Position numbers and translations under genes: made by a program. From assembly GCA_964057225.1 (NCBI GenBank), contig OZ059896.1, positions 14,198,001 to 14,262,000 on the forward strand: a DNA stretch of 64,000 nucleotides, read 5' to 3'. The DNA is from Auanema rhodensis. Taxonomy: Eukaryota > Animalia > Nematoda. The notes under the pieces are model-generated. The model saw only the letters and a program-made list of their open reading frames with translations. It was not told where the DNA came from and did no database searches. Shown here piece by piece: positions 1 to 64,000 of this stretch (within the stretch, counting starts at the first letter, position 1; the number at the start of each line of letters is the position of its first letter).

Positions 1-2229
1 AAATGAAAATTTGCTAAAATTTTAGTTTGTGTACTATGATCAAACTATGTTAATATTATCTTATTTCTATAAATATATGTATAAAATCATTTAAAGTTTT
101 TTTTCTTATTGAATATATAATAAAATTATATTTTATTTAAAATTATTAATTTATATTTATTCAATCAAAATGTAAATGAAATACAAATTTTGTTAAAATC
201 ATTCTACAGCTTATGCTTATGATTGTTAAGGCTTCAACTAAGTTTTAGCTTTAATCCTAACATTAACATCTGAAACTTGTACCTATATCAAATATTTTTT
301 ATTTGATTTCTCCAATAGAATTTTGATTTCTTCAGGGAAAAGTTGGAATAGTTGTTTTATTTTTAAACAATTTTATTTGGTTTTAAGTTATAAATACATT
401 GATTTGCACATTTTTTGTAGACGACCATTGTTGCAAAAAAACATGAAAAAGATAAATGTGAAGAAAATGGTTGAAAATACATATTTATAAAGGAAGAAAA
501 TTATTTTTAATTGTAAAATGACAAAAATAAGAAAATATAAAGGTTGAATTGGAGTAGAAGACTAAATGGCTAAAATGACTTAAAAGTCAGATGAAAGCTA
601 TGATGACGATACACTATAAGCAGAGTCAGAACAGGCATGGAATTTCAATTGGCGTCTACTTACCATAGTAAGAAAATATATACCGATATCGTTAAGAGAG
701 AAAGAATAAGAAATATAGAGAAAAATTAAATATAAGAAATTACGAGAGAGGGAAAGAGAGAAGGAGAGAGAGAACAAACAAAGCATCCGTTGTCAGTTCT
801 AGCTGGTTAGCTGGAATAAGCTGGATGAGAAGTAAGAAAGTTCTATTTCAAAAACAGCTTCCGGATAATTTCAATACGGCAAAGAGAGAAGGGATCTTTT
901 ATGAATTTAAATTTAAATTATTAATTATTAAAATGCTTTCTAATATTTCATATCCTGTTAATTCTTATTAGGAGTTTTCCGAATAAAATTAGCAAAGTCG
1001 AAATTTTTCTAAGATTCCACATGAATAGTCCTCAAGCTTCATCATTGCCAACCTATTCCACTTTTATCAATGTTTCCTTTTATTAATTTATTTAATAATT
1101 GTCTTAAGAAAACAATGTAACTAAGTAACTGAAAAAGTAAAGTAGACGTGTTGTTCATCAACAAATATTAGAAACATCTGTCTATATTTGACCAAAAATG
1201 AATGAAAATATTAATTATATTTTTAAATTTGACTATGATATCATATCAAGACTTTTCATTTATTTATTGATATTTTTCAACATTTCTCAGAATTTAAAAA
1301 AAAAAAACAAAAAAAGGTAAATGATTTAATATAGTTTTGAAAATTTCAATTCATTTTTTGTGTGTGTGTGTTACCATAATATTTGATCGAAATTAGTCCA
1401 ATTTTCACATTTTTTTTCTTGGAAAAAAGCAAAATTTGGCGATAAATAGTTGGATGCATGTGGAATATTGTCGCTGAAAATATCCCACATATATGATATT
1501 TATTTTCTTTTATTCTTTTCGTTTTCTAAGATATAGCTTTGCCTGAAGCTAAGACGTTAAGCTTCTAACGGAAGACTGGGCATTGAGGCATTAAACTAGT
1601 AATGTTAAGCTTTATCTCTCTTTCTTTCTCTGTATATTGCTCTCAATGCTCTAAATATTAGTTTCAATTTTCATATATAAGTATGAATCTATAGAATAGA
1701 GATGAATATACTATGCATTATACTTGCAAACCATTATCGTTTGCTCAAGTCAACTTGACACAAATCATTTTGATTATCGGGTTTTCAGGATATTTCTTGA
1801 GAGTTCATGTATTTTCAGCATAGTTTGCAAACCACAATCGGTGCACTTCTTCAAACATCTTTTAAATTGAAAAAAATCCTTTTTCATCATTTTGGGGGGC
1901 AAATATCTTTAAAATACGCGTCGTATTTGTTTCTCATAATTATGTAAGCTTAAAAGGCAAGTTTAAAACTTGGTATAAGGCTCATAAAGAAAAAAAAATT
2001 TCTAGTTTATCTGAAATCGATAATCGTATCGATTTGTCTATAATAATTTACAAGTATACTATGTATATTTGAAGAGTGCATTTACGACGTTTTGCCTTTA
2101 AAATGCTTTAGAATTTTAAAATTTAAACTTCAACCTGACTAAAATTATAAATAATACTTTATATAATCAAGATTCAACAAGAGAAAATACAATATAAAAG
2201 TAAAAAAAAGAATAATTTTGGTTTGAATA

Positions 2230-3617
2230 TCACTTCATACTCGAACCACCAACAGTTGACCGAGCAGCAGTTTCGATTTGGGAGAGAGCTTGTTCGATCT
2301 GAACAAAAAGAAATTAAAGTTCAACGTAATCTAAATCATTTTCTGTATAACCTGATAAGCTGAAATTGTTTGATCAGATGTACGAGTACGTTCACGTCCC
2401 TGGGTAACAGTGCTATAGATGGATCGTCCCCATCCTTTTTTAGAAGTTTTGCGTCCAGCTTGGAGAAGAGCCTTATCACGTTTGTGTGGGAAACTATTAC
2501 GATTACTAGATAAATAGCACATGCTAACCTATAATATGATATAAACAATAATAGAATATAAACAAAAGTTCAAATACCAATGAGCAGATCATCATACCAA
2601 CAGTGTAACCATAGACGGCAAATGCCGAGAATAAGGAGCTGAAAACTTAAGTCTTTTTGAAGTTTTCCGACAAGGTAGTGACAAGATTGAAATTCTTTCA
2701 CAACTAACTTATGTGGACAGGTAACCTGTATTCCACGTTCAGTAATAAGTAAATCTCCAGCATCCATTCCCCGACAATTGGCATGAATTGTAAAAAAAAA
2801 TAAAAATAAGAAGAAAATTCTAATTCAAACTTATCTGATAGGATCTCTAGTTGAGGGGAAATATGCTGTACATACAAATCTTTGTTCAGCTAAGAATGAT
2901 TCTTCATCATCATTAAAGTATTTCGTACTAACATTACATGTACTAACTCTGCCAGTACTGTAAAATATCAGAAAAAAACGTTTTTTTTTTCAATAAAAAC
3001 ATAAAAAATACTTGAAATTGAAACGAAGGTATGTATTGAGAGGTAATCCAGGAAATGTTAAATCAATATAACGCTTTGGTAAACAGTATGCTACTTCAAA
3101 TGGAACTAGAATACCATATAGGTAAAAATATATTTATATAAAACATAATAATTTGAATATTATTTTAATGTTCAACAATATTGAAACTAAGCTTTAACTA
3201 ACCAGCTCCACATGTTCGTGTTGAATGAAACAAACATGTATCTGTTACCAGGTACATACCATCAAGAATGCTCTCTTCTTTACAAAAGGCTTAAAAATAT
3301 GAATTATTAATAATATTATTTTTATTATGTGAATAAAAAAAATATTTAAAATGAGTACTTGGTGCACTGGAATGTCCTATAGCTGGCAGTTGAACAGATA
3401 GAGCATCTGTTTTGATAATGGTCAAAACTAAAAATTCAACCAGTAATAACAACATTTTATGTTTAAATGAAACTTTATTGCAACTTTGTTTAAAACGTGA
3501 AATATGACGTCACGTGTCTAACAATTTAAATATGAAATTCAGCCAATTAATTAGAATACGTGAAAATGCAAATTGCCACTATGAACACTTAGTACTTGAA
3601 ATTATGTTTAAGATCAT
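2230..3617 (-). CDS. Unknown 260-aa type I single-pass membrane protein with an 8-Cys ectodomain (9 exons, one AT-AC intron)
   Basis: Exons 3596-3617, 3359-3427, 3203-3289, 3012-3105, 2835-2957, 2709-2789, 2578-2638, 2352-2528 and 2230-2298 join in phase. Translation: MILNIISILTIIKTDALSVQLPAIGHSSAPTFCKEESILDGMYLVTDTCLFHSTRTCGAVPFEVAYCLPKRY...RDPIRIHANCRGMDAG...VTCPHN-SLFSAFAVYGYTVGMMICSLVSMCYL(TM)-SSNRNSFPHKRDK...GGSSMK*. All introns are GT-AG except 2790-2834. The first exon is the least certain. No family recognised. Confidence 0.8.
2790..2834 (-). other. Non-canonical AT-AC intron, 45 nt
   Basis: The minus strand reads ...ATCAG|ATAAGTTTGAATTAG...TTTTTTTTTAC|AATTCATGCC. Removing it gives in-frame ...DPI-R-IHANCRG; retaining it gives an immediate TAA. 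Confidence 0.72.
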
Positions 3618-5774
3618 TTTTAGACATATAAAACTATTTTCGGCTGTACTTTAAGTGAGTTTTCATATTGTTTTTTCTTTTTATTTTAAATTTATACCTA
3701 TAAGTATTTATAAATTTGAATATTCTTAAATTTTTATATTTTGAAGCTTTTATTTCAATGTAACCTTTGAATTTTTGATTTATACTTTGCTTCTTTTTAT
3801 GAATGTTCTATCTCTTTCTTTATTTGATTTATTTGATTATAGTTAAAATCATCAACAACACTCTGTATCACCTTTTCCGCTTAACCAGCCTCTCTTCTAT
3901 TCTTCTTTCCCTCCTTTCTCAATCATATACATATGTAGTTTCGTCCCTCATCTGTATTCTTCTATGTTTTAGCTAGTTTTACTTTCTAATACTTAGTTCT
4001 GATTATGTTTCATAGACATTATTCTATATCAGATTATAAGTTTAAAATGTATGTTCATGCATATATATATATATAGAATATAAACAACGTTAATGTTTTT
4101 GTCTACCGTAACATATATTTTGAACATTTTGATTGAAATTTGTTTGAATACAGAAGAATAGTGTTCTCCGTCCGTTGTTGTATCTACTAAGACTTAAATT
4201 AAACATACAAACTGTTAAGGAATTTCTCTTTTTCTTTCTCTCTTTATCTGGCCTTGTTATTCAAAATTTATAGTAATGATTTCCCTCTCTCTCTCTCTCT
4301 CTTTATCTCTCTTTCTTTTTATTTTGTTCCCTTGTTAGTTTCTTTAGCTTCATAACAATTTTTTTCATTTTGTTCTATCTGATCGAATGAATTTTTCGTC
4401 TCAACATCGAAACAATATTGTAGCATTGAGCAAATTCGTGGTAGTTTGTCTCAAAACGTTTATAATCCTCTCTGTTCAAAAGAATTAAAATGTCTAATGC
4501 TGAACTTTTGACAAGATAAATGACCAATATCAATCCAAAAGCTTTTCGCATTTTTAGACCAAAAAAATCGATTATAATATATGAATATACTATATATCTA
4601 TATATATATTTCTTTCAACTTTTGGTTTCTGAAGTTCAAGAAGTTCAAATCTGCTAATACCAAGTTTATGATGCCATTTACTGTTTGACCATTAAAACAA
4701 TAGAAAATGTTTCAGTATCTCTCGGAAAAATATTTCATTATGGGTGGCAAAAACTCATTTGAAACAGGTTTTCATTTTTTTGCTCTTCACTGACAATTAA
4801 TGAAATCTTCTCAATTATATTCCATTTTATTCGTTCAGAATGTTTCCATTCTATCAGTTTTATATTTTATTTCTTTATAAATTGAAATAAAATATTTATT
4901 TTATTATTATAAGATTCATAATTTCATATTTGATGTATTCTTATTCTTATTAATTTTTTTTTATTTATATATATATAAAAGCTATTTTTTTGTAATTTAA
5001 TTTATAATACATATATTATAAATGAAAAATGTTCCTTCACTTTTAATATTTTCATTTTTTTTGTGTTTCCAATGTTTCATCTTTTGAACTTATTCTATGA
5101 AAAGCTTTGTGACAACTATGCTGCTGGAGCTATTCATCTCCTCCGATTCAATGTTATAACCTTTTCAAAGCAGCTTATATAATGATTTTTATAAATTATC
5201 TTTCTTAACTATAATATTATAAAACAAGTTTTGTTTGATTTTTCAATATCAAATATTTTGATATACAAACAACTCAAATATTTTATTACCAAAAAATCAA
5301 ATTAATAACAGGCTGGTTAATATGAATAGAACATTGACCTATTTTATCTATTTTTACTTTTTGAAAATTGTTTCCTCTTTTTTTATAAATTTTATATGTA
5401 TAAATAAAAAGATATCTATAGTAAGAAGAGATCATGATGAGAGATATGACATATAGATAGTTATAATATAACATAACCGACAATATATGAACGAGATATT
5501 AATTCATTTGTTATAACCGGTGGCCACAAATACTTTTGTGAACTTTTTTTTATTTTTTTTTATATTTTGATTATCTCTTTTCTATCTATTAATTGTCGCT
5601 TTTTCCTTTCAATATTTTATCCGACCTATAGTTAGAAATTCATTGCTGCTGCTGATTTTGTCCGAGACAGAGAAAGTTCAGCCTGTTTCAGTTCTTCCTT
5701 CCTCTTTCAGATTATAAACCTTCATCTCTTTTCCTCTATCTATTCGGCTCCTTATTTCTTTTTGATCTGACTAC

Positions 5775-5777
<3 letters not shown>

Positions 5778-5830
<53 letters not shown>
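5778..5830 (+). repeat. (CT)n microsatellite
   Basis: A perfect run of ~26 units. Confidence 0.95.
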
Positions 5831-5835
<5 letters not shown>

Positions 5836-6423
5836 ACCCTCGTAGTATTTTCACTTTTCATGTCCCTTCTGATATATGTATATATACATGTATGTATATG
5901 TATATGTTCGTTTTTGATATCAAAACTATGTTTTGACATCTGTCCTATACTTCATTTAGCTCAATTTCCACTTAATCAACCTTTTCTCGTTAACATCATA
6001 CCATTCTTGTTTGATCGACACGCGAATGAGGTTGTTGATTTTAATCAAAGGGAGGGAAAAGAAGAGAGAGAGAAAGAGAGAGAGAGAAAGAGAGAAAGAG
6101 AGAAAGAGAGAAAGAGAGAAAGAGAGAGTAATGTTTTTTTTCTTCGTGATTACACTTCTAATAGTTATAAGATAAGACCGTTTTTCTTTTGATCACGATC
6201 CTTCTTGCAAATCCTTTTGTTTTCATTTCTTATCCTTGATTTTCGAATTTTTTGTGTTCAAATTTGACAGTTGTAACTAGATCATTGTTTACTTTCATTT
6301 TCTATGGGTTTTTTTAATCTTTTTTTTTTGGTCATTTGTTTCTCAATTTCAGGAAAAGTATCATTACTTTGTATTTTTTGGTTTCTTCGCACCAAGCCAT
6401 ATCAAATTGGTTCCAGTATCAGA

Positions 6424-8464
6424 ATGCACCGAATTCTTTTTCTGTTTCCATGTTTGATTTGGAAATTTGCTGATGCGGAAACAGATCCTCAAGGTGGAAC
6501 TTTAAGGTTTTTTCAAAATTCTAATGATCAAACTTCTATTTCAGCTCATATTCAATATTGGGAGAATCTTGCTGCACAACGTCTTCGGGAAAAACTTGAG
6601 GTTCATCCACAAGGAGGTCAGTACATCATCCTAATTGAATTTACCACCTTAAGTTGTTAAATCAACAAAGCTTCATATTAGAACATTAGTCTAATATTCG
6701 GATTTATTAATGGCTATTTGAATGTAAATGTATTCCTGAATATCATATTCCTTCAGGTCGTTTACCTAAAAATGTGATTTTCTTTCTTGGTGATGGTATG
6801 GGCTCAACAGTATTAACTGGAGCGCGTCGCTACCGGGCACAAAAACATGGAGAAGCATATCTGAACCAACATCTCAAAATGGAAAATTTTGAATTTACGG
6901 GTTTAGTTAAGGTAATTATTTAATTTATAATAAAAATCTTTATATACTGTACTATAATAGCAAAAGTTATTTTAATGTTCAGACAAGTTCATATGATAAG
7001 CATGTTACGGATTCAGCTGCTGGTGCTGTTGCATTATTCACTGGCCATAAAGTGAGTCAAAGATAAAGTCATTTATAGTTGTTGTTGTAATTTAAAGACA
7101 TTAATCTTTATTACAGGCTTTGCAAAAATCATTGGGAAGTATTCCTGGTAATGCAACAATTGTCCAATATCCAGATGGAAATTCTCCTGACTGCACAATT
7201 AATACTGAATATCATATTAATGATGGAATAGCTGAATTATCTATAGATAAAGGTTAATCTACTATATTATATAATAATAAAATTTTATTTATTTTATTAT
7301 ATTTTTGATAAAATATATATTTACTCTTAAAATATTCAGGAAAAAATGCTGGATTTGTCACGACGACACGTATTACTCATGCTACTCCAGCTGCATTATA
7401 TGCCAAAGTTTGTATTTAAAATAATTATTTACTAAAATAATTCAGTGTATAATCATACATTTTATGCAAAAAAAGTTGTAGTTTTGATTAAATTTTTAGA
7501 AATTTTCATAAAATACTACAACTTGTTTTAGGGTGTAAATAGATATGTTGAAACAGATGATAAATTCAAGGATTCTTTCCCTAGTTGTCATACAAACGAT
7601 ATTGCTAAACAGATTTTACAACATCCAGCTGATAAGTTTAAAGTATAAAAAACTGAAGTTGATAATCATGTAATATTACTGTAATTCAGGTATTAATGGG
7701 AGGTGGAAGTTCATTCTTCAGCCCAGAACGTGATGGAGGTAAACGTCGTGATCAACGTGACATTGACAAAGAATGGTTGAAGTTAGATGGCAAACGTGAA
7801 ATTGTGAGAAAAATCGAAGATTTAGAGTCCATCGATATAACAACTGATCAAAAAGTTTTAGGTAGTTATGCTGCAAAGAATCAGAAGCATGTTTAGACTT
7901 GAACTTTCTTTTACAGGATTATTCTCTCCATCACATTTTCCATATTATTTGGATGAGCAAGTAAATAAAGTGAAAACAGTACCAAGATTAGCTGAAATGA
8001 CAAAGAAAGCTATTCAAATTATGGAAAAAAACAATCCAAATGGATATTTTCTCATGATTGAAGGTATTTTTCTTTTATAAATATTATATTTATAATATAT
8101 ATATATATATATAGTTAATTAATTATATTTAAAGGTGGTCATATTGATATGGCAGAACATCTTAATGAACTTCGTAAAAGTTTTGAAGAAGTTTTAGAGT
8201 TTGACGATGCTATTGAAATGGTAAAACTTTATTTTATTCCTCCTCAATATTCAATACAACTTATTTCAAATTAAAAAAAAATAATAAAAAACACATATTT
8301 TCACATAAAATTAGAAATATTTTTTAATATTTTAACATAAACTTTATAATTTTAGGCTAAAAATCTTACTGATCCATCTGAAACATTGATCATTGTAACT
8401 GCTGATCATTCTCATGCTTTATCAATGCCAGGATATATGAATGTATCTGCTGGTATATTAGGTA

Positions 8465-8503
<39 letters not shown>

Positions 8504-9177
8504 ATATTATATATAATATAAAATAATTATAATAATTTCTAAAATTTTAGAAAATGATATTACTGAAAGTGGTGATCATATGCCAGGATTTTTATTTGCT
8601 TCTGGTCCTGGTCAAAAGACTCCTCGTAACTATAGCAAAGCAGAATCAGGTGAGCTATAATCATGAATCTTTTAAATTTTATTTAATAAATTTATATTTT
8701 AAAATATAATTAATATATTGTACAGAAAAACATGATTTTGCATCTCCATCATACATATACATGGAGAGTGGCTATCATGGTGGTGAAGATGTTCCCTTAT
8801 ATGCTCATGGACCATACGCATGGTTAGTAAAAAGTTGTATAATAACAAAGTTAATTATGCTTAATACAGGTTATTCTCTGGATCTTTAGAGAATACTGAA
8901 GTTGCTTATCGTATTAAATATCTAATGTGTCTTACTAATAATATAGAACATTGTGGAGATATTAATAGTCAAGGTATAATATCTTTAACTATACATATTC
9001 ATAATATATTTAGGTTTCTTATCACGTATTGATTCTGGAACATTAGCAACCATAACAGTATTATCATTAGCTGTAGCATCTGTATCCTTATTAGCTTCTT
9101 TAGTTCTTTCATGTATTGTATTTTGTCGAAATTACCAAAGCAAAGGTAAAACATCCTGCTTTTCAATGGCTTCGTAA
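6424..9177 (+). CDS. Alkaline phosphatase (classical Zn/Mg ALP family), signal peptide plus C-terminal hydrophobic helix, 15 exons
   Basis: The spliced product has a signal peptide (MHRILFLFPCLIWKFADA) and the motifs KNVIFFLGDGMG, VTDSAAGA (catalytic Ser), TTTRITHATPAALYA, VLMGGG, YFLMIEGGHIDMAEH, TLIIVTADHSH and HGGEDVPLYAHGP. It ends ...TLATITVLSLAVASVSLLASLVLSCIVFC RNYQSKGKTSCFSMAS* (TAA 9175-9177). All 14 introns are GT-AG. Confidence 0.95.
8466..8502 (+). repeat. (TATC)n tetranucleotide microsatellite in an ALP intron
   Basis: About 9 tandem TATC units. Confidence 0.9.
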
Positions 9178-9366
9178 GAATCATTTTCTATAGCTTTTAT
9201 AAAGATAATATTATATATCTTTAGTTAACTATATATATATTATGATATATAGTATACGTGTATTTAGATTTAATGAAAAAAAAACAGTACAAATTGTATA
9301 TAATTTTTTAAAAAATGACAAAAAAGTATTTGTATTTTATGTGTTTCTTCTTATTACTATGTATAT

Positions 9367-9408
<42 letters not shown>

Positions 9409-10328
9409 ATTTTCTCTCTTTGTTTCTCTTTCTCTTTTTCTCTTCAAAAGATGTTTCATTTATACTAACGCATTATATACTGACTACTCTTTAATCTGAG
9501 GACAGTGTTCAATAAATATTTTTAGAAACAAAAAGAAAAACTGTTTAAAACTACAATTTATTTTTAGTTTTTTGTACAATGTCACAAGATAAGATGATGC
9601 TTGACCTTCTACATATTGCAAGAGCTAACGAGGCAAAATGGGTTTTATCAACCTCTTCAAGGATAACCTATTCTTAATATATCTTTTGAAAGTTATGAAG
9701 GACATGTTGTCATTTAAAATTATTTTAAAGGAATGATTCATAGTTCTCATCTATACGCAATCTCCAGCCACAAGCAAGCTTTTCATTAGTCTCAATCTTG
9801 ACGACAATGCGTTATGTGTGACCTTTGATGGAAGCCATGCACGAGACTGGTTAATTCATGGGGTGAATCAGCTTTTACTTCTTCCTTTCTCTCACATTTT
9901 TTTTGTTATTACATGCTTCTTATTCAAGATTCTTAATGCCTTCAGATAGTGAATCTGACATGATGTGTCGACGACAGCGGCAAAATCGCAGAAGCAAGTG
10001 ATGAGTCAGACGGACATCACATTCATCGTTAAGGCATATATCGAAACTCGTTCTAGCCTCAGGGCAGAAAGCACGGCAAATGTTGTGACGTCAAAATAGT
10101 TGAATGTTTAGAGGAGAAACACTAACTGTCTATCTGTAAACCATGTAAGGACATTGACGTCATCTGGTTTCCCTGCAATCATCAACCATCTCTCTCTCTA
10201 TATCTCTTTCTATCCTCTCTCTATCATTGTCATAGTTCCTTCTTAGGCGAATTTTTCTGCCATTCGGTTGTACAGACAATAGTTTGTCCCGCCCACATCA
10301 TCATAGACACAGGCGATACTGTCATCCC

Positions 10329-10336
10329 TTTATAAG
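10329..10336 (+). promoter_or_regulatory. Candidate TATA element of the grl gene
   Basis: TTTATAAG lies ~55 nt upstream of the ATG at 10389, at the end of a GC-richer promoter-like block (9580-10330) that contains TGACCT and GATA-type motifs. Confidence 0.4.
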
Positions 10337-10388
10337 CAAGAGCTCTAAGACGTGAACATCAGAATCCAAATCAACTTTCTAAGAAAGC

Positions 10389-11678
10389 ATGATTCGATAC
10401 TTGGCTGTCTTAGCCGTTCTATTGCCCCAGGCTGCTGGTAACTTCGGTAAGCTGTCTTTTTATCAACTTTTCATCTGAAGAACTTTTTTTAGGAGGATGC
10501 TGCGGAATGTCTCTTCCACCTCCACCATGTCCAGCTCCAATCTGTGCTCCTCCTCTTCCACCACCACCATGTCCTCCACCTCCAATGTGCCCACCTCAAT
10601 TCTGCCCTCCTCCAGCACCATGTCCTCCTCCACCTCCACCACCACCACCACCAATGTGTCCTCCACCACTTCCACCTCCACCACCAGTCATGAGTCCATG
10701 CCAGAGCTATGCTCCAGCTCCAGTCTTTGCTCAAGTAAGTTCAATTTACAGTAACTATCCATGTCATTTTCTACTTGTAGTATGCCATGCAACCAGCTAA
10801 TGACTGCTGTTGCCGTTGCGGAGTTCCATGCCACTACCGTGCTCGTCATAGAACTCACGGATCGAAGGTAACATTATTCCGAATTACTTGTTAATTGATT
10901 TTCATCTTTATTGTAGATCTTCACTGCCACATCTATCGAAGCTGAAGTTCAGGAAGATCCAACCTGTAACAGCCGCAAGTTAAAGGCTTTGATTGAAGAT
11001 GTAAGTTGTCAAACTATATATATATTTTTTTTTTTTTTAAATATCTATTGGTTTTACCTATACTTGAACTTTGATAGAAAATACTTCATCTCTTTGAGAA
11101 TAGCAAGAACTATCCTTGTTCCTTTCACTTTTCTTCATTTATCATCAAATGAAACAATGATATCGTTGAACATATCATATTCTGACTTCTATCTCATGTT
11201 CAAGTCAGATTGTACGAGAATGCCAAGAGCTATTAGTCAAGGTCATATCAACTTGACAATTCTCGTTGCCATTTCCAAGCAATTTAGATCTCATTTTTCT
11301 TTTTTTAACTTTAAAACCATAATTGAAATGGAAATAACAATTGAAATTAATGAGCCAAACATCAAGTAAGAATGAAATTCCGGTTTAAAAGGTTGTTACG
11401 ACAAATGCCATCTGTACCAAAATCCGGTCTAGTATATCGATAATGGATACTATACTTGATACATGATACATGGCAAATATAATTATATAATTATTACAAA
11501 TTATATATATATATATATATAATTAAGATAATATAATATATTAATATGTTTTTCCCTTATTCTTCTTCATCTCAATATTTTCTCTTTTTAAAGATATCTG
11601 ATCTTGAAGTTGTTTCCACTTGGTACATACATGCTTTCTACATACATATAATAGTTTTTGAGAGATTTATTGCCTCTT

Positions 11679-11717
<39 letters not shown>

Positions 11718-12352
11718 TAAAACTACAAGAAATTAATTATAATGAGGCAATTGCATATTCTTCAAGAAGTTCTTCTTTCTTCTTCCTTTTTAACCAAAAA
11801 AAACCGGATGTCATACCATTGAATTTCCATCTACTTTACTTTTACTTTGAAAATATTTTTCTACTTATCTCGCATCTTCTAATAGATAACTTTGCGAATA
11901 TTCATTTGAATCACCATCAGAGATTGTGAACGGAGAAATACGAGTAACAATCAACAAAGTTGCAACGTTTCATGAACTTAAGTTTACACCCTGAATGCCA
12001 AGTTTAAACTTTTCTTCATCCTTCTCAATTTAAAAACTTTCTCTATTTCTCCGATTTCTTTGTTTCAATCAAGTAGAAAAACCTTTTGAATGTTCAAATA
12101 AGGTTATAAAGTTTTTCCTGTTCTGAAGTTTTTAATACAACAAGCTGACCTTAATCTCGACTATTCTTTCAGAATATCACGGACGATCCATCTATCTCGA
12201 AGCGTGCCATCCAAAAAGCAGCTGAAGAAAAGCTTTTCGGTAAATTCAATGTCATTTGTGCCAAGGGCGACTTCTCCTACGTTGCTTACACCGAAACATA
12301 TTGCCAATATTCAAATGATGACGTCACCTGTTATGCTTTCCGTCCAATGTAA
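10389..12352 (+). CDS. grl-4: Hedgehog-related Ground-like domain protein with a proline-rich linker (5 exons)
   Basis: Signal peptide MIRYLAVLAVLLPQAAG, a Pro/Cys-rich region (ORF 10507), YAMQPANDCCCRCGVPC, then the Ground-like domain DPTCNSRKLKALIED|NITDDPSISKRAIQKAAEEKLFGKFNVICAKGDFSYVAYTETYCQYSNDDVTCYAFRPM*. The last exon is 12173-12352. The symbol is from recalled similarity to C. elegans GRL-4. Confidence 0.9.
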
Positions 12353-15300
12353 GCGATCCAGCATCTACGATATATGCAGATATCTATCTGAAAACATCAT
12401 TATCATTTGAAGTAGACGACGATGATTCAGATGTTGTACATCTATGTGTTTCAACTTTTTCATTCTTTATATTCAAATCATCTGTATATCTTTGAACATT
12501 CCATTCCATATACTTGTTTTCTTTCTTTCTTTCATTCATTTTCATTCTTTATTTCATTCCCTCATCTATATATTATATATATATATATACATATCTCTGA
12601 TCTTCAAGCTCAAAATACCGCATGCAAATGTTTTAAGCTTCAAAGGTGAAGAAATTGTCATCTTGCAACCTAGCAACTTGAATACCATATAATTCTTCTT
12701 TTATCCAATTTTCTAGTCATCCTTATTGAATAAATCACTTTAAACACTAAATTTAGTTCATTGTTTATTCTTTTCTTCGATTTTCTTTAACGAAAATATG
12801 AGAAAGCGTTCTCTATATGGCTTAATGTTTTCAAAAAAAAAAATTATTTGGATACATTAGCAAGTATTAGAAATATTTTCGAAATCAAAATATTTCTTTT
12901 TATTTTTTTATTTAATCACATAAGATATTTGATCCGTTTTAACATACACATATACATGAATGCATGTATACACTACACAGACATATGCAAATGTAAGAAC
13001 ATGATGCTGATCTTTGTTGCAGACGTTTCATCCCTTTTTCCTGAGCTTTTCTTAAGCATTTAAGAATAAAATATGTGATTGGTTTTTCAAATATATACAT
13101 ATACATACGTCTATTATACAGTAATGTACTATCTATGTATGTAAAGAATACAATAACATATATTTTAAAATAACTTTTTTAGTTTCTTACAAATAGTTAT
13201 GAAGAACTTGTTTTAATTTTAAATTATAAACAAATGATTTTTGTATTTTCAAAACTCATTTATCAAATAATTTTGAATAAAATAATTTTCATCATAATTT
13301 GATAAATCAAAATATACGATATATAATATTATTATTATATATAATACATATATGTATGTATATGAATTGGCTTTATAAATTAAATTATATTATTATATTA
13401 TATATATTTTATATTTTATATAATAAATATAAACTTTTTATTTTAATAAAAAGATAAACATATATACTATATGTATATACAACCGTTATGTTTCAAAAAT
13501 TATTAAAAATGAGTAAATTTTACGTGTTTTTCACGTAAAAAAATGAAATTTGAAAAATACACCGACAGACATCAATGAATAAGATCATTGTTTTTCAATT
13601 GTTTTTTGAAATTATAAAAAAAGGATAAAGTTCATTTGAAGTATAAGGGAAGAAAGGTTAAACATAAGTAAACTTTACATAGAATATAGTATAGTATAGT
13701 AAAAAGTTGTTATAATTATCATAAATACTAATAAATATAATTTATAATTAAATACAAATACAACTAATAATATAATAATGATCATATCATATTAATTGTA
13801 ATCATCAACAATATATATAATTTTTTGAATACTCTGAACATTATTTAAGTTTGTTCCCTTGTGTCTGGAAGCATATTTAGAGAAGTATGTTTGTTTAAGC
13901 TTCCACGTTCATATAGTACGTCATCATCATCTCAATTAGCATATTTGAAATAAAGTACGATTACGTCACGTGTGTTCATTACTACTACTTTGAACAATTA
14001 ACATATTAACTAAAAATAATATTTAAAAATATTTTTTATAGTTAAATAATAATTATAATAATAAAAAAATATATTTATGAATGTATTTATTTTAAAATGA
14101 ATAATATATACATATAGTATATAGATAGATATACATATGTATTTGTATGTACATGTTGAAATGTTTATTAATTATTCAAAACATAATAGAAAAGTTTAAT
14201 GTTTTCAACCATTATATCATCCCATTAATGTTAAAATACGAAAATTTCTAAAAGTAAAAGAAGATGAAGAATAAGAATAAGATGATGATTAAAGAATGTT
14301 TAAAATAAGAAAGAGCATTGATCGTTATCTTCTTCTTTTACTTTTCAAAAGCTTGTAACTTCACTTTCATCCTTTATATTATTCTATTCTATATATACTT
14401 TTCATTCATTTAGTCATTTTCTTCCTTTTTTTTCCTTAAAAAAACTTCCGGTTTTTATTCTTTTTTTTTGTTTAAAAAAAAGGAAATAAAGTCAAAGCAA
14501 TGAACTTTCAATTTATTTTTTCGTTTCTCAAACTCTTTTCAATTATCTTTGCATTTTCTTTATAAATTTTTTTAAATTAAAATAATATTTTTAAAATTAA
14601 ATTAAAAGTTTAAGTTTAGAGCATATACTTACTTACATATACATATATTTATATTCAATTAGTTTTTTTAAAATATAATCTAAGCTTGAATGTTCTGTTG
14701 AAGTTGAAAACAAAGTTTTTTTTATGTTTTAAGCATATCTTCTTTATTTTCAAGAAATTGTTGAACTATGTGTATGTTAATTAAATAAATTCTGTTTAGT
14801 TTCAAGCAATTAAATTATTTTGTAATGCGACAAACATTTATGAAATGTTTTATAATTTTTCTATTGCTTATATAATAATTTTTTATTTTAATTTATTAAT
14901 TATAGTTTTGATTTACTTTTAATCTTATTTTTTTTATTTTTATATATCTAATACTATTTCTTTAATTAAAAATAGTTTAAAAATCATAACTATATGACAA
15001 CACTAACTATAATATTTACATGTCTTTTTTATATTATATCTATATAAATTAGTTATAAATCCTTATTTGATTGAATTATTCTACCATTTTTCTCATTTCA
15101 TTCATTCATTCTTCTCTTCTTTTTGTGGTCTTCATCACTAGTTTTCTGACTTGTAAAAGAAGATCAGTTTTATAATAACTATATGCATATCTAACTACTT
15201 TCTATCGGTTTTCCCTCCTGCACCACGATTTCTACTGTGTGATGTGTATATTCAGTATACCCATTAGAGTAGTCATCTAATCATAGTCTGTCTTCAAAGA

Positions 15301-15389
15301 AAAAAACACATCTGTATTGAATAGTCTGAATATAAAAAGAATATTATAACTAAAGAAAGAATGAAAGAGGGACACAGAAAGATAAAGAA

Positions 15390-15447
<58 letters not shown>

Positions 15448-15460
15448 GAAGAGATAGAGA
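15390..15460 (+). repeat. (GAGATAGAGA)n compound microsatellite
   Basis: A 10-nt unit repeated about 6 times. Confidence 0.85.
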
Positions 15461-18400
15461 GATAAATAAGCTAAAAACTTTTGAAGTAAAAGCGAGAGAT
15501 TTAGAGAAAATGAATTAGAACTGAAGTTAGATGGCACACAGACAAATACAGATGTTTTAAATATATTATACATATATGTATATATGATATAGTGTAGCTG
15601 ATTTCTTGAACATTTAACAATTTTTTTTACATCTGATTATCTGGTACATTACCTCTCTCTCTCTTTCTTTCTCAATCTCTCGAACTTGATTCTTATTTTT
15701 CATTTAAATTAAGTTTAGATGTACATATCGTCAAAACAGAATTCTCCATAGAATTTTTCTAAGCCTAAGCACATCTAAGCACATGACTAAAAATTGTAAT
15801 TTATCTTTTTCAGATAACATTTTCTATCTTGTAAATTGATCGTCTATCCTGTTTTTTTAAAATCAAGATTTTCCTTCATTTTTTAGAATTTTAACGCTAA
15901 ATAATGAAATCCTGAAACAGAATTTCTTTTTCTTTTTCACAAAATTGTCATTGAAAATTTGTGGAAAAATCAAAAAAAGCGGTGAACAAAGGGCATTTCC
16001 CTTTTACGTACTGTTCTGCTCATTCAGCCAGGCGGAAGATGTTGCCGCCTGATCTCAGTGATTATGTAAGTTTACACTTTGATCCGGAAACGAATTAATT
16101 TATTTTTCAATTTAATATTCTTCTATAACCTTTGTTCTCAAATATTATATATATAATATATATATAGTTGAATTTATTTATATTTTTAATACATTCCTTT
16201 ACATATGTTAATTTATAATATTTTAATTAATCTATAATAATAATTATTATTATGTTTTTTTTTTCTTTTTATAATTTATATTTTATATATATTTATGCTC
16301 TACGTATTTAAAGTTCAAAAATCTATTTGTGAAAGTGTTAGAACTACATCTATTTCAAAGTAAACATCAGATTTACTATAAACTTGAATGCTTGAAACTT
16401 TTTTTTTCGTTCCCATCGTTGGCAGATATGATATAGATCCATCTTCTAATCCTTTTTAAAATTATTTTTTGTGAGGAATTGAATTGTTTTCAAATGAAAT
16501 ATGGAAGTTCGAAGAAATAAGGAAGCATTTTCTGGAATCTCCTACCTTTTGACCTTTCCACTAGAAATTCTTCCTCTTTTTCAATTTCTCAATTTATATA
16601 TTTTTCTTTCCTTTTTCTCTTTCTCTCTTTCATTATAGAGCTCTCTAACTCTGTTTCTGTTTCGGTATCCTTTCGTTACTATTTTCCTTATTCACAACTC
16701 AAACTAATAAAGCCTTTCAAGCGTATTGAAATAAGTTGACACGGAGACTTGCATCCACCAACAATTTTCCCTTATTTTCTTGATGGAAAATTAAGAAAAT
16801 ATGTGCGAGGTCAAAAATCTTTGAAGTAACATCGTATGATCATGCATGCAGTCCATGGCTACTCCAAAGCTATGCTCATCAACATAAGCGTTTGAATGAA
16901 AGAAAGCTATTCCCTCCATCACTTAAGCAAGTAGATATATTCGTTTCTTTGGTTCAACCAGCTTTAGTTACAATCACTCTCACACACATACATACAGAAA
17001 GAAACAGAACGAGAAAGAGGGAATGAAATATATTTACAGAGAGAGAGAAAGAGAGAGAGAAAGAGATAGACACTTCAACTATTAAACTACCCCTTTTTAT
17101 TCAAGAAAATAATTCTAAAATCCAATAAATATATTAGATACATCATGCAATATACGTATTTTCTTTTATTTATTTCAAATTTTAAAAATAAAAAAAAATG
17201 TCTATAAGCACATTTAAACTTCTTTTCTTATATTTAATATTATTATTATTATTATTTTGTTTAATTAGGAATATTTATAATTATAAATATATTACGTTAT
17301 TAAACACTTCTATTGTTATTTTCAATTCCATTCAAGTTCAATAGACACAGCTTGCATTTTCTTTTTTCGTTTTTATGTTCATCTATCTTGAGACTTTTAT
17401 ACAAAGTACTTCCTTTCTTTTTATAAAATATTCTTTTGCAACTTTTCATTTTATTCTTATAAACGACTAAGAACAACTCAAATAAAAAAATTAATAGAAG
17501 CTTAAGCCTAAACATGAATGAATAAATTTTGTTTTTAAATTTACTTTAGAAGATATATTTTCCATCTTTCAGCACTTATTTGTATAATTTAACTCAAGTA
17601 GAGAGTAGAGACTTCCTGATCTCGTCAACTTCTAACTGTCCTTCAATTCTGATATCCTTGATTTAACGAATTATAGCTTAACATTTATAATTCAAATATC
17701 ATACTATAAACAAATCAAATTTTTAAATTGTTTTCTTTCAAAATATCAATTTTTTTGTTTTCCAGGTGATGAATACTAAATAGAAAATGGCTAGTTACAA
17801 GAGTCTATATCATGCATTTCAATCAGACATAACATTTCTAACTAACTTCTTGTTTATTATTTTTAAAAAAATAAAACAACAACCAAAACAACATAATAAT
17901 TAAGAAAATTTCAAGCAAATGTATTTAGAAAAAAAAAAAATAAATTAATTTGTATTCATTTTATATAAATATATATACTATATATTTATAAGAATTCATC
18001 AACTACAAAATTGAAAGATGAAAATTATCTTTTCAAAACCAAAAAAAAGAAACGAAACGAAATAGAAAATAAATATTCATTTTCTTTTATATTTTTCTAT
18101 AATTCGTTTTCTCTTATATCCTTTTTAAGGTTATTTTCATGCAATTTGATTTGAACTAAAGTTTTTAGAACAGCATAACCTTTTCCCGGTATCATTAATA
18201 ACCTTAAAAAGAAAAACGAAGTAAACATACCTATAACTTTTCTTAGAATTTAAAGATTATAAATATATTTATCAAATATCTTAACTATATATTATATAAT
18301 TTATATATTTTTTAAGAAACTACTCTATTTCTTCTTCTTTTTTTACAACCAAAAATTCTTGAATGTGCTTGATAGTTGAGAATATACTTATCTTTCTCTC

Positions 18401-21400
18401 TATATTTTTATTTTAGATATTCCTATGAGAATAAGTATCAATATCATTAACAAATAAATCAAATTATTTTATCTGATAATTTATCTAATATTTCTTATAA
18501 TATTTACATATTTCTTTCTTTTTTTCTTTCTTCTTCTTCTAATCACAAGTTCTTTGATGTATTTTTCAAAAGATACATGCAAAATACAATAAATACGTGA
18601 AATATATAGTATATATAGTATATATATATATAGTTTTTTTATAATTAAGTTGCACTACTATACATATATATATTTTTTTTTTAAATATTCAAATAATTCT
18701 CAATGACTATTATGACTATACAATTAAATTCATTTTTCCTGAAACAATATCAATTATAATTATATAATTTTTATTTTTTATTATTTAATTCTTCAACATC
18801 TATAATCTTATTATTATTTTTTATTTTATTTTTATGTTATTATTTACATCTTCATCTTTAATATCATTTGCATCAACAGCTTTCACTCAAGTTCAGCTTC
18901 TGTTTAGGTTGTTGTATCAAGTTTTTTATTATCTGATCCGTCTATTCTATATGATTATATTTAACAAATTCCCAGATTTGCAAATATTTTTCTCATAAAA
19001 ATAGAAATTTAATAATATATACATACATATGTATGTATGTATAAGATCTCTACTAAACTTTAAAAATCATTTATATTCAAGTATATTATACAATATATAC
19101 TATACATGTATAGTTATGTTAACTTTTATTTTAAATATAAACGGTTTATAAATGTACATACTTGATGTAAGAACTTTATTTCAATCTTATACTTACTACT
19201 CATATTGGTTATTTTATTGTATTTCTTATATTGAATTTAAAAAAGATTTTGAACCTTTTTTCATTATATAAATTAACTTTTAGTGTAAATTAATTAAATA
19301 AGATATTAACTATACTAATATATTATATTGTTTAATTATAATTTTTGTAAGAAAACAAGAATTATTTGCAAATTTGGTGTTATACTATATGTTGATATAT
19401 AGTATATAGTTAATATCATTAATAATAATAATAATAATATATTTATAATACTTATTATTTATAATAAATTGATAAATAAATTATCTTTTAGTCTGATTTG
19501 CATCTAAATGTCATTTGAACTTCTTCCGCTTTTTTTGCAAATGTTTCATACGAATTATTTCAAACTTTTCCAGTTGTTTATTGTCTTTTATAGAAAAAAA
19601 ATATTTTTTTTTCCAAAGAATAATCTTAATACCCTTGGTCTAGTGCAAGAAGATGGATAGCTTTTTTCCGATTAATGCACACATACATGTATACTCATAT
19701 ACAATCTCTCATACTCCATTTCATCTCAACCACTCTATCTCACTTGATTTTCGGTTGATTTTCAAAGAAAGACGAGAAAATCAGAGATTTTGTTGAAATA
19801 CTGTCGTTCCAGAGATTATATTAAGTCAAGAATATGGTTGATAACATAGAATAGTTAGTGATGAAAGATCTTTGAATACTATCATAAAAAGCTAATGAAT
19901 TGAAGGACCAGTGTATAATTGCTTTTCTAATTCTTATAATTAGAAATATAAAGAAATACGAATTATGTTTAAATTGATGTATGATGATAGTATTCATTAA
20001 ATAAATTATTTAATTGAAAGAAATTATTAATTTAATAAAGGTAAGAATAAGAATTGAGAAGAGGAGAAGGAAGGAGAGAAAGAGAGAGAGGGGAGGGAGA
20101 GAGAGGGGGAGGGAGAGAGAGGGGGAGGAAGAGAAAAAATGAATGAAAAGCCGTAAAATACCCAAGTCGAACGGTAAATCTTTGATACACACACACACTC
20201 TCTTATATATAAACACACACAGACAATCCCATTAAACTCTTGACTATCCGATAAAAAAAGTTTCATTTCAAATAAGTTGGTCATCCTTTATAGAGTGGAA
20301 AACTTTAATTCATTTTTTTGCAATATCATCTTATTCTATCATCATCTTGTCCACGCTGTCGCCGATGTGACACGTGAAAACTTTTGCTTCGACAGTTCAC
20401 GTAAACAATGCTAATGCCAACGTGAACGAAATGATGACGTCATTTTTTAATTTCTCACAAACTGATGAACGGTTGCGCTTTCAACAATCCTTTTTTCCTT
20501 TCAACCTTTTTCTCATCAAATATCTCTGTATATTTAACAAACTATTATTCCCATTGCCCAACTTGTTATGTTTTCTATTTTTAAATTTTAAATTTATAAA
20601 ATATTTTTATATATTTAAGATTATATTGATATATGTATGTATATAGATATAATGTATTAGGTTGGAAAGAATGTTATTGCGCGTTTCTGTTAAGAATCTG
20701 ATTTTCTTTGAATTATCAAGGTGCTAAATAAAATTTTTTAAGTTTGAAAAGAAAAAAAAATATTATTTTTTATTTGTTCTCAAGAACATTTAATATAATT
20801 CTTATTTTTAACTTTGTAAAGTAAATTATGCAGATAACGCAATTGAGAACACTTTTTCTTTACAAATTTGAGTTAGGACACACAACTTCTGATGAAACTC
20901 AAATTAGATTATGAATGTTCGTCTTACTTATCATATTAACTTGTCTTCTACTGATTTTTAATTGTTTGAGAATCTAACTTACTATATAGAAGGCATGGTC
21001 TTCAAGAGTTTAGAAGAAAGAAAGGGTTTTGTGATTTCATAAGCTCTAGAAACTCTGATTTTTTCAAAACAAAAGTTATCATTCATTGCTTAATGGTTAG
21101 GAACAATTTAATGAAGCTTACGATGCATATTTCTAATTAAATTGTAAATGTTTTTTGAAAAAAAAAATAGTTATGTATATGCGCAAGAACATTCTTTGCA
21201 ACCTAATATGTATACTATATCAGTCACTATTACATTGTACTCATGTTATTCAAAATTTTTAATTTTATCTCTTATAGCTTTTCAGATTTATATACTATAT
21301 ACTATATATATATAGATATATTGAATATAATTTTAAATAAACATTATTAAATGGAAATGGAAATAAATTGCTCTCAAGAGATGAAATATTCTCTATGAAA

Positions 21401-21423
21401 AGTGTACAGTAAGGAAGAAAATG

Positions 21424-21427
<4 letters not shown>

Positions 21428-21499
<72 letters not shown>
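21428..21499 (+). repeat. (GA)n microsatellite
   Basis: About 35 units with one interruption. Confidence 0.95.
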
Positions 21500-21503
<4 letters not shown>

Positions 21504-22014
21504 TACTAATCTTAATAAGACTTCTTTTTCTATTTCGTAGATAGCATGAACAATTCAAAAAGCTAAGTTTTCTCTTTCTGCAACAAGCCTCCCCCTCTTG
21601 TCCCCACCCGCTTACCTCTATTCTCTTGGTTCACTCTTGTCTTCATAAAAATATTTCTAAAACTATATTTTTATTTTCTTTATAATTATCGATGAAGTAT
21701 ACATAGATATATTCAAAAATCTTTTTTTTGGGATTATATTTCAATCTTTCTAGTATTACATATCATAGAACTTTGAAATTATATGATGTATGTATAGAAA
21801 TGAATATATACATATAGTATAATCTAATATTAATTATTTAATATAATTTTTAAAAAAATTTTGTTTTAATGATTTAATAACAAATATTTTAAGATTCTTA
21901 CATCATTCTTTAAAACATTTCATTTTTATTCTTTATTTTGTTATTTTATATTAACATAATACATATATAGTACTTAGTGCAATACAAGTATTAGGAATGA
22001 AAGTAACAAGAAGA

Positions 22015-22017
<3 letters not shown>

Positions 22018-22064
<47 letters not shown>
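22018..22064 (+). repeat. (CT)n microsatellite
   Basis: A perfect run. Confidence 0.95.
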
Positions 22065-22066
<2 letters not shown>

Positions 22067-22464
22067 TCCCTTCGTTCCCTTTTTGCAAAGAATCAACTTT
22101 TCCAAAAAAATTTTTCACTTTCATAAAACATTATTCACACAAAAAAAAATTAGAAGAAGAATTATATTTATGAGTTTTGATTCAAATCATACTACCTAAT
22201 ATCTTCTCATCAGTGTTTGCAAATGGATTGACAAAACAAGCAGCGTCATCAGTCAGCGTTCTCGTTGCCGTGTTGTTTCGTTTCAGAATCTTTTCGTTAC
22301 ATTTACAGTTCATATTTATTATCATAATAAGCTGTAATCTGGGAAAAAGGAAGCAAATAAAATATAAAACCTAAATATATCTGACAACAATCATAATTAG
22401 ATACAACATTATGATCTTTTATTATTACCAAGAAAATCTTTTGTTACTTTCCAAAGAGTGATAT

Positions 22465-22497
<33 letters not shown>

Positions 22498-23324
22498 TAA
22501 TTTATTTTCTCGGTATGAAACTTTGTTGAAAGCTTGTTGATTGTACATTATGTTGTCGCATACTATTGATGTGACTTCAATGTGCACCTTCTGCTTTATC
22601 TTCGTCATTTAAGCTTTATCTATTGTGTTTATCTGAAATATATAGATGTTGCTGTACTTTCTGATAGTAAAGAGATTTATGCTTTAAAACAAACTTTAAG
22701 TTTATTCTGGACAAAATGTGCCATAAATGAGTTTCGTTGATTGTCCTTGCTGCATAGGCCGCATTTCCTAATCGTCAACGTGGCCTGCTTAAACGCTTCT
22801 TCCACTACACACATCACTAGGAGGTCCTTATGAGCAGTTTTCATCCAAAATTTCCCAGACTGACGATGAATTGATAATCAGCTGTATTCATCTCATGTTC
22901 CTATTGAAGAGAACAAGGTTTACAGCGCAATCGGACAAGCCACTTTGGCTGCTACTTTTCGTACTTCATTGCCCACTTCTGGTCAACTTAAAGTTATTTT
23001 TTTGCAAAAAATCCTTTTATTTCAGCCTGCCAATACAAATCATAAAATTTTCAAATAGCCATATGTTATTTTCTATTTATAGTATATAGTATATCCAAAA
23101 TTATATTTATTAATTGTATTATCTTTTTATGGAAAATTAAATTAATTAATATAGTAATATCACAAATATCACAAATCTCATGTAATCATTATTTTTGAAC
23201 TCAAGCTTACCATTTTGACTCAATTATCTTATTATATATTATTAATTTATAAAAAGTATATTCCTTTTTCTATTCAACTCTACTTTCATTTAATCCTCTC
23301 TTCCTCATTGTTGTATTCTCTTTG

Positions 23325-23355
<31 letters not shown>

Positions 23356-24508
23356 TTCATTTCTCTTTTACCAACGACGATATCTGTTACTGAAATTTGA
23401 TTTAGTATTCAAGTAATATCAAAAGTAAACTGAAATTTCTTTATTGCTTCCATGTTCTTTCATCTTTTAACTTCATTTTCCAATGAGAAGATAAGTTGTT
23501 CAGAACATGATCGTTCAGATGTTAATACATCACATGAAGTACAAACTCATACATCAGCTATTTTCGGTTACTTTCCTTTCACAATAAACCAATTCATTTG
23601 AATCCTCAGGCTCTTTTTTGACTTTTCTAAGATTAAATTGAAAAATGAGAACAACAACGATGAATTACAAGTTCACCAGAACAAAACATTGTTCTTCACC
23701 TCTTTTTTTCTTTTTTTTTAAATAAAAATCTATTTTATAATTCTTAAAAATATTGTTATAGATAAATCAATACCAATATAACTATTTTTTCATTAAAAAG
23801 TACATTTTTTCAGCTTTTTTATGACAATTTGTATCATTTTTCTGAGATGAAGTTGTTACTAAAATCAAAATACCGTGAAAATTTTTAATGAGAAATATAG
23901 ACAGAAGCTTGTTAATTTGATAAGAATAGCCACATAGTTTTTTTTTTTCTGATTCAATTCAATAACAGGCGGGTATTGAATTCTCAAAACTACTTTTGAT
24001 TTCCAAACTTTGCAATTGACTTAGTCCTCAGAGAGAAAGTTTTGCTTGTATTTCTATTTGAAGTACATCAACAAGAGCTTGATAGACAGATCAGAAATGA
24101 GAAACAACTAGATTATGAGAAGAAAAAGAACAAAAATGTAAAATTTTGTTTGAAAAAGCACAACATGAGACAAGATCAAAGAAAAATTTTTTTTTGTCAA
24201 ATCTTATTGTTGAAATATCTTTTACTTTTATTCTTTTTTTTTATATATAAATATACAGATACATATATTTTTTTCTTTTAGATATTTGTGGGTGGTTGAA
24301 GCTTTTAAGTGTATGCTACCATGAACATATTCTCTCTCTCTCTCTCTTTATCTTTCTTTGAAAATCTGAACATAGAAGGTTCACGTTTACATCTATCTAC
24401 CTCGACTACTTTTTTTTACTTCATCTTCATTTGAAACAAAATAATATTTTTATATTCTGAATATCTTAAAACTTTTTTCTTTCCTGTATTACATACAGAT
24501 TTCACACA

Positions 24509-24555
<47 letters not shown>

Positions 24556-25419
24556 TCACTCTCTATTTCTCAGTTTCAACCTCTGCCCCTGTTTCTCTTT
24601 GTTTCCTCTTTCTCTTTCAAGTGTCTCTCTTTTTATCTCTCATTCTTTCTATTTCAATTCAAATTTTAATGAATTTTTTCTGACGTTGTATCTTCCAAAT
24701 AAGTTTCTAACTATTTTCTTTTAAAAAAATTATATTTTTATGATTTTTTTCATCATCTAGTGATTTAAGTAATAATATCAATATCTTTAAATTCTTTTGA
24801 ATTCTCAAAATCTTTCATTCTTACCTAATAAACTATTCATTTTTAAATTTTTTTCTTTCTTTCTTCATTTCCCAAATTGAATTTGATAGTAAACTTCAAC
24901 AACGTGTTCATTCACCAAAGATTTTGCTTATATTTGTATATTTTTCTTTCTTAAATATAGTAAAATATATAATTATCAAAAACTATATGATATGATATTA
25001 TGACTAGATGTTACAACATTTACAAATATTCTTCAAATGTTCATATATCTATGTTTCTATAAAGATTTTGGATTTTTGAATCTTTTATTGAAACATCTCG
25101 TGTACTCCTTCATCTCTGTACTTATATTCCATCATTTTCTTTAATATATTCACATACAAAATGATCAATTAAGTTTATATTTTTAAGTTTTATTCTACCT
25201 GCTGTTCTCATGTGTATCATATCTAGAAGATATACTATCTCTCTCTCTCCCCCAGCTCTCTCCCTCTCTTTCTCTCTTATTCGTACTTTCTTTCTTAATT
25301 TCTCTTTAGCATCATCATGTCCTTTTGCTAAGATTTTCTCTAAAATTGTTGTCTTTTTCGTTGAAATCTGTGTTACTTCTAATATAATTTTTAATTTTAA
25401 GATAGAAGTGAAATTTGCA

Positions 25420-28077
25420 ATGGAATCAACTGATTTTCAAGATCAAGATCAAGATCAAGAGAGTTATAACTCAACTCACGATATGCAAACAGCTAAAGGC
25501 ATTATGGTTGTAGTCTATTGTGTAGTTTTCTTTGTTGGAACACCAGGAAATTTGTGGATAATTTATAAATTATTAAGAGCCAGGTTAGTTAACTATATAC
25601 ATATAGTATATATATATATATAATATATAATATATATATAAAATATAAGATATTTGAAAGATAAATGAATAATCAGTTGTATTGTTGTTGTTTATAGGAA
25701 ACAAAGATCAAAAACTTTAATGTTTCAACAATCTCATATATACCAATTTCATAGTTTTGCTTTCTCTTTTCTCTCTTATTTTTTCTAGTCAAAAATAAAA
25801 TTATTCCCCCCCCCCCCAGAATATGTCGCCGGAAAAAAAAGTTGCCATGTAAGCGCACTCGTTGCTACATTTTTGAAGATGGCAGACACCAGAACAAAAA
25901 TTATTTTCAAGGCTTTGAAACATCTGAAAAAGCATATTATCTCATCATAAATCAATATATTATCCATATAATACGTTTTTGAATATTTATTTTTAGATTA
26001 TGGAACTCATCAGCAGCTCATCTAACTGTTTCACAACGATCTCGATTATATATTTGTGCTTTAGCATGTTCAGATCTATTGTTACTTCTAACATTACCAT
26101 TCACAGCTAGTTATAACTATTATGGAACATGGATATTTGGTGAAGGGGTTTGTTCATTTTGTTCATTTTGTGGCTTTCTCAACATTTCCTTTTGCACTGT
26201 TGCAGATTATGAAAATGATTTCTCAAAGTTTTTAGTATTCAACAATTTTCAAAATATTATTTTACAAAAATAAAAATGCAAAGATACAAGAAAAATCTAT
26301 AGTACAAACAAGAAACATATAATATTATTCTTTATTTTTCTTTTTTTTTATATTTTATATACTATTTTCCAGCTTTGTTATGCAGCACTTACAATTGAAA
26401 TTGTTACAAAAATATTTTCTGTAGTTCTACTGACAGTAATGAGCTTGGAACGATATTTTATTGTTTGTACAAGGTGATAATATATTCTAAATTAATTATT
26501 ATAATATTGTATAATATATAATATAAAAAAAATTATATTTGATATCTTAATTTATATTTTTAGATTACGTAATTCATTTCAATCATGGATGTCTATTATA
26601 CCTTTAGCAACTGGAACATTTTTTAGTGTTGTTGTACCATCTGTCTTTCATTTTATTCATATCGAACATTACAGCTTTGATATTGAAGATGAGGTTTGTA
26701 TATTTTATTAAAACATTAGTTGCGAAAATACTTGAAAGTTCATTATACTTCTATCACCTTTTTAGACTTTTATACCATTATTTCTTCCCCTCTCTCTCTC
26801 TCTCTCTCTCTCTCTTTGGTTTTACTTCCCTTTTTAGCTCTTCAACATTTTCTTGTGTTCAACAATGTTTCAATATTTCTTCTCATTTACTAATCAAAGT
26901 ATCACTGAAAATACTTCAAATATGTTCAAAACTTTATACATTTTTTTGCAAAAAAAATGAAAAATTAACATACACGTGGAAATGACGTGAACATTCATGT
27001 GAACTAATCATTTGAAATAATTAGCAAATGTTGAATGGTTGACTAAATCATTTTTATTTTTGAATTTTCATAATATTACATATATTTTGATATTTTTATA
27101 TTATTTTTTTCAAATTTTAGATTCTTGTAACAATATGTATACCAAATATGGATGAAGATGTTTTTGAGTATTATGCCCAATATACTTTTATTACTGGATT
27201 TGTTATACCATTTATAATTATGGGAGCTTGTTATATTCAACTTGTACGTCATGTGAAACAGAAATTTCGAAATCGCAAAGGCCACTTGCGTAAGTAATAC
27301 TTAATTATAAAAATTAATTTCTTAGAAATATCAGCTAGGAATAATTTATAAATTTAATTTAGCATATTAACTAAAGATTATATATTTATAGTTACTGTAT
27401 CAGCTCAGAAAAAGCTACGAGAACCACGTTATCTAACGGAAATGCGAAAATCCATTTGGAGAATTGCCGTCTTTCACTTCATTTGTTGGGCGCCGTTCTG
27501 GTCATTTACCATATCACCTCATGTTGCACCAGGATTAGCATCTAATGAGCATTCGAAATGGTATAAATTCAATATATAACTGAATGATTGAGAATATAAT
27601 TTTATTTTTTCATTAATAGTTACTTAATTTCAAATATAAAAAATCTTATTTTTTCAGGCTTGTATATGGAAGATTATTTGCTAATAGTTTACCTTATATC
27701 AATGCTGCAGGTTAGTATAATATATTTTTTTTTTATAAGAAAAACAAATTTTAATGAAAAGAGAATCTTCTGTAATAAAAAAAAATAAAATTTACATAAT
27801 TGGCAAATTGTAATATTTATATTATTTTGTCATAAATATTAAAATTTAAAATAATTTTATCTGTTAATAACATCTATTTATTTATTCTTATTCACGTGTT
27901 ATTCATGTGATATATCATAAATCTTATAATTTTTAAAATAATTAATTTTTTTTTAATTTTATAGGAAATTGGGTATTATATGCTGTACTTAATTCTGATG
28001 TTCGTAAACATATATATCATCAACCAAGGAAAAATACCTTTACATGTGGATTTAAAACATTATCAGCAGTATTATAA
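25420..28077 (+). CDS. Class A (rhodopsin-like) neuropeptide-type GPCR, 8 exons; tentatively npr-27-like from recalled synteny
   Basis: TM1 VGTPGNLWII, TM2 LACSDLLLLLTLPF, ECL1 GTWIFGEGLC, TM3 MSLERY, TM5 GFVIPFIIMGACY, TM6 FICWAPFW, TM7 YINAAGNWVLY. Stop TAA 28075-28077. All introns are GT-AG and in phase. Confidence 0.92.
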
Positions 28078-29240
28078 TTTTATTAAGTTAATATTATTTT
28101 TTATATTTTCTTATAATTAATTCTAATTATAACAATCATACCAAAACTATTTATCTGTAATTGTACTTAAGCACTTGATCTAATATACTTCTCTCTCTCT
28201 CTCCACAGCTTTCCTTCTTTTCTTTCTCTCATTCTCACTTTTTCTTTTTTATCTTCTTCTTCCTATTAAGCTTGTTATCTACTCTCTTTCAAAACTTTAA
28301 TCGAATCTCAAAATTGAATCTCCATATGATTTATGATCTCTCTATACAATTATAACAAAATTTCTGTTTATATATTTTTATAATTTAACAAATATTTTTC
28401 TTCTTTCCCCTCCCCCTCTCCCTTAAAAAAGTCTGTAAAGATCCAATTGTTAGTTATCAAACATCACCGTTTTCAGAAAATGAAATTATATTTTATCGCC
28501 AATTTTCAATATCACTTTCTAACTTCAACTAAACTTTCTCTATCTCTCTCTTCCTACCTTTTCTATTTCTTACCCATTTTTGTTCATTCTTATCTTTCTT
28601 TTCATTACTCTTTTGCTTATGCAATTTAACAAAGAAAAGTTTAGATTATCATGAGTTTGTTCAAAAATCTCCTGATAAGCTTAATGGCGCCGAAGCAGCT
28701 TTTTATTTGGATACAGTTATAACTATCCATGTTAAGAGCCATAAATCTGTTATCATAGCATAAGTAGTGTCTCGAGTATTTTGTCTTTAATTTTCCAAAA
28801 AAATTGTTTATTTTGTTTATTTTTTCGTAAATATTGCATCATATATCGGGTTATCATTATATATCGGGTTAATCATATATGAGACATTCTGAAAATAAAC
28901 CTTTTTTCCCGTTTTCTTTATCAATTATTATATCAAAAAAATTATTTTTTTATTTAAAATATTGTTTGACGTTTCAGAATTATTTTATGAATAAACGCAT
29001 GAATGAACATAGGTCTCTGATAAAAGTTACAACCTTTTCTTCAAAAATTCTTTATATAATCAAAATTAATTGATATTATACATAATAAAGCAATTAAAAT
29101 AATATATTTATGTATATTTGTAAGAAAAATTATCAAAATTGAAAGAGAAAAATGAAGAAAAAAAGATAAAAATTTTAAAGAAAAATGAACTTATAGACTG
29201 TTATGAATCATATAGTATATGTGTATGTTATCTATACAGA

Positions 29241-29597
29241 TTATAACGGCTTAATTCCTTGATACCTACGAGATGAACTCCATAAATTCAATAAAGCCTT
29301 TTGTTGTTGATTATTCAATGGTTGTTGCATGAAACGAAGAAGACGAGCACGACGCTCTCGATCCGAAAATGGTTGAACTCTGAATTATCAAAAATCAAGT
29401 TATAACATATAGATTTGAGAAGGTTCTTGTAAGCTTTACCCAAAAATCTTGTCAAGTTCAGTGATTTGACTACCATTGTATGTTAACCGCATACTGTTAG
29501 ATGTAGCAATCTGTTGTAAAAAATGATTTTAATTTGATAGAAATAAGAAGAAACTTACCAACAATTGTGAAACAAGTAAAATATAGAAAATTAACAT
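29241..29597 (-). CDS. Small secreted protein / putative propeptide, 82 aa, 3 exons
   Basis: Exons 29559-29597, 29440-29510 and 29241-29379 have canonical GTAAGT..CAG and GTAAAG..TTCAG introns. Translation: MLIFYILLVSQLLIATSNSMRLTYNGSQITELDKIFGVQPFSDRERRARLLRFMQQPLNNQQQKALLNLWSSSRRYQGIKPL*. It is missed by the ORF track because each exon is short. Confidence 0.78.
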
Positions 29598-30918
29598 TTT
29601 GGTTGATGAAAAAAGGAAATGTAATAGAAACTATTTGAGAAATTCAAGTAATTTATATTATATTATATATATATATATAGTTATTATTATTATTTGTTTA
29701 TTTTATAAATATATTTGTTCAGTTGTTATATGTACCTAAGAACAAGCTTTTTCTATCAATGCATGTTTATGGTAACATTGAAAATGATTGAAAAGGGTAA
29801 AAGCTTAATTCAAAAATTGAAAAAAAAAAATAAAATAAATATAATTTGAAAAGAAATAAAATAATATTTTTGTATTTTTAAAAAATAAATGTTTTATTCT
29901 TTTATTTGTTTATTTATTTTATTTATATAATATAATAGAAATACATGTTTATATAATGTTGTATGTATAGTACATATGTATGTATGTATATCTAGAATAT
30001 GACTAATCAAATGAAATATCTATCTATCTATATTGAATTGAATTGAAAATAATTAAAAAGATTATAATACATGTATGTATGTATGTATGTATATACATAC
30101 ATATGTTGATAGATAGATAGATAATCATAATTATAAAGAACAATTGAACCTTACTATGTATACTTAAGACTGTTTCTATCTTTATAATAAGTTGTTCAAC
30201 AAATATATTTTCCATTTATGAAACACTTTAAGATTTTATTGTCATTCAAAGCTTAATGCTTTAAGTTCATAAATGATATATATTGATTAGGGACAATAAT
30301 TTATATTTCTTTATAAAAGAAGAAGAGAAAGAAAGTGAGAGAGAGAGAGTTAGAGAGAGTCATTTAGACTTCAAAGAAATTTTCTAATTATACTTTCAAT
30401 TTGAAAAAAAAACACTAAAAAAACCTTTTTCTCTAATTTTTTTTGCTAAATTATAAAAAAAAATTTAAATTATTTCATTATATAATTAAAAATATTATTA
30501 TTTATAAAATGAATGTGAACTTTCTCTTTTACTTTCATACTCAGAATTATCAAAGTGGGTGGGTGGATATGATTATTCACAACACACATACACATGTATT
30601 ACATTCTTTGTCCAATTCATCAGAACAATCTTCATTTACCAAGAAATATTGAAAGAAAATGATAAATTTTATGTTTTAATGGAAGATTATAAGGTAACGT
30701 AAGATTTTCTTATCAAACTATATTCTTATCAGATAGTTTAGTCATAAACTATGATAGTTTCACAGCAAATTGTACTGAAGTTAGTTGCTACAGTCTTCAA
30801 GCTAGGTTACGTTTCAGCTTCAATCAGGTTATATTCATGATTCTATGTTGCTTCATAAAACCACTTTTAGTTTTTTTAAATCTTTAGCCTATGCTGATCC
30901 CTCCCTCTATTTATTTCT

Positions 30919-30922
<4 letters not shown>

Positions 30923-30986
<64 letters not shown>
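30923..30986 (+). repeat. (CT)n microsatellite
   Basis: A near-perfect run. Confidence 0.95.
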
Positions 30987-31996
30987 TATTTTCTCTCTTT
31001 GTAAAGACATGAAAGAAAAACATTTTTTTTGTTTTTTAATTAATTGAAATTCGTTTTTAAATAAAAAAATATATTATATACAGTTTATATTTATAACTTA
31101 TTACCATATATACTTCCCTATTTCTTCTTTTTACTCTTATTATACTCATAATTTCTATTTCTTATTGATTATGAGCTGATAACATTCAAACGATATGGGG
31201 GTCGCTTCAGTTTCTATCATTCAATACTCATATCACAATACTCCATTTCTTGAACTAATGCTTTCAATATGTCTCTTTTTTTACTTTTTTTTATTATTTT
31301 TCAAAAATTCTTTATTTATATTTTAATTTTATTATAGAATATTAATATAAAAATATTATTTTTTTTTAATAATATCAATAAATATTACATTTATTTTATT
31401 CTTTCTCAACATTTAATTTAATAATTTATTATATTTTAAATTAATATATTTTATTTTTTAATTTTTTTTTAAATTTATTATATCTTTATTTCTCTTTTTA
31501 TTATTATTTTTCATATTAAACTCATTTGCAAAATCTATTCCTATTCTTTCTGATTAAAGTTTCTTGAACATACAACTTGTAACTTATTTTGTAAATTCCA
31601 AAATGATTGTTATCAATCAAGTATATTGTGAATTGCTTATTAACTATTTGAAGATATGATTCAGTTAGTTGCTTCATTCCTTTACATTCTTTTACATGTC
31701 TTTCTTCTTTTCATGTTAGTTCTTAAAGCTTATCAGTAATCTATTGAGACTCTTTTTCTCTTTTTCCTCTCTTTCTCTCTCTCGTTCTCTCTTATTCTCT
31801 CAATCGTTTTCTCTATTTCTCTCTCTCTCATTCTCGCTCTACTTTTGCAATAATTTTAAAAAATTTTATTTTATTGTATTGATATGAAGAATCAGAAATT
31901 AAAAATTAAAAAGTCTTCGAATTCTTTAAATTGTGTACAGAATGCAATAAGCAATAACTAACTTTGATTCTTCTTTTTTTCTAGATAGAAATCTTG

Positions 31997-34900
31997 ATGT
32001 TACGTTTCGCACCACCAAAACCCAAGAGGCGAGAACAGGAAACCGAGAGTTCATCATACTCCCATCAAGTAGTTGAAGTTACTGATTCTCATGAAGATCA
32101 AGCTGCTTCAACCCCTATAGTCGTATGATTTCTTTTTTTATTGTTTTCATGATTATTCTATGTTCTAGGGAGAAAGTGTTCATATTTCTCAAATAGAAAT
32201 AACTCCGTCTATACCGACGTCGCAACTCCCCAATACAGCTGATACAGAATCTCTCACATCTGCAGCTAGCTATGCGGCCAGGACTATGTTCAACTTCTCA
32301 TCGAAGCATATAGACGACTATAACACTGAGTCAGCATCTACTCCTATCTATGATACTCCAGCCATTTCTGCACCTGCTTACATTAGTGAACCACTGCACT
32401 ATAAGGCTTCATCTGTTAGCTATAATAAGCCTCTTCCTCCTCGTCTTCAAGATTATCATTCTCTCTCAGATTTGCGTTTTCCATCTACATACCGTCACGT
32501 AGTTAGTCCCAGCAGTGAGCTCGTCAAGTTTCAGATACCAATCCATCGTCGCACTGAGTCCTCCTCATCCCAACCAGAGCGGTTCTTTGCTCGCTATCAT
32601 CATCATGCGATACGCTCACCATATATTGACGAAACAACCGATAATCATTTCAGCACTTTAACAACACCAACTCATAGTCGTCAGATATCACATGATCAAA
32701 ACTTCACGCAGACAACAACTCGAGCAAGTATTCTCACCCAACTGACTCAGGAACAGTCAAAATCGGAAGAAGTTCTTCCAAAACTTGACCGCAATTATGT
32801 TCCTTATGCCGACTTGGATTACTCACAAAAAAAAGCAGAAGAACAATATACTGTAGAGATGATGAACTCACAAACTGAAACGGAAGCTCAGTTACAGGCT
32901 GAAGCTGAAGAACATCGAGCTGAAGCTCAGCGACTACGAGCTCAAGCCGACGAATTGCGTCGACAAAGTGAAATTGAAGCTCAGATAGAAGAGCAAACTC
33001 GTTTTACCGACCCTGCAAAACTGACTCATCATCATAATATCAGGGTTCTGAGTGTTGAAGATGTTTCGAACTTATCCCATTCAGTTTTAGAATATCAAAA
33101 AAATATTCCCATCTTTACCAACGTAAACTCGAAGAACGAGAGTTACGAAGAAGATTTTGTAAAATTCAGAGAAAACGAAACAAAATCTATGAGTCTTAAC
33201 GAAAACATGGAAGATTATCCAGTTGTTCGTGATTTGAATTATGAAAGTAATGTAACTCTTAGTGAATTTGAAACCGATTATCGTCCGTATCTATATAGAA
33301 CAGATTCCCATCGTTCTGAGTTCTATCATGTTGAATATGAGCCAGATTTTATTCTTTGGGCTGATGTTCCAAAACTCATTAAAGCCAACTTATTCTCAAG
33401 AGAATTACTAGAATTGGTTGGAATTTCACCTGAACAGCGTGGAGAGGATTTCAATATTATCTTAAGACGTATTGCTGAAGTTCGTCAAAATAATGAATCA
33501 AAGCGAACGATGGAAGAGAAAGATAAAATTGTTCTACAACACTATGAGGAAATCAACTCTTTACTTGAAGAGAAAAAACGGCAGGAAGAATTGGAAATAA
33601 AAAGACAAGAAGAAGCTAAGAGAGTACAGATTGAAAACGAACGAATTCTAATAGAGCAACAGCGTCAGCGAGAGCGAGATGCCCTGGAATTACAACAACA
33701 ATATGAGCGCGAAGCTCAGGCACAGGAGCTTCAACGACAATACCAAGAAGCTGAAGCCTTGCGCATACGTGAAGAACAGGCCTTGTTACAGCAACGTCAA
33801 CGAGATGCAGAAGCTTTGCGGATACGTGAAGAACAAGCCTTGTTACAACAGCGTCAACAGGAAGCTGAAGCTTTGCGCATACGTGAAGAACAAGCCTTGT
33901 TACAACAGCGTCAACAAGAAGCTGAAGCTTTACGTATACGTGAAGAACAGGCCTTGTTACAGCGGCGTCAACAGGAAGCTGAAGCTTTACGTATACGTGA
34001 AGAACAAACTTTAATAGAGCAACGTCAACGAAGTGCTGAACGTGAAGCTTATGAACGGCGTGAACGTGAACGATACACTTTAGAGCTACAACATCAACAT
34101 GAACGGGAAGCGTTGGAACAGTGTCGGCGTGAGCAAGCATTTTTGGAACAAGAACTCGAGCGTGATCGCAGAGCATTGGAATTACAAAGTCAACGTGAAA
34201 ACGAAGCTGTACAGCGTCATCGTCAATGTGAACAAGAGGTTACGCAGCTGAAGTATGAGCGTGAACAAAAAGAAATTGAACTTCAACGTCTGCGTGAGCA
34301 TGAATCTTCAGAGCTTCTTCGCCAACGTGAAGAGTATGAAAGTGAATTAAGAAGAATCCGAAACGAATATGAGAAAAAACAATTCGAACAGAATGAGAGA
34401 CATATTGCTGAACTTGAACATGAAAGACACACTTTTGAAGAAAAAGAAAGAGCTTTAAAGCTTGAACAAGAACGACTTGCCTCCATGGCAGTTACAACAA
34501 CAACAACAATACAAGAAGGGGTGAGGAGGACTTCAAACTAAAAAATATTTTATTTTAATATTAAAAAGAAAAATTAATAATAATTTGATTGCAGACGCCA
34601 TTACACCACATCAACTATTATGATAATGAGCCTAACTTCACCAGCAATGCTATTGAAAAAATGGCTGATAGTCTAACAACTAAAGTAATGGATGTTGAAA
34701 CTCTAATTGAAGAAGCAAATCAAATTCAAAAAGTATAGTTTATATCTTATTATAATCTAAATTATATAAATATTATAATTAGAAACATGATACTAAACAT
34801 CTATATGACAACATATATGAAGAAAGAATTTATGATAAAGTGAATGATACACTTCATCATCACTATGTAAGTTTTATCTAGTTTTAAAGTTTTTTTTTTC

Positions 34901-37622
34901 TTTTTTGAATTATAAAATTATTTTTAAAAATAATTATATTTATTTAATATTATTTAAGGATGATCATTATGTTTCAAGTTCAACCAATCAAAAGTAAGTA
35001 TTTAAAGTTTACGTGTAAATTAGCATAAAATTGACGTGACATTCATACAACCTTATTTTCAATTTTTTTTAACTGAAAATTGGTTGCTTTTAAACTATAT
35101 ACATATATAGTTATTATCATTATTATTATTAGTAATATAATATTATTTTCAGTGTTCATTATGCTTCTACAACAATCTCTCCAACTGCACCATCAAATGG
35201 TATTTTCTGTTTTATCAATTTTTTTTCAAAAGAAATTATGTTTGCAGGAGGATATATGATACCAAATAAGAAATACGTTGACGATGAACATATTTATGAA
35301 GATATTGAAGAGATTATTTCAGTTAAAAGTACTTTGTTATCAGTTAATATTTCAAATTTTATTATATTTAAGCTATTCCATTAACATATTCTGAGCCTAT
35401 CATACAAGAAGCTGATTCAACAACTAATAAAATAAATACTGATAGTAATCTTAGTTATAGTAAGTATTATATTTATAATATTATATATACAATTATATTT
35501 CAGCTTATCAGAAAAACATCTATGAAGATGTGTATGAATCTGTTGACACTGGTAAGGCTGCCGGAATAACAACTGAAACAATTCGTAATATGAGCCGTAG
35601 TAACCAATGGGATGAGGATATGACTATCAAGGTATAATACTTTACTTTCCCATAAGCTTTATATCTTAATCAATTATAATTCTATTAATCTATTCATAAC
35701 TCTCTTACAGACTCCTCCCACTCCAGGCTGGATAATTGGTGGCAATGTCACAGGTGAGAAGACATGCACACCGACTTATCAACCTTCTATCTTTCGACCT
35801 TCTACTTTTCCATTTTTATCCTCAGCATCATGCTCATCATGCTCTGATTTCTCATTTCCACCTACACCAGATGAATATAAGAAATCATCATTAACAACAT
35901 CATATTTTGATCAATATATTATCAAAACATTATTATATAAATTATTGTTTAGTCAAAATATGATGTCATCAGCATATCGATTTCTAATTATATTCATAAT
36001 AATCTCTTTAATTCCATCATTATTCCGTTTGTTACGATTGTTCAAACGATATATCTTCAATCGTTCAAGTTAATAATCAAATTTAACAGAATCAAAAAGA
36101 TTTCTTTTCAAATTTCAATTTTTCATTTGTATATTCTGGTAATATCCACCAGTTCAGCACTTGCACTTCACCCTTGATTATCTGTAAATTTAAGCTGAAC
36201 TTTAATTCTTTTTTTATTAAAATTAAGGTTACAATATTCTAAAAATATTTAAATATTTGCAATGGTTATTGTAAAATTATATATTTTCTTTTTGAAAAAT
36301 AGTTATTATTTTAGTACAAGCTGAACCAATCATCTTATCAAAAAGCAAAGAATTAGAAGAACAAGGTATTATATATTTAAATATTTATATTTTATTAATT
36401 ATATTCAAATTAAGTTTTCAAAGTTGTTGATGAAAATGGTAATCGTCATACCATTGAGCAAGTTATCATTGAAAATCCAACTGGAAAATCAGAAGAAGTT
36501 GAAGATAAATTCCATCGCGGTTATGTTGAAGAAAAACGAAGACTTTTTGAAGCGTAAGTTTAAAAAAATTAAAAAATTAACTAATTATTAATTTATTTAA
36601 AGAAATGCTGAAAGACATAGATTAGCTCAAGAAGTTTTACATCGTAATTCGCATAAAGCAGCTGAAGTTTCTTCCACTACACCTATACATAAGGAAGTTG
36701 AAGAAAAGGTTCATAAAAATTTTTCTATGAAAATGAATTGTATTATTCAGGTTGTACAACCTGTTCAAGCATCATCAATTCCAAAGCCTACTGTTCGTTC
36801 TGTTCATCAATTAGCTAAGTAAACTAAATAATATTTCTTTCTTTCATATAATTTATAAATTATAGGAATTTTGAAGCTTTATCTAAACACGATAATGCTC
36901 GTGCTGAATCTTCTGATTATCGCGCAATTGTTTATGAAGAAACAAAACAAGCTAATCTTGCTGATAGTAAGAGGTAATTCAAAATATAATTATTACAATA
37001 ATTATATTTTCATATATTTAGTGAGGCTGTTGTTGAATCTCCTACTACATCTATCGGACATGGAGTAGATGTAACTCCAACGTATCGGAGGATTCACCGT
37101 ACTGTTAATAGCTATGTGTAAGTAATTTTGAAATTTTGCAAAAACTATTTCACATAGTTGATTATACAAACTATGTGGAAATGTGTGCTTCTTATGCATG
37201 TACCATTTCCCTTTTTCCTATTTTTACCTGTTTCTTATCCATTATTGGTAATCAACCCGAGAGTCTTCACTACTCAAGCATAGCGGAATCAATAGCTTCA
37301 TCGTTTATTCTAGTCATATTCCTTCTGATGCTCTTTTAGCTGGCAGATCGGTTCACTATCTGATTCATCATGCCTACCCGATGTTGTTAGTCCCCATATA
37401 AAATCCCTTGGTCATTCATCATTAGATAAGTGAGTCCTTGGTACCCTTCAAAAGTCCTTTTCAAAGCCTTTCCATTATGGGATTTACCTTATAATATAAT
37501 TATGCACATGGTTAACAAGTTTTACTTTTAATATCACATTCCAGCGGTTCTACTGCTTCTTCAGTTACTGGATCTGATGATGCTGCTTCTTCTTCTGCTC
37601 ATCTAGGAACAACGAATCAACA
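31997..37622 (+). CDS. Large low-complexity/coiled-coil protein region (~1,290 aa, ~18 exons); positional candidate for an IFO-1-like intermediate filament organiser
   Basis: The ATG at 31997 (MLRFAPPKPKRR) follows a TTTCTAG acceptor. A 2.35 kb exon (32169-34520) contains the 751-aa ORF with an E/Q/R-rich helical rod. A chain of phase-consistent small exons then runs to 37545-37622, which ends in a phase-2 GTTAGT donor with no stop. The IFO-1 identity is inferred from position, size and composition only. Confidence 0.85.
33747..34030 (+). repeat. Coding tandem repeat, 57 bp (19 aa) unit, ~5 copies
   Basis: AEALRIREEQALLQQRQ(Q/R)(E/D) is repeated; units start 57 nt apart (33747, 33804, 33861, 33918, 33975). 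Confidence 0.95.
35711..36073 (+). CDS. Alternative terminal exon extension encoding a C-terminal transmembrane (tail-anchor) segment
   Basis: Reading through the GTGAG donor at 35754 keeps the frame open to TAA 36071-36073, ending ...SAYRFLIIFIIISLIPSLFRLLRLFKRYIFNRSS*. Confidence 0.6.
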   Translation, partial: TPPTPGWIIGGNVTGEKTCTPTYQPSIFRPSTFPFLSSASCSSCSDFSFPPTPDEYKKSSLTTSYFDQYIIKTLLYKLLFSQNMMSSAYRFLIIFIIISLIPSLFRLLRLFKRYIFNRSS

Positions 37623-40600
37623 GTTAGTTTCCTATTAAAATTTTAACGAAATTTTCAATTCCGGCCGAAATTGAAAACTATTCCGTTTGAGATATTTTTT
37701 TCTCATCAATTTCCATACATTTTTAAATCGATAATTTGAATATAGCTTCTTACTAACTGCATCCTAAGCAGTTCAACATCATTCTACTTATAGTTTGTAG
37801 ATTGAAAATAAAACAAAAATATATCATTATATAAGTAATATAACATATAATATAACATATATTTGAAATGAATGGCTTACATGCCAATTCCTTTTCTTTT
37901 TCTTTCTCCCTCTTTAGCATGATCGCCATCTTTTCTTTCTCTCTTTCTCTGTATATCATCTCTTGCCTTCTCTCTTTATTCTACTCCAGTTTGAGCTCAC
38001 AATTATATTCTAATGCTTGCCTTTTGCATCCTCTCAAAAGCTATAATGTCAATCAGGTCGTCGCATCTGTTCGCTCTGTAATTTTCTCTCATTCACCATA
38101 CTGCCTTCAGGCAATAATTGTTCGATTTTACTAATCGAAACCACATGATGATCCCACTGAGGTTTTATGGAATCAACCACAAATGTTTGTATTTTCAATA
38201 TCTTGCTCAATGTTTTACCTTATGACTTCGATGTTTGACTTGTAACAGTCAACATTGTACTCTGTAGACAGTCCGAATGGTTGCTCATCTTCTCTCTTTC
38301 TCTCTTTCTCTCCTTATCTCATATTCTCTGTTTTACTTTCTTACTTTCTCTCTCTCCTTTTCTCTCTCTCTTTCACTTCATTTGCCTTTTCCCTTTTGCA
38401 TCCAAACATGACGAGACAGCTGGCTGAGTAGTCATGAGGCTCCCGCAATCGACCTCTTCCTTTGACCATAAACGTGGTTAAGCTTCTGCTCTTTCATTAG
38501 AATATTGACTTTTCCTTCTAATTTTCTGAGCTTTTTTTCCTTTTGACATTCAAAAATGACATGTTGTTTCCGTCTGACATCATATTGTTGAAACAATTTC
38601 ATTTTTCCCCGATTACTTCATTTCAAAACAAACACGTAGAATCATCAATGCGAAATTCGCTTAGTCAGAATGAGAAAGAAAAACATTTAAAATCAACGAA
38701 ATTATTACTTTTTTCATCTTTCTTCTATATTTTTCTACTAACTATATATGTATATATCTAGAGATTTCATAAAATATTTGGATTATCTCTTATACGATGT
38801 CCTTAGATGTATTGTATTCTCATGTTATACTAGCTATATCTTGACCTTCATTCTTCATTTATTTCTCTTTTCTTCAAACTATTCCTCAACATTCTTTATA
38901 CTTTTCTATTAAAATTTTTATTTTACCCAAAGCAATTATGACTCAATGTCAACTATTCAATTCAGTTTTTTTTGTTTTTTTTTTCATTTATCTTTTCATT
39001 TTTCCCTAATTGGTCTTCTTCACTTATTCGAATAATTGTTTTTCAGGTTTTTAACCTTTATTTACTTAACTATTACATCTAATATGTATACTATGCTATG
39101 TCAAAGCTATTGATACTTCTGTTTTTCTTTTTCTTTCAAATAACTTTCGTTGTTTAAAGAAAAGAAAACATCTTTAAACAATTTCTTTTCAATATCGATC
39201 AGCTAATATTCTGAAATATTTATCAGAACTCATTTCACTTTTTCTTCTTCTTCAATCCTCTTCTTCTACTTTTTTCGTTGAAAAAGTTTTTTTTCATGTT
39301 CGTTCTTAAATGAAATCAACTTTTTCGATTCTCATAATGATTTCCTTCACTTTCTCTTCAGCTTATTTCAAGTTGAAAGCCTGATTTGGGCGACAATTTT
39401 TTTGTGAAATGCAATACTTACATCTTCAATTGTGATGAACTGCTCAAGTTTTAAAGGAAATCAAACTTAACGACTAAGAGTGAATACATACATGTGCAGA
39501 AGAAAAATATTTTAATATACCTTAAAGCATTTGAGAAAATATAATTATCAATCTATATATCTAACCATTCATTTACTATGCGCCGCTTCATTTCATATTC
39601 TTCTCTCGTCTTTTCGTCTTGAATATTAATATGACGGCAATGTGCGCGAAATCTAGCATTTCAATGGGTGAAAATGATAGAAATGGCATATTTAGACATA
39701 TACTATGTGTATATGTGTCCGGATCAAACGAACAAACAGCCAGACAGGCAGATCGACGTTAAAATGACTGAAATACATAGCATGGTGAAGAGACATGTGT
39801 ATGTGATTGAGGCATGTTGTATGGCTATTGAATGCGTGAAATCGATTAGATTGCCTGATGATTTTCGGACAATCGAATATGACAGTAGAATAGAGAGGCA
39901 GCGAGAGAGAGAGAGAAAAAAAGAAAGAGAGAAAAGAGTGAAAACATTGAAAACAGAGTCTGTAAAAGAGAAGTGAAAAGGCCGAAACCCATGATGGGTC
40001 ATTGAGAGACTAGTTTGACGTTGGATAGGTCAGAAAGCACCTCTATCCACAGTTCCACCAAAATCAACATGTTATTCCTTTAATAAACTCTATGTTATCC
40101 ATTTTCTATAGAGTATATTAGTATTCCTCTAATCGTATCATCCTCTAAACCTACATACCAGTGTTTCAAGTACGTAAATGGTTCAGCTGAAACTATCTAA
40201 TCTTCATTCCCTCACTTCTTCATCTTATAACAATGTCTATCCAAGTCTATCTTTGTTTTCTTTGTTGTCTTTTTTTTATTTTTCATGGTAAACTGCAGAG
40301 TATAGAACTTGTGAGTTAAACTGAATATTTCATTGGCGAAAATTCTTTGCTCCAAAAGACTTCAACGTCTTCCACATCTACTAGTTTGCTTTAAGTTGCT
40401 CCAAATACACAATTTTGCTTGGAACAACAAGTCTAAACGGAACCATTACAATGCTACTTTATGGATTTTTCCCAATTTGTTTTTCAAAGAATTTTTGTGG
40501 CAATAACCGTTAAGATTGAAGATATTTTTTGCAAAAGTGCATGTTATACAAACATTTTTGATTATTAATTTATCAAAATCAATTTAAATCTAAATAGCAA

Positions 40601-42050
40601 TGAAAATATTTTAAATATTATGAATAGAAACAGGTTTTTCTTGAAAAAATTCAAAAAAATTCATTTTCTTTATTTTATTTGAAAGAAGAAAATATTTGTT
40701 GTATATAGACACAAAGTCGATGATGATAGAAGTCTTCTCAGTTAAGTTTATCTAATTACTATTCTTGTAGCTTCACAACCTCTAGATGGATAGAGGGAGA
40801 GAAAGAAAAGAAAAAAGATTCTTCTAAACACAACCAAAGACTTACAACTTAACTTCAACTCTACTACAACTTCTTTCTTATCCTACTTGTACCTTTAAAA
40901 CTCCTCTGGCTCCTCCTCCCTCCCCCCCCTCTCTCTCTGTTTCCCTCTCTCACTCTCTTTCTTTCTTTTGACAATAAATCGGTCTTTTATGAAATTGTAA
41001 AGATAAGGAACAAATTAATTTGAATATATCTTTCCATTTTGTGTTTTCTTTTATATGTTGGTCCCATTTTCATTTCTAATATTCTGATGCATATTGAAGA
41101 GACGATGGGAATGAAGCACGCTATTGGTATTTGGCCAGTAACATGCTTCATTCATTGTTTTCAAATTATTTTTTTTTTCTAAAAAAAACTAAATAGACAT
41201 ATAATAAACTATTTGGTTTTTTTTCTTTAAATTATATATTATTATTATTATTTCACGTCAAATTATTTAACGTGAATTATGTAAAATACTTATTTCTCAA
41301 TCTCATTTTCACTTCTTTATGCCTCTAGAGCGGTTGTGCTAGATGTGTCTGCTTCATCTCATTGGATCATGGTCTTAAAGTTTTCACCATCTATTTCATA
41401 ACACTGAGTGCTAGAAATTTGTGTGTTGGAAAAAAATGTATTTTATGAATGAAATACATGTTCATAATGCTCTTAGTTCTCCTCTTTCCATTTACTCTAC
41501 CTATAGCTTGTCTATTGATTGTAAGTTGACAAGCTTGAAGCCGTGGGGGATGACGAGAGAAAGGAAAATAGCATATAGGCGCCTTTTTCTTTCTACCACC
41601 AACTGAATATATCCTGGAAACAGATGCTTGAAACATCCTGAAACTCATACCTTTAATTTTTTTTATTTCAAACTATTGAATTAGCTTTAACAGGTTTCTT
41701 ATTTCATATTATTTTCTCAATTGATCTCACTTTTTATAAAATTTCAAATAAGAACTGATAGAAACAACCTTATTTGGCACAATCCATCAGTTCATATTTA
41801 CATTCTTCATAGCCTATCAAGTTTATATTATTTACCTCTTACTCTCCCTTTCTCTCTCTCTATGTCTTTTTATTTATTTTCATTTTTCTCTATCTCTTTT
41901 CTCTTCCTTTTTGGGCAATTTTATTCTTTTTTTTTTCATATTTTCTTCCAATTTCCCTACTTACTTCTCTACGTTTTTTCACAATTTTACTCATACCACT
42001 TAGCACAATGTTGTATACATCTTTGTAATCTCACCTTAATTTGTCTATCA

Positions 42051-42051
42051 A

Positions 42052-42090
<39 letters not shown>

Positions 42091-42139
42091 ATATCTCTCT
42101 CTCTTTCTCTCTCTCTCTATATATCTCTCTCTCTCTCTA

Positions 42140-42170
<31 letters not shown>

Positions 42171-42198
42171 ATATCTCTCTCTCTCTTTCTCTCTCTCT
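42051..42198 (+). repeat. Compound (CT)n/(AT) microsatellite
   Basis: About 150 nt of interrupted CT repeats. Confidence 0.9.
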
Positions 42199-43798
42199 TT
42201 CTTATTTTGAACTTTTCAATTTAAAAGTTAAATAACTATTCAATAGATGTTATTTTATTTTACATTATCAGATAGTTTATAGCTCATACATCAAAACTAT
42301 TATATGGATAAAATGTATTTACTTCATTTCTCTCTCTCTCTCTTTTCCCGCTTTTTTAATTTTTCTACTCACGTTCTTTTCCTTTTCTCTCTTTCTTACT
42401 TTCCCATATTCTTTCTATTTTTCTCTTAATATCACTCTATTTCCCTCTATCTCTCTATCTATTTCTCTCCATTTTTTCATGAATTGATTGAAATTGAACA
42501 GAATTATCGAAGTATTTCCATCTCTCTCTATATATACATATACATACATATATAGAGACACATGTATGTACATGCATACATATACTCTCACACTTTGTCT
42601 AACTAGTCAACGTGTTCTCGTTATACCTTCGAACCTAAATACACAAAGTTTCCAATAAAAATTAAAAAAAGCTTTTCTTCAATCTCAGATTTTCAACATT
42701 TTCTCTCCAAAATGTTCTTCCTATTCCTTCTCTTACTTTTCATCAATTTTATTATCAAACCAAAATTCTCTCTCGCTTCTTTTCTTTCTAATCTCCAATA
42801 CATCCAAAGTCGATTTTCCAAATTTGGGTGTGGCAGCCCGGATATCCGTACGCTTTTCGCGTATATTCAATGAGTTAAGAAAGAATCTAAACACAACACT
42901 CATTTTTCTCAATACTTTTTTTATTTTTCAAATGAGAACATACATAGACGTTCACCCTTTCCTACAACCTCCCCCCCCCCATTCTTCCTCTCTTTCTCTC
43001 CCTACTTCTCTTCTAACCTCCTTATCTAGTTCATGCACCCCCTCCCCTCCATGAGTCAGTAATTCCAAGAGCTCATTGCTCAATTGCTCTCTCTCAAGCA
43101 TTCTTATTGCTTTTTCAAGTATTTTCATAAAATAAATGTCTTATTTCTAGATTTATTTTTAATTATAAGAATAAGATAAAATAAGAAAATGAAAATGAAT
43201 ATAACTAACTATAACCATATAGTTTCATTCAAATATTTGTTTGTTAATATATTTATTTATTATTTTTATTTATTTTTCTCATATTTTTCTCAAACAGTTG
43301 TGAATTTAAGCACCTCTCACAAACAACAACTGCCCTTTCGTTTCATTTTTTGCTTCTTCTTCTTCTTCTTCAGGCTCTAAAATCTTGTTGTGTTCTCTCT
43401 AATTTTCTCAGTAATTTTAACAGAAATTCACTTTATTCTCAATTTTTCTTATATTTATATTCACTATTTTATTGATTTTTTTTATAAAATTGATTTAAAT
43501 TTTACATTTTTTTTTGAAAAAAAATATGAATTTTTGATTTTATATATTCATATTTGGCAAATATGCTGAAAAGCTTCATATTTATTTGAAACAGAACGAT
43601 AGTTATCTCATTCCTTCATCATAATTTTCTCCATTTCTTCATCTCTCCCTCTCTTAGTTTATCGCTCTTCTTCTTCTTAAGCTCTCTAATGCTAATTCTC
43701 TCATATTGTCTTTCTTGTTCAATATGAGTTCGTTCTCATCTTATTTTCAGATCAAAGACACTATGAAGCCAATTTCATCTATGAATTACTTCCCCCCA

Positions 43799-43845
<47 letters not shown>

Positions 43846-45513
43846 ATTTCTCTTCTTCTCAATTCTGAAAATATTTCCAGCAATATCTATTCTCTCTATT
43901 TATATAATAGTTTTGTATTCAAGGAATATACATTCCTCTACATGTTCTTCAAATCCATGTAACATCCAGTCATTTTAATTTTTTTTTTCTGCTCAACACG
44001 AGACGTTGTTCCATTGTTGTTGAACTTCCTTTTTGTCACCTTTAGCGTTTTTTCCGTTCAATTTGCATCGTTCTTTCACCTTTATAACCTCCTCGTTCTC
44101 TCATCTAGAGCATGTTCTGATAATCAATGATCAGCACTTACTTAGCTTTTCTTCAGATATCACACCTGATTCTCTTTTTATTCAAAAATTCTCTGCACTT
44201 TTTCAGTTTAACACATGTTCTATATATTTAGTTTTTCTTAAAATTGATTATAATTTATATTATTTTCAAAATGAAAAATTTAAAAATATGTTTTTTCAAT
44301 CTTATAATCTGAGAAATTCTTTATTAATCTTTATATTACTTTTTCTATACATAGTAATGTATAGATTACATCTCAATTCCCCATCTTTTCAAAGATTTCA
44401 CCCTTCATTCTATTTTTTTGGTTTAAATTCTTCTTATCATCACTACAAGCTTATCATCTTGTAGCTTGTCGTCTTTTCACTTCTTTTCTTTTGAGCTCTC
44501 TCTATCTTTCTCTCTCCCTCTCTCTACCTTTAGAAACCGCAAACCAAAATTGAAATCATCTATCAATAACCAACTATTTCTTACATTTTTGAACTTTATT
44601 GTGTTTTATTTCAAATTTGCTCTCTTTATCTTCTAGAATCCCTTTAATCTTTTTTTCAATTTTTATGTTATCTTATTCTTTCTTTACTTTATATAGTATT
44701 TACTATATATATATAACTCTATTTCTAAACTATTCTTCAAAGCTCCAAGCAACATAATTTTGTTTTTTTTTTTCATTCAAATCAACTGTTTTCATAAGTT
44801 TTTTCTGTTGATTGTACTTGCGGATACAACTTGTAACTTGTATTGTGTGTATGTTTGTGCTTCGTTTGTCACATTCATGCATTATAAACCATCTACTCGT
44901 TCTCCCTCTTGGTACTCCCCCCTCCATCCCTCCCTCTCTCTCTCTTTTCTCTCTATAAATTTTTTTCTCGTTATCTCTAAGCTTCCACCATCCTTTTGTT
45001 CCATCGTTTTTTGAACATTTTTTTCCGTTCATTTTCTCAGGTTCATATGTTCCCTTCCCCCCTCCCCCACTTGTTGTATACACAGAAAAGAGATTTATTG
45101 AAATTTCAATCAAGAGATTTTTTATTTTTTCCAATGTTTTACTAACGAATATGGAATGAAAAGGTGGAGCAATAAAGAACAATAGAATTAAAGAAAAAAC
45201 GAATTTATAAAGAAATACGAAGATGGACTAAACAAATCCATTGGACATCTCCTTACACCACAAGCTTCAGGATCTACTTCATCTCCAGCCCATCCTACCC
45301 CTCTCAGCTGTCAACATCATCTACTAAACTTTACATGTATATTCTATCCGTTATATATCTTCTTTGAGCTTTTCCTTCTCATCTGCTTTCCTCCTGCAAT
45401 GATGTGTTGTATGTATGTGTATGTATGTGTGTCATCATCTTCATCATCAGAACTCATGTGTCCACCCATTTAGCTTTTTCTTGTCTTCTCTCTCTCTCTC
45501 TTTCTCTTTCTTA

Positions 45514-45545
<32 letters not shown>

Positions 45546-47595
45546 TTCATATTATCCGTTTTTTGTCCTTTTCCATACTCTTTTATCGAACTTTTTTATG
45601 AATTTTCCGCTCTTCTATATGCTTATCGATAGCTGTTTCTTTTCATTTTCTCAGTTAGAATCTGACGGCAATCACGTCTTTCTACTCTTGCTATCTCTCA
45701 CTCTCGTTCTCTGATTCTACTTTCTGATCAATCAATATGTGCTTTCTTCTCTTTGGATCACTACAACATAGCAGAACAACAGGCAACATTTCTCGTTTAA
45801 GCTGCATATCATCTTAATATTCCTTACGAAACCTTATGATTTGCTTTTTATGTTTCTGATTGGTTTAAAAGTTTTTTTTTCTGCGTAAAGTTTGTGATGA
45901 ACAAAGAAAATTATTTATATATATCTCAAGAATGTTATCTATTTGTTATAATTAACTAAAAATATTTTATTTATATTATTATTTGGAGATTGAACTAAAC
46001 GTACCATTTCATTGTATGTCTACTAAACTTGCGTTAAAGAACTTAAAATGAACGATAGAAGAAACGATGAATGAGATATATGAAGAGAAAAAGGTAAAGG
46101 GAGAGAAAGCGAGAGAGAGAGAGAATGAAAACAAATCATAGAGAGAGAAGGCCCCTTTCGCCTTTTGTTTACTCTGTCTTCGTCGCCTCTGTTCCGCGTT
46201 TGTCCTCCTCAACCCCCTCTCTCTCTTCTCTCTTTCTCTCTTTCTCTCTTCCTCTCTCATTCCTCGTTGAGTCTTTCTTCCTCCTTTCACCTACTCTCTC
46301 TTTTAATTCATGTAAAGAACTTACGTTAATTCTCCTTCATATTTTCTCAATGAGATATTGCGATACCTTCTGAATCCTTGCGCAACACACTCCATTCAGG
46401 ACCAATTACCTTTATATTTTTTTCTGTTTCTACTTTCTTTTTCCTGATGCTCGACAGCATTCGCTTCTCTTTCTTTGTCTCCTCCTTCTTCTTCAAACTG
46501 TTTGTCCTCGTTGAACTCATTCTTCAGTTGCCATTTCACTGTTATAGGAGAAGTTATTTGTTCTTTTTTAATTTCAACCCAGCGATTCTTTAAAGAAAAA
46601 AAAACAAAAAAATATGATAAATTGTCCATTTTCCTATATTTTGCTCATCCATTTTATATGAAATTCCCAAACTAAATTTCAGTTACTCCTTCAATTTGCT
46701 CTCGAAAGAAATCATATTTTTCTTCATTTTTATGTTTATTCCTTGATGCATCTGTCAATTTTTTGATATTATGAGGCTAAAAAGCGGACAAGCAGATCGT
46801 TTTCCTTAGTCAAGTCACAAATTGTTTACTAGCTATAAACACGAGAGTTTTTTTCAATTCTGCTTCTCTGTTTCTTTTAGTTTTTCCTTTTTTTTTCAAA
46901 GTTTTCTTCATCCTTTTTATTTATTCCTCTGACTGTGCCCCGCTCTTCAAACTTAATACGAATTAAATTCTTAAATATTATATTTTACTATATATTATAT
47001 TCAAAAATGTTTTTTATACTATTTTTCTTGTTATTTTTGATGAATCTTACTGAAATACATTCTATTCTTAATCAGCAAGTTATAGATTTATTCGCTTTTC
47101 CGCATACTTTACAACTAAAAATAGTTTTGAATGGCTATTACTAGTAGCCAGTACCAGAAAATAGTGAAGAGAGAGAGAGAGAGTGGTGCTTATACTTATC
47201 TCTCTAGCTTCTTCTACATCTTCTCGTTTACTGAATAACCAAATTAAACATATATCCACCACACATGGGAACAGTTTGTTCTTCTGTTTTTCTTCGTTTA
47301 CTTACTTATATGTATAAATGAATATACATATACATATATAAACAGATAAATATTTTTTATTCCAAAAAAAAAAAAAATTCAACCGATCTATAAGAGTCGT
47401 ACACTTAAAATGAATATTTCACGTAAATTTCACCCATCTTTCCTCTTCATATGCTAATTAGTATAAACTTAGCAATTACTTATATCATCATCTTCATCAT
47501 CATCAACTTTTAATCGTTTTCTTTCATTTTCTTGCAAATATTCTGAAATATCTTCATATTTTCATTCGAGATTTCAATTTTCATTATCATTTCAG

Positions 47596-50439
47596 AGTTA
47601 CTGCCGATTCGACGCCTACGTCGACTGGCGTTCTCTCGCCTGAAACTGAGCCTATCTACGATAACGTTGCTGAGGTAATAGATGAGACTTTACATGATAT
47701 TTCATTAATCAAACCTTGATTCAGGAACCAATATACGCTACTGTTGCTGACTCTTTTGCAGGATCTGATTCTCAAGAAAATAAAAACTCAGTTCGGCGTT
47801 CTTGGACAGTTAACACCTATCAAAACACTGTTACTCTCGGACACCGCAAGTATAAGGTATTATCTATACTTATTGATTTTTTACTCTAAAATACATAATT
47901 GTAGATGTTAGATGTGGATTATCATACAGCTAATGGCCATATTGCCAATGGATATGAGAAGTTCAATGGAGAAGAGAGTCAGGTTCTTCATGAATGGGAT
48001 CCACGTCCATTAGTTAACGCTCTCTATTCGGTTAATAATTTCATTGTAAATCATATTTAACATATTTTGTTTGAAGATTTCATATGAGCCACGTATGGAA
48101 ACTAAGAGAAATCGTTTCATTAACATGGAAGGACATGTTGAAGTCCCATCTGAAGAAACTAAAACCATTGCTGAATTGGAACGTGAATGGAAACAACAGT
48201 ATATGAGAACCAAAGAAGGACGTCTTCAAGTCTTCGTGGTAAGAATTTTTCAATTTTTCTTTGTAATATCTATCATTTTCATTTCAATCTTTTCTTTTTT
48301 AGTCTCACTGTGCTGAAGAATCACCTGTATTGGAATATGTTCTCTCCGGTTGTGATATTGATGCCAATCGTGATGAGAGAACTCTCTTGATTCAGGGAGG
48401 AACTAAAAAACTCAGTGTTCTTATTAGGTATATCATATATCATTTTTTCAAATCTTTTTCTCTTTAAATCTTAATTCTCTGGAGACATTTCTCTTCGGTG
48501 ATTTCCAAAATTCATCGTTGTTATGTGTTTTGGTCGAGAATCTTCTCATCTTTTATTCTTGTTTTTCTTGTTTTTTTTATCAAAAAAAGTTTGAAAGAAT
48601 TAAGAGAATTTAAAGCCAAAAACAAAATTATTTGTTTGTAATCTTGTTATTATAGAGTTCCATCCACTGTATTCGACAAATGGCGCCAAGCTATCATGTC
48701 CCATACAGCTTCATCAAAGATTGATGCTTATGTGAAGCCAATTCCACGTCCTCTTCCACATATTTCTAAGGTTCTCTTATTGTGTTATTTGTATTTTCCT
48801 TATATGAATCCTTTAAAGAGCACCGTCATCATTGAGCTTGGTTCATGCTCCATCCGAGGAGGAATCTTGAACCAACAACCATCATTGCCACAATCTTTCT
48901 TCCCAGCTATTGCTATCAAGACTGATGATGGCCGTTTGATTGTTGGAGCTGATGCATATGCTCCAGAGGTACAGAAATAGCTAACACAGATTTCAAGATC
49001 ATGTCTAATATGCAGATTCGTCACAATGGAGAATTCGTTCGACCAATTCAAGCTCATGACCCCGCCTTGGAACGATATACTTTGGACAAGGATGTAGTTA
49101 TAGCTTGCTTGAGAAAAGTTGTTGATGACTTGGGAGTTGATCCAGCTCGTAACCAAGTTCTTCTCTCCATTCCACAAAATATTCCAAATGTTCTCATTGG
49201 TGAACTCATCACTATTGCTCTGCAAGACATTAATTTCCAAGTGAGTTAGCATTGCTTGATCAAAACTCATTTGAGTCATGTTTCATGGCTTCTGCTCTTC
49301 TTTATTCCTAAAAAAATTTAATTCATTGTCTATAGGGTGCTGCTATTACTCGTCAGCCATCGCTCATTCTCTATGCTTATGATGTAACTACTGGAGTTGT
49401 CGTTGACATTGGTGATCGTTTGAATATTGTTCCAGTTATTGATGGTATTCAGATACAGTTGAAACATGTTTCTAATTACTCTTTTAGGTTATGTTGTTGA
49501 TTCTGCTATCTGCTCTATTCCATATGGAGCTATCCAAGTTCGTGAAGCTTTACGTTCCAACCTTTGCTCAAATAATAAGGGATTATACTCTTTCCAATCA
49601 CCTATTGAGAAGTTAATTCTCAGATATGTCATGGAACAGGTAAAAAAGTTTTTAAATTTCTTCTCAAAACTGAATTTTCAAATATTTTAGACCAGTTATG
49701 TTCCTGAGAATTGTGCTAAGGAAGAAGAAATGAAGAAGGATGAAGTCAATGTATCGTTGGAGCCTTTCAATCTTCCAGCCGGTACTCTCAACAATTTTAA
49801 CGTATGTATCAATATTCAAGCCTGTTTTACAACTTTAAAACTTTATAAATTTTGTTTTGTTAAGATTGATGGATCTCGTTTCACTTGTACAGAAGGATTA
49901 TTCAATCCTAAAAAATGGGGATTAGAAACTAAGGGTTTACACCAGCTTGTTCATGATGCTGTTCAACAAAGTCCTATTGATAGTCGTCGTAATCTTTATA
50001 GGTTTATAATTCTTTATTCATAAATTTTATAAAATATTTCAATTCAGAAATATATTCCTGGCTGGTGGGGCTTCTTTGTTGCCTGGCTTAGCTGAAAGAT
50101 TAGAACAAGAGCTTTCTAACATCGCTCTTAATTCAATTCATACTCAGGTGAGAACTTTTCAAAGTTTATTTGAAAGTTTATGAATTTTTTATGTTGGGAC
50201 CTTAAAGCATAAAACAACTTTACGACACTTTATATAGAATATATAATCTTGAAATATAACTATTATTCTCCAGAATGCTTTAATACATGTTTTTTTAGGT
50301 TCACATCTCCCCCTGGAGGTATAATGCCGCTTATTTGGGAGCCCAGATTGTGGCAACTTCAGCTACATTTGAAGATAGCTGTGTAACAAAAGAAAACCTT
50401 CCACAGTATTTGATTAATTTATCATCAGCACCATTCTAA
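47596..50439 (+). CDS. PH-like domain plus divergent actin-fold (actin-related) module, 14 exons, ~620 aa; resembles recalled C. elegans F42C5.9
   Basis: PH-like segment INMEGHVEV...WKQQYMRTKEGRLQVF...FDKWRQAIMSH. Actin-family motifs VIIELGSCSIRGG, LYAYDVTTGVVVDIGDRLNIVPVIDGYVV, SRFTCTEGLFNP, PIDSRRNLYRNIFLAGGASLLPGLAERLEQEL and RYNAAYLGAQIVA. Stop TAA 50437-50439. The first two exons contain no Met and start in phase 2. Confidence 0.92.
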
Positions 50440-51461
50440 GGAATATGCCATTTAATTCCTCAAATGATATTTTTTTCCTTTAGTGGTTCCATCTATTTTC
50501 ATATTTCTATTCTTGATCTTCTGGTCAATCATTCGTGCCCTTCCTTTCCCTTCACCATCTCTCTCTCTCTCTCACACACAGATTAATTTTCTATCGTCAT
50601 TTTTGAATCTGTATCATAACCTATATAGTATAGTTAAAAGCATACAAATTATAGTTAAAGATCAGCTATTTTAGAAAAATTTGAATTAGTTAACAACTAT
50701 ATAGTGAGTATACGGACAATATTTCATATGGTATCTTGATGTTAGTGACAATATTCTTTTTTTAATTTAAATATTGCATATGTATCAAGTACTATTAATA
50801 ATAATTTTTTTTAATTTAATTACTAAGTCGATTCCTGTTCTAGTTATATATATATATTATATTTCTTTTGTATAAAACAAAAAAAAACAAAGAATTTATA
50901 GTCAGTAATTAATGGCTGTCGAGAAACATTGTGATAAAAACATATTTAAAATTTTACTTAATGTTAGTATTGTATCAGAAATATTTAATAAAGTATATGG
51001 CTAAACAGTTAATATTTCCTTTTGTTTTTAATAAAATTAAATTTACAAAATAAAAATTTAGTTATTACAAACTTTAATTCAATCATCATCTATATAAATT
51101 ATACAGTTATGGAAATATAGTTAAAATTATTTAAAAAGTGGGACTCTCAGACATGTGGGCAGAATTGTCAATCTTCTGACCAACAAAAACTTTTTTTTAA
51201 ATAACAAGGTTTTTGATGAGTTGAGCATGGCTTTGGATGTGTAAATACCTGAAAGTGTAGACATGGAAAATACAGAGCATGGAAATTTGGCAAAAAGGTG
51301 ATCTAGACCCGACCGAATACATCTAATATACAACTTTAAAAATCTGTTAAAATTTTATGTGAAGCATTTTTTAACTTTATTTGTTTTTTTTTTAATTAAA
51401 AATAAATATTAATCAGATAGTTTTTGGAATATGATGGACGCTCATGATTATCTATATCTTG

Positions 51462-51517
51462 GGGGTACTGTATTAGATATACATTCGGCGGGGTACTGTA
51501 TTAGATATACAGTATCC
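51462..51517. repeat. Short direct repeat plus palindrome (possible MITE/minisatellite relic)
   Basis: GGGGTACTGTATTAGATATACA occurs twice. The second copy folds as TACTGTAT...ATACAGTA. Confidence 0.6.
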
Positions 51518-52526
51518 AGAAATCCCAGACAATGCGTATCCATGATTACGATATCCATATATTATCTGTTTTCTATTAAATTATATCTCGAAAAACTACT
51601 CGATGAATAGTTTTTTATGAATTTCATTCAAAAATTTAAATCTTTGGTTATTTTGAAATTATTTTTTTCAATTCAAAAAATATTTTGAGTTTTCATATCA
51701 TTTTTATCATTAATGTTAATGCTCTCTGTCTGTGTTCCAACTTAATAAGTTGCTAAGCTTATAAAAGTTTAAATGAAAGTAATATTTCAATATATATATA
51801 CGAAATTTATTTAATTCTTAGTTGGAAATAGATAAATGATGAAGTCACAAAAGATAATCACAGATTCGTCGCGGGTCTAAAGTTTGGATTCAAATCTCAA
51901 CTTTTCTTTTCATCGTCGTATATACAATATCACTGTTAACTATACTAAATATGCGTTTTTATAAATATGATATTAAATTTTTAAATTTTTAGAGGAAAGG
52001 ACAAAATCAATTTGAAATAAAACATTCAATAAGAACAGTAAAGAGGGATCTAAAACTGTTAAAATAGATTTTAAATATTATTGTTTATATTTTAAAAAGG
52101 TTATATGAAAATTGGATAGAGAAATGGAGGGAGAAAGAAAAACATAGAGAGATATAGGACACGAGAGAGAGAGATAGAGAGAGAGAGAAAGAGAGAGAAA
52201 AAGAGAGAAAGGGAAGGGATTTGAATTTTTTATGTTTGAAAAATATTTAATAAAGAAACATTGAACATTGATGGGTATAAGAGGTAACCTGTACATAAAC
52301 TGAGCACAAACAAAATTGGATGAAAAAACAATTCTCTCTTGTGTATACGGATTAAAACAATTTTTTTTCACTTTTTTTTATTTTATATTAAAATAATTTT
52401 TGAAAAAAATAATGATTAAGATTCATGCTATTAAAGATTTAAAAATATATTACAAAATTTAAAAAGAGCGAGAGAGAAATGGGGAATGTTGAATGACTGT
52501 GTCAACATCTTCAATCAGAATTCTTA

Positions 52527-55500
52527 TTAATAACGTCGAGGTGTAGCAACTGTGGATGGATTACCTGCAAATATTTCAAAATTCTACAATTCAGATGTAT
52601 ATTGAGCCATTTTTCTTCTAAAATTAAGAAAACATGATCTTGTGTGCCTTCACTGGATTTGAGAACATCTTGAGACATTCGAGTAGACAATGATTCACAT
52701 TTTGAAATGTTGTAAGCTTACCGTGTTCAGATGTTGGATGGACCTGATTGTGATGATGGGGTGCTAGAGGAACGACAATAGGAAATGGTGGTGTTGTAGC
52801 TTGAGGAGGTGAATCTAGAAAAAGAAATAAATTTGTTTTGAAATGTAAATTATATGTAATAGTTAGTGTTAAATAGGTTGATAAAATTCTTAAAAAGAAT
52901 TTTGTGAGCAGTATAAGTTTGTAAAGGGAAAATAAAACTAATTATACATACATATATAAACTGTATAGTATATAAAGGATAGAAAACATAAAAAATGTGT
53001 AAAATTGAAGAAAATAAATGGTTAGTCTGATAATCATGTCATATATAGTAATCTTATTATCATTTATCTATGTACATTAACAAGTACATGTGAATATAAT
53101 CAGTGTTGTGCTGGAAAAAATATTTGTAAGAAAGTAAAGATGTAAAGTAAAGAAAGAGACGGTGGACTGACTTGATTATAAGCGTTTTACATAAATTAGC
53201 ATAAACTATTACTGAATATTACGTGAAACATTTCTTATTATTATTTTAATTGTCAAGAAAAATGTTGACCGGTTGCATTCCTAAGTATCTATGATTTTTA
53301 AAAATTAAATTATTCTCTAATCTAAAGATTATATGCTATTTCTGCTATACATATAATATATATAATTATTTTAGAAGAAAGCAAAAGAAATATAGATGAC
53401 ATGCAAAGACATAATACAAAGAACATAAGCCATTTTTTGAAATTTTCAAGACCACATTATAACATATAGAATTTTTTTTATTTATATATAAATACTGTAA
53501 CTAATAAAAAGCTTAGATATACTCTTTTTGAATAAAAAAAAATTTTAAAAAACGCGAGCAATCATTGTCATCCACCTCAATCAGAAAGAGTAATCATGCA
53601 CAATACATTCATAATGTATATTTTACTTACCTTTAATCATTAGATAAGAGAACCTAAACAAGGAAATGCAGAAAAGTTTTTGTAAAAATCAGTATTTTGG
53701 TTAAATATTGTTTAAAACTTTCAAAAGAAATGAAGAATAATAAAGATTATATTCAATCTTTGAGTGTTTCTTCGTTTTCTTTTTCACAATTTATAAATTT
53801 ACCTGATCTATGCCATGGTTCTTCAGCTGATCTTCCATTACGTGTAGGTATTCCATTAGAGGGAATTGTCCGAAATCTTCCACTGAAATAATATGAAAAT
53901 TGTTTTATTTTTATTTTTTTAATTTAAAAAAAAATAAATATATGCTAATACTGTAAGCTAATAATAATAATAATTTGTGTAAATTTGTGTTTATATATTC
54001 TATTAATTATAATAATATTATAAAATTAATAAAACAGATTAGCAGTTAATTATGTGAAAATAATATTAAAAAATAAAAATAATAATCGGAATCTACATAT
54101 CACAATTGCAGCAGCAACAGCAGCATTTTAATGTTTTCTTTTCATCAATTTAAATTGATTTTATAAAAAAGAAAACAATAAATCTTATATAAATCTTATA
54201 TTGTAAAATTTAAAAAAAAAGAATTTTTAATATAAATATTAAAATTATTTTGTTGTTTTTGTTTTTTTTTAAATAAACAAAGCATGGTAAACATGACATG
54301 CAAATAACACTATCATACACAACATCTCTTTTCAACTTACTTTTCATAAAATTGAATAAATTGTAGATCTGATCTATAATTGAATCAATAAATCAATTAT
54401 AATCCAATTAATAAAGACACACAAATTACATTAAAAAAATTTAAAAAATCTAGCTCGATGAAGACAGAAACTTCTGAATTAGGTCAAAATTCTGGATGCT
54501 ATTACATCTCATCATTCAAATCAAACATGATATTTGAATTTATTTCTTGTTGGAACCATTTTTTCCTGAATTTCCTCTTGAACTCGAGAGGTTTCTGCTT
54601 AATTCTTTCAACAACTTGTGCTTGAAGCTGTACGTATTAAAGGATTGTACTCACTTCGAGCGGCTTCGAATACGGCTGAGACATTTATCCGGACTATTAG
54701 CTCTTTCTAAGGTTCGTTGACGTTCATGCTTAGCATTATGATCACGAACACATACTCGACGAAGCATCGACTTCTAGAATATTTCAGAATATCATGTCCT
54801 TTGACTGATGAACTTTGCCACACTACCTGCTCTTCCTGGCTTAGCTCACTCAGTTTGTTTTTGTGAGGAGTCATAACAATCTCACGTCGATCTTTCACCA
54901 AGCTTAAAATAGGTTTTAGAATTAGTCCAACAACATGAGCATTTGTTATGAAAAGGATTTATGAATTTACTTGATTTTACTGGCACTTCCAACCAATGGA
55001 TGAACAGATCTTTCCGCACTTTCAATCGAGTACAATGGTGCAATCTTTTCAATTCCAAAGAACTCATCCTTATGCTGTGTTGGCATTCGAGCTAAATGCT
55101 CTTCAACCATCGAATAGCCAGTCTGGAATGAAGAATATACAAAGAAGAAATACATGATTCAAATGACAAATTCTTATTTTCACAAACAGTTCTTCACCTA
55201 CTATACCAGGACAATCAAAAAAACTTTAAGATAAGTAATAGCATAGTAGTTAATACTTTAATAATTCTATACATATAATTAACTTTTTCTTTTCTTTTTA
55301 AAATTAATAAAAAAAAGTTTTAAAGTTAATTATATGATATAGAATATGTCACAAAACAATGATTAAAGGTTTTCAATTCAAATCTTCGATTTTTAGAAAG
55401 CCTTTCTCTTTTATGAAAAAATAAAAAGCAAATCAAATAAATTAATAGGCAAATCAAAAATTTTTTATTTAAAAATATTAAATTAATTAAGTTTTGACAG

Positions 55501-57820
55501 TTAAACGTGATTTGTTAGTTGTTGTTTTTTTATTTTAAAAAGTTAACAAGGGTGCAAGGAAAGTGTTTTTCTTGCTTATAGATAGATAGAGATTTTTCTC
55601 TTTTTATTTTTTTTTTGTTCAGAAAAGGGATTTAGAAGAAAAATCTCCGACTCTAATGCAGTTTCTACCATCCCACCTACATATTTTGAATATGAAATTT
55701 TGGTACAAGAAACATCCTTATGTTCAAGTTCCAATGATAATTCCAACCTGCATTTCAAAGCTGGTTGGCGTTTAGCTTATACATGCTATGCCGAATCTGG
55801 AAAAGCCTTAGCTCTTGTCAGTCAGTGAGCGCCGGATGGCAAAAACTACATTAAAGTGAAAATGGGCATAAAAACGGGAGGTAAAACGAAAAGTATAGAG
55901 TTAGAAGTTCAAAAAACACTTGAAAGAAAAAAAGGAAAAGGAAAGAAAGAGTGAGCGAGTACAAGAGAGAGAGAGAGAGAGGGATATAACCTTGTTCAGC
56001 CCGGTCCACAAAGTGTCGACTATATGGAAGCCTGTCTAAAATAATGTTTTGCCAATAATTTCATTACAAGAAAAACACATATTATTAAAAAGATATTAGC
56101 ATTTTAATAGCATATAACGTTTGAATAATTACAAATTTCCAGCCAAAAAAAGGTGTAGGAAGGATTTAGAAGCTGATTTTCTCATTTTAAAATATTATAT
56201 ATTTATCTAATTATATATATATATATATATATATAGTTAATCCTCCGCCGTTAGAATAGGATGCTGATGTTCTTAACAAACAAAGATGTAATAACTAATC
56301 ACTTTTAACAGAAAAATGGATAATATCATGTTACTTTGGATACCCGAAAAGAATTTTTAAAACGTCATCTGACTGAAACTTACAACTAAATTCTTGTCTA
56401 TTACATAGTTACATTCAAGATCATCATCATCTTCTCCCAAAGGATTCAATAACGCTTCAGCTACCTATAATATTCCTCATCATCATCATTATCAATGAAT
56501 AATATGAAAGAACTGAATGAAATACCTTCATCCAGCCCATATAAACGATGAATTGGACCATAGTTGTTACTGGTAACCAGAGATCTATCTGAATATTTTC
56601 AACAATTTTCAAACGAATTTATCGAACATTTTCAAACTACCCCGCTTTTCTTATCTCCTATTATTACAAATTGTCTTCCAATTAAGCAAATCAAAAAATA
56701 AAAACGTACAGCTAGAAATATAACCTATAAAGCATGGTTAATGCTTGTTCAACCAGAATATTATAAGAAAGATATCACCTGTGGATAAACAAGTGGTACA
56801 GGAACCCAATCATACTTAAGCAATGAGGCTAAACCATGACGAAATTTTCCAATTTCCTTTAAATTTTTTCAAATTTGTCAACAAGAAATAAAAATTACGA
56901 GCTTACATCCACAATCTTATTCATGAGATAGAAGCTTTCTATCTTTCCAGCTTGTTTACAATCATAAACTAGAGTTATACTCCATTGAATGGGGGCCCAA
57001 TATCTGTAGAATAATGGTTAATCTTTGAATCAAATTATTCCAACCTGCTGTAAGGATCCTTGATATCCTCCAAAATATCCATCTCTTCTTCGGTCATTAA
57101 ACCAGCTGCAGCTACAGTGTCCATAGTTGGAAATCGTTTTCGTACCTGTTAATCATATGATATAATTAATTTTATCTGATTCAATCAAATTCCAACCTGC
57201 ATGGATATATCTCGAAGCACAAGAGCTTGCGTCAGAACCATGTAGCGAACGAGATTTCGTCGTTGAATACGAGTCTGCTCATCTCGTCCACGAATATAGC
57301 AACCGAATAGAATGGAAGCACTAAAATAATTTTCAAGATTCAATATAATATCAAAAGATTATAGAACAAGAAAATGAAAAAAATTGTTTAAAACCTACTC
57401 GTCAATCCAGCCGATGCCATTCAATATGCTACCCCAACGTCCAACAACAAAGGTGACGAAAAATCCGAGCATAAACGTAAGAGGAATATTTGAATCCAGT
57501 TTTGAATCCAGATAGATTATGAGATTAGAAAAAACTCTGAAGAAATCATAATAATTTTAAATTTTTAGATAAAAGTGAAAATACATTTGATGGTCTTCGT
57601 TTAAAAAGTATCGATATATACAGGATATCAATAGAAAAACAAGTGTCCAAAAAAATAATTGTAAACAAACAGCCTTAATTATAAATAATAATTAGCATAA
57701 TTAGCATAATTAAATAAACAAAATACATACCTTCCATACACTTCCTCTCCAACGAAACAGAAGTTTCACAAAGCTTTGAAGGTTGGTCTGTGATACATCA
57801 AGTGTATAAGAAATTGTCAT
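52527..57820 (-). CDS. best-22: Bestrophin chloride channel
   Basis: [55 protein letters not shown] (RFP signature), [13 protein letters not shown] and the acidic cluster [24 protein letters not shown]. The longest path ends [12 protein letters not shown] at 52527. The symbol is from recalled similarity to C. elegans ZC518.1. Confidence 0.93.
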
Positions 57821-60019
57821 GTTGTTTCCTTTTCCTTTAACTCTACTTTTCTTGTGTTTTTTTTCTTTTTTTTCTTCACAAAAAAAGAATTTTCAGTTTA
57901 GTTAGTTAGTTATACGTGAAAGAGAAGAGGAAGAAGGAGAAGCGAAATACTATAACTGATTGCACATCAAGTTCTTTCGCATGCTGTATATCTGCAAATA
58001 GTCAAAACATATATTTTCATCCAAATATTCTTTTTTTCTTTTTTTTTCAAAGAAAAGCGAAGAAAAAAATGTAAAAAGACAAAAAATTATTTGAAATTTT
58101 TCATTAAAACTCAAACATATCCATATGTTTATATATGTGAAATGAAAGAATCAAATTTTAAAAATGAAGCGTTGTTACGTGAAATCTTGCGTGAAAGTTC
58201 TCATGAACTCAGAGGTAAAGTTGGTCATCAATGTGGCCAGTAGGCTGTGTCTAAGCTAGCTTAAGAAAGAGGAAATGGAGGTGGAAAGGAATAAGAGCAA
58301 GAACTTGGAAACTTGAAGAGAAGTGAAATCATGAATGAAATAAGGTACATGGAATTAATAAACGGAGGATCTATACTATGTATAGTTAATATAGAGGAAT
58401 AGTACATTTGATATAGTAATTATGATAAGGAAAAAGCGATGATTAATAGTTTATGATGTAGATGACACGCTAACATCTTGGAAAAAGGAAGAATTAAGAG
58501 TTTTACTTGGAAAAATGAATGAATAATTTAAACGAAAATGACCCCTTCCTTCATAATCAAATTGTTTTTTCTTTTTGCAAAAAGGAGGAAAAATATGTTT
58601 CTGGCTTGGTCATCTGACGGCTAAAAACGGGAGGAGGTGGCAAGGAAAAGACTAGATACGAGAACGAAGATGATTCTGGCAGAAAAAAAAGTTTTGCAAC
58701 TGAAAACATCAACAAAAGAAGTTGCAAGTTTAGTATAACATGATAAGGTCCTCTTTTTACAAAGAGTGATAGAGTTAAATAGGGTGATGACAATAGATTT
58801 TATGATGGATGAATAGAGAAAAATTAGTGAAGTTGAGTGAAGTTGTGGTGGAAGATCTATGAAAAAGGGAAATGGGAGATGATGAAGAGAGAGAGAAAGA
58901 AAGAAAGAGAGAGGGAGAGATGAAAAGAGGGTAGGGTAAGAACAGATGAAGAAATTTTGAAAGAACATAAGGGAGGGAGAAGCCTAATCAAGCAAAAAAG
59001 AATTCCATTAGAGTTGTGACTAGCTAAAGGCCTACAACTGGTGAATGAAGAAGAGAAAGACATTGAGGACGATTCACAAGATACCTTTCGTAATGAAAAT
59101 AGAAATTTGAGACCAATATTGTAAATTATTCTGAAGATTCTTTACAAAATCTGATGATATATTAGAAGTTTTGAAAGATAAATGATATTGTACATATGGA
59201 ATAGAGAGTAGACGGGAAAGCTGGATGTAGCAATGATCACGGTCATGTGAGGAAGGTTAGAAAATAGTATTTTAGGTGAAACATTTTCTTTTGAATCACA
59301 GCTTCACTATTGAAAAAAAAATTTGGCCGATAAATTTGATCAGAAAGTCATACGTAAATGAGAGAGGTCAGAGAATTCGGTACACACATCCATGTACATA
59401 CATGTGTACATGCGTTGGAGGAGGAGGAGGAGTAGCGAAGGGAGAGGCGATAACATGATGCAAGCTTGAAATGGATTGGAGATGAGTAGAAGCATGAAAA
59501 CTTGGAGGATTAATGAACATTGGACAATGAAATTTGAATATTCTTTGAACAGAAAACAGAAAATTTTTTGGCCGTTTTGAAGTTCAGATGAGAAACCTAA
59601 CGGATACTAATCTTTCAACAAAAAAAATGTGTTGGAAAGAAAGATGATAGTTTGAAAATAAGATTTTTGAACTAAAAGAATTTAGAGTAAAAGAGAAGGG
59701 TGAAAGGTTGTGTCGGTAGATGATGAAGAGATCTAAACATGCCTTGAGGGCTGAACGAAATTAAGATCCAGAAAGAAAAAAGGCACTCAGTTTATGCTCG
59801 TAGCCACAAAGAATGCAACAGAAAGGAAGAAAAATTGAAAGAGAGAGAGATTATGAGACGGAGAGAACAAGATAGAGAGAGAGTGCGATTATGAGTGCAA
59901 GCAAAATTTGAGCAGTCGGGAAGATCAGTAATGGTCAGCCACTTGAACATGAATCAGCTTCTTATACTGAGATCGACTGAAAGGTAAAAGAAATATTATA
60001 AATGACAAGACAGAATAGT

Positions 60020-60071
60020 AGAGAGAGAGAGAGATTGAGAGAGAGAGAGAGGGAGAGAGAGAGAGAGAGAG
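60020..60071 (+). repeat. (GA)n microsatellite, interrupted
   Basis: Direct inspection. Confidence 0.9.
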
Positions 60072-63000
60072 CAAAAAGTAAGAGAAGAAGGTAAGCAAGA
60101 TAGAAAGAGTGAGAGTGAGTGGGAGTACAACCAGCTAAAGCGTCATTGCTTATGGAAATGACAAGCCGATCTTACTTGAGTCACGTCATGAAGTTCAAAA
60201 TGAGAGATAATGCAAATGAGTAAGGAAGGTGTTAAAAAAACGGAAGTTAATTATATTTTATAGAAGATTATATAATATTTGAATATATTTTATATTGTTA
60301 AATAAATTATTTTGATATCTTATGGGCTATACGTATATAAGAAGAAAAAGAGATCACTCACATAATATCAAGCATGATTCAACATCATCATAAGCTTTAT
60401 CATATCATAATATATGTTAGAAATATCTTGATATTTACTTAAAGTTTTTAATTATTTATTTTAAAGTAAAAAAAAAGAAGAAAAATATAATTGAATGTTT
60501 AGATAAAAGTTGACTTTTTACATAATTTGAAAGCCAGAACAATTGTAAATTTATGTTTCATATACAAGTACTTGAATAGCGTTTTTGTTTAAAATTTAAA
60601 CATAAATCGAAACACAAAATATTCAGCAAAAAAAGGTTTTCTTTTTCTACTCCTTCTGAAAATTTCCAATTTAAGAATTGAATAAACCAGTTTTTTTTGA
60701 AAAAAAAGAGAGAAAATCAGAGAAAATTTCATGAACTAAGCCGGGGGTGATTTCAAGCTTTTTCTGACAAAAATAGCAATATATCAGGTGAAAAAAGAGA
60801 AATGCCGCACAATGACAGAAAGAATTTGAAAGAAAAATTAGGATATTTATCTTATATTTTGCAAAAAACCTTGATTTATGATTATGTGAAAGAAGAGGAA
60901 AAAAGATAAAAGAAGTAAGACAATGCTGCTGATGACGTGGATGATGCTGTTAGTTGACGATCGTGAGGATTGTGCCACTGATGCCTTAACTCTTCCTATT
61001 TATCTCTACGAAAAGCTTTCTTTATCCTTCTCTCTCGTTTCATTTTTTATCTTCACACGTTGGTTCACATGTATTCTCGAGCACTCATTCAAGCTCTGAC
61101 TCCCTCATACTACTTCTTTGGTTTTCTCGAAATAATTTTTTCTTGAAAGTTACATGCTCTTGATACTTGATCATGCCTACATTTTATTCTGTCATTCATC
61201 TGTTTCCGAATCTGGACTACGATGATGATCGGAACTAGTAATGATGGATCTAATGGTTAAGGCACGCGATGACAGACAAGCTTAGCCAATAGAAAGCTTC
61301 TTAAAGTACATTTGCCTAACTAACTACCACAAAAAATAATAAAAATGCTTCAAAAGTCCCTATTCCTGTCAGTCTCTCTCCCTTTCTCTTTGATCTTATA
61401 TAATAATAGAGCATTTTCCGAGATGTTTAAGAAAGTAAGAAATAGAGTGAACTTTCCTCTTGCCTTGCAAACACATAAGGAAGTTCATCCAAAAAACCGA
61501 AAAAACAAAGAAAACATGGTTTAAAAATATTTTTTCTTCAACTTATAATATTAAATAATGTTTTTTTAATTTGAAATATCATGAAAAAACCTCTACATCG
61601 TTGAAAATTTTATTAGAAATACGAAAAAAAAAATTGAAGAAATATTCTTTTTTTGAGATAAAAAAACAACTTTGCATGTACATGTACATGTATATATTCT
61701 CCTTCAAAATTCAGACAATGATGTGACTTCATCCTATTACATTAAAATCAAAGGAAGTCATCCAAATATAAGGAGAGAAGTTGAGAAAAGAACAAAAAAA
61801 GAATATGAGAGTGTTCGTCACAAGTTCATACACACATACACACACAGATTCTTATCTTTTTTTTTCATAAATCTCACATTGAAAATCTTTTATTTTTGAT
61901 AAAAAAAATTCTAAATTAAGCAGCTTTATAACATCTTAGTCGTTTTCGCAAAAAAAAATCACAAAATATAAAAATAATTTCCTTCTGCTCTCGTCTATGA
62001 CCAAAAATTCCATAAGCTGTCACAGCTGCATTTAGCAAAAGAAGTTTGTTTGGAAAATTCGTAAAAATTTTAGAATTAATAGGATTATGTCAGTTGAAAA
62101 TAAAAAAATTCAATGGCTACTAGTTAATTATTAATATGAAATGACACAAAAACTAAAATTTTTGATTTTTCTTTTAATTTTCATCTCAATTTTCCTCATA
62201 AAAATGTAGTCGTTATATGTATATGCATATCGACAGCTTAGACTTGTGCAAACATTCGTAAATTTAGACAAAAAAATGTTTTAAATCATTGAAATGAAAC
62301 GATTAATAGAAATTTGAATACTTTTTTTTCTAAAAATATATTCAGAAATTAAAATATTTTTTGAATAAAACAGCATGTTTATGAATGAATTTTCAATTTT
62401 TTAAAAGTAAGCAAAACAGAGAGAAAGAGAGAGAGAGGGAGAGAATATGACTTTTAAAAGAAGTTATGTTCAAGTTAATTGACAACGTTTTACTTTCATT
62501 TAGCTAGTAAGCACTTAGTACAGCTTAGAACTGGTATACCCTTCATAACAAATCCAGAAAAAAGCTGAAGAGATTAACTTTGCCTTTGGCAAAAAGGCGA
62601 CCAAAAAAACCTTTTTTTCGTTTTCCTACGTTTTGATGGTTCACCAGAATGACTAAGAGTTCATGGCAAGAGTACTGGATACTGGAAACGATTCAGACGA
62701 ACGTTGAACTCCGATGTCCGAATAGCAAACAGATTGGAAAGAGTAGCCGTTGATGGTTGTTTCCGACATCATTACAAATCCCAAAATTCAGAAAAAAAAC
62801 GAGAAAAAGATAAAAGGAAAAGACTTAAATGAGATTTCAAGAGATAAATAATATATCTATTATAATGAAATATTGTTTTATTTTTTAGTAAACAATCTAT
62901 AAAAATAAAAGATTTATGTTGTGGTATGAATCAATGACTTAAACTTAACTATCAGCTGTTCATTTCAAAAAGGTGTCATGAAGTTGAGAAAAGGCCGGAG

Positions 63001-64000
63001 TTCATGTGAAAAGTGATAATTCTTTATCACACAGTATTTTACTCAATTTTCAAACCTTAGTCTTGACTTTTCTCAAAATCTTCTGGGAAATTGGAGATTT
63101 GTGAAGACAAAACAGTTGGTTAGATTTCGTCTTAAGCTTTAGAAACTGGACAGATACAATGTTTTCTTGTTTTTCGAATAAAAACATCTATAAAAGCTCA
63201 TAATTCAGATGTTTAAGCTAAAGCTGAAGCTCGGGAAACGTATAACAAAGGCGGAAATCTGATAGAGCCTGTCATCATCAACATCAAATGTAGTTTATGT
63301 GTATTCGGTAGAAGCCAAAGGAGTTTTGCATTCATTTTTCTTTGTTTTACTTTCCGAATTCCAATGTTAAACTTAACAACTTCATGAACTTTGTAGTTCG
63401 TAACTTGACATAACTGAGCTGCAAGTTACAAAATAAAATTTCAGAAAAAACTGTAATAATATCATAATTATCAGAACTATTATTATATATAAAATATATT
63501 AGTTAAATTTAAAAATATATATATATATAAATTACGATTAATGTTGAATAAACATAAAATAGTATAGTGATGCAACCGCTTATAGTGAGAGTATTGCGCA
63601 AAATGCAAAATGCACGACTTTACACGCCAAATTTACGTGAAAACGCAGCCAAATATGAAGATTGCACGTGGAATCTGCAGGCATCGCTTTGGTACATTTA
63701 GAAAACGGCTAAATTGCGGAACAAAATCAGTTTGAACATGATATGTGTGAAAAGGGGGGGGGGTAGAGAAGCAGGAGTGAAGACCGTAGAAATATGAATT
63801 TTTGAGATCTATTTCTTATAATGGCCGAAACCATAAAGTGAAGGAATACGTAGAAACACTACAAGATTTTAAGGCTTATTGCAAAAAAATTGAAAAACAT
63901 TGTAATTTATGGAAAAATTGGACGCGGCAAGGGTGTCAGATTGACTTCTGGATGAGAGAATACACTGAGGAACACTTTGGTGCACAAACAAACATTTTGA

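Follow-up and report, generated by a model that had tools for sequence, protein, structure and literature searches.

The locus lies on the minus strand of the 64-kb window (the whole stretch of Auanema rhodensis DNA that was analysed) and comprises a gene of eight exons and seven introns, delineated with the help of two cDNA-like contigs, X11 and X13. An exon-wise check, in which the phase alone was passed on from one exon to the next, gives a spliced frame of 262 codons that starts with an ATG (3455), stays open through all joints and closes with a TGA (2233-2231). Six of the seven introns are of the GT..AG type, and the sole non-canonical one, intron 4, has AT at its start and AC at its end.

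Gene structure and predicted product

All features are given on the minus strand in the direction of transcription, with a slash marking the exon-intron border. Exon 1 (3455..3359) opens with the ATG at 3455 and encodes 32 codons with a hydrophobic, signal-peptide-like start, as judged from contig pieces covering 3359-3454 together with the translation. It is followed by intron 1 (3358..3290; 69 nt, GT..AG, CAA/GTACTC ... TTTTAAG), the acceptor of which (TTTTAAG, 3290-3296) is of the AAG type. Exon 2 (3289..3203; 87 nt) and exon 3 (3105..3012; 94 nt), both placed by contigs and translation, are separated by intron 2 (3202..3106; 97 nt, GT..AG), which has a weak ATTCTAG acceptor. Intron 3 (3011..2958; 54 nt, GT..AG) leads to exon 4 (2957..2835; 123 nt), which ends in ...ATC AG (phase 2), and intron 4 (2834..2790; 45 nt, AT..AC, CAG/ATAAGTTTGA...T9-AC/AATT) separates this from exon 5 (2789..2709; 81 nt), which starts A ATT CAT... 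The remainder of the gene consists of intron 5 (2708..2639; 70 nt, GT..AG, TAA/GTTAGT ... TTTTCAG), exon 6 (2638..2578; contig cut at +2) with the first part of a predicted membrane-spanning segment, intron 6 (2577..2529; 49 nt, GT..AG), exon 7 (2528..2352), in which the membrane segment is completed and a basic tail follows, intron 7 (2351..2299; 53 nt, GT..AG), and exon 8 (2298..2220), which contains the stop codon (TGA, 2233..2231) and in which the contigs end 11 nt past the stop. A first model of exons 5-7, with intron 5 read through and the last exon ending at 2334, was overturned by the cDNA-like contigs.

By inspection, the product is predicted to be a small membrane protein of type I, in which a signal peptide is followed by a cysteine-bearing outer part, a single membrane segment (exons 6-7) and a basic tail. 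The two contigs end 1-2 bases from the ATG (at 3454 and 3453) and 11-12 bases past the stop (2220 and 2221), carry no attached spliced-leader or poly(A) letters, and have a TATGAA approximately 19 nt before the 3' end. Such short contig ends reflect either extremely short untranslated ends or contig breaks at graph branches.

The window has a G+C content of 29%, and the introns of this gene range from 45 to 97 nt and its exons from 61 to 177 nt, with nematode-like acceptors. These values are consistent with those published for Auanema rhodensis, namely 32.2% G+C, a median intron of 47 nt and a mean exon of 123 nt (PMC6469403). Elsewhere in the window, (GA)n/(CT)n microsatellites occur at 5739-6190, 41700-42220, 43650-43980 and 45400-45710, among others, and produce, on both strands, long open frames of SLSLSL or RERERE that are artificial.

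Searches for relatives of the gene returned no usable match. A Pfam profile scan of the eight exons taken singly found nothing, a weak match to DUF7420 being rejected as lying in the wrong frame, and phmmer found no match to exon 4 (40 aa) among 1.84 billion representative proteins, so that no protein in this library carries exon 4. Likewise, a word search with the open reading frame at 2334-2522, which covers exon 7, yielded no candidate, an Atlas feature search with exon 4 gave no usable match, and no paralogue of the gene was found in the 64-kb window. On this basis the gene may be young and lineage-restricted. The initial annotation had also proposed that gene predictors would mis-model the gene, and the blank phmmer result for exon 4 fits this idea without proving it: predictors limited to GT/GC..AG introns will break the gene, and such breakage may be the cause of exon 4's absence from the large protein library.

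Removal of intron 4 from mature RNA

A run search with positions 2330-3460 identified nine DNA runs in which 0.89 or more of the sampled words are present, as well as four small runs from a separate study containing 0.48, which is the share expected from exons alone. Two of the four small runs and two DNA runs were aligned to 2000-3800. The small runs are designated RNA by the tool's guess only, and they supply evidence in the form of assembled contigs, the two samples used belonging to a single study; we take them to be spliced RNA because contigs lacking all seven introns can only arise in that way. Each of the two small runs provided one cDNA-like contig (X11, 798 nt; X13, 796 nt), every aligned base of which is identical to the window, and none of the introns is covered by contigs of these runs. 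Both contigs omit seven segments, six of which are bounded by CT..AC on the plus strand, corresponding to GT..AG for the gene, and the seventh of which is exactly 45 nt long (2788->2834, with a 1-nt ambiguity).

This seventh segment had been singled out in the initial annotation, from the letters alone, as a 45-nt AT-rich stretch between two coding exons that starts with AT and ends with AC, excision of which restores the frame and retention of which gives AGA TAA. The window sequence and translation bear out each of these points, with the gene on the minus strand, so that 2834 is the first and 2790 the last base of the intron. When intron 4 is excised the reading frame is preserved, and when it is retained AGA TAA follows at once, the first stop lying 41 codons past 2956, with exon 4 providing 40 whole codons. 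The join between 2835 and 2789 that had been predicted is present in both X11 and X13, and the canonical alternative that had been named as a competing outcome, a GTATGT donor at 2875 spliced to a CAG acceptor near 2726, is not used in either contig. Exact removal of intron 4 from mature RNA at these borders was thus found in two contigs from two samples, and the AT-AC intron is confirmed to be real and spliced out of RNA. Slow splicing, which the initial annotation suggested could act as a switch to a truncated or NMD product, would leave no trace in assembled contigs, as these do not reveal retained forms.

A brute-force test of all nearby cut pairs indicated that the RNA is reproduced only by AT..AC (2834..2790) or, one base over, by TA..CA (2833..2789), the two cuts being equally compatible with the RNA because an A stands on both sides. 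A TA..CA intron would represent an otherwise unknown border type and is without precedent or consensus donor, whereas the AT..AC cut has both, given a donor that is perfect except at +1 and the experiments on A..C pairs (PMC1557818). We therefore assign the shifted cut a very small chance and use the AT..AC borders throughout. It is extremely improbable that the joint itself was produced by reverse-transcriptase template switching or by an artefact of contig assembly. Non-canonical "introns" in cDNA data often arise in such ways, but here the sequence shared at the joint amounts to just 1 nt, both samples yielded this joint and no other assembled form, and the omitted segment is exactly intron-like in size and composition, with the frame preserved on removal and an immediate stop if it is retained.

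Genomic sequence at the intron ends

The letters at the two ends of intron 4 were examined in independent DNA. One DNA contig (X9, record 7), from a sample not flagged as the source of the assembly, spans 2587-2924 with 0 differences, a second (X6) spans 2000-3800, also with 0 differences, and all sampled words of 2330-3460 are present in six DNA runs from three studies with three organism labels. Both contigs accordingly carry A and C at the intron ends, not G and G, as the initial annotation had read them, and its opinion that two independent sequencing errors were unlikely can be put more strongly: a pair of errors at 2834 and 2790 is excluded, since X9, X6 and the six DNA runs agree with the genomic letters.

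A related explanation is that the RNA came from a strain with a GT..AG allele and that the AT..AC allele of the assembled strain is a dead one. The spliced contigs hold no intron letters, and the intron ends of the RNA source are consequently not read directly, which leaves room for such a difference. Against this, the RNA contigs agree with the window at each of their 798 exon bases, every sampled word of the gene occurs in the six DNA runs, which span three studies and three organism labels, X9 and X6 carry the same intron, and no variant letters are listed. It is therefore very unlikely that RNA and DNA derive from strains with different alleles.

Splice signals of intron 4

Read on the minus strand, the sequence across intron 4 is ...CCTATCAG/ATAAGTTTGA...TTTTTTTTTAC/AATTCATG..., with exon 4 ending in ...CCTATCAG and exon 5 starting with AATTCATG. 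The intron is 87% A+T, starts with ATAAGTTTGA and ends with nine T's followed by AC; its size and composition are exactly intron-like. The donor, CAG/ATAAGT, matches the major-type consensus CAG/GTAAGT at 8/9 positions, the highest score among the seven donors of the gene, the remaining six of which match at 5-7 of nine; these scores are plain consensus matches and do not involve the SpliceRack weight matrix. With the nematode extension, the donor ATAAGTTT has 0 mismatches to the major-type consensus except at +1. At the other end, the acceptor TTTTTAC departs from TTTTCAG in just two places, at -3, where one pyrimidine replaces another, and at the last base, and T occupies 17 of the 20 bases preceding the AC. 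The description of the flanks as normal apart from the terminal G's consequently holds, with the pyrimidine swap at -3 as an accompanying difference. The strong donor and T-run of intron 4 parallel the stronger flanking consensus of GC-AG introns (PMC1557818).

The same acceptor motif is present elsewhere in the gene. Intron 2, which has a GT donor, contains an internal TTTTTAC (3128..3122) that is unused and lies 16 nt before the weak ATTCTAG that is used. TTTTTAC is thus used with an AT donor in intron 4 and unused with a GT donor in intron 2, a small internal control that points in the same direction as the first/last-base rule, according to which A..C can stand for G..G; use of the motif in intron 2 would also break the frame.

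Two further shapes of the form AG/ATRAGT...TTTNAC are found in the 64-kb window. The first, at 23491-23582, was rejected for having no compatible frames. The second, at 37426-37525, reads AG/ATAAGT...TTTTAC and lies inside a large coiled-coil/PH gene, where the frames are compatible; the sequence is accounted for by a canonical intron of the form GTGAGT..CAG (37430-37543), which is the likelier model, and this shape was also set aside.

Assignment to the major or the U12 type

U2-type AT-AC introns were defined by sequence criteria in the census of Sheth et al. (2006), that is, by a donor of the major type except at +1 and by the absence of U12 signals (PMC1557818). Intron 4 starts with AT and ends with AC, the TA..CA shift by one base fitting the RNA equally, and its donor is of the major type except at +1. 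The U12-type donor ATATCCTT was not found in intron 4, where ATAAGTTT stands instead with 3/8 positions mismatched, nor was a TCCTTAAC-like branch site located approximately 10-20 nt from the 3' end in the absence of a pyrimidine tract. Within intron 4, the 8-mer that comes closest to a branch site is TTCTTATT, which is mismatched at 3 positions and stops 15 nt short of the 3' end. The earlier statement that both U12 signals are missing thus stands, with three mismatches in each case. A scan of the 64-kb window with Rfam produced no match, a result that says nothing on the rest of the genome.

According to published surveys, the minor spliceosome was lost in nematodes other than Trichinella (PMC2846911, PMC10639083), and the animal group considered here should therefore have the major spliceosome only, with no minor machinery to confuse the assignment. 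It has also been reported that some nematodes may retain diverged minor-like components, with minor-like introns and possible traces of U6atac (PMC11347168). We accordingly considered whether a residual or diverged minor (U12-like) spliceosome persisting in this rhabditid nematode serves intron 4, or whether a U12-type AT-AC intron has recently left it behind as a relic. Termini of the AT..AC kind are characteristic of one U12 subclass, the reported minor-like introns and possible U6atac traces provide some background for such an activity, which would fit the nematode "snapshot" of minor-intron conversion claimed in that study (PMC11347168), and the 8-mer TTCTTATT ends at a distance of 15 nt from the 3' end. 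The donor and the branch-like 8-mer, however, each depart from the U12 signals as described above, the intron has a long U-run before its 3' end, as in major-type nematode introns, and the gene has no detectable relatives, hence nothing points to an ancient intron. We leave a very small chance to this explanation.

The assignment of intron 4 to the major type is supported by every sequence criterion. From these criteria, together with the surveys that report the minor spliceosome as lost (PMC2846911, PMC10639083), we infer that it is spliced by the major spliceosome, and the snRNPs acting on it would correspondingly be of the major type. Overall, we estimate a probability of about 85% that intron 4 is a natural U2-type (type II) AT-AC intron in an expressed eight-exon gene of 262 codons.

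Proposed mechanism of splicing

Under the U2-type assignment, the pre-mRNA would be recognised as containing an ordinary short nematode intron. As the donor CAG/AUAAGU is otherwise perfect, its pairing with U1 and U6 would tolerate the A at +1, and U2AF would be bound by the 3' U-run in the way it is by UUUUCAG. During the second catalytic step, the two terminal bases of the intron would contact each other as an A..C pair, a known substitute for G..G; rescue of an A at the first intron base by a C at the last has been observed in yeast and human experiments (cited in PMC1557818, its references 52-54). The strong flanking signals would presumably compensate for the odd ends.

Comparison with known AT-AC introns

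U2-type AT-AC introns are rare in the organisms surveyed to date. SpliceRack contains 15 from human, six from mouse and three from fly, with none from C. elegans or Arabidopsis, and the count for C. elegans is 0 of 94,072 introns (PMC1557818). Our examination of the literature found no description of a U2-type AT-AC intron for rhabditid-group nematodes. Intron 4 represents a clean natural example of the first/last-base rule (A..C for G..G) in vivo, and the worm should be useful in finding out which positions of a splice site are truly required by the major spliceosome.

Among known systems, terminal dinucleotides alone are shared with U12-type AT-AC introns, from which intron 4 differs in lacking the ATATCCTT donor and the TCCTTAAC branch site and in having a long U-run. 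The "other AT-AC introns" reported from organisms that lack U12 snRNAs, among them ten from Monosiga brevicollis (Bartschat and Samuelsson, PMC2846911, Table 2), share with intron 4 the AT..AC ends without U12 signals and a host lineage without U12 snRNAs. The Monosiga cases are EST-based counts without analysis of each intron, whereas intron 4 is documented with its gene, its frame and confirmation in DNA. With U2-type AT-AC introns such as those of human SCN4A/SCN5A (PMC1557818), intron 4 shares the AT..AC ends, a donor of the major type except at +1, the absence of a U12 donor and branch site, and exact removal from mRNA. It differs from the human, mouse and fly representatives in occurring in a rhabditid-type nematode, in its length of 45 nt, in its nematode-style U-run and in belonging to a gene without detectable relatives, and its dependence on major snRNAs is a predicted one. 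The AT-AC kind is thus already known, and the new element is the host group in which it occurs.

Follow-up and report, generated by a model that had tools for sequence, protein, structure and literature searches.

Does a pair of open exon chains separated by about 10 kb on the + strand of AT-rich Auanema rhodensis DNA encode one fused protein, two neighboring genes, or both? The chains lie in a 64,000-nt stretch (hereafter, the window), and a sequence-only reading of it had proposed a single gene fusing a coiled-coil scaffold, a PH domain and an actin fold. Sequence comparison indicates that both halves are very probably parts of a single locus. The explanation we favor, though with some reserve, is that this locus is complex and would encode both a rod–PH–actin-fold protein of about 1,908 aa and a nested PH–actin-fold protein of 554 aa. 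Thus, the single-locus part of the earlier proposal is upheld by long homologues, shared motifs and intron phase, but "one fused gene instead of two" is not, because a stand-alone short protein would also be made from Met 47905. The locus is a member of a nematode family that is catalogued but uncharacterised, and the same layout is already present in databases in the form of predictions.

The upstream coding chain (31997–37622, + strand) comprises 18 exons, for which a script verified coordinates, splice sites and the open frame. It amounts to 3,848 nt, that is, 1,282 codons plus 2 nt, and contains no stop codon before its last donor. In the encoded protein, a disordered N-terminal part rich in Tyr motifs is followed by a helical rod and then by a disordered Ser/Thr-rich tail. 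The rod, which is rich in E, Q and R, lies inside exon 2 (33459–34520, + strand). Its AlphaFold model features helices of 182 and 140 residues (18–199 and 214–353), with a mean pLDDT of 82.7 and values up to 93. The model does not separate the coiled coil suggested earlier from a charged single α-helix. Within the rod, Tandem Repeats Finder detected five copies of a 57-nt (19-aa) tandem repeat (33744–34029, + strand). Further downstream, alignment and a motif census revealed the exon 7 motif YVDDEHIYEDIEE (35274–35312, + strand), an SH2-type docking motif resembling pYEEI/pYDxV. Exon 9 (35506–35631, + strand) carries the motif YxxNxYED...TTETIRNMSRSNQWDED, which provides the principal sequence tie to the extensions at the N-termini of long homologues. 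A word search with the 751-aa exon found no near-identical protein of 413–1,314 aa.

The downstream module (47596–50439, + strand) consists of 14 exons that remain open from phase 2 up to the TAA at 50437–50439 (625/626 aa). It begins with two leader exons, both devoid of ATG in any frame: Ea (VTADSTPTSTGVLSPETEPIYDNVAE; 47596–47674, + strand), which lacks Met and follows a strong phase-2 acceptor, and Eb (EPIYATVAD...RRSWTVNTYQNTVTLGHRKYK; 47725–47856, + strand), which encodes conserved protein sequence. The PH domain does not lie between the two genes but sits inside the downstream module at 48077–48770 on the + strand (exons 48077–48235/8, 48303–48427 and 48656–48770). These exons are 54–76% identical to homologues in tblastn, and the mean column identity in alignment A1 is 62%. 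Pfam PH models gave no match at E ≤ 0.01 on homologues. The fold was modeled on the M. belari segment, 53–76% identical to the PH exons of the window, and the model (m8b52fa7873e6) has seven strands and a helix (119–139) at moderate confidence (pLDDT 66). It matches PH domains of ASAP1, AKT and ARAP3 (TMt 0.70–0.78), and nearly all of its best 50 Foldseek matches are PH domains, the best ones having a probability of 1.00.

The actin-fold domain (48819–50439, + strand) occupies the last eight exons, ending with the same TAA. Pfam Actin (PF00022) matches the exon piece 49730–50023 of the window with 27.1 bits against a cut-off of 27. In homologues, the actin domains score 124–153 bits (E 1e-36 to 1e-45) and cover Pfam Actin positions 5–400 of 410; the eight window exons are collinear with them. 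The earlier assignment of an actin fold is borne out by one window exon together with the full-length fold in homologues. The module has this full-length fold in common with actin and actin-related proteins, and the PDB chains nearest to the homologues are conventional actins (E about 1e-33) and not any particular Arp; it differs in that its fold sits behind a PH domain and is about 25–35% identical to actin. The nucleotide loops read from exon translations (ELGSCS, DIGDR and AGGAS) are partly kept. Relative to conventional actin, D.GD of the second phosphate loop and GG of the adenosine loop are retained, whereas the first phosphate loop reads ELGSCS in place of DNGSG and the second DIGDR in place of DSGDG. 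In the alignment, ELGS is conserved family-wide. Judged by these comparisons, the actin fold is complete but divergent.

How do the two chains meet? The last upstream exon ends at 37622 in phase 2 with no terminal stop, as can be read directly (...AATCAACA|GTTAGT), and the first downstream exon starts at 47596 in phase 2, after the acceptor TCATTTCAG|AGTTACT. A script confirmed that the chains join in frame, and neither has its own stop or start at the junction, in keeping with a joined model. If 37622 is spliced to 47596, an extension of >1,000 aa ahead of the PH–actin module follows. The donor is of a weak GTT type (ACA|GTTAGT) and its PWM score of 0.9 bits is level with the weakest among the 30 other donors of the locus; the acceptor (a strong TTTCAG) scores 8.6 bits, above the locus median. 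Reading through the donor (37623–37638, + strand) leads to a TAA at 37636–37638 (QLVSY*) and to a protein of 1,287 aa ending in ...TTNQQLVSY*, just as noted before. The proposed phase-2 intron (37623–47595, + strand; 9,973 nt) is C+T-rich, abounds in CT microsatellites and contains no recognisable gene. Outside positions 43241–43290, none of its longer ORFs reached the curated cut-off of a Pfam family, and the interval had no Rfam match at the gathering score, in agreement with the earlier failure to model a gene there. The pyrimidine richness ascribed to its + strand is also evident (GC skew −0.16 to −0.54, AT skew −0.14 to −0.28). In runs X1–X4, words of the downstream module are present at about the exonic share. 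The interval probably holds the internal promoter or the outron of the short isoform.

Fused models in other nematodes had been named as a check on the proposal, and predictions of this kind turned out to exist in six or more further nematode genera, with the module as their C-terminal part. The 75-aa actin-fold exon matches 29 proteins, and every one with a named organism comes from a nematode. In all long matches (1,573–2,853 aa) the matching region lies 317–327 aa from the C-terminus, as it would in the joined model of the window. Long models with a C-terminal module were found in Mesorhabditis, a Steinernema-like species, Strongyloides, Parastrongyloides, Rhabditophanes, Aphelenchoides and Toxocara. 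They include the predicted "PH domain-containing proteins" of S. stercoralis (A0A0K0DTP8, 2,103 aa), S. papillosus (A0A0N5BCK6, 2,046 aa), Parastrongyloides (A0A0N5A0G8, 2,074 aa), Rhabditophanes (A0AC35U7F9, 2,203 aa), M. belari (2,228 aa) and A. besseyi (KAI6181302.1, 2,853 aa), all with a C-terminal actin domain. Exon by exon, their PH–actin-fold module is 35–76% identical to that of the window. As in the joined model of the window, the N-terminal extensions are long and poorly conserved. In Mesorhabditis and Aphelenchoides, histidine is strongly enriched in the extension.

Homology between these extensions and the upstream protein is limited to two short motifs, those of exons 9 and 7, the remainder being not alignable. 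The exon 9 motif TTxxIRxMSRxNxW (35569–35622 in the window) aligns with residues 864–918 of P0003, 842–890 of P0041 and 863–884 of P0005 (z 5.7–7.0); by tblastn, the same link has an E of about 0.1. The motif turned up only in Mesorhabditis, the Steinernema-like P0003, A. viteae and the window, and was not found in Strongyloides or Aphelenchoides. In A. viteae it is unannotated (L005:4817-4876) and lies 5.9 kb upstream of the PH–actin gene on the same strand. The exon 7 motif (HIYE[DE]I) matches residues 744–757 of P0003 (YDDDEHIYEEIDD; z 7.3), that is, in the Steinernema-like model only, where the two motifs occur in collinear order. The junction intron is in phase 2 in all four genomes compared (window, M. 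belari, A. besseyi and A. viteae) and is the longest or among the longest of the gene in each, although the 9,973 nt of the window far exceed the 3,644 nt of M. belari and the 1,388 nt of A. besseyi.

Could these observations instead reflect two neighboring genes? The upstream gene would then end at 37636–37638 (1,287 aa), the downstream one would have its own promoter and a tiny ATG first exon within 37.7–47.6 kb, spliced in phase 2 onto 47596, and the fused models would be artefacts of conserved adjacency. We regard this as unlikely, albeit deserving of attention: donor strength at 37622 is low, no intron of the model is longer than the gap in any of the species, and C. elegans lists F42C5.9 and F42C5.10 separately. 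Gene predictors do merge neighbors, and the long models elsewhere are gene predictions; moreover, a 1,308-aa model from M. spiculigera comes to its end at the junction, which speaks against fusion. Both A. viteae annotations open the module with an 11-nt ATG exon, ATGCATGATAG|GT, in phase 2, and the interval in the window offers eleven local phase-2 ATG first exons with acceptable donors, including ATGAGTCA|GT at 43051, which had been pointed out earlier. However, gene predictors are well known to resort to very short initial exons when an open frame lacks Met, so that exons of the 11-nt type constitute weak evidence. One S. stercoralis contig has an open stretch of at least 413 codons that precedes the conserved Met and is continuous with the PH–actin module, and a frame open for >400 codons leaves no place for a gene boundary. 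Separate genes are also difficult to reconcile with the retention of phase 2 in four lineages and with the upstream-type Tyr motifs, which go on into Ea and Eb.

An improbable variant of the fusion would have one or more small unrecognised coding exons inside the 10-kb interval and no direct 37622–47596 junction. M. belari does have an additional 54-nt exon after its long intron, and the distance from the exon 9 motif to Eb is about 690 aa there versus about 305 aa in the window. On the other hand, in the Steinernema-like P0003 the exon 9 motif is about 320 aa from the PH module, compared with about 305 aa in the joined model of the window, a spacing that fits a direct junction. A GC-rich patch at 42801–42866 weakly resembles the EDFRNS..F.RI motif of homologues, but exon 16 (TYRRIHRT) corresponds to that motif just as well, and when all open fragments of the + strand were searched with a profile, neither the 42.8-kb region nor the rest of the interval received support.

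For the nested short protein, the leader exons are informative. As reported earlier, the first 70 codons of the module lack Met; the first one is codon 72 (47905–47907, + strand), which opens the third exon and is located just after the acceptor ttgtag. Eb has neither a Met nor an in-frame ATG, and the genomic frame ahead of the acceptor has none either. Homologue alignment shows that the Met column is kept in 9 of 12 aligned homologues (MPELRD, MPDLD, MPTIDG or MPELTDG), M. belari, Rhabditophanes and Aphelenchoides among them; three Strongyloides/Parastrongyloides rows have Met two columns off, A. viteae has none, and a 552-aa Toxocara model begins at this very residue. Met 47905 is almost certainly the start of the 554-aa short isoform, as we infer from this pattern and from the leader. 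In four lineages the leader (211, 225, 279 and about 320 nt) is open in the frame of the Met and free of ATG in all frames, with a joint shuffle probability of ≤0.0012 in each. Where DNA was read, the Ea/Eb counterparts in Mesorhabditis (M. belari), Aphelenchoides (A. besseyi) and Strongyloides (S. stercoralis) are likewise ATG-free and end at the Met, and only 5 of 3,559 windows of 320 nt in the S. stercoralis contig are ATG-free. The frame stays open for 70–93 codons in three of the lineages and for 106 or more in the fourth (shuffle P 0.00–0.03 each). Eb aligns with residues 1572–1600 of M. belari P0041 (z 8.2), and RRSW.V.TY...LG.HKYK is kept despite synonymous codon differences. Since the amino acids are conserved through such differences, the codon comparison shows Eb to be under protein-level constraint and hence translated. 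The notion that translation of the downstream gene yields the short protein alone, Ea and Eb being pure 5′ UTR with an open frame and similarity that do not come from translation, could draw on the ATG depletion, the conserved Met and the Toxocara model, but is highly improbable because neither so long an open frame, nor the amino-acid conservation, nor the constant phase 2 is expected of a UTR.

The favored scheme of nested products would work as follows. The long isoform would run from ATG 31997 through 18 exons to donor 37622 and across the 9,973-nt phase-2 intron to acceptor 47596, yielding about 1,908 aa with a disordered N-terminus bearing Tyr motifs (IYDxV/IYEDI), a rod of ~320 helical residues, a disordered linker, the PH domain and the actin fold. 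The short transcript would arise in the long intron, either via SL1 trans-splicing onto 47596 or from an internal promoter, retain 47596–47674 and 47725–47856 as its ATG-free 5′ leader, and be translated from Met 47905 into 554 aa. If donor 37622 is left unused, polyadenylation would give a rod-only product of 1,287 aa ending in QQLVSY. We infer these splicing events and transcript starts from the exon chains, their phases and the ATG depletion.

In C. elegans, ifo-1 (TTM-4), which is probably F42C5.10, and F42C5.9 are putative counterparts of the two halves of the locus, a match suggested by composition. The cosmid numbering suggests that F42C5.10 adjoins F42C5.9. What is described for F42C5.9, an actin-related protein, is what one would expect of a PH–actin-fold short isoform, of which it may be an orthologue. 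IFO-1 has been published as an intestinal protein, whereas a F42C5.9 GFP fusion was localised in body-wall muscle cells. Neither word searches nor the atlas search returned any Caenorhabditis proteins. F42C5.10 has been described as histidine-rich (PMC3048360), as the Mesorhabditis and Aphelenchoides extensions are; the upstream protein of the window has only short HHH runs. Loss of IFO-1 lowers apical actin (PMC5040974).

The PH domain may place the actin-fold module at the membrane, and in the long form the rod, together with phosphotyrosine-type docking motifs (Nck/Src SH2-like), may tie the module to cytoskeletal partners. The Tyr motifs said to be shared by both halves were recovered as [ILVP]Y[DEA]x[VIP], with five copies encoded by the upstream chain and two by exons 47596–47856, and in homologues, where checked, they are 5–10 times commoner than in shuffles. 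Nephrin and EPEC Tir (HIYDEV) are scaffolds whose phosphotyrosines recruit the SH2 domains of Nck or Src. Like them, the window protein carries the motif [ILVP]Y[DE]x[VIP] repeatedly within a disordered region (EHIYEDI, RIYDKV and EPIYDNV). This likeness is a resemblance of motifs, and as such may provide a lead on mechanism but does not imply membership among such scaffolds. The M. belari counterparts of these motifs read SPIYDEV and EPIYDEV.

The upstream gene was rebuilt from the sequence as a chain of 18 forward-strand exons running from ATG 31997 to 37622, and a script check gave 3,848 nt, or 1,282 codons plus 2 nt, free of stops. As the sequence-only reading had stated, the chain has no terminal stop and ends at 37622 in ...AATCAACA, directly before GTTAGT. 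Read-through at this donor leads to ...TTNQQLVSY and a stop, that is, to a 1,287-aa protein. The acceptor of the downstream module at 47596 was likewise found as described (TCATTTCAG followed by AGTTACT). With the frame imposed by phase 2, the 14 downstream exons are open to the TAA at 50437–50439 and encode 625/626 aa, again by script check. Their first two exons, 47596–47674 (Ea) and 47725–47856 (Eb), indeed lack Met; the first one is codon 72, at 47905, and opens the third exon. When the two chains were joined by script at the predicted long-form junction 37622/47596 on the forward strand (...AATCAACA joined to AGTTACTGCC), they stayed in frame and gave a product of ~1,908 aa. The sequence observations behind the proposed ~1,900-aa fusion therefore hold, and its one-locus interpretation is in part supported by the frames, by collinear motifs and by the shared phase 2. 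On these grounds we regard a rod–PH–actin-fold fusion (the long form) as probable, and the module also has a predicted nested short form with which the putative fusion would coexist. ATG 31997 itself is preceded by a good acceptor (ttttttctag) 12 nt upstream, within 31975–31999; an acceptor just 5′ of the ATG is what is usually seen where a first coding exon receives SL1 by trans-splicing.

How widespread is this arrangement? Exon 49016–49240 as a query retrieved 29 protein matches, including several short unlabelled fragments from Logan, ENA and JGI assemblies, and all organism-labelled matches were from nematodes. The best identity to this 75-aa actin-fold exon among database proteins was 63%. 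Long models, which are gene predictions, came from a Steinernema-like homologue (P0003; 1,809 aa), Mesorhabditis (1,573 and 2,228 aa), Aphelenchoides (1,614 and 2,853 aa), and Strongyloides, Parastrongyloides and Rhabditophanes (2,046–2,203 aa). In the long models the exon match always lies 317–327 aa from the C-terminus, as it does in the model from the window. Shorter models were found in Toxocara (552 and 1,099 aa), Acanthocheilonema (691–761 aa) and Steinernema glaseri (778 aa), and as an S. stercoralis isoform (714 aa). The rod–PH–actin-fold architecture is thus already present in databases in the form of uncharacterised predictions. In S. stercoralis, a 4.1-kb contig has an open frame of at least 413 codons that precedes the conserved Met and runs on into the module. 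At least in this species, the module and a long extension are therefore read in a single frame, with no gene boundary between them. Two Logan contigs of this species (L001:1006–1019 and L002, from ERR406857 and ERR406856) carry an A10 run versus the A9 implied by the 2,103-aa model P0036, which shifts the frame between residues 1147 and 1151. Strain polymorphism and homopolymer error are possible causes; slippage would be another if the runs are RNA.

We next consider whether the upstream gene corresponds to the N-terminal extensions of the long models. In tblastn searches of all homologues against the window, the PH–actin module alone aligned at E < 1e-3. Shorter similarities were found at the level of motifs. 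Exon 9 (TTETIRNMSRSNQWDED) matches residues 863–884 and 842–890 of two Mesorhabditis proteins (P0005 and M. belari P0041, respectively) and 864–918 of P0003, with z of 5.7–7.0, and exon 7 (YVDDEHIYEDIEE) matches P0003 at 744–757 (z 7.3). The exon 7 and exon 9 matches are collinear between the upstream gene and the extensions, and the distance from the exon-9 motif to the PH module is about 320 aa in P0003 versus about 305 aa in the joined model. The exon-9 motif is also encoded by an unannotated open fragment on the forward strand of Acanthocheilonema viteae CM102057.1 (L005:4817–4876; TTVIRRMSRTNKW; TTVIRRMSRTNKWNMKDEVK). This fragment and the PH–actin gene, which starts 5.9 kb further downstream, are on the same strand, and no gene is called in the 10 kb before the PH–actin gene. 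The upstream half of the locus has probably been overlooked in the filarial annotation. The motif matches and the A. viteae placement argue that the upstream gene is the counterpart of the extensions, and that the order of motif exons followed by the PH–actin module has been kept across distant nematode groups, a homology that rests on two short motifs.

Other searches added little. Exon 2 (784 codons; a 751-aa query, used whole and as residues 1–420) returned nothing near-identical among candidate proteins of 413–1,314 aa, and the window does not come from C. elegans. A protein search with the Mesorhabditis extension gave Mesorhabditis matches alone and none from Caenorhabditis, and an atlas feature search with the extension gave arthropod clusters alone, all sub-threshold. 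A profile of the linker region, built from 12 sequences and too heterogeneous, picked out exons 13 and 15 alone, collinear and not significant (E 0.55 and 2.3). Matches of exon 11 (z 7.4, S. stercoralis) and exon 3 (z 4.1) were mutually non-collinear and were dropped as evidence.

The junction itself shows recurrent features. At the equivalent position, M. belari has the longest intron of its alignable coding region (3,644 nt; the model also has a 4,203-nt intron, in a dubious 3′ extension), and in A. besseyi the intron found there (1,388 nt) is longer than any other in the gene. The acceptor exon starts in phase 2 in all four cases (the window, M. belari, A. besseyi and A. viteae), and three of these four junctions have a weak GTT-type donor. 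On a matrix derived from the 30 other donors of the locus, the 37622 donor scores 0.9 bits, equal to the weakest, and the 47596 acceptor scores 8.6 bits, above the median. GTT-type donors make up 4 of the 31 in the locus (36709 GTTCAT, 48771 GTTCTC, 50002 GTTTAT and 37623 GTTAGT). Homology fixes the ends of the exons next to those at 48771 and 50002, so weak GTT donors do work in this genome. A weak donor combined with a very long intron fits a possible choice between splicing on, which would give the long form, and terminating, which would give a rod-only form. One model in M. spiculigera stops at the junction, and both A. viteae annotations start the module with an 11-nt ATG first exon. Of the words sampled from 47500–50500, a share of 0.48 was present in runs X1–X4, which is uninformative on the 5′ partner of the module. 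Because full coverage of the exons would yield about this share, the PH–actin module is probably expressed and spliced.

The interval 37623–47595 was said to be pyrimidine-rich and to contain no gene that could be modeled. Both statements were borne out: it is strongly C+T-rich on the forward strand and gave no Pfam or Rfam match of weight, with 43241–43290 excluded from similarity searches (N-masked in local BLAST; the Rfam scan split around these positions). A candidate extra exon at 42801–42866 (VDFPNLGVAARISVRFSRIF versus the EDFRNSAVFKRISR motif) was unsupported by profile search, and exon 16 was an equally good counterpart. Many sub-threshold Rfam matches, to plant and animal miRNA precursors, fell at 42527–42589 and 46075–46265. 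They scored 19–40 bits against gathering scores of 64–184 and were rejected; these palindromic low-complexity stretches are best read as microsatellites that form hairpins. The AATAAA at 37806 carries no information in a genome of 70% A+T. Eleven local ATG first exons comparable to the 11-nt one of A. viteae can be drawn in the interval.

Are the Met-less exons coding sequence or leader? Eb aligns to M. belari residues 1572–1600 (z 8.2). The shared RRSW is encoded by CGG CGT TCT TGG in the window versus AGA AGA TCG TGG in M. belari, and third positions likewise differ in the codons of the conserved V, T, Y, G and K. Because the conserved residues use different codons, Eb is under constraint at the protein level. 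No in-frame ATG is present in Ea, Eb or the 41 open genomic codons upstream of the 47596 acceptor, and therefore a coding exon further upstream is needed. On the other side, Met 47905 is conserved in 9 of 12 aligned homologues (MPELRD, MPDLD, MPTIDG, MPELTDG); in Strongyloides and Parastrongyloides the Met is two columns off, and A. viteae has none. The 552-aa Toxocara model begins at this Met. Moreover, no ATG occurs in any frame between the junction acceptor and the conserved Met in four lineages, over 211 nt in the window, 225 nt in M. belari, 279 nt in A. besseyi and about 320 nt in S. stercoralis. In each lineage, the shuffle probability is 0.005–0.033 for a leader without ATG, and at most 0.0012 for one that is also open in the frame of the Met. 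Only 5 of 3,559 windows of 320 nt in the S. stercoralis contig are ATG-free, all at the leader, and none of 1,454 windows of 211 nt is ATG-free in the downstream coding sequence of the locus. A 5′ leader needs out-of-frame ATGs purged, and coding sequence needs an open, conserved frame. Since both properties are seen, the simplest reading of these sequences is dual use, with Ea and Eb coding in the long form and serving as leader of a predicted 554-aa short form that starts at 47905. Such putative dual-use exons, coding in the one form and an ATG-free leader in the other across four nematode lineages, offer a clean comparative signature for finding nested isoforms elsewhere.

As to the domains, the 33459–34520 part of exon 2 is predicted to form two helices of 182 and 140 residues (mean pLDDT 82.7), and this modeled region is a putative rod, either a coiled coil or a single alpha-helix. 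It contains a 57-nt unit repeated 5.0 times (33744–34029, 87% matches; encoding QEAEALRIREEQALLQQRQ), which is a recent in-frame expansion. Of the proposed scaffold–PH–actin order, the PH domain is present, but it is encoded by downstream exons 48077–48770 rather than lying between the two genes. In the closest homologue, the corresponding segment has a predicted PH fold, with Foldseek matches to the PH domains of ASAP1, AKT and ARAP3 (TMt 0.70–0.78). Exons 48819–50439 encode a complete actin fold, nearest to conventional actins and to no particular Arp, with altered phosphate loops (ELGSCS and DIGDR). The locus has seven [ILVP]Y[DE]x[VIP] motifs, which are enriched 5–10-fold in the Mesorhabditis and Aphelenchoides extensions. 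Sequences of the type pYDxV and pYEEI are docking sites for the SH2 domains of Nck and Src, and the motifs of the locus and its homologues resemble them. The PH domain might hold the actin-fold module at the membrane, and in the long form the rod and the series of motifs might tie it to partners. If the long form is real, its actin-fold domain would be the C-terminal module of a 200-kDa scaffold and not a free subunit; to our knowledge, an actin fold as a scaffold module is unusual within the actin superfamily.

More tentatively, and with less confidence than in the fusion itself, the rod and PH–actin-fold genes could together make up a single ancient nematode gene, represented in C. elegans by two descendants, ifo-1, which we take to be F42C5.10, and F42C5.9. 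The long product would then physically link a protein that organises intermediate filaments to an actin-fold module that binds membranes, with the dual-use exons coding in one form and an ATG-purged leader in the other. The extensions of Mesorhabditis and Aphelenchoides are His-rich. F42C5.10 (ttm-4) has been described as histidine-rich and Cry5B-induced (PMC3048360), a likeness that is suggestive only. F42C5.9, a stand-alone actin-related protein, is found at the muscle membrane and at structures resembling dense bodies (PMC3096668) and appears in a Cry5B proteomics list (PMC9704757). Apical actin is depleted on IFO-1 loss, and the link from this organiser of intestinal intermediate filaments to apical actin has been described as open (PMC5040974). 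The joint reading, if true, would supply a direct molecular reason for this depletion, and an upstream half orthologous to IFO-1 would make the link concrete and testable in C. elegans.

The locus also shows why annotation predictors alternately split and merge it. In a Pristionchus fissidentatus model (P0007), the PH–actin module is merged with a 7TM-like gene. The window has a similar gene some 6 kb before the start of the rod gene: the C-terminal, receptor-like residues 601–647 of P0007 match 26034–26174 on the forward strand (E 1.4e-4; ORF 25210–25623).

Follow-up and report, generated by a model that had tools for sequence, protein, structure and literature searches.

The DNA analysed here, a stretch of 64 kb that we call the window, is AT-rich and eukaryotic, with introns of ~45-60 nt. 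A coiled-coil rod gene was modelled by eye on the plus strand and its GT-AG exons were verified by script; the stretch 34879-34940 was masked as N in the scripts that scan across that part. The model comprises 17 GT-AG exons, running from an ATG at 32286 to a TAA at 37636-37638, and encodes 1209 amino acids with no internal stop. Exon 1 (32286-34520, 745 codons) specifies a polar N-terminus and then a long Glu/Gln/Arg coiled coil, and the rod carries repeated tyrosine motifs of the (E/N)(P)IYxxV type. The following sites are central to the discussion below.

35711-35753, plus strand: exon 9, 43 nt, reading TPPTPGWIIGGNVT + 1 nt, with the acceptor ttacag/ACT
35754-35759, plus strand: donor of exon 9, a canonical GTGAGA in the context CAG/GTGAGAAG, 8.8 bits
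36315-36365, plus strand: exon 10, with the acceptor ttttag/TA, the first of the coding exons 10-17

When scored with the gene's own donor matrix, the exon 9 donor is among the strongest of the gene's 16 (8.8 bits; range 5.2-10.5). It is certainly used in splicing, because exons 10-17 need the 3n+1 length of exon 9 for their frame, possess no Met in that frame and thus depend on a splice from 35753. Exons 10-17 were also considered as a separate gene, which was rejected for want of an in-frame Met. The intron that follows exon 9 is 561 nt long, compared to 42-222 nt for the other 15.

The rod gene may plausibly continue beyond its own stop to a PH-actin end, judging from the splice sites and motifs downstream. 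A candidate donor (CA/GTTAGT) is located four codons before the stop at 37636, and the 2 nt which it would carry over are in phase with an exon at 47597-47675 that starts with one completing base. This exon contains no Met and has EPIYxxV-type motifs in common with the rod, and an exon further downstream gives a Pfam match to Actin (2e-6).

The first-pass annotation had claimed that the frame of exon 9 stays open for 106 codons past the internal donor at 35754. Translation in the exon's frame bears this out: 106 further codons are open, ending at a double stop (TAA TAA, 36071-36076), and across this stretch the other two plus-strand frames contain 6 and 7 stops. The end of the extension had been placed at 36073, which is correct if the coordinate is taken to include the first stop TAA. 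Read from 35711, the 14 codons of the exon and the 106 beyond it give 120 amino acids, and the predicted read-through product is 1065 amino acids in length. The extension falls into two parts.

35756-35902, plus strand: first half of the read-through, 147 nt, Ser/Thr/Pro-rich, GC 0.37-0.40, 3-periodic in the exon's frame
35903-36070, plus strand: second half of the read-through, open, GC 0.226, no significant periodicity

The foremost alternative to a genuine read-through isoform, and one that we consider possible, is that intron 9 is an ordinary intron in which a pyrimidine-rich, repeat-derived tract and T-rich, AT-rich DNA happen to leave a frame open, no stable mRNA or protein containing the extension being made. 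Shuffling the 561-nt intron with its composition preserved leaves the frame open in a fraction of 0.0005-0.001 (scored at >=107 codons, the observed number being 106), and from composition alone the AT-rich second half would be open at P 0.011, which argues against chance. The neighbouring DNA speaks for it. In the CT-rich and presumably non-coding 10 kb that follow downstream at this locus, 106 or more codons lie open ahead of 1.5% of the positions, and seven runs of 100 or more codons are free of stops. The open frame is therefore unusual for a single intron and unremarkable for a genome-wide scan.

Codon usage was scored over the whole extension against a non-coding model. The log-odds amounts to -0.24 bit per codon, where nearly all of the real exons are positive (mostly +0.2 to +1.3) and open frames in non-coding DNA range from -0.46 to -1.1; the model had, however, a charged coiled-coil protein as its training set, and even the Ser/Thr/Pro-rich beginning of the real exon 1 reaches just +0.10 with it. 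A synonymous-codon log-odds gave +0.14 per codon for the extension at first. With a null matched to AT-rich introns this test no longer discriminated, which suits a chance frame, and the score was dropped as coding evidence.

In its first half the extension resembles coding sequence, and in the right frame. Nucleotides 7-106 of intron 9 have a GC content of 0.40 versus 0.00-0.30 in the other 15 introns; exon-like GC thus persists for ~150 nt past the donor, unlike in any of these, and counts against an ordinary intron. Codon periodicity over 35756-35902 is pronounced (chi2 32.6, p 1e-5) and lies in the frame of the exon, with 55% C at codon position 2 and 80% A+T at position 3, the same position-specific pattern as in exon 17, which is real and Ser-rich. 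TRF identified 15-nt and 9-nt tandem arrays in this half; these, together with its many TCA-type codons, are what a repeat-derived chance frame would contain; against this, the periodicity outlasts removal of the arrays (chi2 still 23.7) and keeps to the exon's frame. None of ~260 windows of a 10-kb presumed non-coding stretch reaches the chi2 level of the first half, and 15 long open frames in non-coding DNA all stay at or below 12.1. In the whole 64-kb window there are 17 regions with a chi2 of at least 25, most of them in rod exons or in the span of an alkaline-phosphatase gene. One of the 17 (47461-47607, scoring 26) is located almost wholly upstream of the exon at 47597 and spans an (ATC)n-type repeat, and false positives derived from repeats therefore exist, a point in favour of the chance frame. 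Codon periodicity alone cannot settle frames of this kind, given that it is equally produced by trinucleotide repeats and by the opposite strand.

Codon periodicity is strand-blind, and on the minus strand a frame at 35782-35910 is open for 43 codons, covering exactly the periodic stretch and showing the classic G1-A2-T3 codon pattern. The peptide would be rich in Asp/Glu/Lys/Gly, and AG and GT sites occur nearby. The periodic tract might then be a short antisense exon or, alternatively, the fossil of a formerly longer exon 9; the abrupt shift in composition at ~35905 would suit both. We consider either improbable. The minus-strand frame is just 43 codons long, lacks Met, and was seen with no other antisense exon around it, and in a fossil one would expect stops to be present in the second half, given its low P of being open.

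Two structures lie in the second half or across its start.

35910-35945, plus strand: tandem array of period 11 (TRF)
35897-35966, plus strand: perfect 14-bp inverted repeat with a 42-nt loop, within the read-through

The second half, which holds the putative anchor, looks like an intron in everything apart from its openness. Its GC content of 0.226 is less than the minimum of 0.25 among all windows of 168 nt along the 3.6 kb of coding sequence in the gene, its periodicity is not significant (chi2 8.2), and after the stop of the extension periodicity is gone (chi2 4.6). The local RNA fold of 35897-35966 has an energy of -26 kcal/mol (z = -4.3), and 0 of 200 shuffles were as stable. This stability and the perfect arms suggest an intronic RNA element, the hairpin serving in the control of splicing or as the precursor of a small RNA while the open frame is incidental. 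We give this explanation a slim chance, slightly below that of the fossil or antisense exon: a perfect pair of 14-nt arms would, by our estimate, be expected ~0.1 times by chance in 800 AT-rich bases, the element is present in a single copy in the genome, a search of 34941-40000 (hairpin included) found no Rfam match at E up to 1, and the coding-like first half is left unexplained.

The C-terminal end of the extension consists of two elements.

35981-36025, plus strand: putative membrane helix FLIIFIIISLIPSLF, 15 residues, mean Kyte-Doolittle 2.91
36026-36076, plus strand: basic tail RLLRLFKRYIFNRSS of 15 residues, net charge +5, and the double stop TAA TAA (36071-36076)

The peptide ends in ...SSAYR-FLIIFIIISLIPSLF-RLLRLFKRYIFNRSS-stop. 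The motif RLLRLFKR that had been described for the tail is present, followed by a stop; the number of residues between the two had been given as six, and we count seven. FLIIFIIISLIPSLF, at residues 1036-1050, is the sole hydrophobic segment of the 1065-residue product, the next best 15-residue window averaging 0.91. It contains a proline, and 15 residues is at the short end for an anchor helix. Judged by hydropathy, the product possesses a single membrane segment near its C-terminus, with a tail of 15 residues where tail-anchored proteins have up to ~30, and has neither a signal sequence nor another membrane segment, its N-terminus being polar. The first-pass annotation had read this end as a tail-anchor signature, and our in-silico findings, the lone C-terminal hydrophobic segment and the +5 tail, agree. 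For comparison, an anchor-like end was defined as a 15-residue uncharged window of mean Kyte-Doolittle >=2.5 in the last 40 residues with a flank net charge of at least +3. Of the window's 1081 stop-to-stop frames with 30 or more codons, 4 (0.4%) have such an end, and its rarity among random frames argues against a chance origin. In mammals, a very hydrophobic helix combined with a highly positive tail is associated with delivery to peroxisomes or mitochondria rather than to the ER, a rule derived from 51 mammalian proteins (PMC5450235). If this rule transfers to a nematode, the +5 tail would favour peroxisomes or mitochondria over the ER.

Exon 9 with its extension has the form of a composite terminal exon: a 5′ splice site lies inside it, and beyond this site the sequence continues open in frame until a stop. 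Two further sites in intron 9 bear on how a transcript might end or be spliced.

36216-36221, plus strand: ATTAAA, the sole classical variant of a poly(A) signal from the stop of the extension to the acceptor of exon 10
36069-36074, plus strand: weak GT (CAA/GTTAAT), 3.0 bits, one codon before the stop, in a phase that fits exon 10

No AATAAA is found between the stop of the extension and the acceptor of exon 10. An AATAAT overlaps the stop, and such hexamers are common in AT-rich DNA. No in-phase alternative donor or cassette acceptor inside intron 9 scores like a real site; an acceptor at 35953 was rejected because it would not share the frame of the anchor. The GT at 36069 is the best-scoring other phase-1 GT of the intron. 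The least likely explanation of all, that this site joins a long exon 9 to exon 10 and so turns 105 codons into an internal insert whose hydrophobic segment is not a tail anchor, would remove the stop exactly and offer the coding-like first half the route to translation that it needs, but 3.0 bits is below every real donor (5.2-10.5), a GT in such a position is roughly a 1-in-20 event by our estimate, and an internal membrane helix without a signal sequence would be an odd design.

Of the words sampled from the stretch, a share of 0.29 is present in runs X1-X4 of one study (presumed RNA, kept as contigs, 18 M letters each). This matches the canonical exons alone (0.301), as expected if the frame is fortuitous, and is four standard errors below what these exons together with the extension would give (0.405). 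The share speaks against the extension as a major form, if weakly, since exons 2-9 with the extension and UTR fit as well (0.24-0.29; 0.292 with ~170 nt of UTR), and it is compatible with a minor form.

On balance, the sequence evidence leans slightly towards a real read-through isoform, a composite terminal exon with a predicted tail anchor, to which we tentatively assign a probability of about 0.42. Against it, and in favour of an ordinary intron, are the strong donor, the missing AATAAA, the negative codon log-odds, and the intron-like GC, repeats and hairpin of the second half. An exon 9 with two outcomes fits the structure of the gene, because its donor is required for the Met-less exons 10-17. 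The usual outcome would be the splicing of the donor at 35754 to exon 10 (36315), which would yield the long scaffold of 1209 amino acids ending at 37636, or one that runs onward to the exons with PH/actin folds. A minority of transcripts would skip the donor, and their translation would continue into intron 9, through a Ser/Thr/Pro-rich linker of ~50 codons, the 15-residue helix and the +5 basic tail, to the TAATAA at 36071. The resulting form of 1065 amino acids would consist of the coiled-coil rod with its tyrosine motifs, held on a membrane by the C-terminal anchor. We infer here that the transcript exists, that it ends inside the intron (perhaps by way of the ATTAAA at 36216) and is translated, and likewise both the insertion of its tail into a membrane and the choice of that membrane. 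The fuller version of the read-through model, in which one promoter would supply both a soluble PH/actin form and a form on the peroxisomal or mitochondrial outer membrane through a choice between splicing and polyadenylation, is in our opinion unlikely.

A design of this kind has well-known precedents in IgM mu, DMPK, SLMAP and the FALDH-PO/ER pair. In the immunoglobulin mu gene, splicing at an exon-internal 5′ site is in competition with polyadenylation in the next intron, and the outcome decides on the membrane anchor. The mechanism proposed here is the same, that of a composite terminal exon, with its polarity reversed: for IgM splicing gives the anchor, whereas here read-through would do so, with a poly(A) site that is a candidate. 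CASP and CUX1, a coiled-coil, tail-anchored Golgi protein and a soluble protein, share their 5′ exons and differ in the choice of 3′ exons. CASP is conserved from yeast to man, unlike the present extension, for which no relatives are detectable.

In the case of DMPK, alternative choice of C-terminal exons makes isoforms A-D and E/F tail-anchored or cytosolic, and the tail sets the organelle membrane; these isoforms have been proven and are conserved from mouse to man (PMC2778554). The rod gene would resemble DMPK as one coiled-coil gene with a tail-anchored and a cytosolic form arising from a C-terminal choice; it differs in being an orphan scaffold rather than a kinase, in employing read-through of a donor instead of the splicing of tail exons, and in having forms that are predicted from sequence. 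SLMAP, a long coiled-coil protein, possesses alternative tail anchors, TA1 and TA2, which set the membrane target (PMC2712456). SLMAP is always anchored and picks between the two, while the choice here would be between an anchor and a long soluble C-terminus; neither Pfam nor the word search reveals any similarity of the extension to SLMAP. With FALDH-PO versus FALDH-ER goes the tail-charge rule of the same paper (PMC5450235), which ties a very hydrophobic helix and a highly positive tail to peroxisomes or mitochondria, a combination that the extension shows with its +5; the rule is a mammalian one, and the present protein is from a nematode and has a short, proline-containing helix of 15 residues.

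If real, the isoform would be a clean nematode case of a scaffold re-addressed from the cytoskeleton to an organelle membrane through the read-through of one donor. If the frame is fortuitous, it calls for caution, in that AT-rich genomes with CT-rich introns would be seen to yield long, in-frame open introns ending in runs of Phe/Ile/Leu.

Word searches with the 120-residue extension and with residues 1-430 of exon 1 found no relatives, in collections in which neither query matched itself. An exhaustive HMMER search with the same exon 1 residues against 1.84 billion representatives gave no match, not even to the query itself. The species and its sisters are therefore absent from these collections, and the blanks say nothing on conservation. 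Pfam searches with the extension and several exons were, apart from the Actin match of the downstream exon, also without a match. Look-ups in the ESM Atlas scored the real exon 1 as low as the extension and so did not discriminate. The genome of the species itself (181 Mb in 112 contigs, with the window on contig 4) offers no paralogue for comparison; intron 9, the extension peptide and exon 1 are each present in it as a single copy.

The 3′ end of the rod gene, the orphan coiled-coil scaffold gene on the + strand, may present a second choice between read-through and splicing, the first being the one proposed at the intron 9 donor (35754), because the following features occur there and downstream:

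37636: in-frame stop TAA of the rod gene itself, in the region 37620-37640
37620-37640: candidate donor CA|GTTAGT, four codons 5′ of this stop
47597-47675: exon, 10 kb downstream, with which the phase of the donor fits

The exon is without a Met and bears EPIYxxV motifs like those of the rod gene. Both places have repeated motifs that fit the pattern (E/N)(P)IYxxV/I:

34783-35631 and 47597-47860: tyrosine motifs NIYEERIYDKV, HIYEDIEEI, NIYEDVYESV, EPIYDNV and EPIYATV

We take these to resemble SH2-docking sites, a likeness which would suggest that the product is a phosphotyrosine scaffold. The stretch 34879-34940, in intron 3 of the rod gene, was left out of subsequent searches and was masked in scans spanning it.

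Three other introns of the gene contain features of note:

35897-35966: inverted repeat inside intron 9, perfect over 14 bp, with a loop of 42 nt
36709-36750: intron 12, 42 nt, stop-free and in frame
37118-37339: intron 15, 222 nt

The inverted repeat is present as a single copy in the genome, and its local RNA fold is calculated at -26 kcal/mol (z = -4.3); an Rfam search with this element returned no match. Intron 12, if retained, would add 14 residues and leave the frame intact. Intron 15 contains an open frame of 67 codons with a hydrophobic run at its end (SSFILVIFLLMLF), and is an example of the ease with which such ends arise here. This frame is out of frame with exon 15, from which read-through yields one codon and then a stop.

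Elsewhere in the window two features were recorded:

10414-10797: Pro/Cys-rich tract (PPPPCPPPP...), in tandem units of 3, 6, 9, 15 and 18 nt
6400-9200, + strand: alkaline-phosphatase gene

The Pro/Cys-rich tract, in which several frames are open on both strands, gives the top codon-periodicity signal of the 64-kb window (chi2 74), and a Pfam search of it returned no match. In the alkaline-phosphatase gene, the open frame at 7868-8077 matches Pfam Alk_phosphatase at 5.6e-10.
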